A DNA stretch of 61,778 nucleotides, taken from a virus. Its lineage: Duplodnaviria; Heunggongvirae; Uroviricota; Caudoviricetes. Below are positions 1 through 61,778 of this stretch, in pieces (the stretch's first letter is position 1; the number at the start of each line of letters is the position of its first letter). Below the pieces are notes generated by a model, which did not search any database, was not told where the DNA came from, and was given only the letters and a program-made list of their open reading frames with translations. Location of the stretch: IMG/VR virus record IMGVR_UViG_2778261381_000005, one strand, 5' to 3'. A program made the translations under genes and the position numbers.

Positions 1-6
1 TCTGAG

Positions 7-306
7 GTGAGCATATCACCTCTGTTCAGGTGGCCAAATTCAGTAAACCACTTCAATAAGACCGCCTTCAACAAACTAGCGAAGAATGCCTTCAACGAGA
101 AAACAGGCTGTCGAATGCTCGAAGCGTTCAAGAGAAACATCACGCTAATGAACCTGATTGAGACGAAGTTTCCGCCTACCGAAATCGAAACAATCAAAGG
201 CAATCGTGACGTGAAAGCATTCGAGCAACTGTGCTACGAGCTGAATTTCCGTTCGTTCCTTGAAGACCTTGAAGTGTTTGTTCTTCCATTCGAAAGGTAT
301 TGCTAA
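7..306 (+). CDS. hypothetical protein (may continue upstream of window)
   Basis: ORF only; no recognisable motif. Confidence 0.3.
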   Translation: MSISPLFRWPNSVNHFNKTAFNKLAKNAFNEKTGCRMLEAFKRNITLMNLIETKFPPTEIETIKGNRDVKAFEQLCYELNFRSFLEDLEVFVLPFERYC

Positions 307-572
307 TGCTTAAATCGATTATTAATGGCGCTACAACCACCCCCACCCAACTGGCAAAAGAGATTGTCTTTTATCACGGTGAGTACGCTGTCATCGCACT
401 GCCGTCAATTCTAGGCGCTGCCGGAATGAAAGCGACAGATCGCGAGTTTGGATTAGTCAGCGAGCAGGTCGTAAAAATCCTCGCTCGTGTATCCAGACTC
501 CTTAATCACGATGCGATTGTATTAGACGAATCCGCCGCTTTAAAACGAATCAACGAAACAAAAGGAGCCTGA
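300..572 (+). CDS. hypothetical protein
   Basis: ORF abutting previous stop; no recognisable motif. Confidence 0.3.
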   Translation: MLMLKSIINGATTTPTQLAKEIVFYHGEYAVIALPSILGAAGMKATDREFGLVSEQVVKILARVSRLLNHDAIVLDESAALKRINETKGA

Positions 573-574
573 TC

Positions 575-2914
575 ATGGCAAAAGGAAAATCCGCACTGGC
601 ACTTGCTCTGAAAAAGAAAATCGGTAGCAACGACGAAATTCAGAAAGTAACTCATTGGATTGACACAGGCTTTCCTCCGTTAAACAAAGCTATTTCCGGT
701 CGTTACGATGGCGGTTTCCCATGTGGTCGTATCGTAGAAGTATTCGGGCCACCAAGCGCGGGGAAATGTGTTACCGCAGACACCATGCTGCTGACGGAGC
801 GTGGAATGGTAACAGTGAAAGAGTTGTTTGAGATTGAAGGGTACAAAGCGACATGCACTACTCGCGATGTAGAGCATAACGTTGGACTCATCAATGAAAA
901 TGGCGTGATAGAGAAGACCTCACACCTGACATGGAACAACCGTCGCAAATTCAAGCGTATTAAGCTGGCATCAGGCGGTTATATCGAGGCTACGTTCCGT
1001 CACCCAATCCGTGTGGTTGACGACTTAGGTAATGTCGTCTGGCGACATGCTGAAAAAATCAGTGTAGGCGACACGATTCCTTCAATGGTTGGCACACATC
1101 AATTCGGCGATCAGCACCTGGATGCCAATATCGCAAAACTGATGGGCTATTTAATTGCTGACGGATACGTGGCCTCTGAAAATTCAGTGAATTTTTCTAA
1201 CACAGATCCTTTCATCAAGGATGAGTACTACCGCCTCATTTCGCTGGTATCAGACAAGATGCCAGTTACGAGAAAACATAACGGCTCGGAAGACCATGTG
1301 CTGTTTAGCAAAGAGGTGCGTTCGCTGCTTTTTAAAGAATATGGTCTGGAGTATGAGAAAGCTGCTGGCAAGCAGGTTCCGTTGAGTGTGCGTCGCGCCA
1401 ATAGCGAGGCTCAAATTGCATTCCTTCGCGGCTACTTTGAGCTGGAATGCCACGTCAATGATGGTCGCTGCATTGAGGTTGTGAGCGCGAGTGGGCTGCT
1501 GCTACAGCAAATTCGCCTCATGCTCCTGAATCTGGGGATTACGTCAACTATCTCTGAAAAACACGTCGCGGGTTATGAAAATACATATTACCGGCTGTCA
1601 TTCAGTGGCTCTAATTACGACCTTTTTCTGTCAACGATTGGTTTCGAATCTCCGGCACGTTTATCAGTGGCAACCAAACGGGACATTGGTTTTGACCGCA
1701 CTTACTCAGGCTATGTTCCGCACATCAGCGGCTTAGTGAAATCACTCTACGAGTCGCTCACCAAGACCACCCGTGAAGACTACGCTCTGGTAGACCACGT
1801 TATTGGCCGCGGCGATCGTGTCGGAATAGACAAACTGCGAGAAATCTATGTCTCCTTCATTGGCAGAAAGAATCGTTTTAACGAGCATCTGTTTGCACAA
1901 CTGGCAGCGGTAATTGGCTCTAACTTGTTCTACGACGAAGTCGTGGCTATTGAGGAAGGTGAAGCACCAACGTTCGACGTAGCGATGCCGGAAACACACT
2001 CTTTCTGGTCTAACGGGATTATCAGCCACAACACATTCCTTGCAACAGCAGCGATGATCTCCGCTCAAAAACAAGATGGTCTGGCGGTATTCCTCGATCA
2101 TGAAAACAGTTTTGACGTTGGCCTGGCTGTAGCCAATGGCCTGAACGCAGATGAGGATGACGGTCAGTGGGTATACAAGCAGCCAGATACCTTCGAAGAC
2201 TCTGTAGAGTTGATCGGCACAATACTTAAATTGGTTCGTGATGAAGAGCTTATCCCCGAATCAGCACCTATCTGTATCGTGGCTGACTCTCTTGCGTCTA
2301 TGGTTCCGAACTCCAAAGCCGAGAAGTTCGAAAAGATGGCTGAAGGCACAGCCAAAGACAAAGATCAGCTAAACATGAACGACAATACGGCACTGGCTCG
2401 TGCGACGAGTGCGAACTTCCCTACTCTGGCTTTGTGGGCACGCAAATACAACGCCTGCATCATCTTCTTGAATCAGGTTCGCACAAAAATCGGTGTAATG
2501 TTTGGCGACCCTACTACGTCGCCAGGTGGAGATTCACCGAAGTTCTACGCTTCTGTACGTATCCGTCTTGGTGCATCGGTGATGAAGGATGGTAAAGAGA
2601 AGATCGGCCAGGACGTAGGCGCAGAATGCATCAAAAACAAAGTTGCACCACCGTATGGCAAATGCACCTGGAAATTCTACTTCGATCCTACTCGTGGCCT
2701 CGACGTTATCGAATCGCTCGTCGAGTACATGCTGGAAGAAGGATACCTGCCAAAGAACGCCAGCGGGCGAGTTGAAATTGGTGACAAGAAATACACCAAA
2801 TCGCAGATCGTCGAGATGTATCGGGAGAAGCCACTGGCTGAAATCATTGCGGCTTTGCAGGCAATCGACGACCGAAGAGCAAAAGACAACCCCACCGAGT
2901 CAGTAGAAGAGTAA
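575..2914 (+). CDS. RecA/UvsX-family recombinase (Sak4-like ATPase) interrupted by an intein
   Basis: RBS aaaggag 8 nt upstream; P-loop GPPSAGK then Cys...His-Asn insert, then T-FLATAAMISAQ...FLDHENSFD RecA-like core. Confidence 0.8.
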   Translation: MAKGKSALALALKKKIGSNDEIQKVTHWIDTGFPPLNKAISGRYDGGFPCGRIVEVFGPPSAGKCVTADTMLLTERGMVTVKELFEIEGYKATCTTRDVEHNVGLINENGVIEKTSHLTWNNRRKFKRIKLASGGYIEATFRHPIRVVDDLGNVVWRHAEKISVGDTIPSMVGTHQFGDQHLDANIAKLMGYLIADGYVASENSVNFSNTDPFIKDEYYRLISLVSDKMPVTRKHNGSEDHVLFSKEVRSLLFKEYGLEYEKAAGKQVPLSVRRANSEAQIAFLRGYFELECHVNDGRCIEVVSASGLLLQQIRLMLLNLGITSTISEKHVAGYENTYYRLSFSGSNYDLFLSTIGFESPARLSVATKRDIGFDRTYSGYVPHISGLVKSLYESLTKTTREDYALVDHVIGRGDRVGIDKLREIYVSFIGRKNRFNEHLFAQLAAVIGSNLFYDEVVAIEEGEAPTFDVAMPETHSFWSNGIISHNTFLATAAMISAQKQDGLAVFLDHENSFDVGLAVANGLNADEDDGQWVYKQPDTFEDSVELIGTILKLVRDEELIPESAPICIVADSLASMVPNSKAEKFEKMAEGTAKDKDQLNMNDNTALARATSANFPTLALWARKYNACIIFLNQVRTKIGVMFGDPTTSPGGDSPKFYASVRIRLGASVMKDGKEKIGQDVGAECIKNKVAPPYGKCTWKFYFDPTRGLDVIESLVEYMLEEGYLPKNASGRVEIGDKKYTKSQIVEMYREKPLAEIIAALQAIDDRRAKDNPTESVEE
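767..2032 (+). mobile_element. intein (about 422 aa) with LAGLIDADG homing-endonuclease motifs, inserted in the Walker A motif
   Basis: Begins with Cys directly after GPPSAGK, ends His-Asn followed by Thr; motifs LMGYLIADGYV and LRGYFELECHV. Confidence 0.75.
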
Positions 2915-2920
2915 ACACAA

Positions 2921-2943
2921 GGCGTCCACAGGACGCCTTTTTA
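2921..2943 (+). terminator. rho-independent terminator
   Basis: GGCGTCC aca GGACGCC hairpin followed by T-run, just after recombinase stop. Confidence 0.65.
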
Positions 2944-3005
2944 TCTCTTGAAAATATATAAGTACTTACTTATTATTTTCACATAACAACCACATAGGAA
3001 AACAC

Positions 3006-3206
3006 ATGATCAAAATCTATCTATTGGCAGTAGCCACAGGCCTTTCAGTGGCTCTCATCTACGGTTTACTGGTTCCGTCGCTGATTTCTACCAAGAGTGA
3101 TTTAGCCGTCATGTTTGGAGTTGTCGTTGGTTTTGGTGCTCCTGTAATCGGTCTTATTGCTGGTCGTAAGTTTATCAACTCATTAATCAAAGCAAAGGGG
3201 AAATAA
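3006..3206 (+). CDS. small membrane protein (possible NfeD-like partner of the downstream SPFH protein)
   Basis: 66 aa, two hydrophobic segments; immediately upstream of SPFH lipoprotein. Confidence 0.4.
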   Translation: MIKIYLLAVATGLSVALIYGLLVPSLISTKSDLAVMFGVVVGFGAPVIGLIAGRKFINSLIKAKGK

Positions 3207-3209
3207 GTA

Positions 3210-4040
3210 ATGAAGAAAGGTTTACTTGCAGTTGCTCTGGCGGCTATTTGCACAATGGGTCTTACTGGCTGTGATCGCGTGGAGCCTGGATACGTTGGCA
3301 TCAAAGTAAACAAATTAGGTGAAGACAAAGGGATTGGTGAAGTGGTTGGCGTTGGTCGCCAATGGACAGGTCTTAACACCGAACTTTACGTATTCCCGAC
3401 CTTCAAACAAATAAAGACCTACGACGAGCCGTTCACATTCCAGATGAGTGACGGTACTGCTATTGGTCACAAAATTGGCGTTGCGTATCTGGTTAATCGT
3501 GACAAGGTAACGACGGTGTTCCAGACCTATCGCAAAGGCGTAGACGATATCACCGAATCAGATCTGCGTCAGAAAATTGCCGACTCTCTAAACCGTTTGG
3601 CCAGCCGTATGACCACTGACTCATTTATCGACGGTGGTAAGGCACAATTGCTGGACAACGCACTGAAAGATATTCAGAAAGAGATGTCTCCGGTTGGTAT
3701 TGAGGTACTGAGCCTGTCATGGGTTGGAAAGCCTGATTACCCAAAAACTGTCATTGAATCTATTAACGCCAAAGTAACGGCTAACCAGCGTACTCTGCAA
3801 CGTCAGCAGGAAGTTGAACAACGTAAAGCTGAGGCGAATATGCTACGTGAACAGGCTAATGGTGAAGCTGATGCTATCCGTGCTCGTGCGCAAGCAGAAG
3901 CAGACGCCATTCGTCTGCGCGGTGAAGCTCTGCGTCAAAACCCGAACGTTATGGAACTGGAAGCCATCAATAAATGGAATGGCCAGTTACCGCAGTACAT
4001 GACTCAAGGGGCTAACACTCCTTTCATTACAGTGAAATAA
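3210..4040 (+). CDS. lipoprotein with SPFH/band-7 (prohibitin/HflC-like) domain
   Basis: Signal peptide with lipobox LTGC; C-terminal Ala/Glu/Arg-rich coiled region typical of SPFH proteins. Confidence 0.55.
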   Translation: MKKGLLAVALAAICTMGLTGCDRVEPGYVGIKVNKLGEDKGIGEVVGVGRQWTGLNTELYVFPTFKQIKTYDEPFTFQMSDGTAIGHKIGVAYLVNRDKVTTVFQTYRKGVDDITESDLRQKIADSLNRLASRMTTDSFIDGGKAQLLDNALKDIQKEMSPVGIEVLSLSWVGKPDYPKTVIESINAKVTANQRTLQRQQEVEQRKAEANMLREQANGEADAIRARAQAEADAIRLRGEALRQNPNVMELEAINKWNGQLPQYMTQGANTPFITVK

Positions 4041-4056
4041 CTCCCCTAAAAAGTTC

Positions 4057-4081
4057 AGGCGTCCAGTTGGACGCCTTTTTT
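4057..4081 (+). terminator. rho-independent terminator
   Basis: GGCGTCC agtt GGACGCC hairpin plus T-run; same stem as terminator at 2921. Confidence 0.65.
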
Positions 4082-4100
4082 ATCGCAATTATCTTATTAA

Positions 4101-4117
4101 GAAAACAATTTGTTTAA
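4101..4117 (+). promoter_or_regulatory. conserved palindrome AAAACAAnnTGTTT (motif 1) about 15 nt upstream of start codon
   Basis: gaaaacaatttgtttaa; same motif recurs before at least 12 other genes. Confidence 0.45.
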
Positions 4118-4131
4118 AAGGATAAGAAAAC

Positions 4132-4557
4132 ATGGCAGCTATTAAGAAACTCTACGATGCCGCAAACGTGGCTCTGGATGTTATTGATGATGAAGTAGCA
4201 AAAGGCTTTCCTGAACCTGATTGGGCGCATCAGCTACGAAACGCTATCGCAGAAATGACCCCACCAGATCCAACCCCCGACGAGACAGACTGGCAGCGAT
4301 TCATCCGTATGTACGCTCAGGAAATAGGTCCAACGCCAACGGCAGAGCAGGCAATGCTGCTGAAATACTTCAAAGAGGCGGGAGAGGATTTACCAATTGA
4401 TGACTCAGCATATTGGTTCCACTGCGCATGGCGTAAGTATGACGTGATATTCACACAAGGCATGGGAAGCAAAGATATGGTTGTGTGGCATCTACTCCAT
4501 ATAGACACAGCCGTTGACAGAGTTATTGAACAGTTTTTCCCTAAACAAGAAGATTGA
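4132..4557 (+). CDS. hypothetical protein
   Basis: ORF behind motif 1 and RBS. Confidence 0.5.
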   Translation: MAAIKKLYDAANVALDVIDDEVAKGFPEPDWAHQLRNAIAEMTPPDPTPDETDWQRFIRMYAQEIGPTPTAEQAMLLKYFKEAGEDLPIDDSAYWFHCAWRKYDVIFTQGMGSKDMVVWHLLHIDTAVDRVIEQFFPKQED

Positions 4558-4612
4558 TCGCCTATTCATAACTAACAAAATAAGTAAACACTAACCACAA
4601 AAGGAAAAACAC

Positions 4613-4888
4613 ATGAGAGTTTTAGTTCGAATCGTTACCAGCACTGTCTATGACGTGTTTCCGCTTTTTATGGTCAAAGCCGATGGCCTTAACGACGAAG
4701 AAACTGACGCGCTGATCCAGCGTATTCTCGTTGAATATACAGGTCATGACGCTGATTCAGTGATGGTTGATGATGATGGTGTTTGTTGGCATAACGGCAA
4801 CTGTTGGTACGTAGAAGAGACTCAACAAATCAGTGATGAAGATGCCGAACATCTTGAGCGTATTTTAAGCATCAGCACTTTTGAGTGA
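4613..4888 (+). CDS. hypothetical acidic protein
   Basis: ORF with conserved leader aaaggaaaaacacATG. Confidence 0.5.
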   Translation: MRVLVRIVTSTVYDVFPLFMVKADGLNDEETDALIQRILVEYTGHDADSVMVDDDGVCWHNGNCWYVEETQQISDEDAEHLERILSISTFE

Positions 4889-5103
4889 GTTTACAGTAAA
4901 ATTTATATAAGTTAGTATCTACCTATCATGAAGATTTTTATTGAATACTTGTTACTCATCGTTTCAATAGCTTTTGTCATCGACTGCATTTTCACTGGTG
5001 TCATTCGTAAAGTCTTTTCCCCGGTGCACGACGTAGTCATAAACGCTTTGGCTATCGTGCTCGTATTTAATTCAGCATTTGATGTAATCAAAGAGGTGGC
5101 AGC

Positions 5104-5439
5104 ATGAAGGCCATCCCATTCGCGCTGTTGTTCCTTTCTTCGATCGTTGTGGCCGACACCACTGTTTATCAGTGTGAAATGTCTGTAGCCGACGTTAAGA
5201 ATGGCGCTCTTACCGACGTCATAAAAGCACCATATGGAGCGATGGTCGTAGACAGCGGCGACCAGTTCTATGTTGTGCGTGACGATCGAGTGTTGTCATC
5301 CCCATATCTCACAAATCGTAATGGCAAATTAACCGGCGTCGGAGAAGACCACTTCGTATACAACAAATACAAGGGCTTCTATGGCGTTCACGCTTCTCAG
5401 CAAAGCTACCTTTTCGATGACTGCAAGGAGGTTGGATAA
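5104..5439 (+). CDS. hypothetical secreted protein
   Basis: N-terminal signal-peptide-like segment MKAIPFALLFLSSIVVA. Confidence 0.45.
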   Translation: MKAIPFALLFLSSIVVADTTVYQCEMSVADVKNGALTDVIKAPYGAMVVDSGDQFYVVRDDRVLSSPYLTNRNGKLTGVGEDHFVYNKYKGFYGVHASQQSYLFDDCKEVG

Positions 5440-5651
5440 TGGCATTAACACTGGCAGGTCTGGAAATCGAGAAAACAAGCGGATACTGGCGTGCTAAGGG
5501 TTTCAAGCAGCCTGGCATTCTTGAGCGTCTGGAACGTGAAGATGGGTATATCGTCCACCAGCGGCGTGAATGGCGTATGTACGATCCAGAAACAGGAAAA
5601 CTGACTACAAAAGCCGGAACACTTTGGGGTCTGTTGAAGAAAATACACTAA
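5439..5651 (+). CDS. hypothetical protein
   Basis: ORF overlapping previous stop. Confidence 0.4.
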   Translation: MALTLAGLEIEKTSGYWRAKGFKQPGILERLEREDGYIVHQRREWRMYDPETGKLTTKAGTLWGLLKKIH

Positions 5652-5696
5652 ATGCAAACTGACTGCGGCACGTTCCGCAGTCATATTTCATAGTCG

Positions 5697-6231
5697 TCAC
5701 CGCTGACAGCATACACAATCAACTGCCGCTGATAGCATATCGAGAGTCTATCTCACCGCTCACAGCATACTTTACTCGATTTTTTACCGCTGACAGCATA
5801 CTTAAGACATTGCATGAATAATGTGTACCGGTATGGGTATAACCAGAACAAAATTACCGCTGGCAGCATACGAAGGTCTGACATATGCCATTAATTACCG
5901 CTGATAGCATATCCAAACAAAAATTCCTCAATAAAACACCGCTGACAGCATACGTTCTATCAGGGAGCAGCAGGCAATAAATACCTTTCACTACAAGTAA
6001 TCAGCGCAATGGGAATAGAATGTTAGTGAGCGCAAACCTATATGGAATGCACTCTTCGAGGTTAGTAACCACTGGGGAGGTATAAAAGAGCATTGAGTGG
6101 TGATAGATGATTTACCGCTCACAGCATACGTTTATCTCACTATACCGCTGGTAGCATATCTTTAACCGTTCACAGCATACTTTTCAGAAAAATAGCCGCT
6201 GATAGCATACATTTCACCGCTGACAGCATAT
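5697..6231. repeat. iteron array, about 12 copies of ~17-bp unit (C/T)ACCGCTGACAGCATAC and variants, on the 3' side of rep
   Basis: Direct repeats e.g. at 5697, 5786, 5855, 5896, 5937, 6113, 6143, 6164, 6193, 6215. Confidence 0.75.
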
Positions 6232-7325
6232 CAAAGCAGTTTGAGACTATTGGAAAGGATCTCAATCATCTTGATATTTTCAGGCGTCAAATTCTGCGAA
6301 AGTTCGGTTATCTTATTGATAATGTTCTGTTTGGCATCAATTTCCCCGGCTTTCTCATCTGGTTTTTTGGGTTCGATGTCTTCAGGTTTTGGCGGTGCGA
6401 CTTTGAGTTTTGGATTGCGGCTGTGAATCTGGATATAGATCGACCGCCCACGCTTAATCTCGCTGTATTCGAGATAGCCCAAATCTTGGAGAGCTTTTAA
6501 GCCGTTACGTATAGTCTGATTCTGCGAGCTGACATTCCTGCTACTCAAATTGAGTCGCGCACGCAATCGAGCAAGCGATACCGGCGCAGGCTTGGTTGGA
6601 AGACTTTCGATGAAGGTGTACAGAGCCTGTGCTGTTTCTTTGCGTGGTAGCTTATTGATAACCTTTAACTGCAAAAGAACCTTATGGTCAAAGCGATATA
6701 GTTCGGCCAGCTTCGGTTCTGCATAGAACACCACCGTATCTTTCTGCTCGTTGTAGTCCACGCTATTGATGAGGTGCACCATCAGAAGCGAGATCTTGTT
6801 AGAGCCGTCGACGTTCTTTTCTTCATACGTTCTCTGGAAAGACAGAGTTGTACGCATGATCTTCAAAAGACTGTTTGTAAGCCGGTCGCGGAGTGTTTTG
6901 CGGATCTGTGACGATGGATAGCCACAAAACTTCGCAAATTTCGTGATGCTTAACTCGACACGACCATTAGGTTCGCCGTATTCTGCCAGCGAACGCACAA
7001 CGCCCACCCACGTTTTGAAATCATGATCCATGTCCAGGCGAGGACCGGTTATCTTGATATCGGAATAGCCTTCAGAACGGGCTACTTCGAGCTGGACAAG
7101 CTCCTTTGAAGCATCGATCTCATTTGGCTTGTTACGTTTACTGTATTTTGTTCCCTTAAGCGTGGGGACGAACAACCCCAGTCGCATCAACGCAATTGGT
7201 TGGACTGTATTGTTGCTATTAGGGACAAGTTCCCCTGTGTACAATTCAAGGGAACCTTCTTCAAAGTTGTCGATGTTATCTTCTACTTCTTTGTTATTTT
7301 TACCTTTTTTATTTTTTGTGGACAT
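6231..7325 (-). CDS. plasmid-type replication initiator (iteron-binding Rep), tentative
   Basis: Flanked on both sides by iterons; RBS aaaggtg before MSTKNKK start; basic protein; ORF-track start at 7445 rejected because it runs into iterons. Confidence 0.55.
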   Translation of the reverse strand: MSTKNKKGKNNKEVEDNIDNFEEGSLELYTGELVPNSNNTVQPIALMRLGLFVPTLKGTKYSKRNKPNEIDASKELVQLEVARSEGYSDIKITGPRLDMDHDFKTWVGVVRSLAEYGEPNGRVELSITKFAKFCGYPSSQIRKTLRDRLTNSLLKIMRTTLSFQRTYEEKNVDGSNKISLLMVHLINSVDYNEQKDTVVFYAEPKLAELYRFDHKVLLQLKVINKLPRKETAQALYTFIESLPTKPAPVSLARLRARLNLSSRNVSSQNQTIRNGLKALQDLGYLEYSEIKRGRSIYIQIHSRNPKLKVAPPKPEDIEPKKPDEKAGEIDAKQNIINKITELSQNLTPENIKMIEILSNSLKLL

Positions 7326-7344
7326 GTGGACACCTTTGTCATTC

Positions 7345-7446
7345 AACCGCTGACAGCATACTTGATTTGCCGCTGACAGAATACCAAAAACAGTTGGCAG
7401 CATACGGTGAACCGCTGACAGACTATCAATTACCGCTGACAGCATA
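7345..7446. repeat. iteron array (5 copies) immediately upstream of rep start
   Basis: aaccgctgacagcatac, tgccgctgacagaatac, gttggcagcatac, aaccgctgacagactat, taccgctgacagcatac. Confidence 0.75.
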
Positions 7447-7494
7447 CATGAACATGACTTCAGACCAGTCGTGGCGCGGCTTACAGCGATCGGG

Positions 7495-7560
7495 GATCTT
7501 ATTTGATCTATATAAGGATCTATCTATGGATCTCTTTATTAGGATCTATCCTGTGGATAT
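7495..7560. promoter_or_regulatory. origin-like GATC cluster (5 GATC in about 52 bp) plus DnaA-box-like TGTGGATAT
   Basis: GGATCT-containing repeats at 7495, 7505, 7517, 7529, 7543; TGTGGATAT at 7552-7560 (8/9 to DnaA box). Confidence 0.5.
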
Positions 7561-7646
7561 GTGAATAATTAAAACAGGCATTTACTACCTTCGGCGCACC
7601 TGGTGGGTTATCGTTGCCTCGGCTAACAATCACAGAAAAATGACAT

Positions 7647-8291
7647 ATGGATCTAAAACGCACGCGCTGGGTTCGTCGTCTTGAAGACGGCTCCTACACT
7701 ATCGAATCAAATTCCAACCTGAATAAGCAGAAGTTGCTTTGTGACATCTGCGGTATAGCGGCGAAGTGCCCGATCTACGAAACCAGAATTAAACTTGATA
7801 AGGCTGGTGTGAATTTTCATTTAAACAGTTGCATCAGGTACGTTCCATTACTCGCATTTCGTAAACCGATCATCGGATTGGATGCTCCCTACTTCAACAC
7901 ACTCCGTTCAGGTGTGACGTGGCGAGATCGTTTATCACCAGACAAGCTGATTTGCCTCGTATCCGCAGACACAGGGAAAATCATCCGTTTTGGGAAAGTA
8001 GACAAGGTTTACTCAGGCCCAGTAGACGAAATGTTGCGGAAACACAGCCGGTTTAATCATCTCTGTATGGGTGGTGAGAAAATCGAGAAAGTAGAAGAAG
8101 TGATCCGCAAATCCTACGGACACTTTCTGACCAAAGATAGCCTGCTCACCGCAATCTACATCAGACATGTAAAACGTGAGTTCGACCTCGAATACCACAG
8201 CGAAGAAGAGCTTAACCTTGTTGACCCACGTCCAAAAGCTGGCGTCATAAGCATAAACGCAGCGCGTAAAAAGCCCACTGACGCGCTGTAA
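7647..8291 (+). CDS. hypothetical protein
   Basis: ORF adjacent to origin-like region. Confidence 0.5.
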   Translation: MDLKRTRWVRRLEDGSYTIESNSNLNKQKLLCDICGIAAKCPIYETRIKLDKAGVNFHLNSCIRYVPLLAFRKPIIGLDAPYFNTLRSGVTWRDRLSPDKLICLVSADTGKIIRFGKVDKVYSGPVDEMLRKHSRFNHLCMGGEKIEKVEEVIRKSYGHFLTKDSLLTAIYIRHVKREFDLEYHSEEELNLVDPRPKAGVISINAARKKPTDAL

Positions 8292-8545
8292 CCCTCCAGA
8301 TCGTATATTGGCGTAGATAGAATCTACGCCCCCTCAAAATAGCTCTCATAGCGTTCTACAGTGATCCTGTCTTATTTTTAGTCATACAGACAAGCAAAGT
8401 TGCGCCACGATAAATAGGTATATACTTACTTATAAATTTTGTATATTAAGGCGCTCGTTTCATTCCTAACATACCGTTATGCATAGTTGTTTACCTCCTC
8501 ATTGCTCTTAGAATTTGTATCAAAATAACCACAAAGGAAAAATAC

Positions 8546-9631
8546 ATGACTTTGCCATACGGCGTCATTTCTGACTGCCACTACCACAAATGGGATGCGT
8601 TCTCCACGACGAACGCTGAGGGGCTTAACTCCAGACTTGAAATACAGTTGGAAGCAACGAAAGAAGCAGCCATCGCCATGAAGAAGGCCGGTTGTAAGTA
8701 CATGTTGGTTGCCGGTGATACATTTCACGTCCGAGGAACTGTGTCCCCTTCTGTTTTGCATTACGTAACTGAAACGTACAAGTGGATTATCAACGAGCTT
8801 GATCTGACAGTAGTAATGCTGGCCGGTAATCACGATCTTGAAACCAACGATTCAGTATATAGCGCCAACGCAGCAGCATCGCTGAGTTCTATCGGCGTGG
8901 TAATCGTATGTGGCAAGCGCCCACACTCAATAAAAATTGGTGATGTGACTGTCCACCTGATTAGCTGGCGTAACAATCATGCGGAGCTTATCAGCGATCT
9001 GAAAGCATTACGTAAGAGCGTAGAAGGTGATAATCATGACGTTGTTATCCATACATCCATTAACAAAGCCATTCCAACAATGCCTGACGTCGGTATCGAT
9101 GCGCAGGAGTTAAAGGATATCGGCTTTCGTCTCGTGCTTAGTGGGCATTACCACAACCACAAAGAGGTCATTCCTGGAGTTATCAGTGTCGGTGCACTGA
9201 CTCATCAAAATTGGGGAGATGTTGGATCTCTGGCTGGCTACATGATCGTAAACCCGGACGGCAGTTTCAGTCACTACGAAACCAGTGCGCCTAAATTCAT
9301 TAACCTGGAAGATGATGTTGCTGATGACCAAATTCGCGGCAACTACGTGCGTTTCCGCGCCGTAATTGAGAACGATGAAGAAGGCATTAAGTACCAGAAC
9401 ATCCTCAAAACAATGGGTGCAAAAGGTGTCGTGTGCAACTTCATCCGTAAGTCATCAATGATGGAAGGGACAGCCAGCACAACTGAAACCAGCAAAATCG
9501 ATAGCCTGGGAGAGTCGGTATCTGCTTATTGCAAGATTGTCCACGATACTGACGGCGGATTTGATCTGAGCAAATTGGATATTTTGTGTCAGGAAATCCT
9601 CACCGAAGCGGAGAGTTCGGAGGCTGTGTGA
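8546..9631 (+). CDS. sbcD: SbcD/Mre11-like nuclease (calcineurin-like phosphoesterase)
   Basis: Phosphoesterase motifs DCHYH, GDTFH, GNHD, GHYH; leader aaaggaaaaatacATG. Confidence 0.75.
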   Translation: MTLPYGVISDCHYHKWDAFSTTNAEGLNSRLEIQLEATKEAAIAMKKAGCKYMLVAGDTFHVRGTVSPSVLHYVTETYKWIINELDLTVVMLAGNHDLETNDSVYSANAAASLSSIGVVIVCGKRPHSIKIGDVTVHLISWRNNHAELISDLKALRKSVEGDNHDVVIHTSINKAIPTMPDVGIDAQELKDIGFRLVLSGHYHNHKEVIPGVISVGALTHQNWGDVGSLAGYMIVNPDGSFSHYETSAPKFINLEDDVADDQIRGNYVRFRAVIENDEEGIKYQNILKTMGAKGVVCNFIRKSSMMEGTASTTETSKIDSLGESVSAYCKIVHDTDGGFDLSKLDILCQEILTEAESSEAV

Positions 9632-9864
9632 AGCAAAGTCGTTATGGGAGCTTTCGAGACTTTGCCATCACGATGAAAAGACTTGAACGAGGCCAGACGG
9701 TGATGTTTCACAAGCCCTACCCGCCACAAGGAAATCCCGTAGCGTTTTATCTTGGAAGGTTAACAAGAAAAGGCGTATTGAGGCGCAGATCCTTCCCGGC
9801 GCATACGGAGTTCAGATTGAAAGAAGGCCAAAAGCTAACACACGGTATCAGAGGTGTTATATGA
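9628..9864 (+). CDS. small basic protein (GTG start), tentative
   Basis: ORF bridging sbcD stop and sbcC start; ATGA overlap with sbcC start. Confidence 0.3.
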   Translation: MKQSRYGSFRDFAITMKRLERGQTVMFHKPYPPQGNPVAFYLGRLTRKGVLRRRSFPAHTEFRLKEGQKLTHGIRGVI

Positions 9865-11777
9865 AGTTTTTAAAGCTCCAGGTTGAGAATTTTATGGCTA
9901 TCGCCAGCGCGGAGGTCGAGTTAGATCAGCGTGGTTTAGTGCTTATTCAGGGTGTTAATAGTGATGATAGTTCCGCATCAAGTAATGGCTCTGGAAAGTC
10001 AACTCTAATGAATAGCCTGATGTGGTGTCTTTATGGCGAAACAGCTCATGGTGTGAAGGGTGACGATGTGTTGTCTACCGACCATGAAAAGAACTGTCGT
10101 GTTGCAGTAACCATCGAGGATGAAGGCAAGAGATACGCAATCATTCGTCACCGTAAACACAAAGAGTTCAAAAATCGTCTTATCGTTCGTGGTGAAGATG
10201 GCGATATGACGAAAGGCAAAGATGCGCTGACGCAGGAGTTCGTCGAGCGTCTGATCGGTGCATCTAAAGAGGTTTTCATGGCTTCCATCTATGCGAGCCA
10301 AGAAGCTATGCCAGATTTACCTGGAATGTCCGACAAAAACCTCAAAACCATCGTAGAAGAAGCCGCTGGCGTTGACAGACTGACACGCGCCTACGCTATT
10401 GCTCGTGAGCGAGCTAATGCAGCTGCCGCACGTATGGATGTGGTTAAAACCAAATTGGAGTCGACAATCTCGACCATTGAGGCAACACAGTCAGAAATTG
10501 AGTCAGCGAAAGCCTCCTCTGAATCATGGGAGCAAGAGCGTTCTAAACGTTATGACGATGCCCTGGCTGGGCTGGCCAGTGCCGAAGTTGAGTTAACGGA
10601 AGTTGAACTTGAGATCCGCACTCTTCCCGAACAGATACGTGATACCGAGAAGGCAATCGAAAGTGAGCGCAAAAAGTTAGCCTCAAAAGAAGAACATGAC
10701 GCCAAGTTGCTCAAAGTTCGTGGTGCGATAACTGATATTCGGGCAAGCATCAAAGCTACAGAAAATAGTCAGGCTGATGCAATGAGCCGCGCGCGCAATT
10801 TTAAGACCAAAGCAGAAGAGGTTGGTACTAAAGTAGGATCACCATGCCCTACTTGTGGCAAAGCCTACTGCGAAGAAGATCTATCAACGGTGAAGGAGAA
10901 TTTCATTGAACAAGCACGTCAGGAAATTGGTCAGGCGAAGACACTTGCAGAGGCAATGGCTAAACACAAAACGAATCTTGAGAAAGCGTTAAGCATTGAG
11001 TCTGCCCTTGTTAAAACGACACCTGATGTAACGGCTATCATTGCCCGGATTGAAGAGCTTACGAAACAACTCTCATCTTTGCGTCATCGTGAGAAGGAGG
11101 TTGTTGCTATTGAGTCTCTTGTGACTCGTGCTCGTACTGAGGTCGATCGTATATCAAAAGAGATTAATCCGTTTATTGCTCTTATCGCCAGACACGAAGA
11201 TAACTTGGTATCCAGTAAGTCTACCTTCAAGTCCTTAAAAGATGAGTTGAAGGCTATTCAGGAACAAACGTTGCTATTGGAAAAAGCTCGTCAGGTCTAC
11301 TCTCCTGCCGGGGTGCGTTCTCATATTTTGACGTCTGTTACGCCTTTCCTGAATACACGCACTGCCGAGTATCTCAATACGTTGTCTGACGGGAATATTA
11401 CTGCTGAGTGGTCGACGATGGATGTCACTAAAAAAGGTGAGTATCGCGACAAATTCAACATTAGTGTGCAGAAGAAAGGTTCAAGTAAGTCGTTCCAGAC
11501 CCTCTCTGGTGGTGAGAAGCGGAAGGTTCGCATTGCGTGTTCTTTGGCATTGCAGGATCTGGTTAGTAACCGGGCGAGTAAAAACATCGATTTGTTTATC
11601 GGCGACGAAATTGACGATGCACTCGATACAGCCGGTCTTGAACGCCTCATGGGTATTCTGGAGTCCAAAGCTCGCGAGCGAGGTACTGTGCTGATTATCT
11701 CCCATAAAGAGATGAAGTCATGGTTCCGGGAAACTATTACGCTGGAAGTTAAAGAGGGGCGCAGCTATGTCGTTTAA
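9861..11777 (+). CDS. sbcC: SbcC/Rad50-like ATPase
   Basis: Walker A NGSGKST, central coiled-coil with CPTCGK zinc hook, signature SGGEKRK, Walker B IGDEIDDALD. Confidence 0.8.
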   Translation: MKFLKLQVENFMAIASAEVELDQRGLVLIQGVNSDDSSASSNGSGKSTLMNSLMWCLYGETAHGVKGDDVLSTDHEKNCRVAVTIEDEGKRYAIIRHRKHKEFKNRLIVRGEDGDMTKGKDALTQEFVERLIGASKEVFMASIYASQEAMPDLPGMSDKNLKTIVEEAAGVDRLTRAYAIARERANAAAARMDVVKTKLESTISTIEATQSEIESAKASSESWEQERSKRYDDALAGLASAEVELTEVELEIRTLPEQIRDTEKAIESERKKLASKEEHDAKLLKVRGAITDIRASIKATENSQADAMSRARNFKTKAEEVGTKVGSPCPTCGKAYCEEDLSTVKENFIEQARQEIGQAKTLAEAMAKHKTNLEKALSIESALVKTTPDVTAIIARIEELTKQLSSLRHREKEVVAIESLVTRARTEVDRISKEINPFIALIARHEDNLVSSKSTFKSLKDELKAIQEQTLLLEKARQVYSPAGVRSHILTSVTPFLNTRTAEYLNTLSDGNITAEWSTMDVTKKGEYRDKFNISVQKKGSSKSFQTLSGGEKRKVRIACSLALQDLVSNRASKNIDLFIGDEIDDALDTAGLERLMGILESKARERGTVLIISHKEMKSWFRETITLEVKEGRSYVV

Positions 11778-12510
11778 ATTAAGCCGCTCGCAGTTTTTGC
11801 AGGTATTTGCAGTGATGCAGTCGATAAAACTGATCAATGGGCATACTTCCAATGGTGCGGCTCCACGTATTCTGTGGGGCAGCAACAATATTGACGGAGT
11901 ACAATTCGCCGCGTTGCTTGGTCTAATATCCGAGACGCCATTGATGCAAAGTTTGAAATCACTACCACCTGGATGTATTGCGCCGATCCTGATTAATCCT
12001 TTTGTTGAGGGGGGATATCTTCCCAACGTCGGGCCTGGGTTTATTGCATCCCATGAAACTGAAGATCTTAACATTAATAGCGAAGGGTTCTTTGGGGGAA
12101 TGGGTGCGCATCACTGTATGGCTTTCACGAACCTTATTCGACTTGCCAATAAGCGGGTGGATAGTTTGGCATCGCCAGGTGATGCTTTTACTGGTTTCCT
12201 TATCCAAAGGAGGGATAAAAAGTACAGTGCGGACAAACTACAGTTTGTTGGTAAGTATGGAGAAATGGTAGAAATCGAACTTCAGCTCCCTCATGTTTTA
12301 GCAAACGATAGTGCAGACAGTCGGAGGCTATTGGGCATCATGCGTCATTTCATAGCAAGTGGTGTTAAACATGCCGCAGATAAACGTGTCACGCAGGAAA
12401 ATGAGTATTCAGACTTTGCAAACTATCCCCAACCAACGTTGCAAACGGCAATAGTAGCCAATTCGTTGGAGGCGAGATTATTGGAAAACCCTATATGGGG
12501 AACATGGTAA
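11767..12510 (+). CDS. hypothetical protein
   Basis: ORF overlapping sbcC stop. Confidence 0.5.
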   Translation: MSFKLSRSQFLQVFAVMQSIKLINGHTSNGAAPRILWGSNNIDGVQFAALLGLISETPLMQSLKSLPPGCIAPILINPFVEGGYLPNVGPGFIASHETEDLNINSEGFFGGMGAHHCMAFTNLIRLANKRVDSLASPGDAFTGFLIQRRDKKYSADKLQFVGKYGEMVEIELQLPHVLANDSADSRRLLGIMRHFIASGVKHAADKRVTQENEYSDFANYPQPTLQTAIVANSLEARLLENPIWGTW

Positions 12511-12519
12511 GGAGACTAT

Positions 12520-13089
12520 ATGAGTAAAAAAATCAGCGTAGTTGGTGTTGATCCCTCTATGAGCAACTTTGGGCTTGCTGTGGGCACTTTAGACCTTGAA
12601 ACGGACGAACTTGAGATTCACGGCCTTACTCTTGTTGAGACTAAAGCGGGGAGTAACAAAAAGACCGTTCGTGTGAACAGTGACGATCTGCGCCGCGCCA
12701 GTGAAATATGGCGTGTTGCGAAGCCAATCATTGATAAGGCAAATATGGTTTTTTGTGAGCTACCGGTTGGGAGCCAAAACTCTCGTTCGCAGACGTCTTA
12801 CGGTATTTGTATCGGTGTACTTGCGTGTGTGGATAAGCCATTGATCCAGGTTACTCCAAACGAAATCAAGCATTTTGTCGGCAATAAACTTACTACATCG
12901 AAAGAAGAGATTATCCAGTGGGCTACGAAAAAACACCCTAAAGCACCGTGGCTGCGTCGTAAGCAATCTGGACAGGATGTTCTCGTGAACAAAAACGAAC
13001 ATTTGGCTGATGCGGTGGCTGCCATCCATACCGGTATGCAAACAGATCAGTTCCGCCAGGTGCGCGATGTTCTTAAGTCTCTCATTTGA
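12520..13089 (+). CDS. RuvC-like Holliday junction resolvase
   Basis: N-terminal VVGVDPSMSNFGLAV and conserved acidic residues (FCELP, HLADAV). Confidence 0.6.
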   Translation: MSKKISVVGVDPSMSNFGLAVGTLDLETDELEIHGLTLVETKAGSNKKTVRVNSDDLRRASEIWRVAKPIIDKANMVFCELPVGSQNSRSQTSYGICIGVLACVDKPLIQVTPNEIKHFVGNKLTTSKEEIIQWATKKHPKAPWLRRKQSGQDVLVNKNEHLADAVAAIHTGMQTDQFRQVRDVLKSLI

Positions 13090-13096
13090 TTTCATT

Positions 13097-13118
13097 GATA
13101 GGTAAGTACTTATCTATT
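13097..13118. promoter_or_regulatory. intergenic palindrome ATAGGTAAGTAnTTAcCTAT (motif 2)
   Basis: gataggtaagtacttatctatt; recurs in at least 12 intergenic positions. Confidence 0.4.
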
Positions 13119-13162
13119 AACATGGGCCACTATATTTAGTGGCCCTCTTTATTTGGTGATAC

Positions 13163-15478
13163 ATGATAAGCATCGTAAAACGTAACGGCCAAACAGAGCC
13201 GTTATCCGAAGAAAAATACAACCGCGTCGTAATGTATGGCGTAGAAGGCATTCGTGGTGTAAGCGCATCCGCTGTAGCAATGGGAGCTGCGGCCAGCATT
13301 TTTGATGGGATTACCACCAGCCAGTTGCATGAGGCTTTGGTTAAATCTGCCGCTGATTTGATCTCACCAGAAGCACCAAATTACTCACAGGTGGCTGCCC
13401 GCCTGAACATTTTTAAAATCCGCAAAGATGCCTTCGGTCGTTACGACTATCCGAACTTCTACCAACACATTGTCAAGAACGTTAACAAGGGCGTTTATGA
13501 CAAGGATTTGCTGACACATTATTCGTTTGAAGAGATCGAAGAACTCGGCAATTACATTAAGCCGAAACGTGACGATCTTTTTGGCTATGCAGCTACGGTG
13601 CAGTTGCAAAGCAAATACCTCGTTCAAAACCGTGTTACTGGTGAGATTCACGAAGGCCCGCAACATATCTATATGCTGGTGGGCATGTGTCTGTTCCAGA
13701 ATTGGGAAGACGACTGCGCGGGCAAAACACGTATGGAGATGGTCAAAGGTTTCTATGACGTTACAAGTACGTTCAAACTGTCTCTGCCCACACCAATCAT
13801 GGCTGGCGTCCGTACTCCAACCCGTCAGTTCTCCAGTTGTGTGCTGATTGAGTCTGGCGATAGTCTGAAAGGGATTAGTGCAGCTTCAGCCGCAATTATC
13901 GACTACGTTTCACGTCGTGCTGGAATTGGTATTGGTTTTGGCCGTATCCGTGCGCTGGGCAGTGAGATCCGCAATGGTGAAGCCACCCATACCGGAGTTA
14001 TTCCATTCCTGAAGCATTTCCAGACTGCTGTTAAATCTTGCTCGCAAGGTGGTGTTCGTGGTGGCGCAGCAACAGCGTTTTACCCGATCTGGCATCTTGA
14101 AGTTGAAAGTCTGCTGGTGGTGAAAAATAACCGTGGTATTGATGAAAACCGCGTTCGCCATCTTGATTACGGCGTCATGAGTAACCGTCTAATGTACCGT
14201 CGACTCGTCAGAAGCGAGAACATCACTCTGTTCAGCCCGCATGATGTGCCTGATATGTACGAAGCCTTCTTCACAGACCAGGATCTGTTTGAAAAGCTGT
14301 ACCATAAATACGAAGCCGATGATTCAATTCGCAAGAAGTCAGTACCTGCCATTGAGCTGTTCTCATCTCTGATGCAGGAACGAGCGTCCACGGGCCGAAT
14401 TTATATTGCGAACGTCGATCATATTAATGAGCATGGCGCTTTCATTCCTGCTCTTGCACCTGTCCGCCAGTCAAACCTGTGCATGGAGATCACTCTACCC
14501 ACTCGTCCACTGGCATTTACCGACGACCCGAACGGTGAGATCGCGCTATGCACTTTATCCGCTTTTAACCTCGGAGCCATCCGTTCACTGGAGTCTCTTA
14601 AAGAGGTGGCGTTCTATGCCGTTGCTGCACTGGATTCGTTACTGGATTATCAAGACTATCCGATGGAGGCAGCCGAAGTGCCTGCCAAAGCTCGTCGTAG
14701 CTTGGGAATTGGTGTAACCAACTTTGCTTATTACCTGGCAAAGAATGGCGTTCGTTATTCTGATACCGCTGGCAATAAACTGGTGCATGAAACGTTCGAA
14801 GCTATCCAGTATTACCTTCTTGATGCCAGCTGCCGACTTGCTGAAGCAAAAGGTGAGTGTGACTGGTTTGAGCAGACCAAGTACGCAATTGGTCAGTTGC
14901 CGATCGACCATTACCGTTCTTCATTAGACGAAAGTGGCGAAACCAACTTTGAGTTAAAGATGCCGTGGGAAGAACTGCGTGAACGTATTGCAAAATACGG
15001 CCTTCGCAACTCCACACTGACGGCACAAATGCCATGCGAGACTTCCAGCCAGATCACTAATTCCACCAACGGCATCGAACCGCCTCGTGGCCCGGTGTCG
15101 GTGAAATCTTCTAAGGACGGCATCGTTAAGATGGTCGTGCCTGAGTTTGAAAAACTGAAGGAACAGTATGAATACCTGTGGGATATGCCGGACAACCGCG
15201 GCTATCTGACAAAGGTGGCGATCATCCAGAAGTTCTTTGACCAGGCTATTTCAGCCAATACCAACTATGACCCTTCTCGCTTTGAAGGCGATAAAGTCCC
15301 AATGATGACGCTACTGTCAGATTTGCTTCTCGCCTACAAGATGGGAGTTAAAACGCTTTACTACCACAACACCAGAGATGGGGCAGGAAAGCGTGATGAC
15401 GACGAACCGCAGAATCCACTGACGCAAGCTGTAGCCGTCGAGCCAGAAGATGAGTGCGACGGAGCCTGCAAAATCTGA
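13163..15478 (+). CDS. nrdA: ribonucleotide reductase class Ia alpha subunit
   Basis: N-terminal ATP-cone-like region; motifs SCVLIES, NLCMEI, PCETSSQ; size 771 aa. Confidence 0.9.
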   Translation: MISIVKRNGQTEPLSEEKYNRVVMYGVEGIRGVSASAVAMGAAASIFDGITTSQLHEALVKSAADLISPEAPNYSQVAARLNIFKIRKDAFGRYDYPNFYQHIVKNVNKGVYDKDLLTHYSFEEIEELGNYIKPKRDDLFGYAATVQLQSKYLVQNRVTGEIHEGPQHIYMLVGMCLFQNWEDDCAGKTRMEMVKGFYDVTSTFKLSLPTPIMAGVRTPTRQFSSCVLIESGDSLKGISAASAAIIDYVSRRAGIGIGFGRIRALGSEIRNGEATHTGVIPFLKHFQTAVKSCSQGGVRGGAATAFYPIWHLEVESLLVVKNNRGIDENRVRHLDYGVMSNRLMYRRLVRSENITLFSPHDVPDMYEAFFTDQDLFEKLYHKYEADDSIRKKSVPAIELFSSLMQERASTGRIYIANVDHINEHGAFIPALAPVRQSNLCMEITLPTRPLAFTDDPNGEIALCTLSAFNLGAIRSLESLKEVAFYAVAALDSLLDYQDYPMEAAEVPAKARRSLGIGVTNFAYYLAKNGVRYSDTAGNKLVHETFEAIQYYLLDASCRLAEAKGECDWFEQTKYAIGQLPIDHYRSSLDESGETNFELKMPWEELRERIAKYGLRNSTLTAQMPCETSSQITNSTNGIEPPRGPVSVKSSKDGIVKMVVPEFEKLKEQYEYLWDMPDNRGYLTKVAIIQKFFDQAISANTNYDPSRFEGDKVPMMTLLSDLLLAYKMGVKTLYYHNTRDGAGKRDDDEPQNPLTQAVAVEPEDECDGACKI

Positions 15479-15536
15479 CATATGGTGGGGGATATCCCCA
15501 CCTTCTCTTTGATTTGTAAGCCTTGTTTAAACACAT

Positions 15537-15558
15537 AAGATAACAACTTGTTTAAACG
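15537..15558 (+). promoter_or_regulatory. motif 1 palindrome upstream of nrdB
   Basis: agataacaacttgtttaaacg followed by leader aaaaaggaaaaacacATG. Confidence 0.45.
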
Positions 15559-15584
15559 CACCAAAAAAGAAAAAGGAAAAACAC

Positions 15585-16727
15585 ATGTCATATTCAACGT
15601 TCCGTTTGGGTGCTAATGATGCAACCAAAGAGCCTATGTTCCTCGGACAATCTGTCAACGTGGCACGTTACGATCAGCAAAAATACCGTGATTTTGAAAA
15701 GTTGATTGAACGTCAATTGTCTTTCTTCTGGCGGCCGGAAGAAGTTGATATTTCGAGCGATCGTATCGACTTCAACACGAAGCTGCGGGACCACGAACGT
15801 CACATTTTTCTGAGCAATCTCCGTTATCAAACGTTACTCGATTCAGTTCAGGGACGTAGCCCAAATGCAACGCTGCTGCCGCTTATCTCTATTCCTGAAC
15901 TGGAAACGTGGGTTGAAACATGGTCTTTCTCTGAGACTATCCATAGCCGCAGCTACACCCACATTATTCGTGGCATGGTGGACGATCCGAGTATTGTTTT
16001 TGACGGTATTGTTACGGATGAAGAAATCATCAACCGAGCGATCAGTATCTCTGCTGAATATGACAGGCTTTATAGGATGACCTGCGAGCGCCAGTCGTTA
16101 GGTGAGAAAGAGTTTGAACGTCTGTACGTAAATGAATATGGCTGGGAGCCATACCCTTTGCACCGTCAGCTTTTCCGCACGTTGGTGTCCATTAATGCGC
16201 TTGAGGCGATCCGTTTCTATGTAAGTTTTGCATGTACGTTTGCCTTTGGCGAACGGAAGTTGCTTGAGGGTAACACCAAAATTATGCGCTTTATTGCCCG
16301 TGATGAAGCTCTGCATTGCGAAGGAACTGAACGCATGATCCGCTTCATGCGTACCGGTCGCGAAGGTTTATTGTGGAAAGAGATTGCTGCTGATGAAGAA
16401 AACGTCATTTACGACACCATGAAATCAGTCGCCGAACAAGAAATGAACTGGGCAGACTATCTCTTCAAAGACGGTTCGATGATTGGTTTAAACGCGGATA
16501 TTCTGAAGACCTATGTAAAATACCGCACCAATCTGGCTATGAATCGTCTTGGCCTGAAGGCTTTATTTCCAGAAGTTACCACAGATCCGCTGGTCTGGAT
16601 GAACAAGTGGTTGTTAACCGACACACTGCAAATTGCACCACAAGAGGCAGAGCAAAGCACATATCTGGTAGGTCAGATCGATTCTACCGTGGACAAGGCT
16701 TCTCTAAGCCAGTTTGCAGACCTGTAA
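15585..16727 (+). CDS. nrdB: ribonucleotide reductase class Ia beta subunit
   Basis: 380 aa directly after nrdA; di-iron ligand-like E/H pattern ([18 protein letters not shown]). Confidence 0.85.
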
Positions 16728-16804
16728 ACCGATACAAAGCATTATGTGGCCTGGCAACGCTGGGCCACAATGGATCACAAGAATTAAGAAGGAACAAAAC
16801 TAGC

Positions 16805-17674
16805 ATGAACTTTACCAAACTGACTGACCACCTGAAACTTGCCACCGATCGACTCATTGGATTTAAGCCAGAACCATATGAGTTGCATGAAGGTCATGGT
16901 GTAGCTACTGAAAGTATTTACAAGATGGTCGATCAGTTTCATGAACTCTTCCAGCATCCGAGACGCGTTATGCCGACACCAGAGCTGCTTCGTCTCCGTG
17001 CAAGCCTGATTCATGAAGAAGCTGTAGTGGAAGGTATTCCAGCCGCAATGAATGGGGATATTGAGCAACTGCTGGATGCAATGGCCGACTTTTTATACGT
17101 TGGTGTTGGTACGATGGTCGCCATCAAAGGTGGTATTTCTACCGGCATGACCTATTACACGCAGGAACAGAGCATTGATCGCTTTATGCAGACAATTTTT
17201 GTGCCCGGTAACACTGTTTTCGATGATATGGCAATGCCATTTCAGGAAGCTCGTGAGGCGTCATGTATGCTCGAAGAGCTGGCAGATAAACTTGAGAAGA
17301 AGACTGTTAAGGATTCTGAGCTGATTCAGGAACTGCGCCGTGTAATGAACAAAATCTATGTGGCGTGCATGATGACTTATCGACTGGCTGATTTCCTCGG
17401 TATCAATGTCGTCGAGCTGGTTGGCGAAATTCATCGGTCTAACATGACAAAATTATGGCCTGCTGATGTTGAGGAACGTCGCCAGGCTGTGGCCAACTGC
17501 AAATACGACTCTTCAGATCTGGGATTCCGCCATGCTGATGGCACCGATAAGATGATCGGTTTTCGAATTTCCGATGGAAAGATTCTGAAGTCTCCAACCT
17601 ATAGTGATGTCGATTTATCCTCCTTTGTTGAGCAAGCTAAAGCCTCAGCAATGTACGGAATGATCAAAAAATAA
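16805..17674 (+). CDS. hypothetical protein, possibly MazG-like nucleotide pyrophosphohydrolase
   Basis: RBS aagaaggaa before ATG at 16805 (ORF-track start at 16607 overlaps nrdB and is rejected); EExxE-like acidic helices. Confidence 0.45.
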   Translation: MNFTKLTDHLKLATDRLIGFKPEPYELHEGHGVATESIYKMVDQFHELFQHPRRVMPTPELLRLRASLIHEEAVVEGIPAAMNGDIEQLLDAMADFLYVGVGTMVAIKGGISTGMTYYTQEQSIDRFMQTIFVPGNTVFDDMAMPFQEAREASCMLEELADKLEKKTVKDSELIQELRRVMNKIYVACMMTYRLADFLGINVVELVGEIHRSNMTKLWPADVEERRQAVANCKYDSSDLGFRHADGTDKMIGFRISDGKILKSPTYSDVDLSSFVEQAKASAMYGMIKK

Positions 17675-17742
17675 TTGTAGGTAGTTATCTATCTGTGTAT
17701 ATTTAACATGCGTAATAAAACTCTGGAATGACTATTCGTTTT

Positions 17743-17767
17743 GGTGGCCTATGGCCACCATTTTTTT
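17743..17767 (+). terminator. rho-independent terminator
   Basis: GGTGGCC tat GGCCACC followed by TTTTTTT. Confidence 0.65.
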
Positions 17768-17844
17768 ATCTGTCTGGTCTTGTTCTCTCAATGAATGTAA
17801 ACTCACACGATGAATAAGTAATTACTTATCTTTGTGAGGTTTTT

Positions 17845-18948
17845 GTGTCACTCCTTTTGAATCGAGAGCATACGAACGGTCAGGTAACAAACGCATCGTA
17901 TGCAAAAGTTATTGAGACGGTGCTTAAAAGCGGCGTGCAGGCTGATGATCGCACAGGCACTGGTACTTTAAGCACCTGCTACGTTCCCTCTTACTACATG
18001 CTTACTGGTGGGACTGTGCCGCTTATTTCTGGAAAGGCGGTAAATCTTAAGCCACTACTTGTCGAACTTGAGTGGTATCTGAAAGGCACGGGCAACATCC
18101 AATTTCTCAAGGATAACGGCGTTAAGATTTGGGATGCATGGGCCGATGAGAATGGCGATTTGGGGCCGGTTTACGGTAAGCAGTGGCGTCGATGGGAAGA
18201 TACCCGCATCGTGAGCCATAGTGAATATCTGAGCAAGATCGCTACTTTCCGTGAACGCGGGTACAAAGTCGAGGGATACCTGGGTATCAGTGAAGATCGC
18301 GTAGTGCTGTCCCGTGAAATCGATCAGCTACAGCGTATTGTCGATACACTGCGCACGAACCCTACCGATCGTCGCATCATGCTTAACGCATGGAACGTAG
18401 GCGAGCTTGAGGATATGAAACTGCCACCTTGCCACTTTGTCTTCTCTTTGTGGAGTCGTGAGCTGGATTTTGAAACCCGTTTAACGATGGCAACTGACAT
18501 TGGTCTTCAACACAGTCGCCTCGGTTACGAGTCTATCTACACCAAGATGCTATACGATCTGGAGATGGACGGCAGTGTTACTGAAGCTGAACTGGATGAA
18601 CTTGGAATCCCCAAACGCATCCTCAACTCCTGCCTCGTACAGCGTAGCGTAGACACTTTTGTTGGTATGCCATTCAATATTGCTGGCTATGGCATTCTCA
18701 CTCATTTTCTCGCGAAGATTACGGGTCACATGGCCGGTGCATTTGTGCATTTTGGCTTTGACGTGCATTTGTACAACAACCACATGGAAGGTGTGTGTGA
18801 GCTAATGAAACGACAGGCTCCAGAGCATTCAGATCCGGTCGTTATTTTCCCTCATGAATGGTCAGAGTTGGATGATTTCAAATGGGACGAGGTTTTAATT
18901 CTTGGCTATGACCCTCTACCGTGGATCAAGGTTCCAGTGGCGGTGTGA
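17845..18948 (+). CDS. thyA: thymidylate synthase (ThyA family) with two internal insertions
   Basis: DRTGTGT, IWDAWADENGDLGPVYGKQWR, RRIMLNAWNVGEL, LPPCH, QRSVD, PFNIAGY, HLYNNH, GYDPLPWIKVPVAV. Confidence 0.85.
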   Translation: MSLLLNREHTNGQVTNASYAKVIETVLKSGVQADDRTGTGTLSTCYVPSYYMLTGGTVPLISGKAVNLKPLLVELEWYLKGTGNIQFLKDNGVKIWDAWADENGDLGPVYGKQWRRWEDTRIVSHSEYLSKIATFRERGYKVEGYLGISEDRVVLSREIDQLQRIVDTLRTNPTDRRIMLNAWNVGELEDMKLPPCHFVFSLWSRELDFETRLTMATDIGLQHSRLGYESIYTKMLYDLEMDGSVTEAELDELGIPKRILNSCLVQRSVDTFVGMPFNIAGYGILTHFLAKITGHMAGAFVHFGFDVHLYNNHMEGVCELMKRQAPEHSDPVVIFPHEWSELDDFKWDEVLILGYDPLPWIKVPVAV

Positions 18949-18949
18949 T

Positions 18950-19363
18950 ATGGCAAGAGGTATGTATGTCTTATGCGAAATTGAAGGTGTGCTGGCAAAT
19001 GCCAGCCATCGTAAATCAGTATCTGACGCGGATGCAGGCCAGCTCATTGCCGGTGATGAACTCATTTTCCCCACCAGCCGTATGTTGCGTGGTTTTGCTC
19101 GCTCAGGGGCTGAAGTGGTGCTTATCAGTAGCCGCTCTGAAACTCTTGAAGCGCCAACTAAACGATGGCTGAAAGATTTTGGCGTTGATTATGACTGGCT
19201 TCATCTCGTACCGAATGGCACCAGTTATGAGAAGCATATTAAGCGCACATTAGCGGAGCATAAAGGCGATCTGCTTATCGCTGCGCTGGTGCACGATCCT
19301 CGACTCCGTGCCGCTTTAGCCGACTCTCACCATCGACCGGTCATCTATGAGGTGAGCAAATGA
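18950..19363 (+). CDS. hypothetical protein
   Basis: ATG 2 nt after thyA stop; overlaps DHFR start. Confidence 0.45.
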   Translation: MARGMYVLCEIEGVLANASHRKSVSDADAGQLIAGDELIFPTSRMLRGFARSGAEVVLISSRSETLEAPTKRWLKDFGVDYDWLHLVPNGTSYEKHIKRTLAEHKGDLLIAALVHDPRLRAALADSHHRPVIYEVSK

Positions 19364-19836
19364 AGATGATCGCTGCTGTTGGCCGTAACTATGAGATCGG
19401 CATAGCGAACGAACTGCCCTGGCGTTGTTCTACCGATCTGAAGCTATTTAAGAGACTCACCAAAAACGCCACTGTCGTTATGGGGCGTAAAACGATGGAA
19501 AGTCTCAAACGCCCTCTTCCAGAGCGTCATAACCTCGTTTTGACGCGCTCTCATGGCTTTGTACCAAATGGATTCTACCCTGCTGGTGTGGATGATGTGT
19601 TGCGATTACCAGAGCCTGTGTGGGTGATTGGCGGGGAACAAATTTACTCGCTATTCATGCCGCATGTTGAAGAGATTTGGCTCTCCCACATCGGCGTTGA
19701 TGTACCAAACGCCGATGCATTCTTCCCGGCAAGCATGATGCGTAACTTAGGCTTTGTGCCTGTTGAAACAGCTTATACCCAACGAGCCAGCGAGGAAGAG
19801 CCTGGCTTTTCGCAGATCGTATACAGAAGGTCGTAA
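19360..19836 (+). CDS. folA: dihydrofolate reductase
   Basis: IAAVGRNYEIG, LPW, VVMGRKT, VIGGEQIY motifs; 158 aa. Confidence 0.85.
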   Translation: MKMIAAVGRNYEIGIANELPWRCSTDLKLFKRLTKNATVVMGRKTMESLKRPLPERHNLVLTRSHGFVPNGFYPAGVDDVLRLPEPVWVIGGEQIYSLFMPHVEEIWLSHIGVDVPNADAFFPASMMRNLGFVPVETAYTQRASEEEPGFSQIVYRRS

Positions 19837-20480
19837 TGGATTACCGGATTGGGATCACTGGTGCTCAGGGCAGTGGGAAAACAACCCTGGCTAAATATAT
19901 CGACAAACATTACGGAATCCCTTACGTGGATGCTGGTGTCGGAAGTTTGATGAGCCGCCTCGGTGTTCGAGTAGGTGAGTCTATGCCTCTATATGAGCGG
20001 CTTCAGATTCAAATGGAAATAGCAAAGCATATAGAGCTACTTACACGTGGTGTTGAAGGCTTTGTTATCGATCGCACACCTGCTGATGTTATGGCCTACA
20101 CGTTGGATTTGGTCGGCCATACAAATGAAGATCGGTGTATTGAGTTAGCCCTCGATATCGAAAAGTTTTGCCACAAAACTGCTATTTCAAACTTTAACGC
20201 CATTGCTGGCCTACGCCCGGGGGTCGCTCTCTCAGAGCGAGATTACTTGCGATCACAACGAGCATCATTAGACCGTCTGTATGTCGCTCGTATTGATGCG
20301 TTGATGTGCGGGGAACTGACAAAAATTCACCTGCATCCGCAAAGGGGAGATCTGCAAACCTTCGTCGTTTCCAACCGATATCGCACGGTTGAAGCAAGAG
20401 CCAGATCAGTGATGAGAATGCTAGATAACGCTGTAGAAAAGATAGAAAACCGGTTCTGTGGCCGAGTAACCGTTCATTAG
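19836..20480 (+). CDS. P-loop nucleotide kinase-like protein
   Basis: Walker A GITGAQGSGKTT near N-terminus; position in nucleotide metabolism cluster. Confidence 0.5.
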   Translation: MDYRIGITGAQGSGKTTLAKYIDKHYGIPYVDAGVGSLMSRLGVRVGESMPLYERLQIQMEIAKHIELLTRGVEGFVIDRTPADVMAYTLDLVGHTNEDRCIELALDIEKFCHKTAISNFNAIAGLRPGVALSERDYLRSQRASLDRLYVARIDALMCGELTKIHLHPQRGDLQTFVVSNRYRTVEARARSVMRMLDNAVEKIENRFCGRVTVH

Positions 20481-20541
20481 AAATTGTTCGCCTCTTCGAC
20501 ATTGCGACAATAAAACTCTCAAAATGGGTTAAGGATAAAAA

Positions 20542-20961
20542 ATGTTTAGTGAAATGTTGCTTGAAGATGAACTGGATCGGAAAACAACAGAGGCTTTGAT
20601 TCGTGTAGCGGACGAACATTCCCGGTCGCTTATGAGCGATCGAGAGGCTCGTCTGGCTATTCGTGCCATATTCGAAACTGCGCAGGGGCTTGTTGGCGCA
20701 CAAGTAGGTGAAGCCATTAACATCGCCATGTCTCAGTTCAGTGAAGGCAGTAAAAAGCCTCTGTTTCCTATGCATTTGATGCTGGCTGGTGGCACGGTGC
20801 TTTATATCTCTGTTTGTCTGGATAGCAACCAAATCAATATTCTCAACACTGCGTCAGGTAAGTGGAAAGATCCGATTGTCTGTGAAACCAGTGAAGAAAC
20901 TTTGAAAAAAGCGGCTCAATTTGTACGTAGCGCACTACTTAAGGGCGCTAAGAAGTTGTAA
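20542..20961 (+). CDS. hypothetical protein
   Basis: ORF only. Confidence 0.45.
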   Translation: MFSEMLLEDELDRKTTEALIRVADEHSRSLMSDREARLAIRAIFETAQGLVGAQVGEAINIAMSQFSEGSKKPLFPMHLMLAGGTVLYISVCLDSNQINILNTASGKWKDPIVCETSEETLKKAAQFVRSALLKGAKKL

Positions 20962-20970
20962 GGAGTTCTG

Positions 20971-21528
20971 ATGACAACGATTGTTGCAGGCATCGATATC
21001 GAGTCTACGGGACTGGATTTCCTTGCTGGTCATAAAATTATTGAAATCGCAATTACCCGCTATGAACTGGAGACACAGAGACATATTGATAGTCTGGAGA
21101 TGCGTTTTAACCCTCGCAGAAACATAGATCCGAAAGCTCAAGCCGTTCATGGCATTTCATTGGAACAGCTCGCAGCTGAACCTTTGTTGTCAAATCATGC
21201 CAGCGAAATTGGCGCTTATATGGGGGCATGTAGTGTGTGGGTTGCTCATAACGGCGAAGCATTTGATATACCATTTATTCGACACGAGTTTTCAGGGTAT
21301 GGAGTAAGACTGCCAGAAGTTCCTGTTATAGATACTATGTTATCGGGATTGTGGGCCACAGAAGACGGTAAACGTCCCCGCCTTGAAGAGTTGGCCTTCT
21401 CTCTTGGCTTTATATACGATCATGCCAAAGCACATAGTGCCTTATATGACACAAACTTAATGATGCAATGCTTCTTTAAGGCACGTAATAAGTACGGATT
21501 TTTTAAATTACCCTCTGAAATTGTGTAA
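20971..21528 (+). CDS. DnaQ-like 3'-5' exonuclease (DEDDh)
   Basis: Exo motifs GIDIESTG, HNGEAFDIPF, HSALYDT. Confidence 0.7.
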   Translation: MTTIVAGIDIESTGLDFLAGHKIIEIAITRYELETQRHIDSLEMRFNPRRNIDPKAQAVHGISLEQLAAEPLLSNHASEIGAYMGACSVWVAHNGEAFDIPFIRHEFSGYGVRLPEVPVIDTMLSGLWATEDGKRPRLEELAFSLGFIYDHAKAHSALYDTNLMMQCFFKARNKYGFFKLPSEIV

Positions 21529-21532
21529 AACA

Positions 21533-21568
21533 AAAGCCTACTTTAAAAAGTTTAAAGTAGGCTTTTTT
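21533..21568 (+). terminator. rho-independent terminator
   Basis: aagcctacttta...taaagtaggctt hairpin followed by TTTTTTTT. Confidence 0.65.
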
Positions 21569-21686
21569 TTAAAGAACAGTCGCCTTTCAATCATTTTCTG
21601 CCTGTATTTAATACTTTTCCGCCTGATAGGTTTAGTCAAAATGCAGCCATCGAAACGCAAATGTAACCAAACAGAAGGAGACTTAC

Positions 21687-22496
21687 ATGAGTTCGGTTGA
21701 AAATGTAATGACAAATGATGATCTGGACGAGCTGACAGCCATGTTGCAATCACTTGATGAACCAGTAAAAAAAGCTGCACAGGTTGAAAATACTGATGAT
21801 ATTGACGATCTGCTGCTCGGCCTAGATGCTGGCGTAGCCATGAGTTCTGATGATGTTGCCGAAGAACTGTTCAATGAAGAAAAAGCAGGTGATTTCAGCT
21901 CTGCTTTAAATGAGTTGGAGTTAGCGCATGAGCCTATAAACGTAATTAACGCTGAAAGTGTTGAAGCTGCCGAAAACGAGCCAGAACAATTGGGATTTAT
22001 TGAGGTTGAAGAGTGTGTTGAGGTTAATGATGAATTAAAAGTTCAACAGTCAAATGATAGCAATACAAATAAAAAAGCGCGTACTGCAAGAGGTCCTCGT
22101 TTTACTTTAAGTGATAAAGATGATTCGTTTTTCAATAAAGCGGGCTTAGAAAAAGATATTTTCTTAGACGCTTACGATAACGCGCCTGTCAAAGCAAAGG
22201 ATAAGATATTAAACCTTCTTAATTGGTTTAGCGGAGGTCCAGATATTAGTGTTTACACGGTAATTTCCATGAGACACCTTCTCACAGAAAAGAAGGCTAC
22301 AAGTAATAGTATTAAGATTGCTTTAATGAGCAATCCAGAAAAACCGTATCCGCTTAACACTGCGTCAACTCAGGCTGGGCAAATGATGGCTGTATTTCCA
22401 GCGACAGGAATTGCCGTTAGAGACGGTGGAAATCTAACATTGAACGAAGAATCACCGATCGTTAAGAAGTTTGTCGCGGAGTACACTATTGGATGA
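21687..22496 (+). CDS. hypothetical acidic protein
   Basis: ORF with RBS aaggag. Confidence 0.5.
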   Translation: MSSVENVMTNDDLDELTAMLQSLDEPVKKAAQVENTDDIDDLLLGLDAGVAMSSDDVAEELFNEEKAGDFSSALNELELAHEPINVINAESVEAAENEPEQLGFIEVEECVEVNDELKVQQSNDSNTNKKARTARGPRFTLSDKDDSFFNKAGLEKDIFLDAYDNAPVKAKDKILNLLNWFSGGPDISVYTVISMRHLLTEKKATSNSIKIALMSNPEKPYPLNTASTQAGQMMAVFPATGIAVRDGGNLTLNEESPIVKKFVAEYTIG

Positions 22497-22679
22497 CGTT
22501 CCCCTACTTAAAATAAAGCCCATAGAGAGCTTTATAGTACTGGGTAAGCCAATCACATACCCAGCACCACAAAAACGCGCCAGAGAGCTTCTCGTTTGCA
22601 TTTCTGGCGCGTTTTATTTGATTGCCAGACATAAAATCAAATGCAAAAATAGGTATATACTTACCTATCGAGAAAGAAG

Positions 22680-23273
22680 ATGATTGCAGCCGAAAAAATC
22701 AAACAGCGAAAGCGCGACAACTCTCTTCGTGACCTCTGGAGAACACCTGACTGGCTGTTTTCTGCCATTCAACGTTATCTTGGAGTGACATTTGATGTTG
22801 ACGTTGCCTGCAACAAGGACAATGCAAAGCTGCCTAATTTCATAGGCGTTGAGCGTGATGCTTTGAAATCTGAATGGGGACAGCCAGGTACAATTGCCTT
22901 CCTCAATCCACCCTACTCCAAAATCTCCCCCTGGATTGATGCGGCTATACGTGAGCAGGCTCGTGGAGTTACAACAGTGATGCTAATTCCTCAATCCCTA
23001 GATACAAAGTGGTATGAGCGTGCAACAGAGTGTGCGAATGAGACGATTATTCTGTCTGGTGGCCGCGTAGCGTTTGTCGAGCCTGACGTAAATCTGGGTC
23101 AGGTAGAAGTAAACATCAACCCAGGTGGCAGTATGCTCGTTGTTTTTCGAGGATTCTGTCAGGACGCTGGGCACTCTATAAGCAAGATCCCTTTGGACGT
23201 CATGAAAAGTCTGGGAGGGTATGATCCTGCGAATGTGATCAGGAAAAAAAGACCATCAAAGAAGGCTGCTTAG
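22680..23273 (+). CDS. phage Dam-like DNA N6-adenine methyltransferase
   Basis: NPPY motif (AFLNPPYSK) and overall size typical of phage Dam-family MTases. Confidence 0.65.
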   Translation: MIAAEKIKQRKRDNSLRDLWRTPDWLFSAIQRYLGVTFDVDVACNKDNAKLPNFIGVERDALKSEWGQPGTIAFLNPPYSKISPWIDAAIREQARGVTTVMLIPQSLDTKWYERATECANETIILSGGRVAFVEPDVNLGQVEVNINPGGSMLVVFRGFCQDAGHSISKIPLDVMKSLGGYDPANVIRKKRPSKKAA

Positions 23274-23293
23274 TTTGTTCTGGCGTCTGTAAT

Positions 23294-23353
23294 TAGCCTG
23301 CTTCTGTATATATAAATAACTACATATTAATTATTAATATACGGAAGCAGGCT
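23294..23353. repeat. about 60-bp imperfect inverted repeat element with TATAAATA core (copy 1 of 2)
   Basis: agcctgcttctgtatatataaata...tatacggaagcaggct; near-identical copy at 52804-52861. Confidence 0.6.
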
Positions 23354-23459
23354 GTTTTATATCAGAGACTCCCAGACCTGAACACCACTACAGAATCCAC
23401 TAGAACCCCTTCCCAGACGCTTTAAAATCGATTTTATGAACCACTTTAAGGAAACCAAC

Positions 23460-23690
23460 ATGTCATACCCGACTAATGTCGTTGCGCTCGTAGAGAGCGA
23501 TTTTCTGGCCCAGGCTCGTGAAATGATGAAAGATCGTGAGCAGGCTTTCAACTTGTACGAATGGGCAATTAAGTGCTTGCATCTTGGGGAGCATCGCGAA
23601 CTTGTTGAACAGCTTTTAGGTGAGTTGATCAACGAGGTGTTTGCCTTGAATGTTCAACTACATGGTCGAAAAAATAATCAATCGAAATGA
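23460..23690 (+). CDS. hypothetical protein
   Basis: RBS aagga before ATG at 23460. Confidence 0.4.
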   Translation: MSYPTNVVALVESDFLAQAREMMKDREQAFNLYEWAIKCLHLGEHRELVEQLLGELINEVFALNVQLHGRKNNQSK

Positions 23691-24275
23691 TAGATAAGTA
23701 CAAACTATTCATAAAGTGAATTGTAAGTGCTAAGATCTGATAGTTTCCAGTCGTAGATTGGAGGCTCGACCTGATGGGTGGGGGTAAGCGTCACTGGCGT
23801 CAGGTTTAAAAAAGCTCACTACCAGCGTAGAACCGGCACCGTTTAGGGGTTGGGGAAGGGGGAACCAAAGTGAGCAGAGACAAGGGTCACTTTATGATTG
23901 TCGAGTCTGGGGTGTTTCGAGAGGTTGAATCCAGTACTCCCCTTCATAAAGTGTGGGAAGATCTCGGTTCTGGGGTGCTGTCATCCATAACTTCCCAAGC
24001 CTAAGCTGGCAGTAGACTTAGGTCATAACTTTTCAGGTTATGAAACGACCAGGTTGGTGAGGAAATTTTGTACTCACCTCCCTGGGAGAGTATTACCTGA
24101 AAAGACAACCTCTCACTTCGTTCGAGGTGAACTTCACTCACTTCGTTCGTTCAGTTCAGGTTTATAAAAACCTGTTCTGGGAAGTAATTTGTTTATTTTA
24201 ATAATTATTAACACGCACGCGTGTGCGCACGCGCGAGGAAAAAAAATCGGCGCGGCGCTTGATTCAGGAGTTTAT

Positions 24276-24866
24276 ATGACGACGAAGACACCAGCCCGAT
24301 CGCAAGCAAAAACTCGCAAAAATGACAAAAACAAAAATTCTCCCCGCACCAATTCCACAACGCCTGTCGTAGAGTTCAATCCCCAGCTTAAAACCGTGAA
24401 AATCTTCAGTGATGGCTCTTGCCTTAAAAATCCGGGTGGCCCGGGCGGTTACGGTATAGTTCTCCAGTATGGTGGTGAGGAACGCGAGTTCTCAGATGGT
24501 TTTCATAGCACCACCAATAACCGCATGGAGATGATGGGGGCACTTATCGGGCTGGAGCGTTTGAAATATCCATGCAACGTTATTTTGTACTCTGATAGCC
24601 AGTATCTGAAAAACGGCATGACACAGTGGATGAAATGGTGGAAACGCAATGGATGGATGACTTCTGACAAAAAACCGGTAAAGAATGTTGATCTGTGGAA
24701 GCGTCTGGATGAGGCCGCAAGTCGACATAATGTTCGCTGGAAGTGGGTTAAAGGTCACGCCGGGCATCGTGAAAATGAAATATGTGATCGACTCGCGAAG
24801 ATCGCAGCTTTTTCAGCAGCAGATATGCCTCACAAGAAAGATATTGGTTTTGTTTATAACAAGTAG
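24276..24866 (+). CDS. rnhA: ribonuclease H (RNase HI-like) with basic N-terminal extension
   Basis: KIFSDGSC...[35 protein letters not shown]; RBS caggag before ATG 24276. Confidence 0.8.
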
Positions 24867-25014
24867 TAAGTAAGTGTTTACCTATCATTTTAAATCATGT
24901 ATCTTATCAGCGTCAGGATGACAATGTGTCGGTAAGACACAGTTCCAGGATGGAACGAGAAAGGCGGCTGGCGATCGCCAGCCGCAACTCTTTCTGACAC
25001 TGGATGGAGTCCAC

Positions 25015-25509
25015 ATGGCACGTCAAACCTATTTCACTTCTGCAACTAAACGTCCTCGTTCTTTACGTCAAATTTTGGCCGAATTGTTTAGCGGTCGTGT
25101 TATGTCACGTCTTGATGAACTAGAGACTACCGTTCGGTTGCTGAATGAACGTTTAGATAATCAAGCGTCAGTTGTTGCGAACGTGGGGGCGATTGTTGCC
25201 TCTGGTTCTTCACGCGAAGCGAAAAGTACACGGCCTTTAGTGAAGGAGAAAAACAACAAGGACAGTTCGAATGGAAAATTTTCAAAGAAAGAGGCTGAAA
25301 CCAATGGCCTACGTTCTCATTATAGTTTCACTGGCGACGGTAGCCGTTCCAGCCGGCCAGAGCCTTTTGATGCCGGGTTCATCCATCACCACACCTCCGT
25401 CGACGACAATTACCACCACTCCAGTAGAGCGTCCTGTCACTCTGGATGGGATGACGGTGGATGCGATACCTCAAGTTCATCCAGTTACTCAGGATCATGT
25501 TGTGACTAA
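25015..25509 (+). CDS. hypothetical protein (C-terminal part overlaps another frame)
   Basis: RBS ggag before ATG; low-complexity Ser/Cys-rich C-terminus. Confidence 0.35.
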   Translation: MARQTYFTSATKRPRSLRQILAELFSGRVMSRLDELETTVRLLNERLDNQASVVANVGAIVASGSSREAKSTRPLVKEKNNKDSSNGKFSKKEAETNGLRSHYSFTGDGSRSSRPEPFDAGFIHHHTSVDDNYHHSSRASCHSGWDDGGCDTSSSSSYSGSCCD

Positions 25510-25522
25510 GGTGGTTGTATGA
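25304..25522 (+). CDS. small secreted/membrane protein, tentative
   Basis: RBS gaaagagg; hydrophobic N-terminus; ATGA-coupled to next ORF. Confidence 0.35.
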   Translation: MAYVLIIVSLATVAVPAGQSLLMPGSSITTPPSTTITTTPVERPVTLDGMTVDAIPQVHPVTQDHVVTKVVV

Positions 25523-25707
25523 ACTGGCTTTCAAATCACTTTGGGAAAATTTGGCTGGCAATTCTGGCTCTCATGGCCGCCGGTTGGGTATCCAACATTA
25601 TAAAACTCGTTTGCTCAGGTGATCTCCAGTTTCAGGCTGGCATGACCTTGGCTCGTGTAGTTGGGATTTTTATTTTTCCAGTCGGTTCGGTACTTGGTTA
25701 TTTCTGA
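25519..25707 (+). CDS. small membrane protein
   Basis: 62 aa, two hydrophobic segments. Confidence 0.45.
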   Translation: MNWLSNHFGKIWLAILALMAAGWVSNIIKLVCSGDLQFQAGMTLARVVGIFIFPVGSVLGYF

Positions 25708-25760
25708 CGGTTGTTAGTGCATATGCATTGACCGTCTTTGCGTAAGCAATTTATGTAACC

Positions 25761-25780
25761 AGAAAACAATTTGTTTTGAC
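25761..25780 (+). promoter_or_regulatory. motif 1 palindrome
   Basis: agaaaacaatttgttttgac followed by aaaggaaaacacATG. Confidence 0.45.
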
Positions 25781-25800
25781 AAATAGCAAAAGGAAAACAC

Positions 25801-26226
25801 ATGTTAGGTTTCTTCAAAAAGAAAACTCGTAAAGCTGTTATCGAAGTCAAAAAAATGGAGAACCGTGATGCGGTTGAAGCCACCGTGTGGGGCGGGTACA
25901 TGATCTCCTATGCCAACGGTACATGCGATGCAAAAGAAATTTCCATTCTTGAGAAAACAATTGCAGCTCTGCCTGCATTTTCTCCTTTTGCTGGTGAGAT
26001 TGCCCAGATGAGCGCCAATATCCGCGCTCAATACGAAGCCTCACCGCGCCGTGCTAATGCCCAGGCTTTACGTGAGCTGGCGGATGTGGCCGGGACTGAT
26101 GATGCAGTAGATGTACTGTGTCTGTGCCTTGATATTGCCGACCAGGACGGCATTGATGAACCAGAAGAGCAGGCGCTGAAAAAGATCGCCCAGGCGCTTC
26201 AGTTGTCACTGGATGCTTATCTCTAA
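25801..26226 (+). CDS. hypothetical protein, possibly TerB-like
   Basis: Acidic helical repeats DGIDEPEEQALKKIA reminiscent of TerB domain; weak. Confidence 0.35.
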   Translation: MLGFFKKKTRKAVIEVKKMENRDAVEATVWGGYMISYANGTCDAKEISILEKTIAALPAFSPFAGEIAQMSANIRAQYEASPRRANAQALRELADVAGTDDAVDVLCLCLDIADQDGIDEPEEQALKKIAQALQLSLDAYL

Positions 26227-26384
26227 TGCTTGAGAGATTCCGGCTTGTGACCGTCATTGCTCTTCTGGTGATAGCGGTGTTGGTGGATTTTACGGGAAAG
26301 ATGATGTCTGTCATTTCTGTTGGCGTCCTCATTGGTCTGGCGATCTACTTCGCTTATCCGCTAGTCCGTAAAGCAACGTGTTAA
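26226..26384 (+). CDS. small membrane protein (52 aa), not in ORF track
   Basis: TAATG overlap with upstream stop; two hydrophobic segments; terminator hairpin follows. Confidence 0.35.
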   Translation: MLERFRLVTVIALLVIAVLVDFTGKMMSVISVGVLIGLAIYFAYPLVRKATC

Positions 26385-26523
26385 TGACAAGGGCCAAATG
26401 GCCCTTGTGTTTCGTTGACCGAAATAGAGAGTTTGCACCTTTACGTTTAGCTTGCTCCCCTTTTATGCCACATCACAATAAAGCCAATAAGAAAACAACT
26501 TGTTTAAGCATTAGGAAAAACAC

Positions 26524-27093
26524 ATGTGCAAGAAATGCAAAGCGATAGCTGATGAACAAAACGCCTTATTCGAAGAAATGGATGCTAATGAACTGGTCAA
26601 AATGTTAGCCATTCTTCGAGGAATAGAAGACGTTTCCATATTTGAGAGAGTGGTTACAGCACTTAATTTTGAGTCCACCTTTGAAGAGCCAACTCAGGTT
26701 GTAGCTTTAGCACATCATTTCGGTGTTCATTATCTTGCTGAAAAAGAGCGCGCTGATAAGTTGCAGGCGACTTTGGATATGGTGAGCGAGACTCAACGAA
26801 CTGATGACACTAACAAGAGTGAGGCGATTATTGCCAGCAAAGATCGTGAAATTGCTGGGCTTAAATCCTCTCTAACGATGTTGATGTCTGCGTTCAATCT
26901 TATGTCTTCTCAGGCGGGTTATAAAATGCCATCACTAAACAGCGATGATCCGATGGCCGTTCGTCAGCTTTTGGGAGCAATGGCCGACCAACTCGACGAC
27001 ACAAAGAGTCGCCTTGAAGACATGATGCGTGAGTTAAGCCATCGACATAACCTCGCAACACAACCACACAAAGTCTTTCAAAGCTCTAATTGA
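26524..27093 (+). CDS. hypothetical protein
   Basis: Motif 1 and conserved leader upstream. Confidence 0.5.
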   Translation: MCKKCKAIADEQNALFEEMDANELVKMLAILRGIEDVSIFERVVTALNFESTFEEPTQVVALAHHFGVHYLAEKERADKLQATLDMVSETQRTDDTNKSEAIIASKDREIAGLKSSLTMLMSAFNLMSSQAGYKMPSLNSDDPMAVRQLLGAMADQLDDTKSRLEDMMRELSHRHNLATQPHKVFQSSN

Positions 27094-27147
27094 TCTGATA
27101 TGGCCGCATGATCGGCCATATTGTGTTGATAAAAACAAGGGTGAAAA

Positions 27148-27429
27148 ATGGCATACGGTACAGGGATTTACAACAATAAAGGAATTAACGTTACTGGCTT
27201 CCTTACACCTATTTTTTTTCTTGATCGATTTACGGCGTCATCAGGCTCTAAGACGTACTCTAATCCGCCACCGGGTAAATCACTACATGCCGTGTGGTCA
27301 TTAATGCCTCTTAACAACGACAACTACATCAATTTACCTGTTCCAAATGTTACTATTAATGGAAATACGGTTAGTTGGTCAAATTTATATACGGGGCTTG
27401 GTTCTTACATATACACATACTGGGGATAA
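27148..27429 (+). CDS. hypothetical protein
   Basis: RBS aagggtga; Tyr/Asn/Gly-rich. Confidence 0.4.
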   Translation: MAYGTGIYNNKGINVTGFLTPIFFLDRFTASSGSKTYSNPPPGKSLHAVWSLMPLNNDNYINLPVPNVTINGNTVSWSNLYTGLGSYIYTYWG

Positions 27430-27431
27430 TT

Positions 27432-28046
27432 ATGTTCGGGATGTCAATTACTCAATCAGATGGAAGTTTGTGGATGAGTCCTGAATTTACTCCGCAAAAT
27501 CTGATTAATAAAGGGACAATGTCTACATCTAAAGGTTCTGTTTTTCAAACATCAATCCCATCAAACAAATCATGCTTTTTCTTCATAAAAAGCAGCAATA
27601 AGGCGAACATGATGTTTATTCATGAACATAGTAACGGATACAATGCTCTCAGATTGCATCAGGTAAATGGTAGCCCCGGAACAATAACAGTTTATGCTTT
27701 TTCTGATATGGTGTTACCACATTCTGGCTATGGCATTGCCATGTATAACAGCGCAGGCGCAATGGTGTATCACGGTGAGATGATGCCCCTTGATGCAAAA
27801 CTTATCACTATTACTGACCCACAATTTACAATAGATATGGGGTATCCGTGCGCAGTAATGCCTGCTATGGTTGGGGTTTATAACTATAGACGAACCGATT
27901 ACGACAGACCTGTCTATGTAACTATGACCGGTGCAACTGGAAACCAAGTATATAACGGTCAATGGTATTCCGGTAATGTCACATGGGATATTAAGAAGAT
28001 TTATACAAACAAAATCCTGGTTATAAATACCTCAAAGTATGATTAG
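27432..28046 (+). CDS. hypothetical protein
   Basis: ATG 3 nt after previous stop; AT-rich codon usage. Confidence 0.45.
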   Translation: MFGMSITQSDGSLWMSPEFTPQNLINKGTMSTSKGSVFQTSIPSNKSCFFFIKSSNKANMMFIHEHSNGYNALRLHQVNGSPGTITVYAFSDMVLPHSGYGIAMYNSAGAMVYHGEMMPLDAKLITITDPQFTIDMGYPCAVMPAMVGVYNYRRTDYDRPVYVTMTGATGNQVYNGQWYSGNVTWDIKKIYTNKILVINTSKYD

Positions 28047-28149
28047 CAAATACCTTTATTTAAAGGATTGCCTGTTAATTTCTATTTAGCACCTTTTCAT
28101 TTTTGAAATAATTGCACTATTAAACAAATCTTTTCTTAATGGTGCAATT

Positions 28150-28626
28150 ATGAATACAGCTCTTTCCATCATCGACGATACCAACTCAAACACTGCTATC
28201 GATTATCGTCAGGAAATGAACGTCATCCACGAAATCGTAGCCGAGTGCGAGAAAGAGATCGCCTTCATGTATCAGGTTCACGACTTCGTTTATGGCGACG
28301 AACGCCACAACATGATTAATCGCCTGCTGCAACTGAACCATCGACCAGATGAAGAACGCTCACGTTTGAATCGAGCTTGGCTGGATAAAGTCGATCTGGA
28401 ATGGGTGAAACAGAATATTTGGGCCGAGTACTGGAGGAAGGTCACGGATATGACTAACGTTTTGCTGATCATGCCAGCTTCCCGTCGCGACGAGTGGCGT
28501 GAGCAGTTTATAGAGGGCAAACAGGAAGTCATCAAAACTGACAGAACCGGCTACCAGATGAAGGTTAAAGAGTTCGTTGGTGTACCTGAGTTCAAAGTGG
28601 ATACAAACATCCCTACGATGGTTTGA
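28150..28626 (+). CDS. hypothetical protein
   Basis: ORF only. Confidence 0.5.
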   Translation: MNTALSIIDDTNSNTAIDYRQEMNVIHEIVAECEKEIAFMYQVHDFVYGDERHNMINRLLQLNHRPDEERSRLNRAWLDKVDLEWVKQNIWAEYWRKVTDMTNVLLIMPASRRDEWREQFIEGKQEVIKTDRTGYQMKVKEFVGVPEFKVDTNIPTMV

Positions 28627-28684
28627 TCTGACAGCTATCTGCAATTTGCACAGATGTCTGCCAGATCTGGTTCAGATTAATACA

Positions 28685-31600
28685 CTATATCTGCCCACCT
28701 ACTCCTTTGAACTTTTCAATAAACGTGACGATTTTCTGGAAAACGGTCTGTTTTTTCGTTTTATATTGCGGGTTTAACGGACTAAGTTTTGGTAATGTCT
28801 CGTTTAATTCTGTGCCATTTTCGGTGGCGTATTCGCGTTTTAAAGACGTGCGAATATAGCGTTTCGCCGCCTCTTCATTGAGATTTTCTTCTTTTATCAA
28901 TGCTTCTGCTTCACGTTGCTGTTCGCGTTGAGCAAACGTAAAGAATGCCTCAATGATACTGGCTTTGTCTGGTAAATCATCCAGGTTCGTTTGCTGAATA
29001 AAATCGACCACCAGGCCCTCTTTCGCCCGGTTCCCCAGGCTTGAACGAATTAAGCGTTTGACCTCTTCGATCATTTCGCCCTTGCCTTTATTTTGTCTGT
29101 TGTGTTCGAAAATCAGTCCAAGGATATAATCCAGGTTTATTTCCTGAGACTTCAGCAAATCGACCTCAAAAACTACGTCATCCCAGTCAGTGGTTGATTT
29201 CTCTTTTTTCTCAGCTTCTTTCTCACGGCGCTGCCAGTCGCGAATATCGTTATAGGCAGAACGATAATCCTGAATCTTGCGTTCAGCAGGGAGACGAATT
29301 GTTTGCAATTCAGCGAACTTTTCATCATCCACATAATGTTCTGCTTTGAATTTTTCTACCGCAACAGGATCGCTAAGATCGATTTGTTGCAGGGCTTTCA
29401 GCGTGGCAAATTCATCATAGTTTTGCAGGATGTTCTCGGCACGCAGGTATTCACCAAACAGTTTTACGAAGTCTTTCTTCTCTTTTTCACTTTCAATACT
29501 GGCAGGGTCAGGGAACCGTTGTTCCAGTTCTGAAACTACTGCCATAAAGCCGCGTTTAGCTTCACCAGTGGCAGCATCTGTAAAGCCTTCCATATACTCA
29601 GCATAACTCTTTTCTAACACCACATTTTTAGTATTTTTATCACCAAACAGCGTTATGGCATCAATGGTTGAGCGTTCCAGATCCCGAAAAGTGACGATGT
29701 TACCGAAGGTTTTAGTAGCGTCATAAATGCGGTTGGTACGGGAGAATGCCTGCATCAGGCCGTGAAAACGCAAGTTTTTATCGACGAATAGCGTGTTCAA
29801 TGTTGGAGCGTCGAAGCCGGTTAAAAACATCCCAACGACAATTAACAGATCGATATCCTGATTTTTAACCCGTTGGGCTAAATCACGATAGTAGTTCTGA
29901 AAACCGTTACTGTCGGTGCTGAAGTTAGTTTTAAAATAGCTGTTATACTCACGAATTGCAGCGTCAAGAAACTCTTTAGCACTGCTGTCCATTGCGCTGG
30001 TATCAAAAGTTTCATCGGAAATTTCACCAATGGCATTTTGTTCTTCATTGGCGGCAAAGGAGAAGATTGTTGCAACACGCAGCGGTTTATAGGTAGCCGA
30101 TTTATTAGCTGCTTCCTCTTGTAACCGTTTAAACGTCGCGTAATAGGCTTTCGCGGCATCCACGCTACTCACTGCCAGCATGGCATTAAAGCCTTTGGAA
30201 CCTGGGAAAGTACGGTGGGTCTTCTGGCGGAAGTTATTCAGAATATATTGCGTAATTTCCTGTATACGCATGGGATGAAGAAATGCCTGCTGATTTTCAG
30301 CCGCACTCAGTTTTTTCTCGTCGGTTTCTGTCTCTAAAGATTTAAACTGTGGCCGCACATCGTTGTAGTCCACCTTGAATTTGAGCACTTTTTCATCACG
30401 AATCGCATCGGTAATTACATACGAATGCAATTCACGACCAAATACGCTGGCGGTCGTTTCTGAGCCTAAGGCGTTTTCCGGGAAAATAGGTGTGCCGGTA
30501 AAACCAAACTGATAATAGCGTTTGAATTTCTTCTTCAGGTTTTTCTGCGCTTCTCCAAACTGGCTGCGGTGACATTCATCAAATATAAACACCACTTGCT
30601 GATTGTATACAGGCAGGTCGCTTTCTGCTTTCATCAGGTTATTAAGTTTCTGAATAGTGGTGACGATAATTTTGTTATCGTCCTTATCCAGATTGCGTTT
30701 AAGACCTGCGGTATTTTCCGAGCCGTTGACGCTGTCTGGCGAAAAACGCTTATATTCATTCATGGTCTGGTAATCGAGGTCTTTCCTGTCGACCACGAAG
30801 AAGACTTTATCAATAAAGTCCAGCTCTGTTGCCAGACGCGCGGCTTTAAAGCTGGTGAGGGTTTTACCTGAACCGGTAGTGTGCCAGATATACCCACCGC
30901 TTTCCGGTTTTGACCAGTTCTTCGCTGTAAAGGAACTCTTAATTTTCCACAGAATGCGCTCAGTGGCGGCAATCTGGTACGGTCGCATCACCAGTAGCGT
31001 TTGGCTAACATCGAATACGCTGTAGTTCACTAAGACATTAAGCAGGGTATGTTTCTGGAAAAAGGTGGCGGTAAAGTCTTTGAGGTCTTTAATCAGCGTG
31101 TTGTCTGATTTCGCCCAATTCATGGTGAAGTCAAAACTGTTTTTATCGCGCTTTGTCGTGTTGGCAAAGTAACGGGTATCGGTGCCGTTGGAAATGACAA
31201 ACAGTTGCAGATACTTAAACAGAGAATTTTCGCTGTTAAAACTCTCTTTGCTGTAACGATGTATCTGGTTAAAGGCCTCACGAATCGCCACGCCGCGCTT
31301 TTTCAGTTCGATTTGTACCAGCGGTAAGCCATTAACCAGGATCGTGACGTCATAACGGTTAGCATGAGAACCCGTCTGTTCAAACTGCTGGATAATCTGC
31401 ACCTTGTTGCGCATGAGATTCTTTTTATCTATCAAATAGATGTTCTCAAGACGCTCGTCATCAAAAATAAAGTCGCAAATATAGTCGATATGGATTTTAC
31501 GGGTCTTATCCAGGATGCCATCGCTCGGGTTATCCAGATACTGCTCCGTGAAACGCCGCCATTCGCTGTCATTAAACACCACACCATTGAGGTTCTGAAG

Positions 31601-31801
31601 CTGTTCCCGAACGTTGGCCAGCATCGCCGACTGAGATTTTACGGAAATAAATTCATAGCCCTGATTCCGCAGATCCTGAATCAGTTCACGTTCCAGGTCC
31701 GATTCGCTCTGGTAGCTGTCGCCTGTTTGCTCGGCTTTGATGTACTTATCAAGAACGATAAAGTTATTGGATTCAGCAATGGTGTGTGTCTGATGAGTCA
31801 T
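28685..31801 (-). CDS. hsdR: type I restriction enzyme R subunit (EcoR124-like, type IC)
   Basis: 1038 aa; helicase motifs TGSGKT, DECHRS, SRTNR; N-terminus resembles EcoR124I HsdR as I recall it. Confidence 0.9.
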
Positions 31802-31922
31802 AGCGCATCCTTTGTGCCGTCTGGCAAGGGCCGGAAGGGCTTTAAGGGCGACTTCCGGCGTGTAAAAAATAGTCTCTATATAGACCGGATGTTAAGGTGA
31901 TCCGGTCGGTAGCAATGGTCAA

Positions 31923-33178
<1,256 letters not shown>

Positions 33179-33182
<4 letters not shown>

Positions 33183-34741
33183 GCCTGTACCTCGCTACCT
33201 TCAATCTCAGCAACAATCGCATCAATATCTTTACGCAACTGGTCGATTTTGCTGACCGTGGTTTTCAGCTCAGCATTCAGCTCAGCGATATCGATAATTT
33301 CGCGAGTATCTTTCGCTTCCACATAGCTGCTCACCGACAGGTTATAGTCATTCGCGACAACAGTCTCAAACGCAACAGATTTCGCCAGATGAGCAACATC
33401 TTCCTTGCTGGCAAATACCTGCATAATCTGTTCGATATGAGCATCGGTCAGAATGTTGTTGTTAGTCTCTTTTTTGAACAGTTCGCTGGCATCAATAAAC
33501 TGAACTTTGGTATCCGTTTTATGTTTAGACAGCACCAGAATATTGACGGCAATAGTGGTGCCAAAGAACAGATTCGGTGCCAGTGAAATCACGGTTTCGA
33601 CATAGTTATTGTCGACCAGATACTGACGGATTTTCTGCTCCGCGCCGCCACGGTAAAAAATGCCTGGGAAGCAGACAATCGCAGCGCGACCTTTGGCCGA
33701 AAGATAGTTCAGCGCATGTAATACAAACGCAAAGTCAGCTTTGGATTTGGGGGCCAGAACGCCAGCCGGGGCAAAACGTTCATCGTTAATCAGCGTCGGG
33801 TCATCGCTGCCAATCCATTTCACCGAATACGGCGGGTTAGAAACGATGGCATCAAACGGTTTTTCATCTCTGAAGTGCGGCTCAGTCAGTGTATTACCCA
33901 GCTTGATATCAAACTTGTCGTAGTTGATGTTGTGCAAAAACATGTTCATACGCGCCAGGTTATAGGTCGTATGGTTGATTTCCTGACCAAAAAAACCTTC
34001 TTCGATGATATGGTCATCAAACTGTTTTTTCGCCTGCAACAACAGCGAACCGGAGCCTGCTGCCGGGTCGTAGATTTTGTTAACGTGGGTCTGCCCGTGC
34101 ATAGCCAGTTGTGCAATCAGCTTAGAGACGTGCTGCGGTGTAAAGAACTCGCCGCCGGACTTACCGGCATTCGCCGCATAGTTAGAAATCAGGAACTCAT
34201 AGGCGTCACCGAACAGGTCAATCTGATGTTCATGGAAGTCACCAAGTTTTAGCCCTTCAACCCCTTTCAGAACCGCAGCCAAGCGGGCATTTTTATCTTT
34301 AACGGTGTTACCCAGGCGGTTACTGGTGGTATCGAAATCAGCAAACAAACCTTTGATGTCAGCTTCTGAAGGATAACCGTAAGCAGAACTTTCGATAGCA
34401 ACGAAGATGCTGTTTAAATCTGCATTCAGTCTGTCATTAGTATTTGCTTTCGCAGCTACGTTGCAGAAAAGCTGACTGGGGTAGATGAAGTAGCCTTTAG
34501 TTTTGATGGCATCGTCTTTAATGTCATCAGTAATTACGCTGTCATCCAGTTTCGCATAACAGATACTGTCATCACCGGCTTCAATATAACTGGAAAAATT
34601 TTCGCTGATAAAACGGTAAAAAAGCGCGCCCAAAACGTACTGCTTAAAATCCCATCCATCGACTGAACCCCTGACATCGTTAGCAATTTGCCAGATCTGG
34701 CGATGAAGCTCTGCACGTTGTTGAATACTTGTCATTTTCAT
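33179..34741 (-). CDS. hsdM: type I restriction-modification methyltransferase subunit
   Basis: 520 aa; N6-adenine MTase motifs DPAAGSGS and NPPY; operon order hsdM-hsdS-hsdR. Confidence 0.9.
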
Positions 34742-35093
34742 CCACTTATTTCAGGTTTAAGTAATTGGATGTGATTCTACAGCAACTTGGATGCTTTAGC
34801 AGTTCGGACATTAGGTAACGAATGACCTAATTAGAGCTTTTTGGAAAAGCGGTATTGTCGGTGCGATTTTAGCTATGTCTGGGTGTGCGATGGTGCAATA
34901 CAATGACGGTGAAAAGGTTAGCATCCAGTTCGATGGCTGGTATTGGCTTGGATAGCCTGCCAAAAAACGCAGATAAAGCCTGTCAGCAATACGGAAAGTC
35001 TAAAGCTGTATATCTGCATAGCGCGAACGCTAACCCTCATCTTGCGCCTGGTACGGGTGTTCAGAATACCATCTGGAAATGTGAGCCTTAAAC

Positions 35094-35345
35094 ATGAGCA
35101 ACTGGAACATAGCAGCCAAAAGCCAGGAAGAAAGGAATAAAGTTAACGTTGACCTGGCTGCCAGGGGGGTTGCCTACAAAGAGCGATTGAACATACCCGT
35201 CATAGCGGAACAGGTAGCCCGTGAGCAACCTGAGAACCTGCGCACCTATTTCATGGAACGGCTACGGCACTACCGGCAGTTAAGCCTCCTGCTGCCAAAA
35301 GGAAACGATCCGGTATATCAGAAAGAAGATATAGCCAAAAAATAA
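35094..35345 (+). CDS. hypothetical protein
   Basis: ORF only; weak RBS. Confidence 0.3.
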
Positions 35346-35405
35346 CGCGCCACCAGACGAGCGCAAAGCATCGCGCTATTGCACACTTCAAGCATCTTTA
35401 ATGTA

Positions 35406-35425
35406 TACTGTATGGATAAACAGTA
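35406..35425 (+). promoter_or_regulatory. LexA (SOS) box
   Basis: TACTGTATGGATAAACAGTA fits CTGT-N8-ACAG; 18 nt upstream of umuD'-like ATG. Confidence 0.7.
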
Positions 35426-35443
35426 CTCTGAGGTGAAAACGCT

Positions 35444-35833
35444 ATGGGCTTCCCTTCTCCTGCGGCGGATTATGCTGAGAGCCGTATTTCTCTTGATCAG
35501 CAGATAATTAGACATCCTTCAGCGACCTACTTCATGAGGGCAGCTGATAGTCATCATCGTGAGGGAATATTACAGGGTGCATTGCTGGTGGTCGATTCCT
35601 CACTTACCCCGGTTGATGGTTCTCTGCTTGTATGCGCTCTGGATGGGGAATATCGCGTAAAAAGATACCGGAAGTACCCACGTCAGCATCTGGAGGATTT
35701 AAGAACCGGTAAGAAGGAAGCATTGCCAAAGGATGACGATGGATGCACGGGCAGCAATGCCGTGTTTGGTGTGATCACTCACATTATCAACGACGCAAGA
35801 AGTGGCGAGTTTGATGATTGTCCCGTGATGTAG
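35444..35833 (+). CDS. UmuD'-like protein (S24 LexA-family fold lacking the N-terminal arm)
   Basis: Starts M-GFPSPAADY, aligning from Gly25 of E. coli UmuD (recalled); SATYF, VFGVITHII conserved; in-frame stop 13 nt upstream. Confidence 0.6.
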   Translation: MGFPSPAADYAESRISLDQQIIRHPSATYFMRAADSHHREGILQGALLVVDSSLTPVDGSLLVCALDGEYRVKRYRKYPRQHLEDLRTGKKEALPKDDDGCTGSNAVFGVITHIINDARSGEFDDCPVM

Positions 35834-35845
35834 GAGAACTGATTA

Positions 35846-35869
35846 GGCGGTGCAATGCACCGCCTTTTA
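35846..35869 (+). terminator. rho-independent terminator
   Basis: GGCGGTGCA atg CACCGCC followed by TTTT. Confidence 0.6.
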
Positions 35870-36970
35870 TCACACTGCGCGGAATGCGATTTCGCCAGGT
35901 ATTACTTCACCTTGCCAATACATTTGGGCGGCAACGCGATCTGCGAGGTCACGATAAATAGCCGTAAATTCGCTATCTGGACGACTAATAACGGTTGGTG
36001 TTCCGTTATCCAGATCTTCACGAAGAGAGATATGAAGTGGCATTTGGCCTAACAACTGCGTGTTGTATTTCTCGGCCAGTTTCTGTGCGCCACCGGTGCC
36101 AAAAATTGGCTCGTGATGACCGCAGTTACTGCAAATATGCACACTCATGTTTTCGACGATACCCAGTACCGGCACTTCGACTTTTTCGAACATCACAATG
36201 CCTTTCTTCGCATCGATCAGCGCGATGTCTTGCGGCGTAGTTACCACAACCGCACCAGTTACAGGAATGTTCTGCGCCAGCGTCAACTGAATATCACCAG
36301 TGCCCGGCGGCATATCGAGAACGAGATAGTCCAGATCAGGCCATAGAGTTTCCTGCAACATCTGCATCAGCGCCTTGCTGGCCATCGGTCCACGCCACAC
36401 CATTGCATTGTCGTCGGTGACCAGATAACCAATAGAGTTGGTTGCCAGGCCATGAGACATGATAGGTGCCATGTGAGTACCGTCAGGTGAGGTTGGACGT
36501 TGGTTTTCCGCGCCCAGCATGGTTGGAATTGATGGACCATAGATATCGGCATCCAAAATACCAACTTTCGCACCTTCAGCAGCCAACGCCAGTGCCAGGT
36601 TTACCGCCGTGGAGGATTTACCCACGCCGCCCTTGCCTGAGCTGACGGCGATAATGTTCTTAACGCCATTAATGCCTGGTTGGTTTTTGACGCGCTTAAG
36701 CGTGGCAATGTTGTACGACAGCTTCCAGTCAATAGCCTTTGCGCCAGTGATACGGAGCAGATCACCACTACATTGCTCTTTCAGGTCTTCAAAAGGCTTA
36801 TTCCACACGAAAGGCATGATTAGTTCGACATGCAGTGTGTCATCCATCAACGCAACATGGTGTAACGCTTTAAGCGTAGTCAGGTTGTGTTTCAGGGTTG
36901 GGTGCTGAAAATTAGCCAGCGTACCGGCTACCATTGCTCTCAGGGCATCCGGCGATTTGGACTCGCTCAT
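35870..36970 (-). CDS. mrp: Mrp/ApbC Fe-S cluster carrier ATPase
   Basis: P-loop SGKGGVGKS, C-terminal CSNCGH; divergent from metG as in E. coli. Confidence 0.9.
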   Translation of the reverse strand: MSESKSPDALRAMVAGTLANFQHPTLKHNLTTLKALHHVALMDDTLHVELIMPFVWNKPFEDLKEQCSGDLLRITGAKAIDWKLSYNIATLKRVKNQPGINGVKNIIAVSSGKGGVGKSSTAVNLALALAAEGAKVGILDADIYGPSIPTMLGAENQRPTSPDGTHMAPIMSHGLATNSIGYLVTDDNAMVWRGPMASKALMQMLQETLWPDLDYLVLDMPPGTGDIQLTLAQNIPVTGAVVVTTPQDIALIDAKKGIVMFEKVEVPVLGIVENMSVHICSNCGHHEPIFGTGGAQKLAEKYNTQLLGQMPLHISLREDLDNGTPTVISRPDSEFTAIYRDLADRVAAQMYWQGEVIPGEIAFRAV

Positions 36971-37127
36971 CCCGTCTCCTTTATTTTAATTTGCGCAATT
37001 GTCGCCTTGTAGTGTACTCCAGCTACGACATTTAATCATTTATGAGAAATGCTGTTATCACATGGCAGACATAAGGCCATTTTGTTACTATCAAGCCCCT
37101 TTTCACTACAAAGAAGTAATGCCTACT

Positions 37128-39161
37128 ATGACCCAAGTCGCGAAGAAAATTCTGGTGACGTGCGCGCTGCCGTACGCTAACGGCTCAATCCACCTCGGCC
37201 ATATGCTGGAGCACATCCAGGCTGATGTCTGGGTTCGTTACCAGCGAATGCGCGGCCACGAGGTTAATTTCATCTGTGCCGACGATGCCCACGGTACGCC
37301 GATCATGCTGAAAGCACAGCAGCTTGGTATCACACCGGAGCAGATGATTGGCGAAATGAGTCAGGAACACCAGACTGATTTCGCAGGCTTTAACATCAGC
37401 TATGACAACTATCACTCGACGCACAGCGAAGAGAACCGCCAGCTGTCTGAGCTTATCTATACTCGCCTGAAAGAGAACGGTTTTATTAAAAACCGCACTA
37501 TCTCTCAGTTGTACGACCCGGAAAAAGGCATGTTCCTGCCGGATCGTTTTGTGAAAGGCACCTGCCCGAAATGTAAAGCGCCAGATCAATACGGCGATAA
37601 CTGTGAAGTATGCGGTGCGACTTACAGCCCGACTGAACTGATTGAACCGAAATCGGTGGTTTCTGGCGCTACCCCGGTAATGCGTGATTCCGAACACTTC
37701 TTCTTTGATCTGCCTTCTTTCAGCGAAATGTTGCAGGCATGGACCCGCAGCGGCGCGTTGCAGGAGCAGGTGGCGAACAAAATGCAGGAATGGTTTGAAT
37801 CCGGCCTGCAACAGTGGGATATCTCCCGAGATGCGCCTTACTTCGGTTTTGAAATTCCGAACGCGCCGGGCAAATATTTCTACGTCTGGCTGGACGCGCC
37901 GATTGGCTACATGGGTTCCTTCAAGAATCTGTGCGACAAGCGCGGCGATACCACCAGCTTCGATGAATACTGGAAGAAAGACTCCACCGCCGAGCTGTAC
38001 CACTTCATCGGTAAAGATATTGTTTACTTCCACAGCCTGTTCTGGCCTGCCATGCTGGAAGGCAGCAACTTCCGCAAGCCGACCAACCTGTTTGTTCACG
38101 GCTATGTGACGGTGAACGGCGCGAAGATGTCCAAGTCTCGCGGCACCTTTATTAAAGCCAGCACCTGGCTGAATCATTTTGACGCCGACAGCCTGCGTTA
38201 CTACTACACTGCGAAACTCTCTTCGCGCATTGATGATATCGATCTCAACCTGGAGGATTTCGTTCAGCGCGTGAATGCCGATATCGTGAACAAAGTGGTT
38301 AACCTGGCCTCCCGTAATGCAGGCTTTATCAACAAGCGTTTTGACGGCGTGCTGGCAAGCGAACTGGCTGACCCGCAACTGTACAAAACCTTTACTGATG
38401 CCGCTGAAGTGATTGGCGAAGCATGGGAAAGCCGCGAATTTGGTAAAGCTATCCGTGAAATCATGGCATTGGCTGACCTGGCTAACCGCTATGTCGATGA
38501 ACAGGCTCCGTGGGTGGTGGCGAAGCAGGAAGGACGCGATGCCGATCTGCAGGCGATTTGCTCTATGGGCATTAACCTGTTCCGCGTGCTGATGACGTAC
38601 CTGAAGCCGGTACTGCCGAAACTGACTGAACGTGCAGAAGCATTCCTGAATACAGAACTGACCTGGGATGGTATCCAGCAACCGCTGCTGGCGCACAAAG
38701 TTAATCCGTTCAAAGCACTGTATAACCGCATCGACATGAAGCAGGTTGAAGCACTGGTGGAAGCCTCTAAAGAAGAAGTGAAAGCCACTGCCGCGCCAGT
38801 TACTGGCCCGCTGGCAGACGATCCGATTCAGGAAACCATCACCTTTGATGACTTCGCCAAAGTTGACCTGCGCGTGGCGCTGATTGAAAACGCGGAGTTT
38901 GTTGAAGGCTCTGACAAACTGCTGCGTCTGACGCTGGATCTAGGTGGTGAAAAACGCAATGTCTTCTCAGGCATCCGTTCTGCTTATCCAGACCCACAGG
39001 CACTGATTGGTCGTCACACCATTATGGTGGCTAACCTGGCTCCGCGTAAAATGCGCTTCGGTATCTCCGAAGGTATGGTGATGGCTGCTGGCCCCGGTGG
39101 GAAAGATATCTTCCTGTTAAGCCCGGATGCTGGTGCTAAACCTGGCCACCAGGTTAAGTAA
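37128..39161 (+). CDS. metG: methionyl-tRNA synthetase
   Basis: HLGHMLEH (HIGH), KMSKS, zinc knuckle CPKC...CEVCG; ORF-track start at 36999 rejected in favour of ATG 37128 (MTQVAKKIL). Confidence 0.95.
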
Positions 39162-39183
39162 TTAAACAACCTCTCTTCGCAAT

Positions 39184-39208
39184 GCCCGGCAACACGCCGG
39201 GCATTTTC
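39184..39208 (+). terminator. rho-independent terminator of metG
   Basis: GCCCGGC aacac GCCGGGC followed by ATTTTCAT. Confidence 0.6.
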
Positions 39209-39293
39209 ATATAGACACAATCCCTTCTGATTTACACAGTACCTAAAACAATTTGTTTTCTGCCTTTTGTTGATGGAGATAATAAACCACATA

Positions 39294-39312
39294 AGAAAAC
39301 AACTTGTTTTGG
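39294..39312 (+). promoter_or_regulatory. motif 1 palindrome (second copy at 39243-39262)
   Basis: aagaaaacaacttgttttgg; first motif 1 after the host-type block. Confidence 0.45.
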
Positions 39313-39313
39313 A

Positions 39314-39622
39314 GTGGTTGAAATGTTGAACATTACCCAAGCCTACCAGGTGGCATTGATCAGCTCATCTCATACATCAGAGGAAGATGCTCGCCGATTC
39401 ATGATCGCAAGCAATGAGCTGGATTGGGTTTCGCAAATTGACGGCGGTTGTATTGTCCACGCCGGGTTACAGGATGATGTCTGGAAAGACGACTTGCGTC
39501 GATATGGTATATCCGAAGGCGCGATTGCTAACATTCAGAAAGTACTTGATGTAGGCTTTGACTCTGTACATTTTGATTGTGGTGCGCCGGTCGTTGAAGG
39601 GCTTGAGTGCTGGAACTGGTAA
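39314..39622 (+). CDS. hypothetical protein
   Basis: RBS ggag then ATG directly after motif 1. Confidence 0.5.
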   Translation: MVEMLNITQAYQVALISSSHTSEEDARRFMIASNELDWVSQIDGGCIVHAGLQDDVWKDDLRRYGISEGAIANIQKVLDVGFDSVHFDCGAPVVEGLECWNW

Positions 39623-39749
39623 ATCTGCAAACAGATTCAAACCGTTGATAATGGCGGTCACAATTTGATTCTTTTCTATAAGAATCCGTTGATCGCCACT
39701 ACTCCCCTTCCATACCCGCAATCACATCCTTAAATATCAATAAGTTATA

Positions 39750-40560
39750 GTTGTTTATACAATCAAGAAAACAACTGAATAACAGATCAACGAAACATCA
39801 ACGCTTTCATCCGATTTGGTCTAAAAAATTGACGTTTTCACACATCACTGCTTATACCCGTAATTCTACGCAGCAGACAGCGCCACAGCGTCCAATTTTC
39901 ACCACAGACGACCCAACACACTACCAACAAAAACACACGCTCAAAATCGTTCCCGTTGCGTTACACAACCATATAAACAACTTATTTTCAGGCATAACAA
40001 AACAACTAAATAACACACATGCCATTCCCCAAAACAACCAACCTCTTTATGGCAGGCTACCGAAAAGACCCACCTCTTCTCCCCAGGCTACCGGACAACC
40101 AACCTAACTTTCACAGGCAATCCGAAAACATTCATACGCGCGATACCCACGACACGCCATTACCCAAACAGCGAAGAAACACCTGAACCGCTGAAACCCC
40201 AACGAAGCCTGTAACCGCAAGGTTTCTCTCAATCCCAAAAGACACGAAACATAACAATCACGGGAAACGCCATTACCCAATACACGAATAACTACAAAAG
40301 CCTTTCACACACTCCAGACAAACAACTCAAACACAATAACGAAAGCAATCGCCCACCTGCCATTACTCCATACACGGAGAAGAACAATCACCAAAACGAC
40401 GAGAACACCCCATAGAAGAACCACCGCAAAACGAACGAAACCATTTACACCGACAGAGAGAACAACACGCCCAATTCACCAACAGAAATAGTCGCCGTAT
40501 AGAACATTCTGGAAGGAGTGAGCATTAACGCCTATAGAGAGGTTGAGACAGATAAAACAC
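39750..40560. repeat. non-coding region with strong C+A over G+T strand skew and dispersed repeats
   Basis: Repeats ACGCCATTACCCAA at 40154, 40269, 40355; CAGGCTACCG at 40040-40110; ORF-track ORFs here are low-complexity. Confidence 0.6.
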
Positions 40561-40679
40561 AACATGTATAGCGAAGAAGCCAGGTATGTATAAGTGGGGA
40601 GGGAAGGAGGGGTGTCGCCTCCTTTTTCGTATTTATTCAACTCCTGATTTTATCCCCCGTAACACCCCTACGGTCAGCC

Positions 40680-40860
40680 TTCGGTCCATACAGGGAAAAG
40701 GTTGCATCCCGCTACAGAAACGGCTGGGTTGCCTTCGGGGAACGGCTGGAGGTTTTCAGGGAAACGGTCGAGTTGCCTGTGTGGGTTTCGGGAAAAGGCT
40801 CGATGCCGGTTCAGGAACGGCGGCGTACCGGTATAGCGTGAGGGAGAGTTGCGGCTACCC
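40680..40860. repeat. degenerate tandem repeats with GGAAACGG core (about 6 copies, 22-30 bp period)
   Basis: ggaaaaggttgc, agaaacggctgg, ggaacggctgg, ggaaacggtcgag, ggaaaaggctcg, gaacggcggc. Confidence 0.55.
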
Positions 40861-41154
40861 ACCTGTAATGTGCGGGAAGAAGAGAGGCGCTCACGTGCAG
40901 GCGAACTTACTTACCGCTGGATTCCCTCTGAATGCCCAGCTACAGCGTAATTGTGCCAGACAGCCAACGGGTCACAATCGATTTCAGTAGGTTTTCGGGG
41001 AGATGATTATTCTGCCCACCAGCCACCTTCGGCCACTAAATCAGAATAATGTAAAAAGTGTTCTCGGTACTGAACCTGAAAACTCACTGCCAAAACCACA
41101 TTCACCGGAATAAAATCCTTTTTCGCCTGTGCGTTATTGCGATAATAACACCAT

Positions 41155-41176
41155 CAAGAAAACATGTTGTTTAAGG
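41155..41176 (+). promoter_or_regulatory. motif 1 palindrome with extended upstream box CGATAATnACACCAnCAAGAAAAC
   Basis: caagaaaacatgttgtttaagg; extended box shared with 43265 and 43755 copies. Confidence 0.45.
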
Positions 41177-41184
41177 ATTGCTTT

Positions 41185-41514
41185 ATGTTTGCACATATCG
41201 ACATCAACCAAATCAAGAAATTGACTCAAAAAGAGTTTGACCAGTTCTATGAGCTGGAAGGTTGGTCTTCCACTCTGATCAATTCGCGGTGGGTGCTTGA
41301 GCTGATGACTCGTGATGATGCACCTGCTTTGATGATTTGCGACATGGGTGAAGATGCTGACTTTATGGATATGAGCGAATTTTGTGTGGACACATACAAC
41401 CGCAGCCAGAAGTACTACTTCACATGCGATAGCGAAAATGACGTGATTTCTAAGGTCTATCTTCACCTCGTCCAGCATTGGGACGTTCAGGAGTTTCTTG
41501 AGGTATTCGCGTAA
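41185..41514 (+). CDS. hypothetical protein
   Basis: RBS aagga; ORF-track ATG at 41164 lies inside motif 1. Confidence 0.5.
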   Translation: MFAHIDINQIKKLTQKEFDQFYELEGWSSTLINSRWVLELMTRDDAPALMICDMGEDADFMDMSEFCVDTYNRSQKYYFTCDSENDVISKVYLHLVQHWDVQEFLEVFA

Positions 41515-41582
41515 TCCCAACCAAAGCCAGCATTGCTGGCTTAATTTCTCTATAGCCGCAGGGAAGAACCTGCATATCGATC

Positions 41583-41978
41583 ATGCACCTGATCATTATG
41601 CTTTGTAGCCGTTTTCTTACTGGTATTATTTACGCCATTGAGAAAACAAGTTGTTTACGGAGTTGTGATGAAAAAATCATTGGTTCTTGGTCTGGACAAA
41701 GACCAGAAGAGAAAGAGAAGCCTGCGCTGGTTGCTCAATTAACTTTGCTGGACATCGTTGCCAATGGAACCTCTATTCGTCTGTTCCGTGAAACAGCGGT
41801 GTCTTTCGATAAAAACACCTTTACTCGTTATGTAATGAATGTTCGTCGCCAGCGTGGAAAAGGCTGGGTGGCATTTCAAAGAATGTGGCCGGAACATCAG
41901 CTCGAACTGGCCTTGATGGAAGTTAACCGCGTGGCCCAGCAAGAGATTCAGAGAGCATCAGTGATGGCAATAGCCTGA
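41583..41978 (+). CDS. hypothetical protein; start uncertain, possible frameshifted gene
   Basis: Motif 1 and RBS point to ATG 41668 in +1 frame, which stops after 24 codons; see findings. Confidence 0.3.
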   Translation: MHLIIMLCSRFLTGIIYAIEKTSCLRSCDEKIIGSWSGQRPEEKEKPALVAQLTLLDIVANGTSIRLFRETAVSFDKNTFTRYVMNVRRQRGKGWVAFQRMWPEHQLELALMEVNRVAQQEIQRASVMAIA

Positions 41979-42012
41979 TAATGTGCAAGTGGTAATTAGT
42001 CGACAGTACGAC

Positions 42013-42040
42013 AGCCCCGCCATCCTTACGGGGCTTTTTT
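42013..42040 (+). terminator. rho-independent terminator
   Basis: GCCCCGC catcctta CGGGGC followed by TTTTTT. Confidence 0.65.
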
Positions 42041-42104
42041 GTATTGTAAGTACATACTTACGATCATAGAATATAAAAATAACCAATACACTACGGAGAG
42101 TGAA

Positions 42105-42500
42105 ATGACCATTAAACGCGAAAAACTGACAGTTGATGTTTACTATGCCTCTGAAACCGCCGAAGGTAAGAATGTGGCAAAAATCACCGTTGTTACGTAC
42201 AACACCGAAACTGGCGCCGAAGTACAGGCCAGTACGATCGTGCGTAAAGGTGATGACTCCGACGGCGAGTACGCGACTCAATACCAGTCCATTCTCGATG
42301 CAACTGACCCGCTGCTGCTGAAAATCGAGAGCTACTTCCGCCAGGTTGATGAAGAGGTGTTTGAAACCATGATGAATATGGTTAACACCGTATTCGCCTC
42401 CAACCTGAATACCAACACTACCTGGATTGGTCAGTACGGCCTGCGCATTACCTCTGGCATTCCTGCCGACACCTTAATCCCTGAAAGCGTATTCGCTTAA
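42105..42500 (+). CDS. hypothetical protein
   Basis: RBS ggagag before ATG at 42105. Confidence 0.5.
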   Translation: MTIKREKLTVDVYYASETAEGKNVAKITVVTYNTETGAEVQASTIVRKGDDSDGEYATQYQSILDATDPLLLKIESYFRQVDEEVFETMMNMVNTVFASNLNTNTTWIGQYGLRITSGIPADTLIPESVFA

Positions 42501-42511
42501 TCCTCTTTAAA

Positions 42512-42537
42512 TGGCGCGTAAACCGCGCCATTTTATT
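42512..42537 (+). terminator. rho-independent terminator
   Basis: ATGGCGCG taaac CGCGCCAT followed by TTTATT. Confidence 0.55.
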
Positions 42538-42617
42538 AAGCCCGATAACAATTTGTTTTCTGCCTTATCTGATTTGTGAAAATGATTTCACTGAAGCAAC
42601 TTAATAAGGAAACCATC

Positions 42618-42992
42618 ATGGGACTTGATATCTATATCGAGACACAGCCTAAAAACGATCTGAATAACGAGGCATCCAGAAAGCAGGTTGCTTACTTCCG
42701 TAAGTTCAATGCGCTCGTTGGGTGGATGGAGCGCAACGTAGGTGAAGTCGAAAATTGTGAGCTTTTAGAATTAACGATGAATGACATTTGTTTTCTGAAG
42801 GCTCATTTGATGCACATAAACGAAAGTAATTGCGAAGAGTACTTGCCTACCCGGGAAGGTTTTTTCTTCGGCAGTCAGGAGTACGATGAAGGTTACTGGC
42901 ATGATGTGGGGGAGTTGAAAGAGCTTGTGGAAGATCTGATTAAGAACCACGACTTTCACAATAACAGACTGACCTTCTGCGCCTGGTGGTAA
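42618..42992 (+). CDS. hypothetical protein
   Basis: RBS aagga before ATG at 42618; motif 1 at 42544-42562. Confidence 0.5.
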   Translation: MGLDIYIETQPKNDLNNEASRKQVAYFRKFNALVGWMERNVGEVENCELLELTMNDICFLKAHLMHINESNCEEYLPTREGFFFGSQEYDEGYWHDVGELKELVEDLIKNHDFHNNRLTFCAWW

Positions 42993-43143
42993 ATATGGGC
43001 GATTTCAAGAAACGCCTGAAGGAAAGAGCCGAGATGGTCAGAAAGCAAAACGCCTCTTCTGTCATCAGATACGCAAGGCAGTTTAGTCGCAACAACAAAT
43101 CAGTTGAGGAAAAGATCCTTAGCGTAATCGGGCGATAATTATT

Positions 43144-43167
43144 AAGGCCACCAGCATTGGTGGTCTT
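43144..43167 (+). terminator. terminator hairpin, copy 1 of duplicated element
   Basis: AAGGCCACCA gcat TGGTGGTCTT; near-identical copy at 43613-43640. Confidence 0.5.
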
Positions 43168-43321
43168 AAATGACTTTTAATAACCGAAGGTTAGTTTGAA
43201 ACCTGGCTATCAACTTCCAGAACCTTTCTTGTGTATTCAGCCTGTATTAACTTCTTTTATGCCTTATCTACACTGCGATAATTACACCAACAAGAAAACA
43301 ACATGTTTACGCAGTGAGGAT

Positions 43322-43609
43322 ATGCTCATGACTGATTTCACCATTACCCCTAAAGCACAAAATGTATTTCTTGAATCATGGCTGGACTTGCCGGAAACAG
43401 AACAGCAAGAAATGGATCATGTGGATTATGACGAGCAGGTAAGCACGCGATTCTTCCACTTTGAGGGATGCGTTTACGACATTGCCGACTTCATGCGAGA
43501 TGACCGCTTCCCTGAATGGCACGCAAGCTATCCACTAAACGCCTTTGCCATGCTGATGATCCGTGTGGATGATTCAGGGGATACCATCGACATCGGTCTG
43601 CTCCACTAA
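43322..43609 (+). CDS. hypothetical acidic protein
   Basis: RBS gagga; motif 1 at 43290-43310. Confidence 0.5.
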   Translation: MLMTDFTITPKAQNVFLESWLDLPETEQQEMDHVDYDEQVSTRFFHFEGCVYDIADFMRDDRFPEWHASYPLNAFAMLMIRVDDSGDTIDIGLLH

Positions 43610-43612
43610 AGA

Positions 43613-43640
43613 TTAAGGCCACCAATGCTGGTGGCCTTAA
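43613..43640 (+). terminator. terminator hairpin, copy 2
   Basis: TTAAGGCCACCA atgc TGGTGGCCTTAA. Confidence 0.5.
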
Positions 43641-43813
43641 ATGACCATCCTGTTTCCCGCAGGCTAAAAACACCAACCTCTTACCTCCAGGCAACCGACA
43701 AACCCACCTGTTCCCGTCCGGCTACCGCAACTTTCCACTTTGACGCCTTATTCGTACAACGATAATTAACACCAACAAGAAAACAATTTGTTATTTACGA
43801 TAAGGAATTAATC

Positions 43814-44296
43814 ATGAATTTTATCGCTACTGTAAACGCACCCGCACATGGCAATATCGCTGTAACGTTCTCTGACATTGAAAAACGAGTACTTGGTGCA
43901 TGGCGCGACAATGAGACGGTAGAACTGTCAGCACAAGAAAAATGCATTATTGCACGCGACATCATTGGCAATCGTCGTTACTCGCGGGTATTTGAGAAAG
44001 CATATGTGGTAAATTCTGGATTCGGAACGTTCGTCTTTCCGGTGCGCTCCGGGCGATTCTGCCAGTCCAAGCTGATTGAGTTCGCTACGCAGATTTCTGT
44101 CTGGATTAAAACTCAATCGTCGTTCAAATTTTCCGACGATGAAGCAGTATCGCAGGGGATGCGGATCGCCAACAATGCGATTAAATGCAAAAACATTACG
44201 TATACCGCTGGCGTTGATACATGGAAACTGTTTTGCGCTAACTTTATGCTGAATGTATACGCAAGCAACCGCATCCACATCCTTGATGGCGTGTAA
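43814..44296 (+). CDS. hypothetical protein
   Basis: RBS aagga; motif 1 at 43785-43806. Confidence 0.55.
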   Translation: MNFIATVNAPAHGNIAVTFSDIEKRVLGAWRDNETVELSAQEKCIIARDIIGNRRYSRVFEKAYVVNSGFGTFVFPVRSGRFCQSKLIEFATQISVWIKTQSSFKFSDDEAVSQGMRIANNAIKCKNITYTAGVDTWKLFCANFMLNVYASNRIHILDGV

Positions 44297-44837
44297 CTGA
44301 GAAGAGGGCCAGAAACGGCCCTTTCTCTATAGCCACCAGCTGCCGCAGGGAAATTTTCAGAAACGGCGAGGAACGTATTCATGAGCCGACGGGAAACGGC
44401 CAGGATTTTTTCGGGAAACGGCTGCATTCGCCTTTATGTAGAAAAAAACATCGGGAAGCTGGTGGAATCCAACCAGCGGTTGTCGGACAGGCGAGCGGGG
44501 AAAATTATGATGACTTTCGTCGCCTGAGACATCCAGATTTCTTTCGTAGCATAATCACATACGTGATTAAGTGGTGTGATTATGTGAAAAATCACGCGCA
44601 CATAATACGCGAGCGGATACGGAACAAAACAAAATGCCGATCCGCGCCGACAAATAAACGCGGATCACATAGCAAGACTAAAAGCCAATGATTAACCATA
44701 CGCTATAGCGCAATATAACGCGTTTTAAGCGCGTTAATGTGTTAAGTAATGGGTATGTACTGGTAAGGATATAAAAGCGCGTTTATGGCGTTATTTTGGC
44801 GCTTATTTTTATGTTGTTGGAGTGAGTTAAAGACAAT

Positions 44838-44912
44838 AAAAAACGCGCCATCAATGGCGCGTTATTGTGGAAGTATTGGAAACGAAAAAAGCGCCCATAG
44901 TGGGCGCTCGAT
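44838..44912 (-). terminator. tandem minus-strand terminators
   Basis: AACGCGCCA tcaa TGGCGCGTT and AGCGCCCA tagt GGGCGCT, each followed by T-run on the minus strand. Confidence 0.55.
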
Positions 44913-44913
44913 T

Positions 44914-45144
44914 TTATTTGTGTAAACTGATTTTAAATCCCATTTCTACAAACGCTTTTAACATTAAAAATATATCAGCGTCGTTCACGTCTGCTTTTTT
45001 TCGCTCCTGGTCGCTCAATAAATCAATTTTACGCGTTGTTTCATCGATAAACTCGACTGCGCGCCCAGCGTAACCAGCGATCCCAGCGATGCGATTAACA
45101 TAATATTCGTTATGGACGTTAACGCCAGCGATAAGAACAAACAT
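44914..45144 (-). CDS. hypothetical protein
   Basis: Strong RBS aaggag; last gene of three-gene minus-strand operon. Confidence 0.5.
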   Translation of the reverse strand: MFVLIAGVNVHNEYYVNRIAGIAGYAGRAVEFIDETTRKIDLLSDQERKKADVNDADIFLMLKAFVEMGFKISLHK

Positions 45145-45164
45145 GATTAAGCTCCTTAAAAAAA

Positions 45165-45368
45165 TTAAATAGAATTTTGAAGTTTTCCGATTAATGCGCT
45201 TAAACGTAAGTATTCACGTTTGCGCTTGCAATCTCGCTTGCTGTTAAGCAAATCAGAAAACGTAAAATTTAATTGGTCGCGTTGCGCGATTAAATCATCG
45301 ATTAATTCTAGTTTATAAGCGCGATACTTTGCGCGATATTCCGCGCGGATCTTGTCATAGCTGACCAT
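45165..45368 (-). CDS. hypothetical basic protein
   Basis: RBS aaggag after intercistronic hairpin AGCGCCCACTATGGGCGCT. Confidence 0.45.
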   Translation of the reverse strand: MVSYDKIRAEYRAKYRAYKLELIDDLIAQRDQLNFTFSDLLNSKRDCKRKREYLRLSALIGKLQNSI

Positions 45369-45416
45369 TTTCAAAGCTCCTTTAAAGCGCCCATAGTGGG
45401 CGCTTGATTCCATTAA

Positions 45417-46067
45417 TTACGCTTTGAAAGCATCAGCTAAATAATTGTAGAAATCATTTTTAATGAAGCGATATTGCTGAGTACCAGCTTTCGCGCTCCC
45501 AGCTCCTTTGACTTTTTCAACAAGTCCAAGACGTTCGCAAAGATTGATCAACTGGTTGGCTTGAGTATAACCAGCGTCCAATTTAATTTCACACGCTTTT
45601 TTAGCTTCATTCATTAAATCGAAAACAGCGCCATTAGTGAACGTGTCGATCTCGTCGTTAATCATATCGATTAAAGCGAATACACGAGATCCAGACATAT
45701 CAGCGATGGAATAAACGCATTTACCAGATTTAATTGATTTAACCAGATAAACCAGTTTTTCCAGAGAATAACTATTAGTCATTGCATCACGGAAAAATAC
45801 TTCTGGCGCTTGTTTGCTTGCTTTAATCGCATAGTAGAAAACAGAGCATAATTTTTCGTCTTCTACTGCGTTTACGACGTTGTTGATGAAGTAAGCAAGT
45901 TTAGTGGTCGCAGCTTGCATATTTGCTTTGTCTGCTTTAGTGTGCGTACCATTTTTATAATGTTCGTTATATGTTTGAGTTGCCAGATCTGCTTTTTCGC
46001 GCAGTTCATCGGATACAATGGAAGCAGCTTCAATGATGGATTTTTTAGAAATGATAATGTTAGCCAT
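45417..46067 (-). CDS. hypothetical protein with highly-expressed-gene codon usage
   Basis: Codons dominated by GCT, GGT, CGT, AAA, GAA, ATC, TTC; AT-rich promoter region upstream. Confidence 0.55.
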   Translation of the reverse strand: MANIIISKKSIIEAASIVSDELREKADLATQTYNEHYKNGTHTKADKANMQAATTKLAYFINNVVNAVEDEKLCSVFYYAIKASKQAPEVFFRDAMTNSYSLEKLVYLVKSIKSGKCVYSIADMSGSRVFALIDMINDEIDTFTNGAVFDLMNEAKKACEIKLDAGYTQANQLINLCERLGLVEKVKGAGSAKAGTQQYRFIKNDFYNYLADAFKA

Positions 46068-46350
46068 GATAATTTTTCCTTATGTAAATTTAAAATTTAT
46101 TGTCGTTAGCGTCTTCGCTTTCGACGAGTTCAATTATCGATATGCGAAAAAAGATTGCAAGTGTTTTTTTTAAATTTTTTGCAGGGATGAAAGTCCTAGA
46201 AATAAAAGCGAGATCGTCGAAGGTGTTCCCTAAATAAATAATTGATTGCGGCTTTAGACCTTATATATATTTAGGTTATTTGATTTGTAGATATAAAGAA
46301 GTGATGTGAAAAATAATAACCGGACTTAGCCGGTTATTAACCTTATAGAT

Positions 46351-46659
46351 TTATTGAACAGACTCTACAGCCTTACGATTGGTGTCAAATAGCGCATCAA
46401 CGAACTGTGCCGATGACTCGCTAGATTCGCAATCCAACATTGCCCGTTCTTCATTTGCCACTTTCTTACACAGTTCCACATTCTCGCCTATCGCTTTTCC
46501 TGCTTTTACGGCTGCCGAAAATTGATACATGCAAACTGATACATTCTGAGACGTTGAGCACACGTCATTCATCAGCGACTGAATGACAGGCTTATAGTCC
46601 ATTGCATTTGCCGCAACTGAGCAAAGTAAAAATAATGGTGGTAACAATATCGATTTCAT
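46351..46659 (-). CDS. hypothetical secreted protein
   Basis: Signal peptide MKSILLPPLFLLCSVAANA; bidirectional hairpin after stop. Confidence 0.5.
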   Translation of the reverse strand: MKSILLPPLFLLCSVAANAMDYKPVIQSLMNDVCSTSQNVSVCMYQFSAAVKAGKAIGENVELCKKVANEERAMLDCESSESSAQFVDALFDTNRKAVESVQ

Positions 46660-46662
46660 AAC

Positions 46663-47187
46663 TCAAAAAGGCAAAATTCGTTCAACCCAATCGAACAAAA
46701 CAACTATTTTTCTACCGTTCTCGACACGTAGTGTAACCTGACAAGCATCTGCGCCTGCTGACACCCCCTCAATTTCACGGCCATCCGCCATGTACACCCT
46801 TATAGATTTGTTTGCTTTGTAGGCTTGGTTGCAAATTGCAAAAAAATCGCGGCGTGATGGCCGATTATCGACATAATCAGGGTGAACTGTTAGTCGACCT
46901 TTGAAATCGTGAGCGATACTGTCAACCACACCTGATTCAATTGTACTAATGCGTTCAAGTGGGAGCCTTATACGATTTTCTTTGTCAAAAGGGGCTGGGC
47001 AAAGGTCAACTTTGTTACGAGATGGCATGAGGCCATAAACGTACATGCAAAACGCCTGGCCATCTTCGAGAGTGACCCTTACAGGAATTTGTTCTCTGCG
47101 CCAGAACATCAGTAGTTTTTCAACGTTAGTGTAATCTCGCGGCCAGAGTTCAGCTTGGATACCGTAGGTAATATCTTTGGTTGTCAT
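46663..47187 (-). CDS. hypothetical protein
   Basis: ATGA overlap with upstream lipoprotein stop; start trimmed from ORF-track 47265. Confidence 0.45.
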   Translation of the reverse strand: MTTKDITYGIQAELWPRDYTNVEKLLMFWRREQIPVRVTLEDGQAFCMYVYGLMPSRNKVDLCPAPFDKENRIRLPLERISTIESGVVDSIAHDFKGRLTVHPDYVDNRPSRRDFFAICNQAYKANKSIRVYMADGREIEGVSAGADACQVTLRVENGRKIVVLFDWVERILPF

Positions 47188-47191
47188 GTCA

Positions 47192-47656
47192 TCACAGAGT
47201 TGTTGGCAGAATGTCGATGTCACCAGAATTGCTGGTAAACACCCTGAACGCTTTTGTGTCTCCATTCTTCAGAGTCGTTTCTCGCTCTTGACGAGCGGGG
47301 TTTAGAGCACATAAACCTGCACCTTCAAGAGATGCACCCACAATTAATTCTCCGGCATTTAAATGGAAAGTCGCTTTTTCGCCTGTAGCCAGTTTTGCGA
47401 CAGTTTCGCCGTTGATGAAAATGGAAGCATCACATCCAGCTCCTACAAAACCTGTGTCTCTCATTACCACCAACGTAGCTGGCGCTGCGCTTTGATACTT
47501 TAACACTTTGGCCTGCGGTGCTGGTTTGGCGTCATGGATTGATATTGGGTGTGATTGGCACGCGGCAAGCATCAACACTGGTAACGTTAGTAGAGGGAGA
47601 AGCGAGTATTTCATGATAGTTTTAGAACAGAAAGTGAACAGTATGGGAGACTTCAT
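47192..47656 (-). CDS. putative lipoprotein
   Basis: RBS agggaga; lipobox-like LAAC after hydrophobic stretch. Confidence 0.45.
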   Translation of the reverse strand: MKSPILFTFCSKTIMKYSLLPLLTLPVLMLAACQSHPISIHDAKPAPQAKVLKYQSAAPATLVVMRDTGFVGAGCDASIFINGETVAKLATGEKATFHLNAGELIVGASLEGAGLCALNPARQERETTLKNGDTKAFRVFTSNSGDIDILPTTL

Positions 47657-47682
47657 CTTTGTCTCCCTAATTGATAGCGTGA

Positions 47683-47961
47683 TTATTTTAATCTGCTTAA
47701 TAGCGTTTCGAGATCTTCCTTTGTCATATTAGAGTTCTCATAGATACGCATGATTTTCTCACGAGTCTTAGCGGAAGCCCCGACAGAAGATATAACCTTG
47801 TCAAAGTCGGCCATTGTCAATTGTTCCAGAATGGTATTTATGACTTCAGCCTTAGACATTTTGATATTTTTTTCTTTTAGTTTCACTTGAAACTTTCCAA
47901 GTTTGTCATTGGCCTTATCAGACAATGCTACCTGACAGTAAGTTGTTTTCTTTTCACTCAT
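47683..47961 (-). CDS. hypothetical protein
   Basis: ORF downstream of helicase gene. Confidence 0.45.
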   Translation of the reverse strand: MSEKKTTYCQVALSDKANDKLGKFQVKLKEKNIKMSKAEVINTILEQLTMADFDKVISSVGASAKTREKIMRIYENSNMTKEDLETLLSRLK

Positions 47962-47963
47962 AA

Positions 47964-49523
47964 CTAATCTCGTTTCAGAACTCCAAAATCGAATGCTCCA
48001 TCAATAGGCAATACACCTTCTGCAAAGCCAGGTGTGGTGTCGATGATGTGTTTTCGCTCATAAGAGTGAGACAACAGGTATTTGTTGCTAATGTCAATGA
48101 AATCGGTGATAAAACACACGTTTGCCTGATTTTTTTTGGCTCGTAAGCCACGACCGACACGCTGTCTCATTTCAACTTCTGCTTTCCCACCACCAGCAAG
48201 AATGACCGCACCAACGCTTGGCACATCAACACCAACATCCAGAATAGTCGAGCCTATTAAAACATCTATTTCACCAGACGCTAAACTATTCAGCTTTGCT
48301 TGCCTTGTCGTCTGGTTAGATTCCCCATAGATGAAATCAACTTTAAGACCTGACTCCTTCATCATCTCCATCAGGATTTGCCCGTGGCGTTTAAGACGAA
48401 CCAGAGTCATGCAGTTGAGTGAATGTTGCTTATAAAGCAATGCCTCGCGCACTATGGCCTCGTTACGTCCCAAATTATACACGATCCCCAACTGATAAGC
48501 CTTTTGGTAGGCGGTGCTCATACCAACTCTAAAATTGAGGTGTTTGTTGGCAAGTTCGGCCTTGATTCTGGCCTCGTCTGGCTTGTAGGCAACTTTATGA
48601 TAAAGGAAGTACGGCTTTGCCAGAATGCCTCGATCAATCAGGTACTTTTCTGTGACTTTAATTTCAATTCGCCCGGCCACCGCCATCAGGCGCATGTTGG
48701 CTTCCGTCGAATCCTTCATGAACGGCGTGGCTGTAAGCGCCAGACGATAGTCTGCGTTCACACATAATCTGGCGATGTCATAGAAATTTGAGCCTGAAGA
48801 CTCATGCGCCTCTTCCAGAATAAGAAGAGAGACACTTGAAAGGAAGCGTTTCACCAACTCCCGACGTTTGAGGTGGTAGCTTTTCTTATCTGGTGTTGCA
48901 TCGCGTGGTGGTTCTTCGAGGAAACTTGCAAGAGTTTGAACTGTAGCGACGTTGATATGTCGTGATACCTGGAACTCACCCGAGCCAATGACTCCAACCT
49001 TTTGGTCTTTTAACCACGGTTCGCCATTTTCGGCGCGGTAGTCGATGGATCTCTGGAAGTTTTCGGCCATTTGAAACATCAGAACAGAGCGGGTTGTTAA
49101 AAATAATGTCATTCGACCGATACGTGCAGCTGCTTTGCAGGCAACGTTAGATTTCCCGCCACCAGTAGCGATCTGCGCAATCATCATTCCCTCTCGAACC
49201 AGTGTTTCCACAGTCTGATCCTGATACGCATAATCAGGATTGTATGGGAATGGGTTAACCGCAGGATTTGGTTTACCAAGCGCCGGGGCTTTGTCTTTGC
49301 GGATATGAACACATTTGATGCCCGCCTTGTTCAAGTTCGCCGCTACAGGCTTGGCAAAGCCAGCAGGGAACGAGTTTTTACTCCAGTTGAACATCGTGCT
49401 TGTGCCCTTCCAGTCGCCAGTCTCGACTTCGTAGCTCAACATTTGCTGCACCAGTTGCTTTACCTTGTCATCTGCGCCAGAAATAAGCGCATTTACTGCG
49501 TTAGATACAATCCGAACAGTCAT
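47964..49523 (-). CDS. superfamily II DNA helicase
   Basis: Motif I ATGGGKS, motif II LEEAHE, motif III TATP, motif VI QRVGRGLR. Confidence 0.75.
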   Translation of the reverse strand: MTVRIVSNAVNALISGADDKVKQLVQQMLSYEVETGDWKGTSTMFNWSKNSFPAGFAKPVAANLNKAGIKCVHIRKDKAPALGKPNPAVNPFPYNPDYAYQDQTVETLVREGMMIAQIATGGGKSNVACKAAARIGRMTLFLTTRSVLMFQMAENFQRSIDYRAENGEPWLKDQKVGVIGSGEFQVSRHINVATVQTLASFLEEPPRDATPDKKSYHLKRRELVKRFLSSVSLLILEEAHESSGSNFYDIARLCVNADYRLALTATPFMKDSTEANMRLMAVAGRIEIKVTEKYLIDRGILAKPYFLYHKVAYKPDEARIKAELANKHLNFRVGMSTAYQKAYQLGIVYNLGRNEAIVREALLYKQHSLNCMTLVRLKRHGQILMEMMKESGLKVDFIYGESNQTTRQAKLNSLASGEIDVLIGSTILDVGVDVPSVGAVILAGGGKAEVEMRQRVGRGLRAKKNQANVCFITDFIDISNKYLLSHSYERKHIIDTTPGFAEGVLPIDGAFDFGVLKRD

Positions 49524-49565
49524 AAACCTCTTTCCTTAGTGCCTTTTGTATGTTATTTGGCTATT

Positions 49566-49591
49566 ATAATAAGTAAGTGATTACTTAGTGG
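49566..49591. promoter_or_regulatory. motif 2 palindrome in divergent region
   Basis: ataataagtaagtgattacttagtgg. Confidence 0.4.
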
Positions 49592-49605
49592 ATTGTAGCA
49601 ATAAA

Positions 49606-50286
49606 ATGGATGTAAAAATCACGATTTTGCAGGTTGATGTTGCCAACCTTCGCCCGAATACCTGGAACACCAATTCGGTTGGTGCGCAGAATTTTGAAAA
49701 ACTGAAAGGTTCTATCGAAAAATTGGGCTTTTTTAAGCCAATTTTGGCTCGTGAACTTGAAGATGGATTTTTTGAAATCCTCGGCGGCGAACATCGCTGG
49801 CGTGCTGCTATTGAGCAAGGAATTTCAACGGTTCCGGTGCTTTCTGTGGGCAAAATTAGCGATGTCGTAGCTAAACAGATGTCACTGGTGGACAACGAGC
49901 GATACGGTGAAGACGACCAAATCGCATTGCAACGCTTCATTGAAGAAATTCAGTCAGAACTTGACTATCAACTGTCTGAAATCGCTCCGTATGACGACGA
50001 AATCTCGATGGTTTTAGCAAAAGAGGCGGCAATCGACCTTGAAGCACTGGAGGCGTTGTCTCGTGGTAGTGATGAGCCTGTCGATACCGACAAACGAGAG
50101 AAAACCGAACGTGTGGGTGCGGAACATCAGACCATGCGCTTCAAAGTAACTTTCGATGCGTCAGATCGTGTTGCAGAAACCATAAAAAACATCATCAAAG
50201 AGCAGGCTATTAACACCGGTAATGAAATGGAGAACGCTGGTGAGGCTCTGGTGTGGCTGGTCGACTACTACAAGGAGCGTATGTAA
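49606..50286 (+). CDS. ParB N-terminal domain protein (ParB/Srx fold)
   Basis: ILGGEHRWRAA box; first gene of four overlapping genes. Confidence 0.55.
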   Translation: MDVKITILQVDVANLRPNTWNTNSVGAQNFEKLKGSIEKLGFFKPILARELEDGFFEILGGEHRWRAAIEQGISTVPVLSVGKISDVVAKQMSLVDNERYGEDDQIALQRFIEEIQSELDYQLSEIAPYDDEISMVLAKEAAIDLEALEALSRGSDEPVDTDKREKTERVGAEHQTMRFKVTFDASDRVAETIKNIIKEQAINTGNEMENAGEALVWLVDYYKERM

Positions 50287-50954
50287 TGACCAAAAAGTTT
50301 GAAATCGTATATCGCGACCCGGCAGATCTTATTCCCTATGAGATGAATGCCAAAAAGCATGATGAACAGCAGATCCGAGATCTAGCCGCAGCCATTAAAA
50401 AGCGCGGATTTGACCAGCCAATTACGGTCGATAAGAACGACGTAATTATTACTGGCCACGGCCGCCGTGAGGCTGCAATTTTTGCTGGACTTGAGCGCGT
50501 ACCGGTTATTGTTCGCGATGATCTCAGTGATGACGAGGTTCGTGCGAAGCGCCTTGAAGATAACCGACTTGCCAGCATTGATTACGATGCAATTAAGCTA
50601 CAGAAAGAGCTTGAGTCGCTTGTTCTGGACGATATCGAGGTTTTCGGCTTTGAAGAGCGTGAGTTGAATGTTCTCGTTGGCAGTATGACAGAAGAAATGG
50701 ACACCGACTCGCTAGTTATCGATCTTGGCGAAGAAACTAAACGACAGAAGGATGAACACACCGAGATCAGTCGTGAAGTTGCAGCGGAAGAAGTACGTGT
50801 TGTCGACGTATTGGGCTTTAAAACGCTCCCTGCTGGCTCTGCCATTGTTGTTGGTGATTTGCTTGCCCATATGGAAGAAATGACGGGAGAAAGCGGGGTA
50901 GACGCATTTGTGGCATATGCGGAGAAGATCTCTTCCGGGGAGATGGCTGCATGA
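50286..50954 (+). CDS. second ParB N-terminal domain protein
   Basis: ITGHGRREAA box; TAATG overlap with previous gene. Confidence 0.55.
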   Translation: MTKKFEIVYRDPADLIPYEMNAKKHDEQQIRDLAAAIKKRGFDQPITVDKNDVIITGHGRREAAIFAGLERVPVIVRDDLSDDEVRAKRLEDNRLASIDYDAIKLQKELESLVLDDIEVFGFEERELNVLVGSMTEEMDTDSLVIDLGEETKRQKDEHTEISREVAAEEVRVVDVLGFKTLPAGSAIVVGDLLAHMEEMTGESGVDAFVAYAEKISSGEMAA

Positions 50955-51616
50955 GCAAATACATCATCAACGTATCGTTTCAGACACGCGTAAATAAAAC
51001 CACGCGCACGTTGGAAATCGCTGAGTCGTTCGGGCTTGGCCTGGACGAAAAAGAGTGGACGCTTTACGACAATCTGGAGCTGGAAGTGAAGCAGGGCGAT
51101 GTGGTGTACATCACCGGCCAATCCGGTTCCGGCAAATCCGTTGTGCTGCGCGAGTTGCAACGACAGATGAAGGATGAAGGGCTGTCTGTAGCCTCCATCG
51201 ATGATTTTACCTTCGATAATGAGGTTAACGTCATCGATCAGTTGGGCAAAACGACCAGTGATGCGCTTGGGTTGTTATCTATGGCTGGTCTGAACGATGC
51301 ATATCTGTTTGTTCGCAAGCCTTCTGAAATGTCAGACGGCCAGAAATATCGTCTCAAGATTGCCAAACTGATTGAGTCAGGCGCTAAAGTATGGGCTGCT
51401 GACGAGTTCGGCGCTGTTCTCGACCGTGTAACCGCTCAGGTTGTGGCGTCTAACCTCCAGCGTGCCGCTCGAAAGGTTGGTGCGACGGTAATGGTGGCGA
51501 CGACTCACGAAGACCTGAAGAACGCGCTGCGCCCTGATATGCAGATCACCAAGCACTACAAAGAACGCGTGAAGGTGGAATATCACAATGGTAGTCATGA
51601 TGAGGTCCATTCATGA
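50951..51616 (+). CDS. small ABC-type ATPase
   Basis: Walker A GQSGSGKS, signature SDGQKYR, Walker B VWAADEF, H-loop TTHEDL; ATGA overlap. Confidence 0.6.
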   Translation: MSKYIINVSFQTRVNKTTRTLEIAESFGLGLDEKEWTLYDNLELEVKQGDVVYITGQSGSGKSVVLRELQRQMKDEGLSVASIDDFTFDNEVNVIDQLGKTTSDALGLLSMAGLNDAYLFVRKPSEMSDGQKYRLKIAKLIESGAKVWAADEFGAVLDRVTAQVVASNLQRAARKVGATVMVATTHEDLKNALRPDMQITKHYKERVKVEYHNGSHDEVHS

Positions 51617-52503
51617 CGGACATCATCATTAAACGCTACCGCCCTGAAGAGTTTCCGCGTCATCTGGACTTTCTGGAGCGAATGACTGTTACAAAGGGAA
51701 CTGTAGAGGACTGGCACGCTCTTAAGTCGCTTCACTACAAAACAGACGGCAAACCTTTCGCGCCAACTTACTATCGCTGCGAACTTGATGACCGTCTGGT
51801 GGGCGTCGTGGTTATGGCTTACCCGAAACTACTGTTGGCACCTCGCCACCGCATGTTTCCTAAGTTGAAACCAACCACTAATACCACCGTGGCTAACCAG
51901 TACTGGGGTCGGTACGTGAATAACAACTTTGCGGTGATCAGTCGCTCAGTTGTGGATACTCAGTATCGTGGCGTAGGCGTCTCTTATAGAATGATTAACC
52001 TGGTTAGCAGGATGCATGACCGGCCAATCATTGAGATCCAGTCCTCGATGAGCAAATACAATCCCTTCGCCATGAAAGCAGGGTTTAAGTTCATCCGCCC
52101 TGAGCGACCGAAGAGCTATGAAAGTGCACTGCGTGTGTTCCAGCGCCATTTCCGCTCCGACCCGGGTGATAACGAGGCGATCGTCAAAGAGTTGTTCGCT
52201 ATGAGCGAGTCTCGTCGTCGCCGTGCGCTGCGCGATTTGGTGGCGGACTACCATAAGAACAGTTCCCTGGCAAAAGCTGGGCGGAATCGTGGCACGACGA
52301 TTCAGGACATTGCCGACAGTCTGGTGGACGAGGCCAGCATTGTGAAGCTGCTCAAGGACATTCACAACCTGAGCTTTACGTCTCCGTTGTATGGTGTGTA
52401 CCGAAACCCTGACTTTGGCCGTCGACTGCCTGACACGCTGCCACTGCTGGCATTCGACAAACAACCTTTGGATAAACCGTTAGAAATTGCTTTACCGGCA
52501 TAA
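51613..52503 (+). CDS. protein with N-terminal GNAT-like acetyltransferase fold
   Basis: QYRGVGVS (motif A-like) and NPFAMKAGFKFI (motif B-like); ATGA overlap. Confidence 0.45.
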   Translation: MTDIIIKRYRPEEFPRHLDFLERMTVTKGTVEDWHALKSLHYKTDGKPFAPTYYRCELDDRLVGVVVMAYPKLLLAPRHRMFPKLKPTTNTTVANQYWGRYVNNNFAVISRSVVDTQYRGVGVSYRMINLVSRMHDRPIIEIQSSMSKYNPFAMKAGFKFIRPERPKSYESALRVFQRHFRSDPGDNEAIVKELFAMSESRRRRALRDLVADYHKNSSLAKAGRNRGTTIQDIADSLVDEASIVKLLKDIHNLSFTSPLYGVYRNPDFGRRLPDTLPLLAFDKQPLDKPLEIALPA

Positions 52504-52512
52504 GGATTTGCC

Positions 52513-52779
52513 ATGACGTTAACCGACAAACAAAAGGACATCATCAAAACGCTCAATCTCGGTTATGAGCGAGGTCATCTACTTGACCTGGACGAATTGC
52601 TTGAAGTTTTGCCGTACAAGACAACCAAGCAAAGTATCCAGTTCTCAATTCGCGCTCTGATAAAAAAGGGGCTGGTGGAGAAAGGGCATACGCGCCAACG
52701 CAGTGACAATCGCTATCACCGCCGGACTCTTGGGTTAACCACTTTAGGTCGAGCCAAAGCGAAGTTACTGGTGATGTAA
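52513..52779 (+). CDS. small DNA-binding protein, winged-helix-like
   Basis: 88 aa, basic C-terminus. Confidence 0.4.
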   Translation: MTLTDKQKDIIKTLNLGYERGHLLDLDELLEVLPYKTTKQSIQFSIRALIKKGLVEKGHTRQRSDNRYHRRTLGLTTLGRAKAKLLVM

Positions 52780-52803
52780 TCGGTCTGGGAGCTTATTTAA
52801 AGA

Positions 52804-52861
52804 CCTGCATCTGTATATATAAATAATAAGTAACTTATTAAATATATACGGAAGCAGGCTT
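52804..52861. repeat. about 60-bp inverted repeat element with TATAAATA core (copy 2 of 2), upstream of packaging genes
   Basis: cctgcatctgtatatataaataataagtaacttattaaatatatacggaagcaggct. Confidence 0.6.
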
Positions 52862-52974
52862 CGTAAGACATGCCAGACCTAATTAAACACCCCAGAAAAC
52901 AAGTTGGTTAGCAGATGCAGTAAACAAGTTGTTTTAGAGCGCATGGACGCGCTCTGTGTGTTTTAGAGGGATCT

Positions 52975-53607
52975 ATGACGGTCGAAAAAGACGAGGTAAA
53001 AACTCGCCTGACACCAGCGGAGTGGGCCGAAGCTGAAGCCAAATGGACGTCAGGCGAATATACACTCTCAAAGCTGGAGGAAGAGTACGGCATTCGTCGT
53101 GAAACACTCTCCAGACATTTCAAAAAGCGAGGATTAGAGAAAGGCGCGGACTCTGTTGGGAAGATGGTTCGTGAGTCTCTTAAATCTGACGCAGAGCTTC
53201 GCGCTAAAGCCCGTGCGGAAAAGATAGAAGAACGTCGTACACGTTATGACGGCTGGGCGTATGCGTTGGGGCAGATGGTGATGGTCGAAGTCACTACGGC
53301 CAAACGTGAGGGTAAGCCTTTAGGGGCGATTGAGGATTCTCTCAAGAGCTTACAGAGAGCCAGTAATACCCTTGCAAAATGCTTTGAAGTTTCGTCCAAA
53401 GCATTGGGCATGGATCATGCGGAAAATGACGAGGAAGAAATTCCGAACCTGGTATTTGGTGAGCTTACGCCTTCCCAGGTGGCGAAATTACGTCAGGAAG
53501 ACGACGAGCCTGAAATCATCGATGACGAATTGCTTGAGACGTTGGAAGAAGAAGCTCTAAGCGAATTTGATGCGACAGATGATGGAAGTGAAGGGGAGGA
53601 CGAATAA
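52975..53607 (+). CDS. terminase small subunit, tentative
   Basis: Directly upstream of terL; acidic C-terminal tail. Confidence 0.5.
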   Translation: MTVEKDEVKTRLTPAEWAEAEAKWTSGEYTLSKLEEEYGIRRETLSRHFKKRGLEKGADSVGKMVRESLKSDAELRAKARAEKIEERRTRYDGWAYALGQMVMVEVTTAKREGKPLGAIEDSLKSLQRASNTLAKCFEVSSKALGMDHAENDEEEIPNLVFGELTPSQVAKLRQEDDEPEIIDDELLETLEEEALSEFDATDDGSEGEDE

Positions 53608-54863
53608 TGGCAATCCCGTCCTCGCTCAGTCTTGTGCAACTGCATTCTGGACAGATGAAAGTCTTCCAGTCTCCGCATCGATTTAAAGTTGTTTGTGCTG
53701 GTCGACGCTGGGGAAAATCCCGGTTGTCGATCTCCACTATTATTCGTGCGGCGGCAAAGGAAAAAAAGCAAAGAGTCTGGTATGTCGCTCCTACTTACCA
53801 GATGGCTCGCCAGATTTTGTGGGACGATCTACAGGAAGTTCTGCCTCGTAAGTGGGTTAGGAAAAAGAACGACACCACGATGACAATCGTGTTGAAGAAC
53901 GGTTCGGAGATCGCCCTCAAAGGTGCTGATAAGCCTGACACTCTGCGCGGCGTAGCGTTGCATTTTGTAGTGCTTGATGAATTTCAGGATATGAAGGCTG
54001 ACACCTGGTACAAGGTGTTACGACCTACTCTTTCATCGACACGCGGCGGTGCACTGATCATTGGTACGCCAAAAGGCTTCTCGGAATTTCACAAACTGTG
54101 GACTATAGGCCAGAACGTAGAGCTGCAAAGAAAGGGACAGTGGAAGAGCTGGCAGTTTGTAACTGCCGATTCTCCGTTTGTACCTACGGCGGAAATTGAA
54201 GCTGCTAAGAACGATATGGACCCGAAATCGTTCGCTCAGGAGTACCTGGCGAGCTTTGAGAACATGTCCGGGCGCGTTTACTACCCGTTCGATCGTAACG
54301 TGCATGTAAAACCGCTTCAGTTCAACCCTCGGTTGCCTATATGGGTAGGGCAGGACTTCAACATTGACCCGATGTCTTCAGTAATTTTGCAACCTCAGCC
54401 AAATGGTGAGCTATGGGCAATTGATGAATTGGTGCTCTTTTCCTCTAACACGGCAGAGGTTTGTGATGAGCTTGAGAGACGCTTCTGGCGCTGGAAATCA
54501 CAGATAACGGTATTTCCAGATCCGGCAGGTGCTTATCGCCAACATGCTCGCGGGGAGTCTGACGTCGACATATTCAAAGAGAAGGGATTCTTACGTGTCG
54601 ATTATTCGAAAAAGCACCCGCCAATTGCGGATCGTGTTAATGCTGTTAACCGAATGCTGATGACCGCATCTGGAGATATCCGGCTGTATATCGATCCGAA
54701 GTGCAAGCATTTGATTGATTCACTGGAAAAAGTCATCTACAAGCCTGGAACACGAGATATGGATAAGACAGGTGGCATTGAGCATAGTGCAGACGCATTG
54801 GGCTATCCAGTACATCGTAGGTATCCAGTCAAAAACCGTGTTATTCTTGGTGGTTCTCGATAG
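53607..54863 (+). CDS. terL: terminase large subunit
   Basis: Walker A-like CAGRRWGKS, Walker B VVLDEFQDM; followed by portal gene. Confidence 0.8.
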   Translation: MAIPSSLSLVQLHSGQMKVFQSPHRFKVVCAGRRWGKSRLSISTIIRAAAKEKKQRVWYVAPTYQMARQILWDDLQEVLPRKWVRKKNDTTMTIVLKNGSEIALKGADKPDTLRGVALHFVVLDEFQDMKADTWYKVLRPTLSSTRGGALIIGTPKGFSEFHKLWTIGQNVELQRKGQWKSWQFVTADSPFVPTAEIEAAKNDMDPKSFAQEYLASFENMSGRVYYPFDRNVHVKPLQFNPRLPIWVGQDFNIDPMSSVILQPQPNGELWAIDELVLFSSNTAEVCDELERRFWRWKSQITVFPDPAGAYRQHARGESDVDIFKEKGFLRVDYSKKHPPIADRVNAVNRMLMTASGDIRLYIDPKCKHLIDSLEKVIYKPGTRDMDKTGGIEHSADALGYPVHRRYPVKNRVILGGSR

Positions 54864-54882
54864 GTAAGTAATTATCTAAGGT
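54859..54882. promoter_or_regulatory. motif 2 palindrome between terL and portal
   Basis: cgataggtaagtaattatctaagg. Confidence 0.4.
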
Positions 54883-54889
54883 TATTCAA

Positions 54890-56464
54890 ATGGAATTGAA
54901 CGACAAACAAATTAAGGATCTGGTGGCGCGACGCCACCCGGAATACGAAAAGAAAAAAGAACATTGGGACTTCCTCGCCAGCACTTACGCTGGCGGGCGT
55001 GGTTGGTTTACAGACAATATCTTTCGTTACTTTAAAGAGGGAGATCAGGAGTTTAAGGAGCGAGTTGAACGTGCTTATCGCTTCAACCACACTCGTGAGG
55101 TGGTAAACCTCATCAACAAATATCTCTTTAAAGAAGACATTCATAGAAATATCGAAGAGGCACCAGAGCAGATCCGCAATTTCTGGAAACGTGCGACTCG
55201 CCAGAATGCCTCTATTGACTCATTTATGGCCGCTATTGATTTGCAGTCGTCTATTTACGGTCGCATATGGGTTGTTGTCGATAGCACGATGAGTGGTGAT
55301 GTTGAGTCAGTAGCTGACGAGAAAAAGAAAGATGCTCGCGCCTACGCCTACTGGATTTCACCTCAGCAAATGCTGGATGTGGCATGGGACGACGACGGGA
55401 ATATGTTGTGGGCGTTAATTGTGGAAGTCGCTCGTGATGACGCAGATCCTTTTACTTCTACAGGTCAGGAATACCAACGTTATCGTCTGTGGACACAAAA
55501 CGAGTGGTATCTGTTCCGTGAGGAAGTGAAGAAGGGCGCTGGTGGAGCAGGTCGCCGTCAGGCAAAAGTTATTTTAGAGGATAGCGGTGAGCATAATCTC
55601 GGCGTAGTTCCTGTGTTTCCTGTTGATTGTATTGGAGAAAGTGAATCACCGTATTTCAGCCCATCGTTGATCGATGATATCGCTTATCTTGATCGTGCGG
55701 TTGCAAACTATCTGTCAAACCTTGATGCCATTATTCAGGATCAGACATTTAGCCAGTTGGCTATACCGGTACAGTCGCTTTTACCTGGTGATGAAAACCA
55801 CACTAAAGTGCTTGAAATGGGCACAAAGCGAGTCTTCACCTACGATTCTGAAGGTGGAAACCAGCCGTTTTATCTGTCACCAGACCCGAAACAAGCTCAG
55901 ATGATCATCACTACGATTAAGACGGTGATTAACGAAATCTACCATTCAGTTGGTGTAGCTGGTGAGCGAACGAAGCAGGACAACGCACAGGGAATCGATA
56001 ATTCATCTGGTGCCGCAAAAATGTATGACTTCCAGCGTGTAAATAGCTTGCTTGTCACAAAAGCAGAGCGTCTGGAAAGGGCTGAACGCCAAATCATGCT
56101 ACTGGTTGCGAAATGGATGGGGGTAGATCTGGACGAAGACCACTCTTTAATTGCATATCCAGAAAGTTTCGATATTCGTGGCCTTACTGATGAATTTTCT
56201 GTTGCCGAGAAACTGTCATTACTTCAGGCACCGGACTCTGTACGTCGTCACCAGATGGAAATGCTTATTGAGAAGATTTTCCCGAACATTACTGAGGCGA
56301 TGAAAAAGGAATTTGATAAAGATCTCTTGAATTTTCCTCCAAAAAATGATCTAAATACCCTTGAAAATAAGTCAGTACTTACTTATGATCGTGGTGCAGC
56401 CCAAGAAAGCGGGCAAGATCAACCCCGAGGGAATGGGGACTCATCTACTCAAGAGAACGAGTGA
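54890..56464 (+). CDS. portal protein
   Basis: 524 aa between terL and scaffold gene. Confidence 0.7.
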   Translation: MELNDKQIKDLVARRHPEYEKKKEHWDFLASTYAGGRGWFTDNIFRYFKEGDQEFKERVERAYRFNHTREVVNLINKYLFKEDIHRNIEEAPEQIRNFWKRATRQNASIDSFMAAIDLQSSIYGRIWVVVDSTMSGDVESVADEKKKDARAYAYWISPQQMLDVAWDDDGNMLWALIVEVARDDADPFTSTGQEYQRYRLWTQNEWYLFREEVKKGAGGAGRRQAKVILEDSGEHNLGVVPVFPVDCIGESESPYFSPSLIDDIAYLDRAVANYLSNLDAIIQDQTFSQLAIPVQSLLPGDENHTKVLEMGTKRVFTYDSEGGNQPFYLSPDPKQAQMIITTIKTVINEIYHSVGVAGERTKQDNAQGIDNSSGAAKMYDFQRVNSLLVTKAERLERAERQIMLLVAKWMGVDLDEDHSLIAYPESFDIRGLTDEFSVAEKLSLLQAPDSVRRHQMEMLIEKIFPNITEAMKKEFDKDLLNFPPKNDLNTLENKSVLTYDRGAAQESGQDQPRGNGDSSTQENE

Positions 56465-56485
56465 TAAGTAACAAAAGGAATTTTT

Positions 56486-57373
56486 ATGAATCTGTGGCAA
56501 ATGCTTTTGGCCCGTCGTGGTCTGATGGATGTCGCTGAAGCGCATGAGCGTGGAGGCGCTGGCGGTGTAGCTGCTGATAATGAGCAGAGTACACAAGATC
56601 CTGACAAACAGGGTGAACAAAAAGAGCAGCCGAAGGGCGATGACGAATACGCTGGCATGACTCAGGAAGAGTTACTGGCCGAACTTCGTAAAACCAAGAA
56701 AGCTGGTGCTGAACTGCTGAAGGAGAACATGAAGCGCAAAGAGAAAGAGCGCACATTGGCCGATCAGCTTGCTCAGTACGGTGATATCGATCCGGCTCGT
56801 GCTCGCCAGCTTTTAGAAGCTGAACAGGCCGCAGAAAACGCACGTCGTGAGGCGGAGCAAGCTGAACTGGAGCGTCGTGGTGAGTTCGATGCTGTTAAAA
56901 AACAGATGATCGAAGCACACCAGGCAGAGCTGGCACAGCGTGACGAACGTTATGCAGCACTGGAAAGTGAAAACGCATCACTGAAATCTCAATTAGTCGA
57001 GATGACCGTGGGCGCTTCCTTCAGTAACTCTCTCTTCCTACGTGACAAAGTTCTGATGACCCCGGCAAAAGCCCGCGTGATCTACGGTTCTCATTTTGAA
57101 GTGGGTGAAGACGGTAGCGTAGTGGGTTATGACAAACCGGCAGGTCACAAAGAACGAGCTGTTCTGGTTGACGGTGAAGGTAAGCCGTTGCCGTTTGAAT
57201 CCGCGATTGAACGCATTGTGCGGGCAGATCCGGAAGCTGACGCATTGATGCGTAGCGAAGCCAAGCAGGGTGTAGGCTCACATTCCAAATCGACCTACAC
57301 AATATCCCAACCGAAGAACAAGTCGACTATGGATAAGTTGGCCTCCGGTCTGGGGAAAATTGGACTTAAGTAA
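56486..57373 (+). CDS. scaffolding protein
   Basis: Long Ala/Glu/Arg/Gln-rich coiled-coil region; between portal and capsid genes. Confidence 0.6.
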   Translation: MNLWQMLLARRGLMDVAEAHERGGAGGVAADNEQSTQDPDKQGEQKEQPKGDDEYAGMTQEELLAELRKTKKAGAELLKENMKRKEKERTLADQLAQYGDIDPARARQLLEAEQAAENARREAEQAELERRGEFDAVKKQMIEAHQAELAQRDERYAALESENASLKSQLVEMTVGASFSNSLFLRDKVLMTPAKARVIYGSHFEVGEDGSVVGYDKPAGHKERAVLVDGEGKPLPFESAIERIVRADPEADALMRSEAKQGVGSHSKSTYTISQPKNKSTMDKLASGLGKIGLK

Positions 57374-57398
57374 CATCTAAATCAAAGGGAATTGATAG

Positions 57399-58274
57399 AT
57401 GCCATTACTGCGTGAAGAAGCTGAAAAGCTGTCTAACAACGAACTTGAACAGGGTGTGATCGAAACTATCATCGATCGCGATGACCTGTTTGCCATCCTG
57501 CCTTTTATGAAAATTAATTCAAAGGCATATCTGTACAACCGTGAAAAAACGCTGAGTGAAGCTACCTTCATCGACGTTAACGACACCATCCCTGAAGGTG
57601 CAGCAACCTTCGAAGAATGCGTTGCGAAACTGCGTATTCTGGCTGGTGACGTAGACGTTGATAAATTCCTGGCGACCACTATGGCCGACACCAACAACCA
57701 GTTGGCTATTCAGGTTCGTCAGAAAGTTAAAGGTCTGGCTCGTGCGTTCCGTCGCAACCTGATTTTGGGTGACTCCAGCTCCAACAACAAGGCGTTTGAC
57801 GGCATTCCACGCCTGATGCACGCAGATCAGAAGATCGATATCGCCGGTGCATCTATGACTTTCTCTATGTTCGACGAACTGGTCGATGCGGTGAAAGATC
57901 TTGGTGCTGACTGCATCATGATGCGTTCAGAGCACCTGCGTGCTTACCGTGCGCTGCTGCGTACAGTAAACGTAGGTCCGTCTGAAATCATGATGGAGAA
58001 CTTCGGTCGTCCGATGCTGTGTCATAACGGCGTTCCGTTCATCATCAACGACTTCATCCCGACCGATTCTGGCAAAGCAAGCATCTACTGCCTGCATCTG
58101 TCAGAAGAGAACGGCGTTACTGGTCTGTATGGCGGCGACAACGCAGGTATCGTTGTTGAAAACATTGGTACTGTACAGAACAAAGACGCAGTACGTACCC
58201 GTGTGAAGTGGTACTGCTCTCTGGCGAATAAGCACGATAAGGCTATCGCTGCACTGACCAATGTAAAAATTTAA
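57399..58274 (+). CDS. major capsid protein
   Basis: Position after scaffold; RBS aaaggga; strong terminator downstream. Confidence 0.65.
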   Translation: MPLLREEAEKLSNNELEQGVIETIIDRDDLFAILPFMKINSKAYLYNREKTLSEATFIDVNDTIPEGAATFEECVAKLRILAGDVDVDKFLATTMADTNNQLAIQVRQKVKGLARAFRRNLILGDSSSNNKAFDGIPRLMHADQKIDIAGASMTFSMFDELVDAVKDLGADCIMMRSEHLRAYRALLRTVNVGPSEIMMENFGRPMLCHNGVPFIINDFIPTDSGKASIYCLHLSEENGVTGLYGGDNAGIVVENIGTVQNKDAVRTRVKWYCSLANKHDKAIAALTNVKI

Positions 58275-58279
58275 TCAGT

Positions 58280-58303
58280 GAAGTAGATAAGTAATTATCT
58301 ATG
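58280..58303. promoter_or_regulatory. motif 2 palindrome
   Basis: gaagtagataagtaattatctatg. Confidence 0.4.
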
Positions 58304-58307
58304 TTAA

Positions 58308-58335
58308 AGGGTGGGCTATACGCCCACCCTTTTTG
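58308..58335 (+). terminator. rho-independent terminator after capsid gene
   Basis: AGGGTGGGC tata CGCCCACCCT followed by TTTTT. Confidence 0.7.
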
Positions 58336-58347
58336 TAGGAGCGAGAA

Positions 58348-59268
58348 ATGCCAGAACAAAAGATGAAGATTACGGAAGAGGCATTTTCGGATTTTACGGG
58401 GCATATGTGCCGTGCCGGATTTACCAATTCTATCTCCGATGAACCTTTAACCGAGCGACAACAAAGTCAGCTATCTGCTTGTTTGCAGGCGGTTCCCTTC
58501 TCCCAATCCGTAAACATAACCCCGGCTTCACCGTCAGTTTTGGTTGGGAAAACTGTTCAACTTAGTGCAGGTATTACTATGGGTAAGAGTGCCAGTTCAT
58601 TCACCTGGAAGTCAGCCAATGATCAAATTGCAACCGTCAACGGCACTGGATTAGTAACTGGCGTAGCACCAGGCAAAGTGAAAATTACCGCAACTGATCA
58701 GGAAACCCAGCTTTCCGCGTCAGTGGAAGTCACCGTAAATCCGGTAGCCGTTCAATCCGTAACGGTAACGCCAGACTCAACCTCTGTTGAGAAAGGGAAA
58801 TCAGTCAGTCTGAAAGCGAATGTTCAGCCGTCAAATGCGACGAATAAGGCAGTTACTTGGTCTTCCAAAAATGAAGACAAGGCAACGGTAGACCAGAGCG
58901 GGAACGTTACTGGTGTAGAAGTTGGCACTGCGACGATTGAGATCGTTTCCCAAGATGGCAGCAAAAAGGGAACTGCAACGGTGGAAGTAACTGCGCCTGT
59001 TGTGGCTGTTACCGGCGTCGAAATCGACCCAAATAGCACAACCGTTGAGGCAAACAAAACTGTTCAGCTGACCGCAAATGTCGAGCCGGCAGGAGCAACA
59101 AATAAAACCGTTACTTGGGAATCCAAAAATACCGAGTTTGCAACGGTGGATAGCGAAACCGGTGTTGTAACTGGCGTTGCGGCTGGTACTGCCACAATCG
59201 AGGTTACTACCCAAGATGGTAGCCACAAAGCGACAGCGACCGTAGAAGTCACTGCTGCACAGGAATAA
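58348..59268 (+). CDS. Ig-like (Big_2) repeat protein, probable head decoration protein
   Basis: Three ~90-aa repeats (VTP...VTGV..GTATIEV); RBS aggag. Confidence 0.7.
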   Translation: MPEQKMKITEEAFSDFTGHMCRAGFTNSISDEPLTERQQSQLSACLQAVPFSQSVNITPASPSVLVGKTVQLSAGITMGKSASSFTWKSANDQIATVNGTGLVTGVAPGKVKITATDQETQLSASVEVTVNPVAVQSVTVTPDSTSVEKGKSVSLKANVQPSNATNKAVTWSSKNEDKATVDQSGNVTGVEVGTATIEIVSQDGSKKGTATVEVTAPVVAVTGVEIDPNSTTVEANKTVQLTANVEPAGATNKTVTWESKNTEFATVDSETGVVTGVAAGTATIEVTTQDGSHKATATVEVTAAQE

Positions 59269-59312
59269 TCAATATTGGGCGGCGAAAGCCGCCCAAGTAG
59301 AGAGAATGCGTT

Positions 59313-59747
59313 ATGAAACCAGCAAAAATTGTTTTATTAGAACCGCAATTTTCCGGTTATTCGGGAATGTTGTGCGGCGTTCAGTTCGAGAACGGGGTGT
59401 CCGTAGCGGAGTTGCCTTTTATCGATCAGCAAAGGATTTGTGCCTCAATGCGAGCATCAACAGTCGAGGGCAAAAATGTTTCTCCGTCTGCCGCATACAG
59501 TGATCGTGGCGAGTTGACCGCAGACCTGATTACCGAGCCAGCAGCACCTGACATTGTGCCAATGAAACGTGGGACACCAGATGAACCGGCCAAACAGATC
59601 CAGACTTTCACACGAGAAGAGTTGGAGTCAATTGCAGACAATGAAGGCATTGCCGGTCTACGTGTGATTGGTAATCAGGTTGGTGTCAAAGCGAAAGGAA
59701 TTGTCGAGATGATTGAAGGCATCCTGAAAGCACAAGGCGGTGAGTAA
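59313..59747 (+). CDS. hypothetical head-associated protein
   Basis: Position in head module. Confidence 0.45.
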   Translation: MKPAKIVLLEPQFSGYSGMLCGVQFENGVSVAELPFIDQQRICASMRASTVEGKNVSPSAAYSDRGELTADLITEPAAPDIVPMKRGTPDEPAKQIQTFTREELESIADNEGIAGLRVIGNQVGVKAKGIVEMIEGILKAQGGE

Positions 59748-60580
59748 TGGCGCAGATCGACTCGTATCGTAGCGGTGAAGCTGTTTCCCTTTCATTTGCC
59801 TTCAACGTGCTGGATATCGAATCTGCTACCTACACAGTAAAGGACAGCACCGGGGCTATTCTCGTTGATGGCGAGCCGCTAGAAATTACCAGCGGTCAAA
59901 TGTCGATTCCGGTTGTCGTGTCGGCTGAATATAACCAGCTCTCTGAGAAAGAACGCGATCTGCGGTACGTCATTGTGAAGGCTGTTGCATCGGGTCTGAC
60001 GCATGAAGAGCGGCAAATGTATGTTCTGCTGAATAGTTTTGAACTGTCGATACCAGAACAGTCGTTTGCAACTGTCGCTGATGCTCAAATGCAGGCGATC
60101 GATATGCTGAATGGGGACACTTTGCTGTCGGATGGTGAAGGCTTAATGCGCAAGCGTCTCATTGAGGCTACCAGACGAATTAAAACTTTACCGTTCTCAA
60201 TCCGCAAAATTCTACGTATCGACTTTGACCGATACGATCGCCCTCAAAATATGCTGAATGTGTATGACATTCCGTGGGGAGCAGATGGAGCGTACCGGCA
60301 TGATTTAGTCGATTGGGAAAAGATGACGCAGGAGCAGTTTGAAGAGTTCCCTGACTACTTCAAAGAAGCGTTGATGCTTGCCGTTGTCAACGAAGCGTGT
60401 GAGATCGCAAATGGCAATGATGTTGCCGCAGCACGAGAGGATGGCATTTTGTCAGAGTCAATCGGTGAAACAACCAACATGTACCGTACCGGTAAAGCTG
60501 CAAACGTTCATGTGGCTCGCAGTACCTGGCGCTTGCTGGTCAGTTACATCAACAACCGTATGATTGTTCGCCGTGCGTAA
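59747..60580 (+). CDS. hypothetical head-associated protein
   Basis: ATGA overlap with previous gene. Confidence 0.45.
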   Translation: MAQIDSYRSGEAVSLSFAFNVLDIESATYTVKDSTGAILVDGEPLEITSGQMSIPVVVSAEYNQLSEKERDLRYVIVKAVASGLTHEERQMYVLLNSFELSIPEQSFATVADAQMQAIDMLNGDTLLSDGEGLMRKRLIEATRRIKTLPFSIRKILRIDFDRYDRPQNMLNVYDIPWGADGAYRHDLVDWEKMTQEQFEEFPDYFKEALMLAVVNEACEIANGNDVAAAREDGILSESIGETTNMYRTGKAANVHVARSTWRLLVSYINNRMIVRRA

Positions 60581-60659
60581 CGCCAGTCGCATTATTTACT
60601 TTTGGTCGAAAGGGTTTTTGGCCAGTAATGAGAGCGACCGACAACAACAGAGAGAGAGC

Positions 60660-61004
60660 ATGAATATTTCGTGGCAAACAGAAATTGCGATCTACCGCTT
60701 TGGCGCAAAGAACGTTTACGGCGAGGCGCAATTACAATTCGTCAGGAAGACGAATGTCGGCGTGGTTAAGTTCGAACAGAGTAATGAGAAATCGTCAGTT
60801 CGTGCTGATAGCTCTGGTAGTCGTGGTAAGGCGAGTCTGGAGCTGTTTGATGCTGTGTTAGTTGTCCCTTTAGAAGCGGCTGTACAACTTGATGATGTGC
60901 TGATCCTTGAAGGTCAAAAATTAAAGGTGTCCAGTGTTCATCGCCGCTGGGGGCTACGAGGAAGACCTGGGCATCTTGAAGTAGGGGCGAATATATGGGT
61001 CTGA
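60660..61004 (+). CDS. hypothetical head-tail joining protein
   Basis: RBS gagagaga before ATG 60660; ORF-track start 60564 overlaps previous gene. Confidence 0.4.
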   Translation: MNISWQTEIAIYRFGAKNVYGEAQLQFVRKTNVGVVKFEQSNEKSSVRADSSGSRGKASLELFDAVLVVPLEAAVQLDDVLILEGQKLKVSSVHRRWGLRGRPGHLEVGANIWV

Positions 61005-61468
61005 AATACGATGCGCATCAGTTCAAACGTGCGGGGAATCGACTCAACAACAGCCAGAAAGCATTTAAGCGATATCTTATCCGGGACATGGAAAAGCTGG
61101 CGCGTTTGGTTGAGCGTCTCAGCCGTGCAATGGCTCCGCTGGAAACCGGATCTCTGGAGACAGCTATCTTTGCCAGGGTGATTAAAGAAGGTTATTCAGG
61201 GCTGCGCATTGAGCTTTCTGTGTCTGGAGCAAAACCACGTCAGGGGCATCCGGGCGTAGAAGTAGGTGACTATGCTAAGTACATGGAGCTGGGTAAATAC
61301 CGACTCGGTTATCTTTCTCGAATGAAGAACGTGACAAACCCACCAATTGCCGGTGTTAAACCTCGTGTTGGGCCACACTTTCTGGAAAGAGCGGTGGAAA
61401 TTAGCGAGAAGCAGTTCTCAGAAGCGATTCTGGAGGCTGCCAGAAAAGCCGGTTTTACGAGAGGTTAA
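60995..61468 (+). CDS. hypothetical head-tail joining protein
   Basis: Overlaps previous stop. Confidence 0.45.
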   Translation: MGLKYDAHQFKRAGNRLNNSQKAFKRYLIRDMEKLARLVERLSRAMAPLETGSLETAIFARVIKEGYSGLRIELSVSGAKPRQGHPGVEVGDYAKYMELGKYRLGYLSRMKNVTNPPIAGVKPRVGPHFLERAVEISEKQFSEAILEAARKAGFTRG

Positions 61469-61778
61469 TGTGTTTATTGAAGCGTTTGCAAGTTTGATGC
61501 AGAAGGCAAAGATTGGCACGGTCGGGACTGATATTTTCTGTCACTACTTGCCTGCCAATGTGAAATCTGGCGTCCTGCTTATTAACCCAAATACCGGTAT
61601 CAGCATCGATCATGAGCTACAGGGCTTTTATCACGAATCATTCACAATCATTGTGCGTGGTTCGTTGAAGTGGTCAACAAAAACTGGCCACCGAGTTAGA
61701 GTTTTTTCCAGTATCGATTTTCCGATTCGTTTGGTGGTAACCCACCATTATATTCGTGCGGTCTTAGTGCGCTGTAAT
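61469..61778 (+). CDS. hypothetical protein, 3' end beyond window (GTG start assumed)
   Basis: Open frame from GTG at 61469 to window end with no stop. Confidence 0.3.

What the first reader, a model, noticed from the sequence alone, without database searches (positions are those of the whole stretch)
44306..44470. GGAAACGG and CAGGCTACCG repeat families recur at two separated loci
The GGAAACGG-core repeats of 40680-40860 reappear at 44345-44450 (cagaaacggcgagg, cgggaaacggccagg, cgggaaacggctgca). The CAGGCTACCG/CCACCT family of 40040-40110 reappears at 43650-43740. A TTCTCTATAGCC box follows the terminators at 41548 and 44324 and occurs inverted at 40548. The pattern suggests binding-site arrays for one DNA-binding protein that bracket the small-gene cluster.
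Basis: seen in the sequence. Interest (0 to 1): 0.5.

Follow-up and report, generated by a model that had tools for sequence, protein, structure and literature searches.

The report
Conserved repeat arrays in a phage-plasmid
Two families of short repeats recur at two places in the unannotated early region of a common enterobacterial phage-plasmid (the pLF82/SSU5/pHCM2 type); they are real and conserved, and one family resembles the RNA target of a flagellin repressor that the element itself encodes, but nothing here shows what binds them.

Summary
The window is a pLF82/Cyrano/SSU5-type phage-plasmid.

**Confirmed.**
- Family A is a 30-nt unit, ACCNACCT-N7-9-CAGGCTACCG. It occurs 3x at 40031-40127 and 3x at 43638-43731.
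- Family G has the core GGRAAMGG. It occurs 6x at 40694-40820 and 3x at 44359-44421, plus one copy in the loop of the gene-6 terminator.
- Both families exceed chance and sit on one strand.
- Both keep their positions in relatives from E. coli, Citrobacter, Salmonella (pHCM2), Klebsiella, Enterobacter and Cronobacter, and in a relative whose gene-6 protein is 51% identical. Yersinia pMT1 keeps only the right-hand locus.
- G spacing of 22/31 nt is kept while the spacers diverge.

**Not confirmed.** The TTCTCTATAGCC box is no more frequent than chance and is not conserved.

**Layout.** The arrays do not bracket the gene cluster. Each locus reads A array, about 0.7 kb payload, hairpin, then G array.

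**What they are not.** They are not the RepA iterons (ACCGCTGACAGCATA, 5693-7446). No repeat array lies next to the par operon, and no Rfam family matches.

**Best lead (confidence 0.35).** The element encodes an FljA-family protein (46663-47265) that models as two Hfq-like domains. One G unit shares 12 identical bases with the E. coli fliC 5'UTR, the known FljA target.

**Rival.** The G arrays could be double-stranded DNA iterons. The same core and 22-bp period form origin iterons in lambdoid O genes, but no O-like protein is encoded here.

The parts
40031..40127 (+). A1 array: three 30/31-nt units, ACCNACCT-N8-CAGGCTACCG (box A at 40037, 40068 and 40098)
   Evidence: conserved in L004-L007 and, in diverged form, in L251
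43638..43731 (+). A2 array: three units (box A at 43644, 43672 and 43702). It starts directly after the hairpin that follows gene 5 and ends just before the promoter cassette of gene 6. The third unit is degenerate outside the E. coli lineage.
40693..40821 (+). G1 array: six GGRAAMGG cores at 40694, 40716, 40738, 40760, 40791 and 40813 (spacing 22, 22, 22, 31, 22)
44348..44422 (+). G2 array: cores at 44359, 44392 and 44414 (spacing 33, 22), plus a partial GGGAAATT at 44348. The unit at 44382-44401 carries TGAGCCGACGGG, identical to 12 bases of the E. coli fliC leader.
44306..44323 (+). Terminator hairpin of gene 6 (GGGCC-AGAAAC-GGCCC, then TTTCTCT). Its loop is itself a G unit. The stem differs between lineages (GGGCC/GGCCC against GGGGC/GCCCC) and stays paired.
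40601..40627 (+). Hairpin followed by a T run, between the AC-rich region and G1
39700..40500 (+). AC-rich noncoding stretch (39870-40500: A 40%, C 33%, G 13%, T 14%). It contains A1 and three GCCATTAC repeats. A conserved promoter-like TTGACG-17-TTATAC lies at about 39828-39866. PGAP annotates no gene between 39623 and 41184.
43814..44296 (+). Gene 6: a 160-aa protein (phrog_1641) that lies between A2 and G2. It is found only in this family and has no fold match.
46663..47265 (-). FljA-family gene (PF03614, E 2.5e-84). The start is probably at 47187. The model is two tandem Sm/Hfq-like domains. This is the candidate binder of the G units.
41546..41557 (+). TTCTCTATAGCC box, the tail of a terminator. 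A second exact copy is at 44323-44334. It is specific to one lineage and not above chance.
44333..44340 (-). Chi site (GCTGGTGG on the - strand) between the gene-6 terminator and G2. It is present in eight of nine relatives aligned (pMT1 differs by one base). A Chi site on the + strand lies at 44458-44465.

Best explanation
The two repeat families are conserved cis-regulatory recognition arrays in the early-gene region of an SSU5/pLF82-type phage-plasmid. They are laid out twice as one module: A array, about 0.7 kb payload, hairpin, G array. At the left locus the payload is an AC-rich noncoding stretch. At the right locus it is the 160-aa gene 6.

**G units (inferred).** I take the G units (GGRAAMGG in a GC-rich context) to be recognition elements for the element's own FljA-family protein, a tandem Sm/Hfq-like regulator. 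They would be read on the + strand transcript, as FljA reads the fliC 5'UTR. Bound protein at the end of each module would control read-through, stability or use of the RNAs that enter the early genes, or would buffer the free pool of the regulator.

**A units.** They carry a second, unidentified specificity.

**What is shown.** The arrays, their conservation, their spacing and their strand bias are shown. So are the FljA-family membership and Hfq-like model of the protein, and the sequence match to fliC leaders.

**What is inferred.** That this protein binds the G units, that binding is on RNA, and what the regulatory outcome is.
For: 1. **The arrays are real and under constraint.**
   - Strand bias is 12 to 2, and six cores fall within 140 nt against at most 3 in shuffles.
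   - The spacing pattern 22-22-22-31-22 (G1) and 33/34-22 (G2) recurs over 36 and 39 distinct sequences. Of 138 G1 spacings, 112 are exactly 22 nt.
   - Cores are better conserved than spacers, 0.91 against 0.80.
   - The GGGAAACGGC cores survive in L251, where gene 6 is only 51% identical.
2. **A candidate binder is encoded nearby.** A PF03614 (FljA) gene lies 2.2-2.8 kb to the right in every relative checked, including pMT1, L251 and L252.
4. **One G unit matches the known FljA target.**
   - The E. coli fliC leader reads TTGAGCCGACGGGTGGAAACCC.
   - G2 unit 2 reads ATGAGCCGACGGGAAACGGCC.
   - The shared 12-mer is the best hit of the leader in the whole window.
5. **The match tracks lineage.**
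   - Enterobacter-type fliC leaders read GAAGCCGAAGGGTGGAAACCC.
   - The non-E. coli phage-plasmids read GAACCGAAGGGAAACGGCC.
   - The first and ninth bases of the 12-mer differ between lineages in the same way in the fliC leaders and in the phage-plasmids.
   - The Salmonella/Citrobacter leader carries GAGAAAC in a hairpin loop. The gene-6 terminator loop is UGGAAAC or AGAAAC.
6. **An internal target is plausible.** Klebsiella relatives keep both the gene and the arrays. By my own knowledge Klebsiella pneumoniae lacks flagella.
7. **Expression fits.** The regulator is expressed in LF82 lysogens. The G1 interval is transcribed weakly, above the level of the AC-rich interval (PMC9928086 S1 table).
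Against: - **The fliC match is weak across the whole window.** Its E-value is 0.22, and 40% of shuffled windows share a 12-mer or longer with the leader somewhere. It counts only as a directed test on about 250 nt. In the other lineages the shared run is just 8 nt plus GAAAC.
- **The location does not fit FljA's known mode.** The G arrays lie downstream of hairpins or terminators, not in a 5'UTR next to a ribosome-binding site.
- **There is no RNA-structure support.** The arrays fold no better than shuffles (z -0.28, -0.55 and +0.71). Apart from the terminator, the consensus fold shows almost no covariation.
- **Exact 22- and 31-nt spacing suits helical phasing on duplex DNA.** The same core and period serve as DNA iterons in lambdoid phages.
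- **The A arrays are left unexplained.**
- **No binding data exist.**
Confidence: 0.35

Rival explanations
1. The G arrays are double-stranded DNA iterons for a DNA-binding protein not yet identified. They could be a lytic replication origin with an auxiliary site (as in P4 ori/crr or lambda ori), or a replication or transcription control locus. Proteins would sit on one face of the helix.
For: - Spacings of 22 nt (about two helical turns) and 31-34 nt (about three turns) are kept without indels while spacers diverge by 20-40%.
- A scan of viral contigs for GGAAACGG-N14-GGAAACGG found lambdoid phages in which GCCGAATGGAAACGGC repeats, at a 22-nt period, lie inside a replication-initiation O-like gene. 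G2 unit 2 matches that iteron at 14 of 16 positions.
- The element carries its own T4-like replisome genes: gp32, a DnaB-like helicase, primase, a UvsW-like helicase and DnaE. A lytic origin must therefore exist somewhere.
- G2 lies in a convergent gap behind terminators on both strands.
Against: - No homologue of the O-like iteron-binding domain is encoded (tblastn, hmmsearch, hhalign).
- The plasmid's RepA iterons are a different sequence.
- No AT-rich unwinding element or DnaA-box cluster adjoins either array.
- In the divergent relative L251 the spacings are 28, 24 and 34 nt, which are not in helical phase.
- The scan pattern itself forced the core and the period, so finding some phage family with them is partly selection.
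Confidence: 0.28
2. The arrays are a dispersed centromere for the element's small ParA/ParB-like partition system, comparable to the dispersed centromere sites of N15.
For: The ParA-like operon (CP091393 80654-81681) has no repeat array beside it. Its centromere is therefore unlocated.
Against: - The arrays lie tens of kb from the par operon.
- pMT1 uses a different, P1/P7-type ParA/ParB pair yet keeps A2 and G2.
- A 22-30-nt period differs from the 7-11-bp contiguous repeats that I recall for type Ib centromeres (own knowledge).
Confidence: 0.07
3. The arrays help end or insulate transcription. The C-rich, G-poor A arrays and the AC-rich tract would act as Rho loading sites. The G arrays behind the hairpins would be roadblocks or back-up terminators that stop read-through from cargo genes into the early genes.
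For: - The + strand is strongly G-poor and C-rich over 39.7-40.5 kb and over A2.
- A2 follows a hairpin that has no U run on the + strand.
- Both G arrays follow hairpins.
- The region separates variable cargo (metG, a type I restriction-modification system) from conserved early genes.
Against: Generic Rho loading sites do not need conserved bipartite boxes or exact repeat spacing. Nothing here tests Rho.
Confidence: 0.15
4. The arrays are relics of an old segmental duplication and have no present function.
For: The two loci share order and size. A-to-G distance is 663 nt at the left locus and 710-721 nt at the right, and similar in the relatives.
Against: - The motifs are kept while the sequence between them is unrelated at the two loci.
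- Cores and spacing persist across genera, and down to a relative whose gene-6 protein is 51% identical.
Confidence: 0.05

Closest known systems
The FljA operator in the fliC 5'UTR (Salmonella flagellar phase variation; the flk and fljA-z66 systems of E. coli and S. Typhi)
   Same: - An FljA-family protein (PF03614) is encoded by the element.
- A G unit shares 12 of 12 bases with the E. coli fliC leader, or 8 bases plus GAAAC with Enterobacter-type leaders.
- GRGAAAC sits in or beside GC-rich hairpins in both.
   Different: - Here the motif is multiplied (6 + 3 + 1 copies).
- It lies after hairpins at the ends of transcription units, not next to a ribosome-binding site.
- It is kept in non-flagellated Klebsiella hosts.
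- Binding is untested.
Origin iterons of lambdoid phages inside the O gene (here the phrog_9773 O-like lineage, for example Klebsiella phage ST405-OXA48phi1.2)
   Same: - Same core, GGAAACGGC.
- Same 22-nt period.
- Four to six direct copies.
- GCCG...CGGC arms in some units.
   Different: - The arrays are intergenic, not inside an initiator gene.
- No O-like protein is encoded.
- No AT-rich region follows them.
- There are two arrays 3.6 kb apart.
Plasmid iterons with a separate control locus (P1 oriR/incA, RepFIB)
   Same: Two separated arrays of direct repeats at about two helical turns.
   Different: The element's true RepA iterons are ACCGCTGACAGCATA and flank repA at 5693-7446. The G and A units are unrelated to them and lie about 33 kb away.
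Multi-site RNA targets of ring-shaped or sponge-titrated RNA-binding proteins (TRAP-binding GAG repeats; CsrB/RsmZ)
   Same: Repeated short purine-rich motifs on one strand, and an encoded Sm-like protein that could bind them.
   Different: - No Rfam family matches.
- Motifs are 22 nt apart rather than 2-5 nt.
- No promoter for a dedicated small RNA was identified.

Membership tests
RepA (IncFIB/P1-type) plasmid iterons | Sequence matches the replicon's own iteron, and the arrays flank the rep gene | tested here: not met
   repA lies at 6231-7445(-). At least 15 ACCGCTGACAGCATA iterons lie at 5693-6230 and 7340-7446. The G and A units share no sequence with them.
Lambdoid ori iterons | Four or more direct repeats at a period of about 22 bp | tested here: met
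Lambdoid ori iterons | A cognate O-type initiator is encoded, usually around the iterons | tested here: not met
   tblastn, hmmsearch and hhalign of the O-like N-terminal domain against all reading frames of the element found nothing. The best hhalign probability was 7.7%.
Lambdoid ori iterons | An adjacent AT-rich unwinding region | tested here: not met
   GC content is 0.54-0.60 across G1. Only a 14-nt AT-rich patch follows G2.
FljA-type operator | An FljA-family (PF03614) protein is present | tested here: met
   E 2.5e-84 over the full profile length; syntenic in all relatives
FljA-type operator | Sequence resembles the fliC leader | tested here: inconclusive
   The 12-mer identity is the best hit in the window, but its window-wide E-value is 0.22. 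In other lineages only 8 nt plus GAAAC are shared.
FljA-type operator | Lies in a 5'UTR next to the ribosome-binding site | tested here: not met
   G1 and G2 lie after hairpins, 340 nt or more from the next start codon
FljA-type operator | Specific binding by the protein | not testable with these tools
   Needs gel-shift or CLIP experiments
Partition centromere | Repeat array adjacent to, or bound by the ParB of, the element's par operon | tested here: not met
   The arrays are remote from the par operon. pMT1, with a different par system, keeps A2 and G2. Binding was not tested.
Known RNA families (CsrB/Rsm-type sponges and others) | Match to an Rfam covariance model | tested here: not met
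   In 38500-46500 at E up to 1, only four sub-threshold chance hits, all outside the arrays

The most novel reading that the evidence does not exclude
The G arrays are copies of a lambdoid phage origin without its initiator. The phage-plasmid would carry the iteron set (GCCGAA-TGGAAAC-GGC type, 22-bp period) recognised by the O protein of a lineage of Klebsiella and E. coli lambdoid phages. It would use the set to titrate that initiator as a decoy against competing phages, or to be replicated in trans when such a phage is active.
Probability: 0.05. Interest if true: 0.8.

Novelty: new variant of a known kind. Interest (0 to 1): 0.5.

Why it matters
This phage-plasmid family is common and clinically relevant. 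It includes pLF82, pHCM2 of S. Typhi, pMT1 of Y. pestis and many plasmids carrying CTX-M. The G2 segment occurs in 239 of 5,426 complete E. coli genomes, always on plasmids.

Its 1.5-kb conserved noncoding region and early-gene cluster carry no functional annotation. No paper in the searched library connects them with FljA.

If the G arrays are targets of the encoded tandem-Hfq-like FljA homologue, three things follow:
- A phage regulator that may also silence host flagellin would have a defined internal regulon.
- The FljA recognition motif would be defined by ten natural copies.
- The lysogeny-to-lysis control of these elements would become directly testable.

If instead the arrays are DNA iterons, they mark the unknown lytic origin or a copy-control locus.

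Tried and rejected
- **RepA iterons.** Rejected: the sequence and the location differ.
- **Coding repeats.** The reading frames over the arrays (40586-40990, 39751-40107, 44113-44427-) translate to implausible Cys/Arg-rich products. PGAP annotates no gene across 39623-41184.
- **Rfam.** No family matches.
- **Pairing between A and G arrays on RNA.** Duplex energies are not better than shuffles, except marginally for A2-G1 (fraction 0.045).
- **A stable RNA structure in the arrays.** Fold z-scores lie between -0.55 and +0.71. Covariation appears only in the terminator stem.
- **Gene 6 protein as a DNA binder.**
  - The model is confident (pLDDT 84).
  - No Pfam family matches.
- **An O-like initiator in the element.** Not found by three methods.
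- **A centromere next to the par operon.** No array is there.
- **A-unit scan of viral contigs.** The full bipartite unit turned up in only 13 of the scanned loci, with the same 30-31-nt spacing as here; I did not confirm that those contigs are SSU5-like.
- **Similarity of G2 to the E. coli chromosome.** None: all 241 matching places are on plasmids.
- **The original FljA papers.** They could not be read here, so the exact FljA contact site in fliC mRNA rests on my memory of those papers.
- **The chromosomal FljA-like homologue P0126.** It turned out to sit in a degenerate copy of the same element, not beside a flagellin gene.

Full report
**Identity of the window.** Region 39600-44700 is 98-99.9% identical to Escherichia phage Cyrano (= pLF82) and to many E. 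coli plasmids. In all, 727 PLSDB plasmids match it, from Escherichia, Klebsiella, Enterobacter, Yersinia, Salmonella and Citrobacter. This is an SSU5/pHCM2-type phage-plasmid. In the 99.7%-identical plasmid CP091393, PGAP annotates nothing between 39623 and 41184. That 1.5-kb noncoding block is nevertheless conserved at 67-72% identity in 839 plasmids, almost always with no annotated feature.

**Check of the observation.** Two of the three claims hold.

*Family A* is a bipartite unit of about 30 nt, ACCNACCT-N7-9-CAGGCTACCG.
- There are three tandem copies at 40031-40127 and three at 43638-43731.
- The unit occurs nowhere else in the window or in the remaining 49 kb of the plasmid, and never in shuffles.

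*Family G* has the core GGRAAMGG.
- Six copies lie at 40694-40820 and three at 44359-44421. One more sits in the loop of the gene-6 terminator, at 44311.
- Twelve cores lie on the + strand and two on the - strand.
- Six fall within 140 nt, against at most three in 200 shuffles.

*The TTCTCTATAGCC box* is exact twice, but it is not more frequent than chance and is missing from other lineages.

**Layout.** The arrays do not bracket the small-gene cluster. Each locus reads A array, about 0.7 kb, hairpin, G array.
- Left locus: A1, then an AC-rich noncoding tract, then the hairpin at 40601-40627, then G1.
- Right locus: A2, then the promoter and the 160-aa gene 6, then the terminator at 44306-44323, then G2.

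This order and size recur in E. coli pLAO18, Citrobacter, pHCM2, Klebsiella, Enterobacter and Cronobacter, and in a relative whose gene 6 is 51% identical. pMT1 keeps only the right-hand module.

**Constraint on the G arrays.**
- Across 36 distinct G1 and 39 distinct G2 sequences, the spacing patterns 22-22-22-31-22 and 33/34-22 dominate. Of 138 G1 spacings, 112 are exactly 22 nt.
- Cores are better conserved than spacers, 0.91 against 0.80.
- In the most divergent relative the GGGAAACGGC cores persist, but the spacings become 28, 24 and 34 nt.

A-unit spacing varies from 28 to 31 nt.

**What the arrays are not.**
- *RepA iterons.* The plasmid replicon is at 6231-7445(-). It has at least 15 ACCGCTGACAGCATA iterons and a GATC-rich origin, unrelated to A or G.
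- *Coding sequence.* The reading frames that overlap the arrays are not credible genes.
- *A known RNA family.* No Rfam family matches.
- *A structured RNA.* The arrays are not unusually structured as RNA, and only the terminator stem shows a compensatory change.
- *A pairing partner for each other.* A and G arrays are not complementary to each other.
- *A par-adjacent centromere.* The ParA-like operon has no adjacent repeat array. However, pMT1 has a different par system and keeps A2 and G2, which argues against a centromere role.
- *Sites for the gene-6 protein.* That protein has a confident model but no fold or family match.

**Lead 1: the FljA link.**
- The gene at 46663-47265(-), annotated as a transcriptional regulator, is a full-length member of Pfam PF03614, the repressor of phase-1 flagellin, FljA (E 2.5e-84).
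- It is syntenic in every relative.
- FljA-type proteins block fliC expression after transcription (PMC2652032). By my own knowledge of Yamamoto and Kutsukake 2006 and Aldridge et al. 2006, they do so by binding the fliC 5'UTR.
- The E. coli K-12 fliC leader contains TTGAGCCGACGGGTGGAAACCC. G2 unit 2 reads ATGAGCCGACGGGAAACGGCC.
- The shared 12-mer is the best match of the leader anywhere in the window. A 12-mer somewhere in 61.8 kb is not rare, though: E is 0.22, and 40% of shuffles reach it. The match has weight only as a directed test on the roughly 250 nt of G arrays.
- Leaders from 20 enterobacterial species fall into several types, three of which bear on the arrays:
  - E. coli, Shigella and Kluyvera read GAGCCGACGGG.
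  - Enterobacter, Leclercia, Lelliottia, Buttiauxella and Cedecea read AAGCCGAAGGG.
  - Salmonella and Citrobacter carry GAGAAAC in a hairpin loop.
- The non-E. coli phage-plasmids read GAACCGAAGGG. Two of the three positions that differ from the E. coli phage-plasmid change in the same way as in the leaders.
- The gene-6 terminator loop is UGGAAAC or AGAAAC.
- Klebsiella relatives keep the gene and the arrays although the host has no flagellin target (own knowledge). This points to a target inside the element.
- In LF82 lysogens the regulator is expressed. The G1 interval is weakly transcribed, while the AC-rich interval is at background.

**Lead 2: the iteron analogy.**
- A scan of viral contigs for two GGAAACGG cores 22 nt apart recovered SSU5-like contigs. 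It also recovered a group of lambdoid phages in which GCCGAATGGAAACGGC repeats, at a 22-nt period, lie inside a replication-initiation O-like gene (phrog_9773). That protein is 86.8% identical to one in Klebsiella phage ST405-OXA48phi1.2.
- So the same core and period do work as origin iterons on duplex DNA in phages of the same hosts.
- Against membership, the phage-plasmid has no detectable O-like domain and no AT-rich region beside the arrays. In addition, the scan pattern forced the similarity.

**Verdict.**
- I commit, at 0.35, to G units being recognition elements of the FljA/Hfq-like regulator acting on + strand RNA. The rivals are duplex iterons for an unknown protein (0.28), a role in transcription insulation or Rho loading (0.15), a centromere (0.07) and relics of duplication (0.05).
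- The A arrays have no candidate binder.
- All mechanistic steps beyond sequence, conservation and fold are inference. The experiments listed under next steps would decide between the explanations.

Noticed in passing
window 5693-6230, 7340-7446 and 7480-7560: The plasmid replicon. At least 15 direct ACCGCTGACAGCATA iterons flank repA (6231-7445, - strand). A GATC-rich, AT-rich stretch follows them. The arrangement resembles P1/RepFIB.
   Followed up: yes
window 46663-47265 (-): An FljA-family (PF03614) protein whose model is two tandem Hfq-like domains. It may repress host flagellin as well as genes of the element. No paper in the searched library mentions FljA for SSU5-type phage-plasmids.
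   Followed up: partly
window 4103, 25764, 26493, 39246, 39297, 41160, 41644, 43296, 52922; L008 18607, 21537, 48865: A 13-nt palindrome, AAACAAnTTGTTT (usually AAGAAAACAAnTTGTTTA), occurs 9 times in the window against about 0.6 expected, and 3 more times in the rest of the plasmid.

At most sites I checked it lies 24-53 nt upstream of a start codon, between an extended -10 box (TGCGATAAT type) and the ribosome-binding site. The genes it precedes include the ParA-like, DnaB-like and DNA-binding (phrog_867) genes. It looks like a genome-wide operator or 5'UTR element.
   Followed up: partly
window 39700-40500: An AC-rich noncoding tract of about 800 nt (G 13%, T 14% on the + strand). It has a conserved promoter-like TTGACG-17-TTATAC at about 39828-39866 and three to five GCCATTAC(Y)CMATACACGGAGAAGAAC repeats. 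It is conserved across genera, and part of it also matches phage SSU5. It is at background expression in LF82 lysogens.
   Followed up: partly
window-wide; cluster at 41016-44465: The Chi sequence GCTGGTGG occurs 16 times against 1.4 expected.
- Five copies lie within 3.5 kb of the small-gene cluster.
- Two are built into the 12-bp hairpins at 43142-43169 and 43613-43640.
- G2 is flanked by Chi sites that face outward (44333-44340 on the - strand, 44458-44465 on the + strand). The left one is present in eight of nine relatives aligned.
   Followed up: partly
window 41668-41978: Small gene 2 is split by a frameshift in this window, with a stop at 41740-41742. CP091393 has an intact 103-aa gene that is one base longer.
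   Followed up: partly
window 47683-47961 (-): A 92-aa protein just downstream of the UvsW-like helicase gene. Its sequence pattern looks like a ribbon-helix-helix DNA-binding protein (my reading of the sequence only). It is another candidate binder for the repeats or for the palindrome.
   Followed up: no
window 28685-39161: Variable cargo lies immediately upstream of the conserved noncoding block: a type I restriction-modification system, a pol III theta-like gene, a umuD-like gene, apbC/mrp and a full-length metG. Relatives carry different cargo at the same place.
   Followed up: no
L251 6730-6810: The divergent relative has a run of GCTAAA(C/T)GG / TATAACGC repeats, at a period of about 11 nt, in the convergent gap to the right of G2. 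TATAACGC-like words also occur at window 44700-44760.
   Followed up: no
L016 4600-4745 (and L020, L023, L026, L035, L043, L097 among others): Lambdoid phages carry GCCGAATGGAAACGGC iterons at a 22-nt period inside an O-like replication gene. There the repeats also encode PNGNG-type peptide repeats.
   Followed up: partly

Follow-up and report, generated by a model that had tools for sequence, protein, structure and literature searches.

A hairpin-flanked cassette operon in the backbone of SSU5-like phage-plasmids

This study describes a tidy and partly new cassette operon that is neither foreign to its genome nor constantly expressed. The operon is a self-contained transcription unit and part of the conserved backbone of the SSU5-like phage-plasmids, to which the window (the whole stretch of 61,778 nucleotides analysed here, IMG/VR record IMGVR_UViG_2778261381_000005) belongs, with 82-97% DNA identity to other members. 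Its first gene, g216, is a fixed member of the group, while the two small genes behind it, g67 and g76, are gained, lost and replaced exactly from hairpin to hairpin between backbones about 95% identical. It seems to us somewhat probable that these observations form one picture: a backbone transcription unit with a fixed core gene, an attenuating hairpin, exchange of optional genes at hairpin joints, and lytic or otherwise conditional expression.

Clinical Enterobacteriaceae commonly carry SSU5-like phage-plasmids, to which some plasmids of Salmonella Typhi and Yersinia pestis are related. For nearly all non-structural genes of these phage-plasmids, no role has been established. At the present locus a fixed, regulator-like gene is kept and tiny accessory genes are traded at a defined 17-base joint.

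Anatomy of the transcription unit

Three minus-strand open reading frames (ORFs) with their own promoter, hairpins and terminators make up the operon (Table 1), and much of its initial annotation as a separate cassette was borne out. The ORF list confirmed genes of 216, 67 and 76 amino acids, and the strong ribosome-binding sites claimed for them can be read off the sequence as Shine-Dalgarno motifs: AAGGA 9 nt before the ATG of g216, AAGGAG at 45377-45382, 8 nt before the start of g67, and AAGGAG at 45152-45157, 7 nt before that of g76. The ORF lister also offered a longer middle gene of 82 amino acids, from an ATG at 45413; we regard 67 as correct because the extension crosses the hairpin, and several relatives lack it or have it in another frame.

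Table 1. Features of the operon and its flanks, in minus-strand order.
Feature	Position	Strand	Basis
Upstream boxes TTTATTTAGGGAACACCTTCG (46218-46238) and TTTATTTCTAGGACTTT (46190-46206)	46190..46238	-	alignment conservation
Predicted promoter	46133..46180	-	consensus scan, sequence, conservation across lineages
5'-proximal stem-loop/palindrome GTCGAAAGCGAAGACGCTAACGAC	46102..46125	-	RNA fold, covariation
g216, core gene, 216 aa, pI 7.6	45417..46067	-	ORF list
Internal hairpin, copy 1, AGCGCCCA-CTA-TGGGCGCT, then UUUAAAGGAG	45386..45404	-	repeat search, RNA fold
g67, optional cassette gene, 67 aa, pI 9.7 (basic)	45165..45368	-	ORF list
g76, optional cassette gene, 76 aa	44914..45144	-	ORF list
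Terminal hairpin, copy 2 (identical 19 nt), with U6 tract	44884..44908	-	repeat search, terminator scan, fold
Second tandem terminator (predicted) AACGCGCCA-TTGA-TGGCGCGTT with U-tract	44842..44863	-	terminator scan, fold
Further GC-core palindromes/hairpins in AT-rich DNA, e.g. 44638-44667, 44595-44611	44595..44830	-	

Judged by its sequence, the promoter would be of a strong sigma-70 type. It is composed of an A-tract (46164-46180) resembling an UP element, a -35 hexamer TTGCAA (46155-46160), a 16-nt spacer and a -10 hexamer GATAAT (46133-46138), of which the A-run, CTTG and (G/C)ATAAT are conserved across lineages. A sigma-28 promoter, suggested by CGATAA in the -10 region, was rejected, there being no TAAA at the needed spacing and the motif not being retained in distant lineages. 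Some 60-135 nt 5' of the predicted transcription start lie two boxes, both among the best-conserved stretches in an upstream alignment of SSU5-like lineages. They occur once each in the roughly 108-kb genome, can still be recognised in L194, L197 and L199, three distant loci whose g216 homologues share only ~30% identity, and are probably a regulator-binding region.

A few nucleotides past the predicted start site begins a 5'-proximal stem-loop (RNA fold -8.3 to -9.8 kcal/mol). Both its outer pair (GTCG..CGAC to ATCG..CGAT) and its inner pair (AGCG..CGCT to AGCA..TGCT) covary, and a stem-loop with other stem sequences stands at the equal position in the minimum-energy folds of 10 of 10 lineages, as a weak 3-4-bp helix only in L197 and L194; the fold z-scores of the ten run from -5.2 to +0.4. 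The palindrome occurs once in the genome, which rules it out as a general phage repressor operator. An Rfam scan of 43500-47500 returned nothing near the gathering score.

The repeated hairpin of the initial annotation was likewise found. A 19-nt sequence, AGCGCCCACTATGGGCGCT, stands at 45386-45404 and again at 44890-44908, where no repeat would be expected by chance; one copy lies between g216 and g67 and none between g67 and g76. Its core is a 17-nt perfect palindrome, GCGCCCA-N3-TGGGCGC, which can form a 7-8-bp stem with a 3-nt loop at a predicted RNA stability of about -15 kcal/mol. Each copy lies just past a stop codon, the first directly 3' of that of g216. The terminal copy, with its GC-rich stem and U-rich tract (44889-44909, -15.5 kcal/mol), and the sequence at 44842-44863 (-14.6 kcal/mol) both scored as intrinsic terminators in the terminator scan, in agreement with the two tandem same-strand terminators first described. 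The second of these is kept with changes in most lineages and is missing in L084 and L086. By the scan's tail criterion the internal copy is not a full terminator, since only three U follow it; it would be a partial terminator at best, and we read it as a candidate attenuator or RNA stabiliser that doubles as a cassette junction. Terminator-like sites number 11 in the 4-kb region, against 4.0 +/- 1.6 in shuffles, and the palindromes beyond the operon, in 44595-44830, may be degenerate copies of the hairpin or serve as back-up terminators. The window contains no further copy of the hairpin, and neither do the remaining 47 kb of the related PhiR41_1. We also considered the hairpin as a widespread mobile element and rejected this: exact IMG/VR copies outside SSU5-like contigs are few, sit in unrelated contexts and approximate the estimated chance level.

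Composition sets the operon apart, as had been claimed: GC content is 39% at the operon against about 46% for the window, GCGC has a density of 23 per kb in 44600-45420, compared with 3.8 over the whole window, and the richest 400-nt windows for GCGC (12 of 12) all fall within 44501-45651. The codon bias typical of highly expressed genes, attributed at first to all three genes, was found in g216 only, and there moderately (its codon adaptation index, CAI, of 0.451 is the eighth highest among 75 ORFs, with z = +3.2 relative to the codon usage of the window); by the same measure the major-capsid-like ORF reaches a CAI of 0.627 (z = 12.9). The codon statistics of g67 (CAI 0.236, z = -1.1) and g76 (CAI 0.304, z = -0.7) are at or below average and not distinct from those of the genome, an outcome that the initial annotation had itself named as refuting its claim. 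Orthologues of g216 are alike in GC (39-41%) and CAI (0.39-0.46), and because they are common to the orthologues, its low GC and moderate CAI are old properties.

The core gene and its expression

The family of g216 is a tiny orphan family. An exhaustive profile search recovered only 24 clusters, none of them annotated, and there was no sequence match in Pfam, NCBIfam or PDB. In the predicted structure, an N-terminal antiparallel helical hairpin precedes a probable C-terminal winged-helix domain of about 90 residues that superposes on winged-helix folds, including MarR/ArsR-type proteins, TubR, RTP, Orc1/Cdc6 domains and the MukBEF chains hit by Foldseek. Akin to these, g216 has conserved polar residues in its putative recognition helix, and residues of that helix are invariant within the SSU5 clade. 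Unlike them, it matches no curated sequence family and carries the long helical hairpin in addition; the full-length model found no match in PDB or BFVD for this combination. With an N-terminal hairpin that likely dimerises and a winged helix that likely binds specific DNA, the model suggests a probable dimeric DNA-binding protein, most likely a sequence-specific regulator. For the three proteins together, searches against Pfam, NCBIfam, PADLOC and PDB sequences gave sub-threshold noise only, and the hits in PHROGs were to families without a known function, apart from one implausible label; no library supplies a function, and on this point the initial annotation stands.

The g216 protein profile retrieved 88 SSU5-like loci (3 annotated phage records, 5 loci from GTDB genomes and 80 IMG/VR loci), and every one of them carries g216 in synteny. 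Their hosts are Escherichia, Salmonella, Yersinia pestis, Kluyvera and Buttiauxella, with Klebsiella phages appearing as megablast hits only. In these loci p92, a lipoprotein gene and an FljA-like gene lie upstream of g216, and a convergent gene, p160, lies downstream; a helicase gene is also among the neighbours. Distant homologues, at ~30% identity, keep the synteny with ParB, DEAD-helicase and FljA-like genes.

These results bear on the proposal that the locus is an acquired, strongly expressed cassette, that is, a moron of unknown function taken up horizontally and constitutively active. Its own promoter and terminators, a GC content of 39% against 46%, the above-average CAI of g216 and the patchy distribution of g67 and g76 would all suit a moron, and for the two small genes, whose presence and absence is cassette-wise, acquisition does fit. 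The sporadic distribution expected of morons does not extend to g216, which occurs in every retrieved relative, in synteny, and in the distant homologues as well, with a composition common to its orthologues; neither g67 nor g76 has codon bias, and the operon is not among the morons listed for the phage-plasmid Cyrano. For g216 the moron reading is largely refuted, and for the operon as a whole we regard it as improbable.

Strong expression is contradicted for the plasmid state by data from one relative, Cyrano, a 92%-identical phage-plasmid without g67. In RNA-seq of E. coli LF82 grown in LB, its orthologues CYRAN_113 and CYRAN_112 lie at the pseudocount floor, the 216- and 76-aa genes reaching about 0-2 FPKM in the lysogen, against values of 18-150 for the operon just upstream (PMC9928086 Table S1). 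The operon is thus not constitutively strong, and the expression in lysogeny looked for in a moron is missing. A promoter that appears strong and is yet silent in lysogeny points to a further control step. Our literature search found no expression data for the lytic cycle of an SSU5-like phage-plasmid; promoter quality and the codon usage of g216 make high expression at another stage possible, and since the unit is off in the plasmid state, it presumably fires on infection, induction or a specific stress. It is this combination of lysogen silence and good signals that leads us to favour lytic or conditional expression. Under the joint reading favoured here, the sigma-70-type promoter with its upstream A-tract would drive an mRNA that starts in the structurally conserved stem-loop; the internal hairpin, with its poor U-tract, would act as a partial terminator or 3' stabiliser and keep the output of g216 above that of the downstream genes; and the last hairpin copy, alone in having a full U-tract, would end transcription with the second terminator as back-up.

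A more elaborate scheme would make the 5' stem-loop a gate. An FljA-like RNA-binding repressor, made in lysogeny from the upstream operon, could keep the g216 mRNA untranslated and unstable through the stem-loop; its release could yield a burst of g216, which could act on the deeply conserved upstream boxes or on the GCCGTTTCY repeat array at 44311-44422 and set a choice of the phage-plasmid, for example entry into the lytic cycle or a mode of replication or partition, the hairpin-bounded slot supplying exchangeable modulators. Even where the g216 homologue is about 30% identical, the FljA-like gene lies immediately upstream of it; this gene is expressed in the Cyrano lysogen while g216 is silent, and the stem-loop covaries. 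The whole region is syntenic anyway, however, and the fliC leader (5' UTR) showed no convincing similarity to that of g216. We consider this scheme a long shot.

Optional genes and their probable exchange at the hairpin

The optional genes encode proteins whose matches in word-index searches were confined to phage-plasmid proteins. For g67 there is no predicted fold beyond coiled-coil-like sequence matches, and its match to DUF6899 is weak (E about 0.01-0.02); it also matches PHROG 6145, labelled 'MIT family metal ion transporter', a label that is implausible because g67 is so small and has no predicted membrane segment. It is found in SSU5-type loci and missing from Cyrano-type loci, and L084-L088 carry a variant of equal length that is 32% identical. 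The g76 slot holds either of two types, A and B, 45-51% identical, in different relatives. A low-confidence model of g76 (AF2 pLDDT 64.5) has the order beta-alpha-beta-beta-alpha-beta, its match is PHROG 1585, of unknown function, and an (I/Y)AG triplet run differs in length among its homologues.

Between the hairpins the related loci have nothing, g67, g76A, g76B, g67+g76A, g67+g76B or g76B+g76A. From a per-100-nt identity profile together with hairpin positions, SSU5 (L002) and L058 were judged to differ by one hairpin-plus-g67 unit, and in L050 the g67 of L002 is replaced with g76B, the backbones on either side of the differing unit being 89-99% identical in both comparisons. The left flank of the hairpin tracks the upstream gene and the right flank the downstream gene. 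Distant lineages have the layout of core gene, hairpin, unrelated small ORF and hairpin, with different hairpin sequences; a 76-aa ORF 3' of the distant homologue in L200 showed no homology to g76 (hhalign probability 0.1). Not every junction uses the hairpin, as there is none between g67 and g76 in the window, and what might have been a clean mosaic junction at the hairpin in L046 was discarded, the switch in identity lying ~400 nt earlier, inside g216.

The hairpin itself combines constant arms with a changing loop. Across the 88 related loci and the window, a search tolerating up to 3 mismatches and counting distinct contexts found 139 copies in which the stem GCGCCCA/TGGGCGC is exact; only two mutated copies occupy true positions, both of them from L047, and an exact first copy is missing from L059. 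At the internal position the arms are invariant in related loci. In 20 window-type loci the arms have a per-site heterozygosity of 0.000 and the loop one of 0.44, compared with 0.03 for the left flank and 0.027 for g216. The hypervariable 3-base loop is often inverted (CTA/TAG, CAA/TTG, TTA/TAA, TCA/TGA).

In the preferred reading, identical hairpin copies would be portable joints of short homology for the insertion, deletion and exchange of g67-family and A- or B-type g76 genes, by homologous recombination or by slippage or template switching at the palindrome. The plainest alternative is that the hairpins are ordinary intrinsic terminators only, identical by common descent, with illegitimate recombination near gene boundaries. 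Stems of the AAAGCCC...GGGCTTT type are generic for terminators; each copy lies just past a stop codon and the last has a U-tract, hairpins of different sequence hold that place in distant homologues, and neighbouring terminators are also fairly well conserved. The invariance of the arms, too, could be due to how little time the SSU5 clade has had to diverge and to how hard it is for double compensatory mutations to arise, and not to a role in recombination. Descent and termination alone sit less well with flanks that recombine independently on either side of the palindrome, with indels and replacements of exactly one hairpin-to-hairpin unit, and with zero variation in the arms while the second terminator varies. 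Moreover, exchange between copies is suggested by unusual loops that the two copies in one genome share (for example TCA and TGA in L039). We hold this alternative to be unlikely, though with an appreciable chance of being right.

The sequence of the palindrome might instead be selected as a protein-binding site, either a DNA operator of g216 or an RNA hairpin bound by an operon protein or the FljA-like repressor. A perfect 17-bp palindrome with half-site centres about 10 bp apart, and invariant arms around a freely varying centre, is the classic operator pattern; it always adjoins g216, whose recognition helix is invariant within the SSU5 clade. L195, however, has a nearly identical recognition helix (GYTQVNQLIKLAERIGLV) and an unrelated hairpin (AGATCCGCA/TGCGGATCT), which weakens the case for a family-wide g216 operator. 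No copy lies near the g216 promoter or elsewhere in the roughly 108-kb genome, and termination already explains the position and the U-tracts, so that selection for binding appears quite unlikely.

Comparison with known systems

The closest comparison is with the PeSL (promoter-early stem-loop) cassettes of T4-type phages, in which short conserved sequences with a terminator-like stem-loop border small genes of no known function. Where close relatives differ by an indel or a swap, the end-points fall in these repeats, and homologous recombination on short repeats has been proposed; each PeSL joins a terminator to an early promoter, and PeSLs are dispersed over several hyperplastic regions (PMC2839356, PMC4122927). 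Here, too, a short conserved repeat flanks variable small ORFs, and an indel (L002/L058) or swap (L002/L050) ends in the repeat. In contrast to PeSLs, the hairpin stands alone, followed by a Shine-Dalgarno motif, and a consensus scan found no promoter-like site on the minus strand between the genes (44914-45413). The conserved part is only the 17-19-nt palindrome, there are two copies in one operon per genome where PeSLs are dispersed, and the host element is a siphovirus-type phage-plasmid. If the hairpin joint does direct exchange, the PeSL idea extends from T4-type lytic phages to temperate phage-plasmids, and the joint offers a natural landing pad for engineering, of modest practical value until protein functions are known.

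Intercistronic hairpins are known to set differential expression within operons, as with REP in malEFG and with segments of the puf and pap mRNAs. The present operon resembles these in having a stable hairpin directly 3' of a well-adapted first gene, with weaker signals downstream. It differs in that the hairpin recurs behind the downstream block and coincides with recombination end-points, and its differential expression is a predicted one.

The operon also recalls an integron array, in which the hairpins would be attC-type sites used by a site-specific recombinase. Its cassettes are promoterless, read from one upstream promoter and each followed by a palindromic 3' element, and the loop inversions hint at activity on folded DNA. 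An attC site, however, measures 57-141 nt and has imperfect arms with extrahelical bases; at 17-19 nt the present site falls far short of this length, its perfect palindrome is too regular for an attC, and the array never exceeds two cassettes. There is no IntI or other integron integrase nearby, the only integrase annotated in the examined part of the related PhiR41_1 record being ~50 kb away. This makes an integron-like origin very improbable.

Minute loop inversions occur at chloroplast hairpins. The loop found here in both orientations between perfectly conserved arms is of the same kind, and is also what template switching could leave. In E. coli, inverted repeats and quasipalindromes are sites of template-switch mutation (PMC7202029); we found no earlier description in the literature of loop inversion at phage-plasmid terminators. 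We regard the constant arms and flipping loop as a visible footprint of hairpin formation in vivo.

Operon anatomy, codon usage and expression

Megablast comparison of positions 44600-46400 with phage records gave 97% identity to Escherichia phage CMS-2020a, 94% to PhiR41_1, 92% to Cyrano (pLF82 of E. coli LF82) and 82% to Salmonella phage SSU5, so the window is a section of an SSU5-like E. coli phage-plasmid. Annotated relatives label the genes encoding the 216-, 67- and 76-residue proteins (g216, g67 and g76) 'hypothetical protein' throughout except the SSU5 orthologue of g67, whose label, 'MIT family metal ion transporter', is wrong, the product being a 67-residue soluble basic protein. We read the locus as a conserved operon, silent in lysogeny, in which a core gene for a probable DNA-binding protein is followed by a slot, delimited by hairpins, where mini-genes are exchanged. 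The locus is modestly novel, in its cassette joint and flipping loop.

The initial annotation had made a real observation but over-read it. Its three minus-strand ORFs, strong ribosome-binding sites, repeated hairpin and two tandem terminators are present (see table): a good Shine-Dalgarno sequence lies 7-9 nt ahead of each gene, and the hairpin occurs twice against a chance expectation of 0. Its claim of deviating composition also holds, the operon region having 39% GC versus ~46% for the window. GCGC density is 23 per kb in 44600-45420 versus 3.8 per kb overall, a six-fold enrichment, and all 12 of the richest GCGC 400-nt windows fall in the operon region.

Features of the operon and its surroundings
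Feature	Position	Strand	Details
699-aa ORF	37062-39161	plus	CAI 0.518, z = 12.5; second most host-adapted gene of the window
GCCGTTTCY array	44311-44422	minus	four copies, starts 22-48 nt apart, just past the stop of the convergent 160-aa gene (p160)
Second terminator	44842-44863		beyond hairpin copy 2 and its U6
Hairpin copy 2	44890-44908		19 nt, AGCGCCCACTATGGGCGCT, directly 3' of g76, then U6
g76	44914-45144	minus	ORF
Repeat in g76	45065-45099		three tandem 9-nt units (CCAGCGNNN, plus strand) encoding IAG-IAG-YAG
g67	45165-45368	minus	ORF
Hairpin copy 1	45386-45404		19 nt, AGCGCCCACTATGGGCGCT, directly 3' of g216
g216	45417-46067	minus	ORF
5' stem-loop	46102-46125		GTCGAAAGCGAAGACGCTAACGAC, begins a few bases past the -10 element
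Predicted g216 promoter	46133-46180		run AAAAAATTTAAAAAAAA, TTGCAA, 16 nt, GATAAT
Two conserved boxes	46190-46238	minus	TTTATTTAGGGAACACCTTCG and TTTATTTCTAGGACTTT, upstream of the g216 promoter
Partial copy of terminator context	46245-46268		ATATATAAGGTCTAAAGCCG
Upstream-operon terminator	46314-46339		TAATAACCGGCTAAGTCCGGTTATTA, with ATCTATAAGG ahead of it
FljA-like gene	46663-47265	minus	Pfam Flag1_repress PF03614, E = 2.5e-84

Several smaller features of this DNA may be recorded here. GCGC and CGCG tetranucleotides are 6-7 times denser in 44600-45420 than in the remainder of the window; the excess covers the two small genes as well as ~300 nt that are non-coding, and arises partly from the CGC-GCN codons of an RA(E/K)Y repeat in g67. 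In a related locus, L058, the spacer holds AGCGCGTTTT units repeated in tandem every 10 nt. Starting from an in-frame ATG at 45413, g67 would reach 82 aa across the hairpin (45369-45413); the extension is probably not used, since it is out of frame or missing in several close relatives (for example L014 and L022). The IAG-IAG-YAG run of g76 is a small slippage-prone repeat: loss of units in it or just after it leaves homologues of g76 at 73, 75 or 76 aa.

All three genes had been credited with codons typical of highly expressed genes, a description that fits only g216, and moderately. With Sharp-Li E. coli weights, and with z expressing standard deviations from the expectation for the same protein encoded with the window's own codon usage, g216 has a CAI of 0.451, 3.2 SD above expectation and eighth among 75 ORFs, while g67 (0.236) and g76 (0.304) lie at or below expectation; a major-capsid-like ORF reaches 0.627 (z = 12.9). 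By its position, the 699-aa ORF may be the methionyl-tRNA synthetase annotated in Cyrano (CYRAN_100).

The operon had been proposed to be strongly expressed; in the plasmid state it is not. RNA-seq of LF82 in LB reports log2(5+FPKM) values of 2.32-2.78 for CYRAN_113 (g216) and 2.32 for CYRAN_112 (g76) (PMC9928086 Table S1), that is, 0-2 FPKM against 9.8, the element's median in the normalised units of the table. Values climb to no more than ~5.5 after 6 h in macrophages. The adjoining upstream operon (helicase, p92, lipoprotein and FljA-like genes) stands at 18-150 (same table). On these values, from one relative, Cyrano, the operon is off in the plasmid state; being silent in lysogeny, it is no moron in the expression sense, and CYRAN_113 and CYRAN_112 are absent from the Cyrano moron list of PMC9928086. 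Good signals and the codon adaptation of g216 suggest that expression may be high at another stage; our literature search found no lytic-cycle expression data.

A slot for exchangeable small genes

The comparison covered 88 related loci: 80 taken from IMG/VR, three from annotated phages and five from GTDB genomes, one of the five being a plasmid contig of Yersinia pestis. The g216 gene is found in 88 of the 88, which were retrieved with its own profile, and its neighbours are constant: p92, lipoprotein and FljA-like genes lie upstream of it on its own strand, and p160 converges on it from downstream. The palindrome GCGCCCA-N3-TGGGCGC lies 3' of g216 and recurs where the downstream gene block ends. 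Among matches with up to 3 mismatches, 139 distinct-context copies have exact arms and only two mutated copies occupy true hairpin positions, both in L047; L059 lacks an exact first copy. The constancy of the arms persists even at 61% g216 identity.

The content between hairpins varies: nothing (for example L058 and L061), g67 (the SSU5 type), g76 of type A (the Cyrano type), g76 of type B (sharing 45-51% identity with A; an example is the Y. pestis contig), g67 with g76A (the window), g67 with g76B, or g76B-hairpin-g76A; L084-L088 carry a g67 variant that is 32% identical. The six bases of the left hairpin flank follow the upstream gene and those of the right flank follow the downstream gene or backbone. 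Judged by a per-100-nt identity profile and hairpin positions, the block whose absence distinguishes L058 from SSU5 matches one hairpin-plus-g67 unit, and relative to SSU5, L050 has g76B in place of g67; in both comparisons the backbones on either side are 89-99% identical. The hairpin is a frequent joint and not an obligatory one, since an apparent mosaic junction in L046, considered as a hairpin case, actually lies ~400 nt inside g216, and the window has no hairpin between g67 and g76.

Distant lineages repeat the layout of core gene, hairpin, small unrelated ORF and hairpin, the slot holding a 29-aa hydrophobic ORF in L195 and, in L200, a 76-aa ORF unrelated to g76 (hhalign probability 0.1). 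This recurrence suggests that small genes have long been accommodated at the site downstream of g216. Among known systems, the PeSL elements of T4-type phages come closest: at these short composites of terminator and promoter, small ORFs are gained, lost and exchanged via homologous recombination (PMC2839356, PMC4122927). Both arrangements have small ORFs bounded by repeats, with breakpoints at the repeats, but the present hairpin lacks a promoter part and genome-wide dispersal; by analogy, therefore, the locus would be PeSL-like in operation without being a PeSL. The locus is no integron, as no IntI lies nearby and the hairpin site is too short and too perfect.

Loop inversion and possible functions of the palindrome

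For the 20 loci built like the window, heterozygosity per site was 0.000 for the arms and 0.44 for the three-base loop of copy 1; the left-hand 60 nt gave 0.03 and g216 gave 0.027. The loops occur as reverse-complement pairs, CTA (112) with TAG (17), CAA with TTG and TTA with TAA, and L039 carries TCA and TGA, one in each of its two copies. The loop is also seen both ways round where g216 genes are 99-100% identical (loci L009-L088). The pattern fits frequent inversion, as expected if an inverted repeat undergoes template switching within one molecule (PMC7202029 reviews the mechanism). By implication the palindrome adopts its folded form in vivo, and there may be exchange of sequence between its copies.

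A perfect 17-bp palindrome whose arms are invariant and whose centre is free also resembles the operator of a dimer. However, when this reading was checked with distant g216 homologues (~30% identity), each had a hairpin at +11 to +22 with different arms (ACGCGCC/GGCGCGT, AGATCCGCA/TGCGGATCT, AAATCCGCT/AGCGGATTT and GCCCACT/AGTGGGC). L195 combines a recognition helix almost as in the window protein with an unrelated hairpin, and no copy lies near the promoter or elsewhere in the ~108-kb genome (covered by the window and the other 47 kb of PhiR41_1). It is thus unlikely that protein and site are matched across the family, and a terminator/attenuator hairpin, fixed and copied within the SSU5 clade, is the simpler reading. 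In L200, 3' of the most distant g216 homologue (P0122), TGTGGGCGCT-CAC-AGCGCCCACA at 2326-2348 has the clade's 7-nt arms in swapped order with no U-tract after it, which may be coincidence or an old relationship.

The g216 protein and its upstream signals

Among 5.8 billion proteins, g216 homologues are all unnamed, and nearly all come from Enterobacteriaceae, with many of their contigs at ~105-112 kb; an exhaustive profile search of 1.84 billion representatives yielded only 24 clusters. An AlphaFold model (22-sequence alignment, pLDDT 82, pTM 0.71) has two long antiparallel helices at residues 8-68, further helices, and then, forming a C-terminal unit, a helix, a strand, two helices, a beta-hairpin and a final helix. 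Foldseek searches of PDB and BFVD gave no full-length structural match and almost exclusively winged-helix domains, all with E > 0.01 (MukBEF-entry chains, Orc1/Cdc6, TubR, HlyU/CzrA, RTP, LmrR and phage 'wHTH' proteins). Y167, T168, Q169, N171, Q172 and L173, among the family's most conserved residues, sit in the putative recognition helix. From these results, the g216 product is probably a dimeric protein of winged-helix type that would bind DNA, and its family is uncharacterised.

The A-run, CTTG and (G/C)ATAAT of the predicted promoter are kept across lineages. The 5' stem-loop covaries, its outer pair alternating between GTCG..CGAC and ATCG..CGAT and its inner pair between AGCG..CGCT and AGCA..TGCT. 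Minimum-energy folds place a stem-loop at this position in 10/10 diverged lineages, with differing stem sequences; in L197 and L194 the helix is weak, at only 3-4 bp, and z-scores taken individually span -5.2 to +0.4. It could be a 5' mRNA stabiliser, an RNA-binding-protein site or a DNA operator; being unique in the genome, it is not a general phage repressor site. The two boxes further upstream, also unique in the genome, belong to the best-conserved DNA of the locus and are recognisable in L194, L197 and L199, where g216 is ~30% identical; no known factor consensus was recognised in them. The partial terminator context, ~80 nt downstream of the complete one, suggests a decayed duplicate of the terminator module.

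FljA-type proteins stop fliC mRNA translation (PMC2652032). The FljA-like gene, of the 'repressor of phase-1 flagellin' type and with a weak Hfq-like stretch in its ORF (E = 0.001), lies upstream of g216 in nearly all loci, directly so in distant homologues, and its Cyrano orthologue is expressed in lysogens; the product could silence either the host's flagellin or some target on the element. That it is tied to the conserved 5' stem-loop of the g216 mRNA we regard as quite improbable, as synteny covers the whole region anyway and the E. coli fliC leader has no convincing similarity to the g216 leader.

Beyond p160, the GCCGTTTCY array, matched by only one copy elsewhere in the window (1.0 expected), is kept in all aligned SSU5-like lineages, with a similar CCCGTTTCCC run in distant L194; its sequence resembles an iteron or a centromere-type array bound by protein.

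Follow-up and report, generated by a model that had tools for sequence, protein, structure and literature searches.

Three near-identical long inverted repeats in SSU5-type phage-plasmids: two probable intrinsic terminators and a tail-less copy ahead of the packaging genes

Introduction

Long inverted repeats between phage genes invite comparison with several described systems. Intrinsic terminators are stable hairpins that have a G+C-containing base and an immediate U run; they are encoded on the transcribed strand just after a stop codon, and transcript levels fall sharply across them. The polycistronic transcripts of phage T7 carry intergenic hairpins that are processed by RNase III and that have a central asymmetric internal loop. 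In N15, a linear phage-plasmid, palindromic centromere sites are dispersed along the genome and are bound by SopB.

The DNA examined in the current study, hereafter called the window, is a stretch of 61,778 nt that sequence comparison identifies as approximately 57% of the genome of an SSU5-like phage-plasmid. Its identity is 98-99.6% with the Escherichia phages CMS-2020a, Cyrano (pLF82), and PhiR41_1, and approximately 79% with Salmonella phage SSU5 and with Klebsiella phage-plasmids. Phage-plasmids of the SSU5/pHCM2/pMT1 type are frequently found in E. coli, Klebsiella, Enterobacter, Salmonella Typhi, and Yersinia pestis, and their regulatory signals are essentially unannotated. A preliminary description of the window called attention to a pair of near-identical inverted repeats, one following a Dam-like gene and the other preceding the packaging genes, and proposed that these serve as late promoters of the T4 type, as terminators, or as both. 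Here we examine the structure, conservation, and genomic context of these elements and compare them with the systems noted above.

The inverted repeats of the window and a third copy elsewhere in the genome

A repeat search placed the two elements, designated c1 and c2, at positions 23297-23353 and 52804-52860. Each spans 57 nt, and the two are 81% identical, in agreement with the near-identity originally noted. Their locations, with c1 after the Dam gene and c2 upstream of the packaging genes, were likewise borne out. Both elements comprise 17-nt arms (CCTGCTTCYGTATATAT and ATATATACRGAAGCAGG) that surround an A+T loop of 21-25 nt, and the proposal that the arms could form a long hairpin is upheld by folding predictions. 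Specifically, the + strand RNA of c1 is predicted to fold with an energy of -31.2 kcal/mol (z = -6.4) and that of c2 with an energy of -26.3 kcal/mol (z = -5.95), where 0 of 200 shuffled sequences proved as stable. The predicted DNA folds of c1 and c2 are similar to those of the RNAs.

The 17-mer ATATACGGAAGCAGGCT is found exactly at 23337-23353 and at 52844-52860, and is present in inverted form with one mismatch at 23295-23311. When up to three mismatches are allowed, this sequence has four matches in the window compared with 0.09 expected, and a count of four was reached by 0 of 100 shuffles. One of the four (22945-22961, with three mismatches) is located within the Dam gene, outside both elements.

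A search for further copies in the rest of the genome revealed a third element, c3, which is outside the window at positions 31157-31213 of Cyrano (equivalent to L008:22258-22314). This copy has the ParA operon on one side and the helicase-primase module on the other, and its 17-bp stem is perfect. Its + strand RNA is predicted to fold with an energy of -33.2 kcal/mol, and the z values for the three copies range from -5.95 to -10.45. All three elements are present on the coding strand with the 5′ arm beginning 22-24 nt after a stop codon, and all three end 107-115 nt before the next start codon.

In c1, the 5′ arm CCTGCTTCTGTATATAT (23297-23313, + strand), when joined by the AG dinucleotide at 23295-23296, yields a stem of 19 pairs that includes one U·G pair. 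This arm is followed on the same strand by an A+T-only loop (23314-23336), which holds the tail of the sequence TATAAATA (23311-23318), by the 3′ arm ATATACGGAAGCAGGCT (23337-23353), and by the putative terminator tail GTTTTAT (23354-23360). Further downstream on the + strand is an outer box, CTCCCAGACC (23369-23378), which is the inverted partner of a GTCTGGGAG box that is found upstream of the element in relatives. Finally, the conserved sequence CCAGACGCTTTAAAAT (23413-23428, + strand) includes a -10-like box (TAAAAT), is located 32 nt before the ATG at 23460, and is paralogous to a CCAGTCGCTATCAT box downstream of c3. Indeed, the leaders downstream of c1 and c3 are paralogous to each other and share a CCAG(A/T)CGCT...TAnnAT box 32-40 nt before the ATG. 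This box likely represents a promoter -10 element at both locations, and CCAGACGCTTTAAAAT is probably the promoter of the operon that follows c1.

Element c2 is similarly organized on the + strand. An upstream outer box, GGTCTGGGAG (52782-52791), precedes the 5′ arm CCTGCATCTGTATATAT (52804-52820), which forms an imperfect stem carrying an A·A mismatch and a U·G pair with the 3′ arm ATATATACGGAAGCAGG (52842-52858). The intervening loop (52821-52841) contains an inner palindrome, AATAAGT-A-ACTTATT, and its right half together with the 3′ arm constitutes the sequence ACTTATTAAATATATACGGAAGCAGG, which is almost invariant across genera. Downstream of the element, the outer box CCAGACC (52873-52879) is the inverted partner of the box at 52782-52791. 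Beyond the arms, the symmetry reaches TCTGGGAG and CTCCCAGAC boxes located approximately 12-20 nt from each arm. The linear database records of SSU5 and Cyrano both begin at the equivalent of 52841/52842, and the Cyrano record appears to follow the same start as that of SSU5. A small G+C hairpin with a T tract (52935-52966, + strand) is also present approximately 75 nt downstream of c2, just before the ribosome-binding site of terS. It has the form of a canonical terminator or attenuator and does not belong to the palindrome family.

Evidence for transcription termination at c1 and c3

To gauge conservation, we sampled loci via three downstream proteins rather than via the element itself, and therefore the counts of element presence are independent of the element. 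The element was found in every unique upstream region examined (47/47 for c2, 58/58 for c3, and 53/53 for c1). Among these unique orthologues, a TTTT run no more than 9 nt from the stem was taken as the criterion for a terminator tail. Such a run occurs directly 3′ of the stem in 52 of the 53 c1 sequences and in 52 of the 58 c3 sequences, whereas it occurs in none of the 47 c2 sequences, and this split holds in every clade. The mean predicted + strand RNA folding energies over orthologues are -22.5, -28.8, and -26.3 kcal/mol for c1, c2, and c3, respectively.

Two additional characteristics of c3 are informative. First, its interior is inverted in at least 7 of the 58 unique variants, as well as in Cyrano, and the T run stays in place. 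This finding suggests that structure matters at c3 and that the orientation of the loop is irrelevant. Second, the sequence upstream of c3 varies between genomes while the downstream sequence is constant, and thus c3 appears to travel with its downstream module, as would an insulating terminator.

Published RNA-seq data for E. coli LF82 carrying Cyrano are consistent with termination at c3. The genes of the par operon that precedes the element, CYRAN_28, CYRAN_29, and CYRAN_30, are represented at 50, 89, and 55 FPKM, and the next gene, CYRAN_31, is represented at 6 FPKM (PMC9928086, supplementary file 2). In another condition, the log2 values drop from 10.42 to 2.56 across c3 (PMC9928086, supplementary file 2). 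These gene-level measurements, which do not include 3′ ends, correspond to a fall of approximately 9-fold (LB) to approximately 230-fold. The gap between CYRAN_30 and CYRAN_31 is 194 nt long, and c3 is its sole notable feature. We infer that the hairpin itself causes the stop. Expression on both sides of c1 is at background in the same data (6.0 FPKM before and 9.5 FPKM after the element), and hence this comparison is uninformative for c1 (PMC9928086).

From the U run, the position relative to genes, the predicted stability, and the drop in RNA at c3, we conclude that c1 and c3 are likely to be long-stem intrinsic terminators, where the assignment of c1 in the window draws on its anatomy and conservation. 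The suggestion that the element might act as a terminator thus stands for c1 and c3, and does not apply in its canonical form to c2. In the mechanism that we propose, RNA polymerase would transcribe the 17-19-bp stem of c1 (23295-23360) or c3, with its G+C-containing base CCUGC/GCAGG, and the hairpin would form directly ahead of the U run such that the transcript is released without Rho. Termination at this point would insulate the next operon, whose -10-like box is approximately 70 nt further on. One observation runs against this reading of c1. In the Salmonella and Klebsiella clades, c1 carries two mismatches on the + strand, and the mean fold is better on the - strand (-28.7 versus -22.5 kcal/mol).

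When compared with intrinsic terminators generally, c1 and c3 share the stable hairpin, the G+C-containing base, the immediate U run, the placement after a stop codon, and the location on the transcribed strand, and the gene-level RNA-seq values are in keeping with a sharp fall in transcript level across c3. The elements differ from typical examples by having a stem of 17-19 bp with an upper A+U stem and an A+T loop of approximately 21-27 nt, by occurring three times per genome in near-identical form across Escherichia, Klebsiella, Salmonella, Enterobacter, Citrobacter, Cronobacter, and Yersinia, and by including a copy, c2, that is devoid of any U run. Overall, we consider it probable, if by no means certain, that the three elements are a family that marks the boundaries of co-directional gene blocks, in which c1 and c3 are intrinsic terminators and c2 is an RNA hairpin without a tail.

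Sequence conservation of the arms and exchange between copies

Compensatory changes are a common indicator of RNA structure, and an early impression was that AGCC/GGCT pairs had changed to GACC/GGTC in a compensating manner. This impression was not upheld by pair counts. No covariation was detected either by counting pairs in 53 unique cores or by RNAalifold analysis of 15 c2 orthologues (covariation term of 0.01). The one variable position of the stem is a Y:R pair whose counts (CG 14, UG 27, UA 6, and CA 6) are close to those expected from independent variation. Formation of the RNA stem is therefore supported by thermodynamics, by the context of the U run, by the tolerance of inversion, and by RNA-seq, and not by compensatory evolution. 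Furthermore, conservation of the arms, and of half of the c2 loop, is tighter than a plain terminator would need.

The sequence identity among the copies reflects, in part, exchange between them. Five genomes carry c2 and c3 copies that are 100% identical, another has identical c1 and c3, and loop variants characteristic of a lineage recur in the copies of a single genome. These matches point to gene conversion. As far as the sequences can be read, the near-identity of the copies is maintained by the constraint of forming a long stem together with occasional gene conversion.

A copy that lacks the terminator tail

Several characteristics set c2 apart from the other two elements. In its orthologues, the stem is followed by CTTCGTAA, CTCTCAAA, TTCTGAAT, and similar sequences. 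Judged by the orthologue means given above, c2 is also the most stable copy, and it has the highest identity among orthologues (0.94, versus 0.90 for c3 and 0.88 for c1), where the surrounding DNA is approximately 79% identical between clades. In addition, the interior of c2 is never inverted, in contrast to that of c3 (0/47 versus 7/58; Fisher p = 0.016).

The genomic context of c2 is equally distinctive. A perfect TATAAT at 49563-49568 is followed by + strand ORFs that continue without interruption, and c2 is located 3.2 kb along this series, which codes for a pair of ParB-N-domain proteins, a pair of ABC-type ATPases, and a protein of 88 aa before it reaches terS, terL, and the portal gene. 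The + strand genes from 49606 to terS are apparently co-transcribed, which would place c2 inside an operon. A location within a co-directional ORF run fits the lack of a terminator tail. Transcript levels in LF82 carrying Cyrano fall 2-4-fold across c2, although these gene-level values are near background (PMC9928086).

Given these characteristics, we favor a model wherein transcription passes through c2 (52804-52858) and the resulting RNA hairpin contributes to processing, to 3′-end protection, or to weak attenuation rather than to a full stop. More broadly, c2 may be described as a tail-less paralogue of the terminators, with a candidate role in the processing or stability of RNA, as a packaging site, or as a protein site. 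The nearest analogy for an RNA function may be the RNase III hairpins of T7. As in T7, several mutually similar long hairpins (>20 bp) are found between the genes of co-directional phage operons, and cleavage there could leave a protective 3′ hairpin, which would fit an intra-operonic copy that does not resemble a terminator. Consistent with this analogy, the predicted c2 fold includes 26 pairs with two single mismatches and a small internal loop, and the element is situated between co-directional ORFs. The stems of the current family differ from T7 sites in that they lack the characteristic central asymmetric internal loop.

An extension of this idea is that c2, rather than being a terminator that has decayed, is a hairpin of the terminator family that has been co-opted as a sequence-specific cis signal at the head of the packaging and structural genes. 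It could be a start site for terminase (pac or cos), or it could determine the fate of late transcripts through processing or through read-through of the small terminator that follows 75 nt downstream. Such co-option would explain why the U run has been lost from c2 alone and in every lineage, why c2 is the most conserved copy and is not inverted, and why the SSU5 virion record starts where it does. We view this proposal as tentative and, on balance, rather unlikely.

Alternative functions of the element

The packaging possibility can also be stated in a more specific form, wherein c2 is all or part of a cos or pac site, TerS binds the boxes and arms, the large terminase subunit cuts the A+T center, and c1 and c3 are terminators of shared ancestry. 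The position of c2, directly upstream of the terS-terL-portal cluster and ending 115 nt before terS, is what would be expected for such a site. Moreover, the linear record of SSU5, which is derived from virions, begins 9 nt to the right of the c2 dyad center, and joining the end of that record to its start rebuilds the element exactly, as expected for a cos or pac site upstream of terS. The lack of a T run in c2 alone, its high identity with an almost invariant right half, and its resistance to inversion are also compatible with this role. Features in common with lambda cos (cosN with cosB R3-I1-R2) and with pac sites are the position immediately before the gene for the small terminase subunit, the inverted repeats on either side of an A+T-rich center, and the start of the SSU5 record in that center.

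One difficulty is that c2 is not unique, in contrast to lambda cos or pac. There are three copies per genome, and in the five genomes where c3 matches c2 over all 55 nt, the flanking boxes are also similar, so the core alone could not specify a unique cut. Assemblies also break at all three copies. Contigs from bacterial isolates start or end inside c3 (L211 and L224) and inside c1 (L292 and L306), and thus the start of the SSU5 record may be an assembly break induced by the palindrome. A symmetric cut around the center of c2 would additionally produce self-complementary ends, which would be unusual for cos phages. TerL matches only the general Terminase_6N/6C families, and its distant relatives use mixed packaging modes, such that this protein favors neither cos nor headful packaging. 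A literature search of limited coverage found no report on the termini of SSU5. We regard a packaging function for c2 as improbable. If c2 were nevertheless the packaging site, it would define the ends of the virion chromosome for the whole group of phage-plasmids.

Similarly improbable, in our estimation, is that the palindromes act as double-stranded DNA sites for a dimeric or tetrameric protein, such as an operator or insulator protein, a dispersed centromere protein like that of N15, or a host factor. According to this model, the arms are half-sites separated by four helical turns, and the outer TCTGG/CCAGA boxes serve as auxiliary sites. The conservation pattern is in its favor: both arms are conserved as sequence without covariation, identity among the 53 unique cores is 94-100% at stem positions 0-13 of either side, and a pyrimidine occupies the single variable position of each half-site. 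The outer boxes are kept despite noncomplementary spacers and despite the changing upstream context of c3, which looks more like a protein-DNA layout. The three sites are found at roughly 0, 31, and 78 kb of the 108-kb circle, c3 comes just after the ParA operon, and genes for ParB-N-domain proteins are located upstream of c2.

This arrangement resembles that of the N15 centromere in that a few palindromes are scattered over a phage-plasmid genome, some of them next to lytic operons. However, the palindromes that SopB binds in N15 are short and uninterrupted, whereas a loop of more than 20 nt separates the 17-nt arms described here and the ParA is a small type Ib protein. The centromeres known for type Ib ParA proteins are arrays of short repeats. 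Scans with Pfam and PHROGs of the genes next to the three copies yielded no candidate for a DNA- or RNA-binding protein, and the first genes downstream belong to no recognizable family. The protein-site model gives no role to the T run that c1 and c3 consistently have and c2 lacks, and two other families of short palindromes, which are far more numerous in the genome, make better operator candidates. We also considered a LexA box, and rejected it by eye; the CTGTATAT and ATATACAG halves are approximately 45 bp apart and read CCGTATAT in the Salmonella clade.

Very unlikely is a role for the elements as origins or entry points of lytic replication. By analogy with HSV oriS or with oriL and oriR of SPP1, a meltable A+T core with inverted boxes could serve as an origin, or cutting by an SbcCD-like nuclease could seed recombination-dependent replication. 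Each element does include approximately 37 bp of nearly pure A+T between G+C-containing inverted boxes, and one of the three copies is beside the helicase-primase genes. The genome also has a T4-like set of genes for recombination and replication, including UvsX/RecA, UvsY, a gp32-like SSB, an SbcCD-like nuclease, RuvC, UvsW, and RNase H. Counter to this idea, the GC-skew profile has no inflection at c1 or c2, no initiator was identified, and neither the conservation of the T runs nor the constant spacing from stop codons is explained. An interrupted palindrome of 57 nt is also short for attack by SbcCD.

The least credible of these explanations, and one that we can scarcely entertain, is that TATAAATA in the loop is a T4-type late promoter for the downstream genes. 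The 8-mer is literally present, as had been reported, at 23311-23318 and at 52818-52825, where it is on the coding strand of both window copies approximately 140 nt before the next gene, and it is the one feature shared with T4 late promoters. It is not enriched, however, since it appears three times in 61.8 kb compared with 1.63 expected, and 22 of 100 shuffles reach three. Nor is it strictly conserved, given that it is present in 33 of the 47 c2 orthologues and absent from the other 14, with the Klebsiella clade carrying TATAACTA. Its orientation is not fixed either: in the inverted c3 variants of several genomes, it is absent or is on the opposite strand, pointing away from the downstream genes. 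Moreover, the element is found ahead of replication genes and not only ahead of late genes, and tblastn searches, which have BLAST-level sensitivity, detected no homologue of T4 gp55 or gp45 in the window or in the rest of the Cyrano genome (best E-value of 0.86). A scan for sigma-70 promoters gave no + strand site in c1 or c2, and extended -10 and sigma-54 promoters within the element were rejected by eye.

Occurrence of the element in enterobacterial plasmids

When a 65-nt query representing the element was used to search PLSDB, it was found at 2,787 places in 800 plasmids. By genus, these are from Klebsiella (313), Escherichia (237), Enterobacter (92), Yersinia (62, pMT), Salmonella (49), Citrobacter (25), and Cronobacter (10), with the Yersinia pestis pMT plasmid among those that carry it. 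None of the PLSDB matches listed has an annotated feature beneath the element. Likewise, a search of the whole window against Rfam gave no match at the gathering threshold, and permissive searching around c2 gave only chance hairpin matches to miRNA precursor models. The element is real, conserved, and unannotated, and what makes it unusual is that it is long, is present in three near-identical copies, and is conserved across genera.

Pseudomonas phage nickie, whose TerL is 56% identical and whose synteny around terS is the same, has no large A+T palindrome before terS, which indicates that the element is specific to the enterobacterial group and means that this relative provides no clue from another family. 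In complete E. coli genomes, c1 is present in 205 of 5,426, almost always on a plasmid. A mobile element of the MITE or REP-like type is ruled out, as every relative carries the element at the same positions and, of the 207 places found in complete E. coli genomes, 205 are plasmid-borne. On the strength of these sequence comparisons, the elements are a three-copy paralogous family of long hairpins that is specific to enterobacterial phage-plasmids of the SSU5/pHCM2/pMT1 type.

For this group, the hairpins would provide three fixed landmarks, two of them at operon ends, before the replication module and before the RNase H block, and the third within the packaging operon. They help to explain how genes that are expressed during lysogeny, such as those of the par operon, might be insulated from lytic genes. 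Copies of the element are also responsible for breaks in publicly available assemblies, and the SSU5 reference record probably owes its start point to one of them.

Inversion and assembly breaks at the long hairpins

The third copy of the 57-nt inverted-repeat hairpin (c3), which lies outside the window between the ParA operon and the helicase-primase module of the relative Cyrano, has, in several genomes, an interior flipped with respect to the flanking sequence. The inversion occurs in Cyrano (L008:22258-22314) and in the related loci L214, L216, L218, L232, L250, L253, and L275, and was never seen in the copy following the Dam gene (c1) or the copy preceding terS (c2). The inversion points to probable recombination or template switching between the hairpin arms, at the edge of the variable plasmid-cargo region.

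These palindromes are also points at which assemblies break. Public contigs start or end inside c3 (L211 and L224) and inside c1 (L292 and L306), and the SSU5 reference record NC_018843 starts inside c2. Inference of genome ends may be misled by contig or record boundaries of this kind.

Candidate regulatory palindromes

A smaller G+C hairpin, composed of AGAGCGC-N6-GCGCTCT followed by TGTGTGTTTTAG, is located at window positions 52935-52966, directly upstream of the ribosome-binding site of the terminase small subunit gene terS. It is kept in SSU5 and in Klebsiella relatives, and in Pseudomonas phage nickie the equivalent place before terS is occupied by a hairpin whose sequence differs. The conserved hairpin and its nickie counterpart suggest that the packaging genes may be under attenuation or antitermination control.

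The interval between c2 and terS also holds two copies (52893 and 52920) of a dispersed palindrome, (A)GAAAACAAnTTGTTT, with additional window sites at 4099, 15537, 25760, 26472, 39244, 39293, 39750, 41642, 42544, and 43777. The family also includes L008:20357, and one of its copies is upstream of ParA. Among the copies examined, start codons are found 20-35 nt downstream of the palindrome. The palindrome may act as an operator or activator site, or it may form a leader hairpin.

A separate family of 20-bp palindromes (consensus ATAGGTAAGTACTTACCTAT) is scattered over the window, where a scan allowing up to six mismatches returned 22 matches versus 2.4 in shuffled sequences. About 14 of the 22 are good copies, and sites include those at 2954, 4907, 8414, 13098, 17814, 22649, 24866, 49569, 54860, 56367, and 58283. 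Those at 2954 and 56367 are flanked by a TTGAAA -35 element and a -10 element, the one at 49569 directly follows a perfect TATAAT (49563-49568), and a site downstream of c3 is placed between a -10-like box and a ribosome-binding site. These palindromes are probably the operator family of the prophage repressor.

Plasmid replicon and replication genes

At least 11 ACCGCTGACAGCATA iterons form two clusters on either side of the gene annotated as RepA in Cyrano, and together they constitute the plasmid replicon of the prophage (5693-7446). This replicon coexists with a nearly complete T4-style gene set for recombination-dependent replication. As annotated in Cyrano (L008 and L205; CYRAN_32-36, 49, 52-55, 65-68, 73, 82, and 118), its members are RecA/UvsX, UvsY, a gp32-like SSB, SbcCD-like proteins, RuvC, UvsW, RNase H, Pnkp, and ligase.

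Other repeats

Within 39-44 kb, a region of short genes, are three copies of a 76-nt repeat (39242-39317, 41105-41180, and 43241-43316), two arrays of tandem units of about 30 nt (40031-40127 and 43638-43731), and a 28-nt inverted repeat with 96% complementarity (43142-43169/43613-43640). Elsewhere, the 12-nt unit TAAGCTCAGCGG is tandemly repeated three to four times (32591-32635), and a late gene contains an 89-nt internal duplication with 71% identity (58906-59255), suspected to be a repeated domain.
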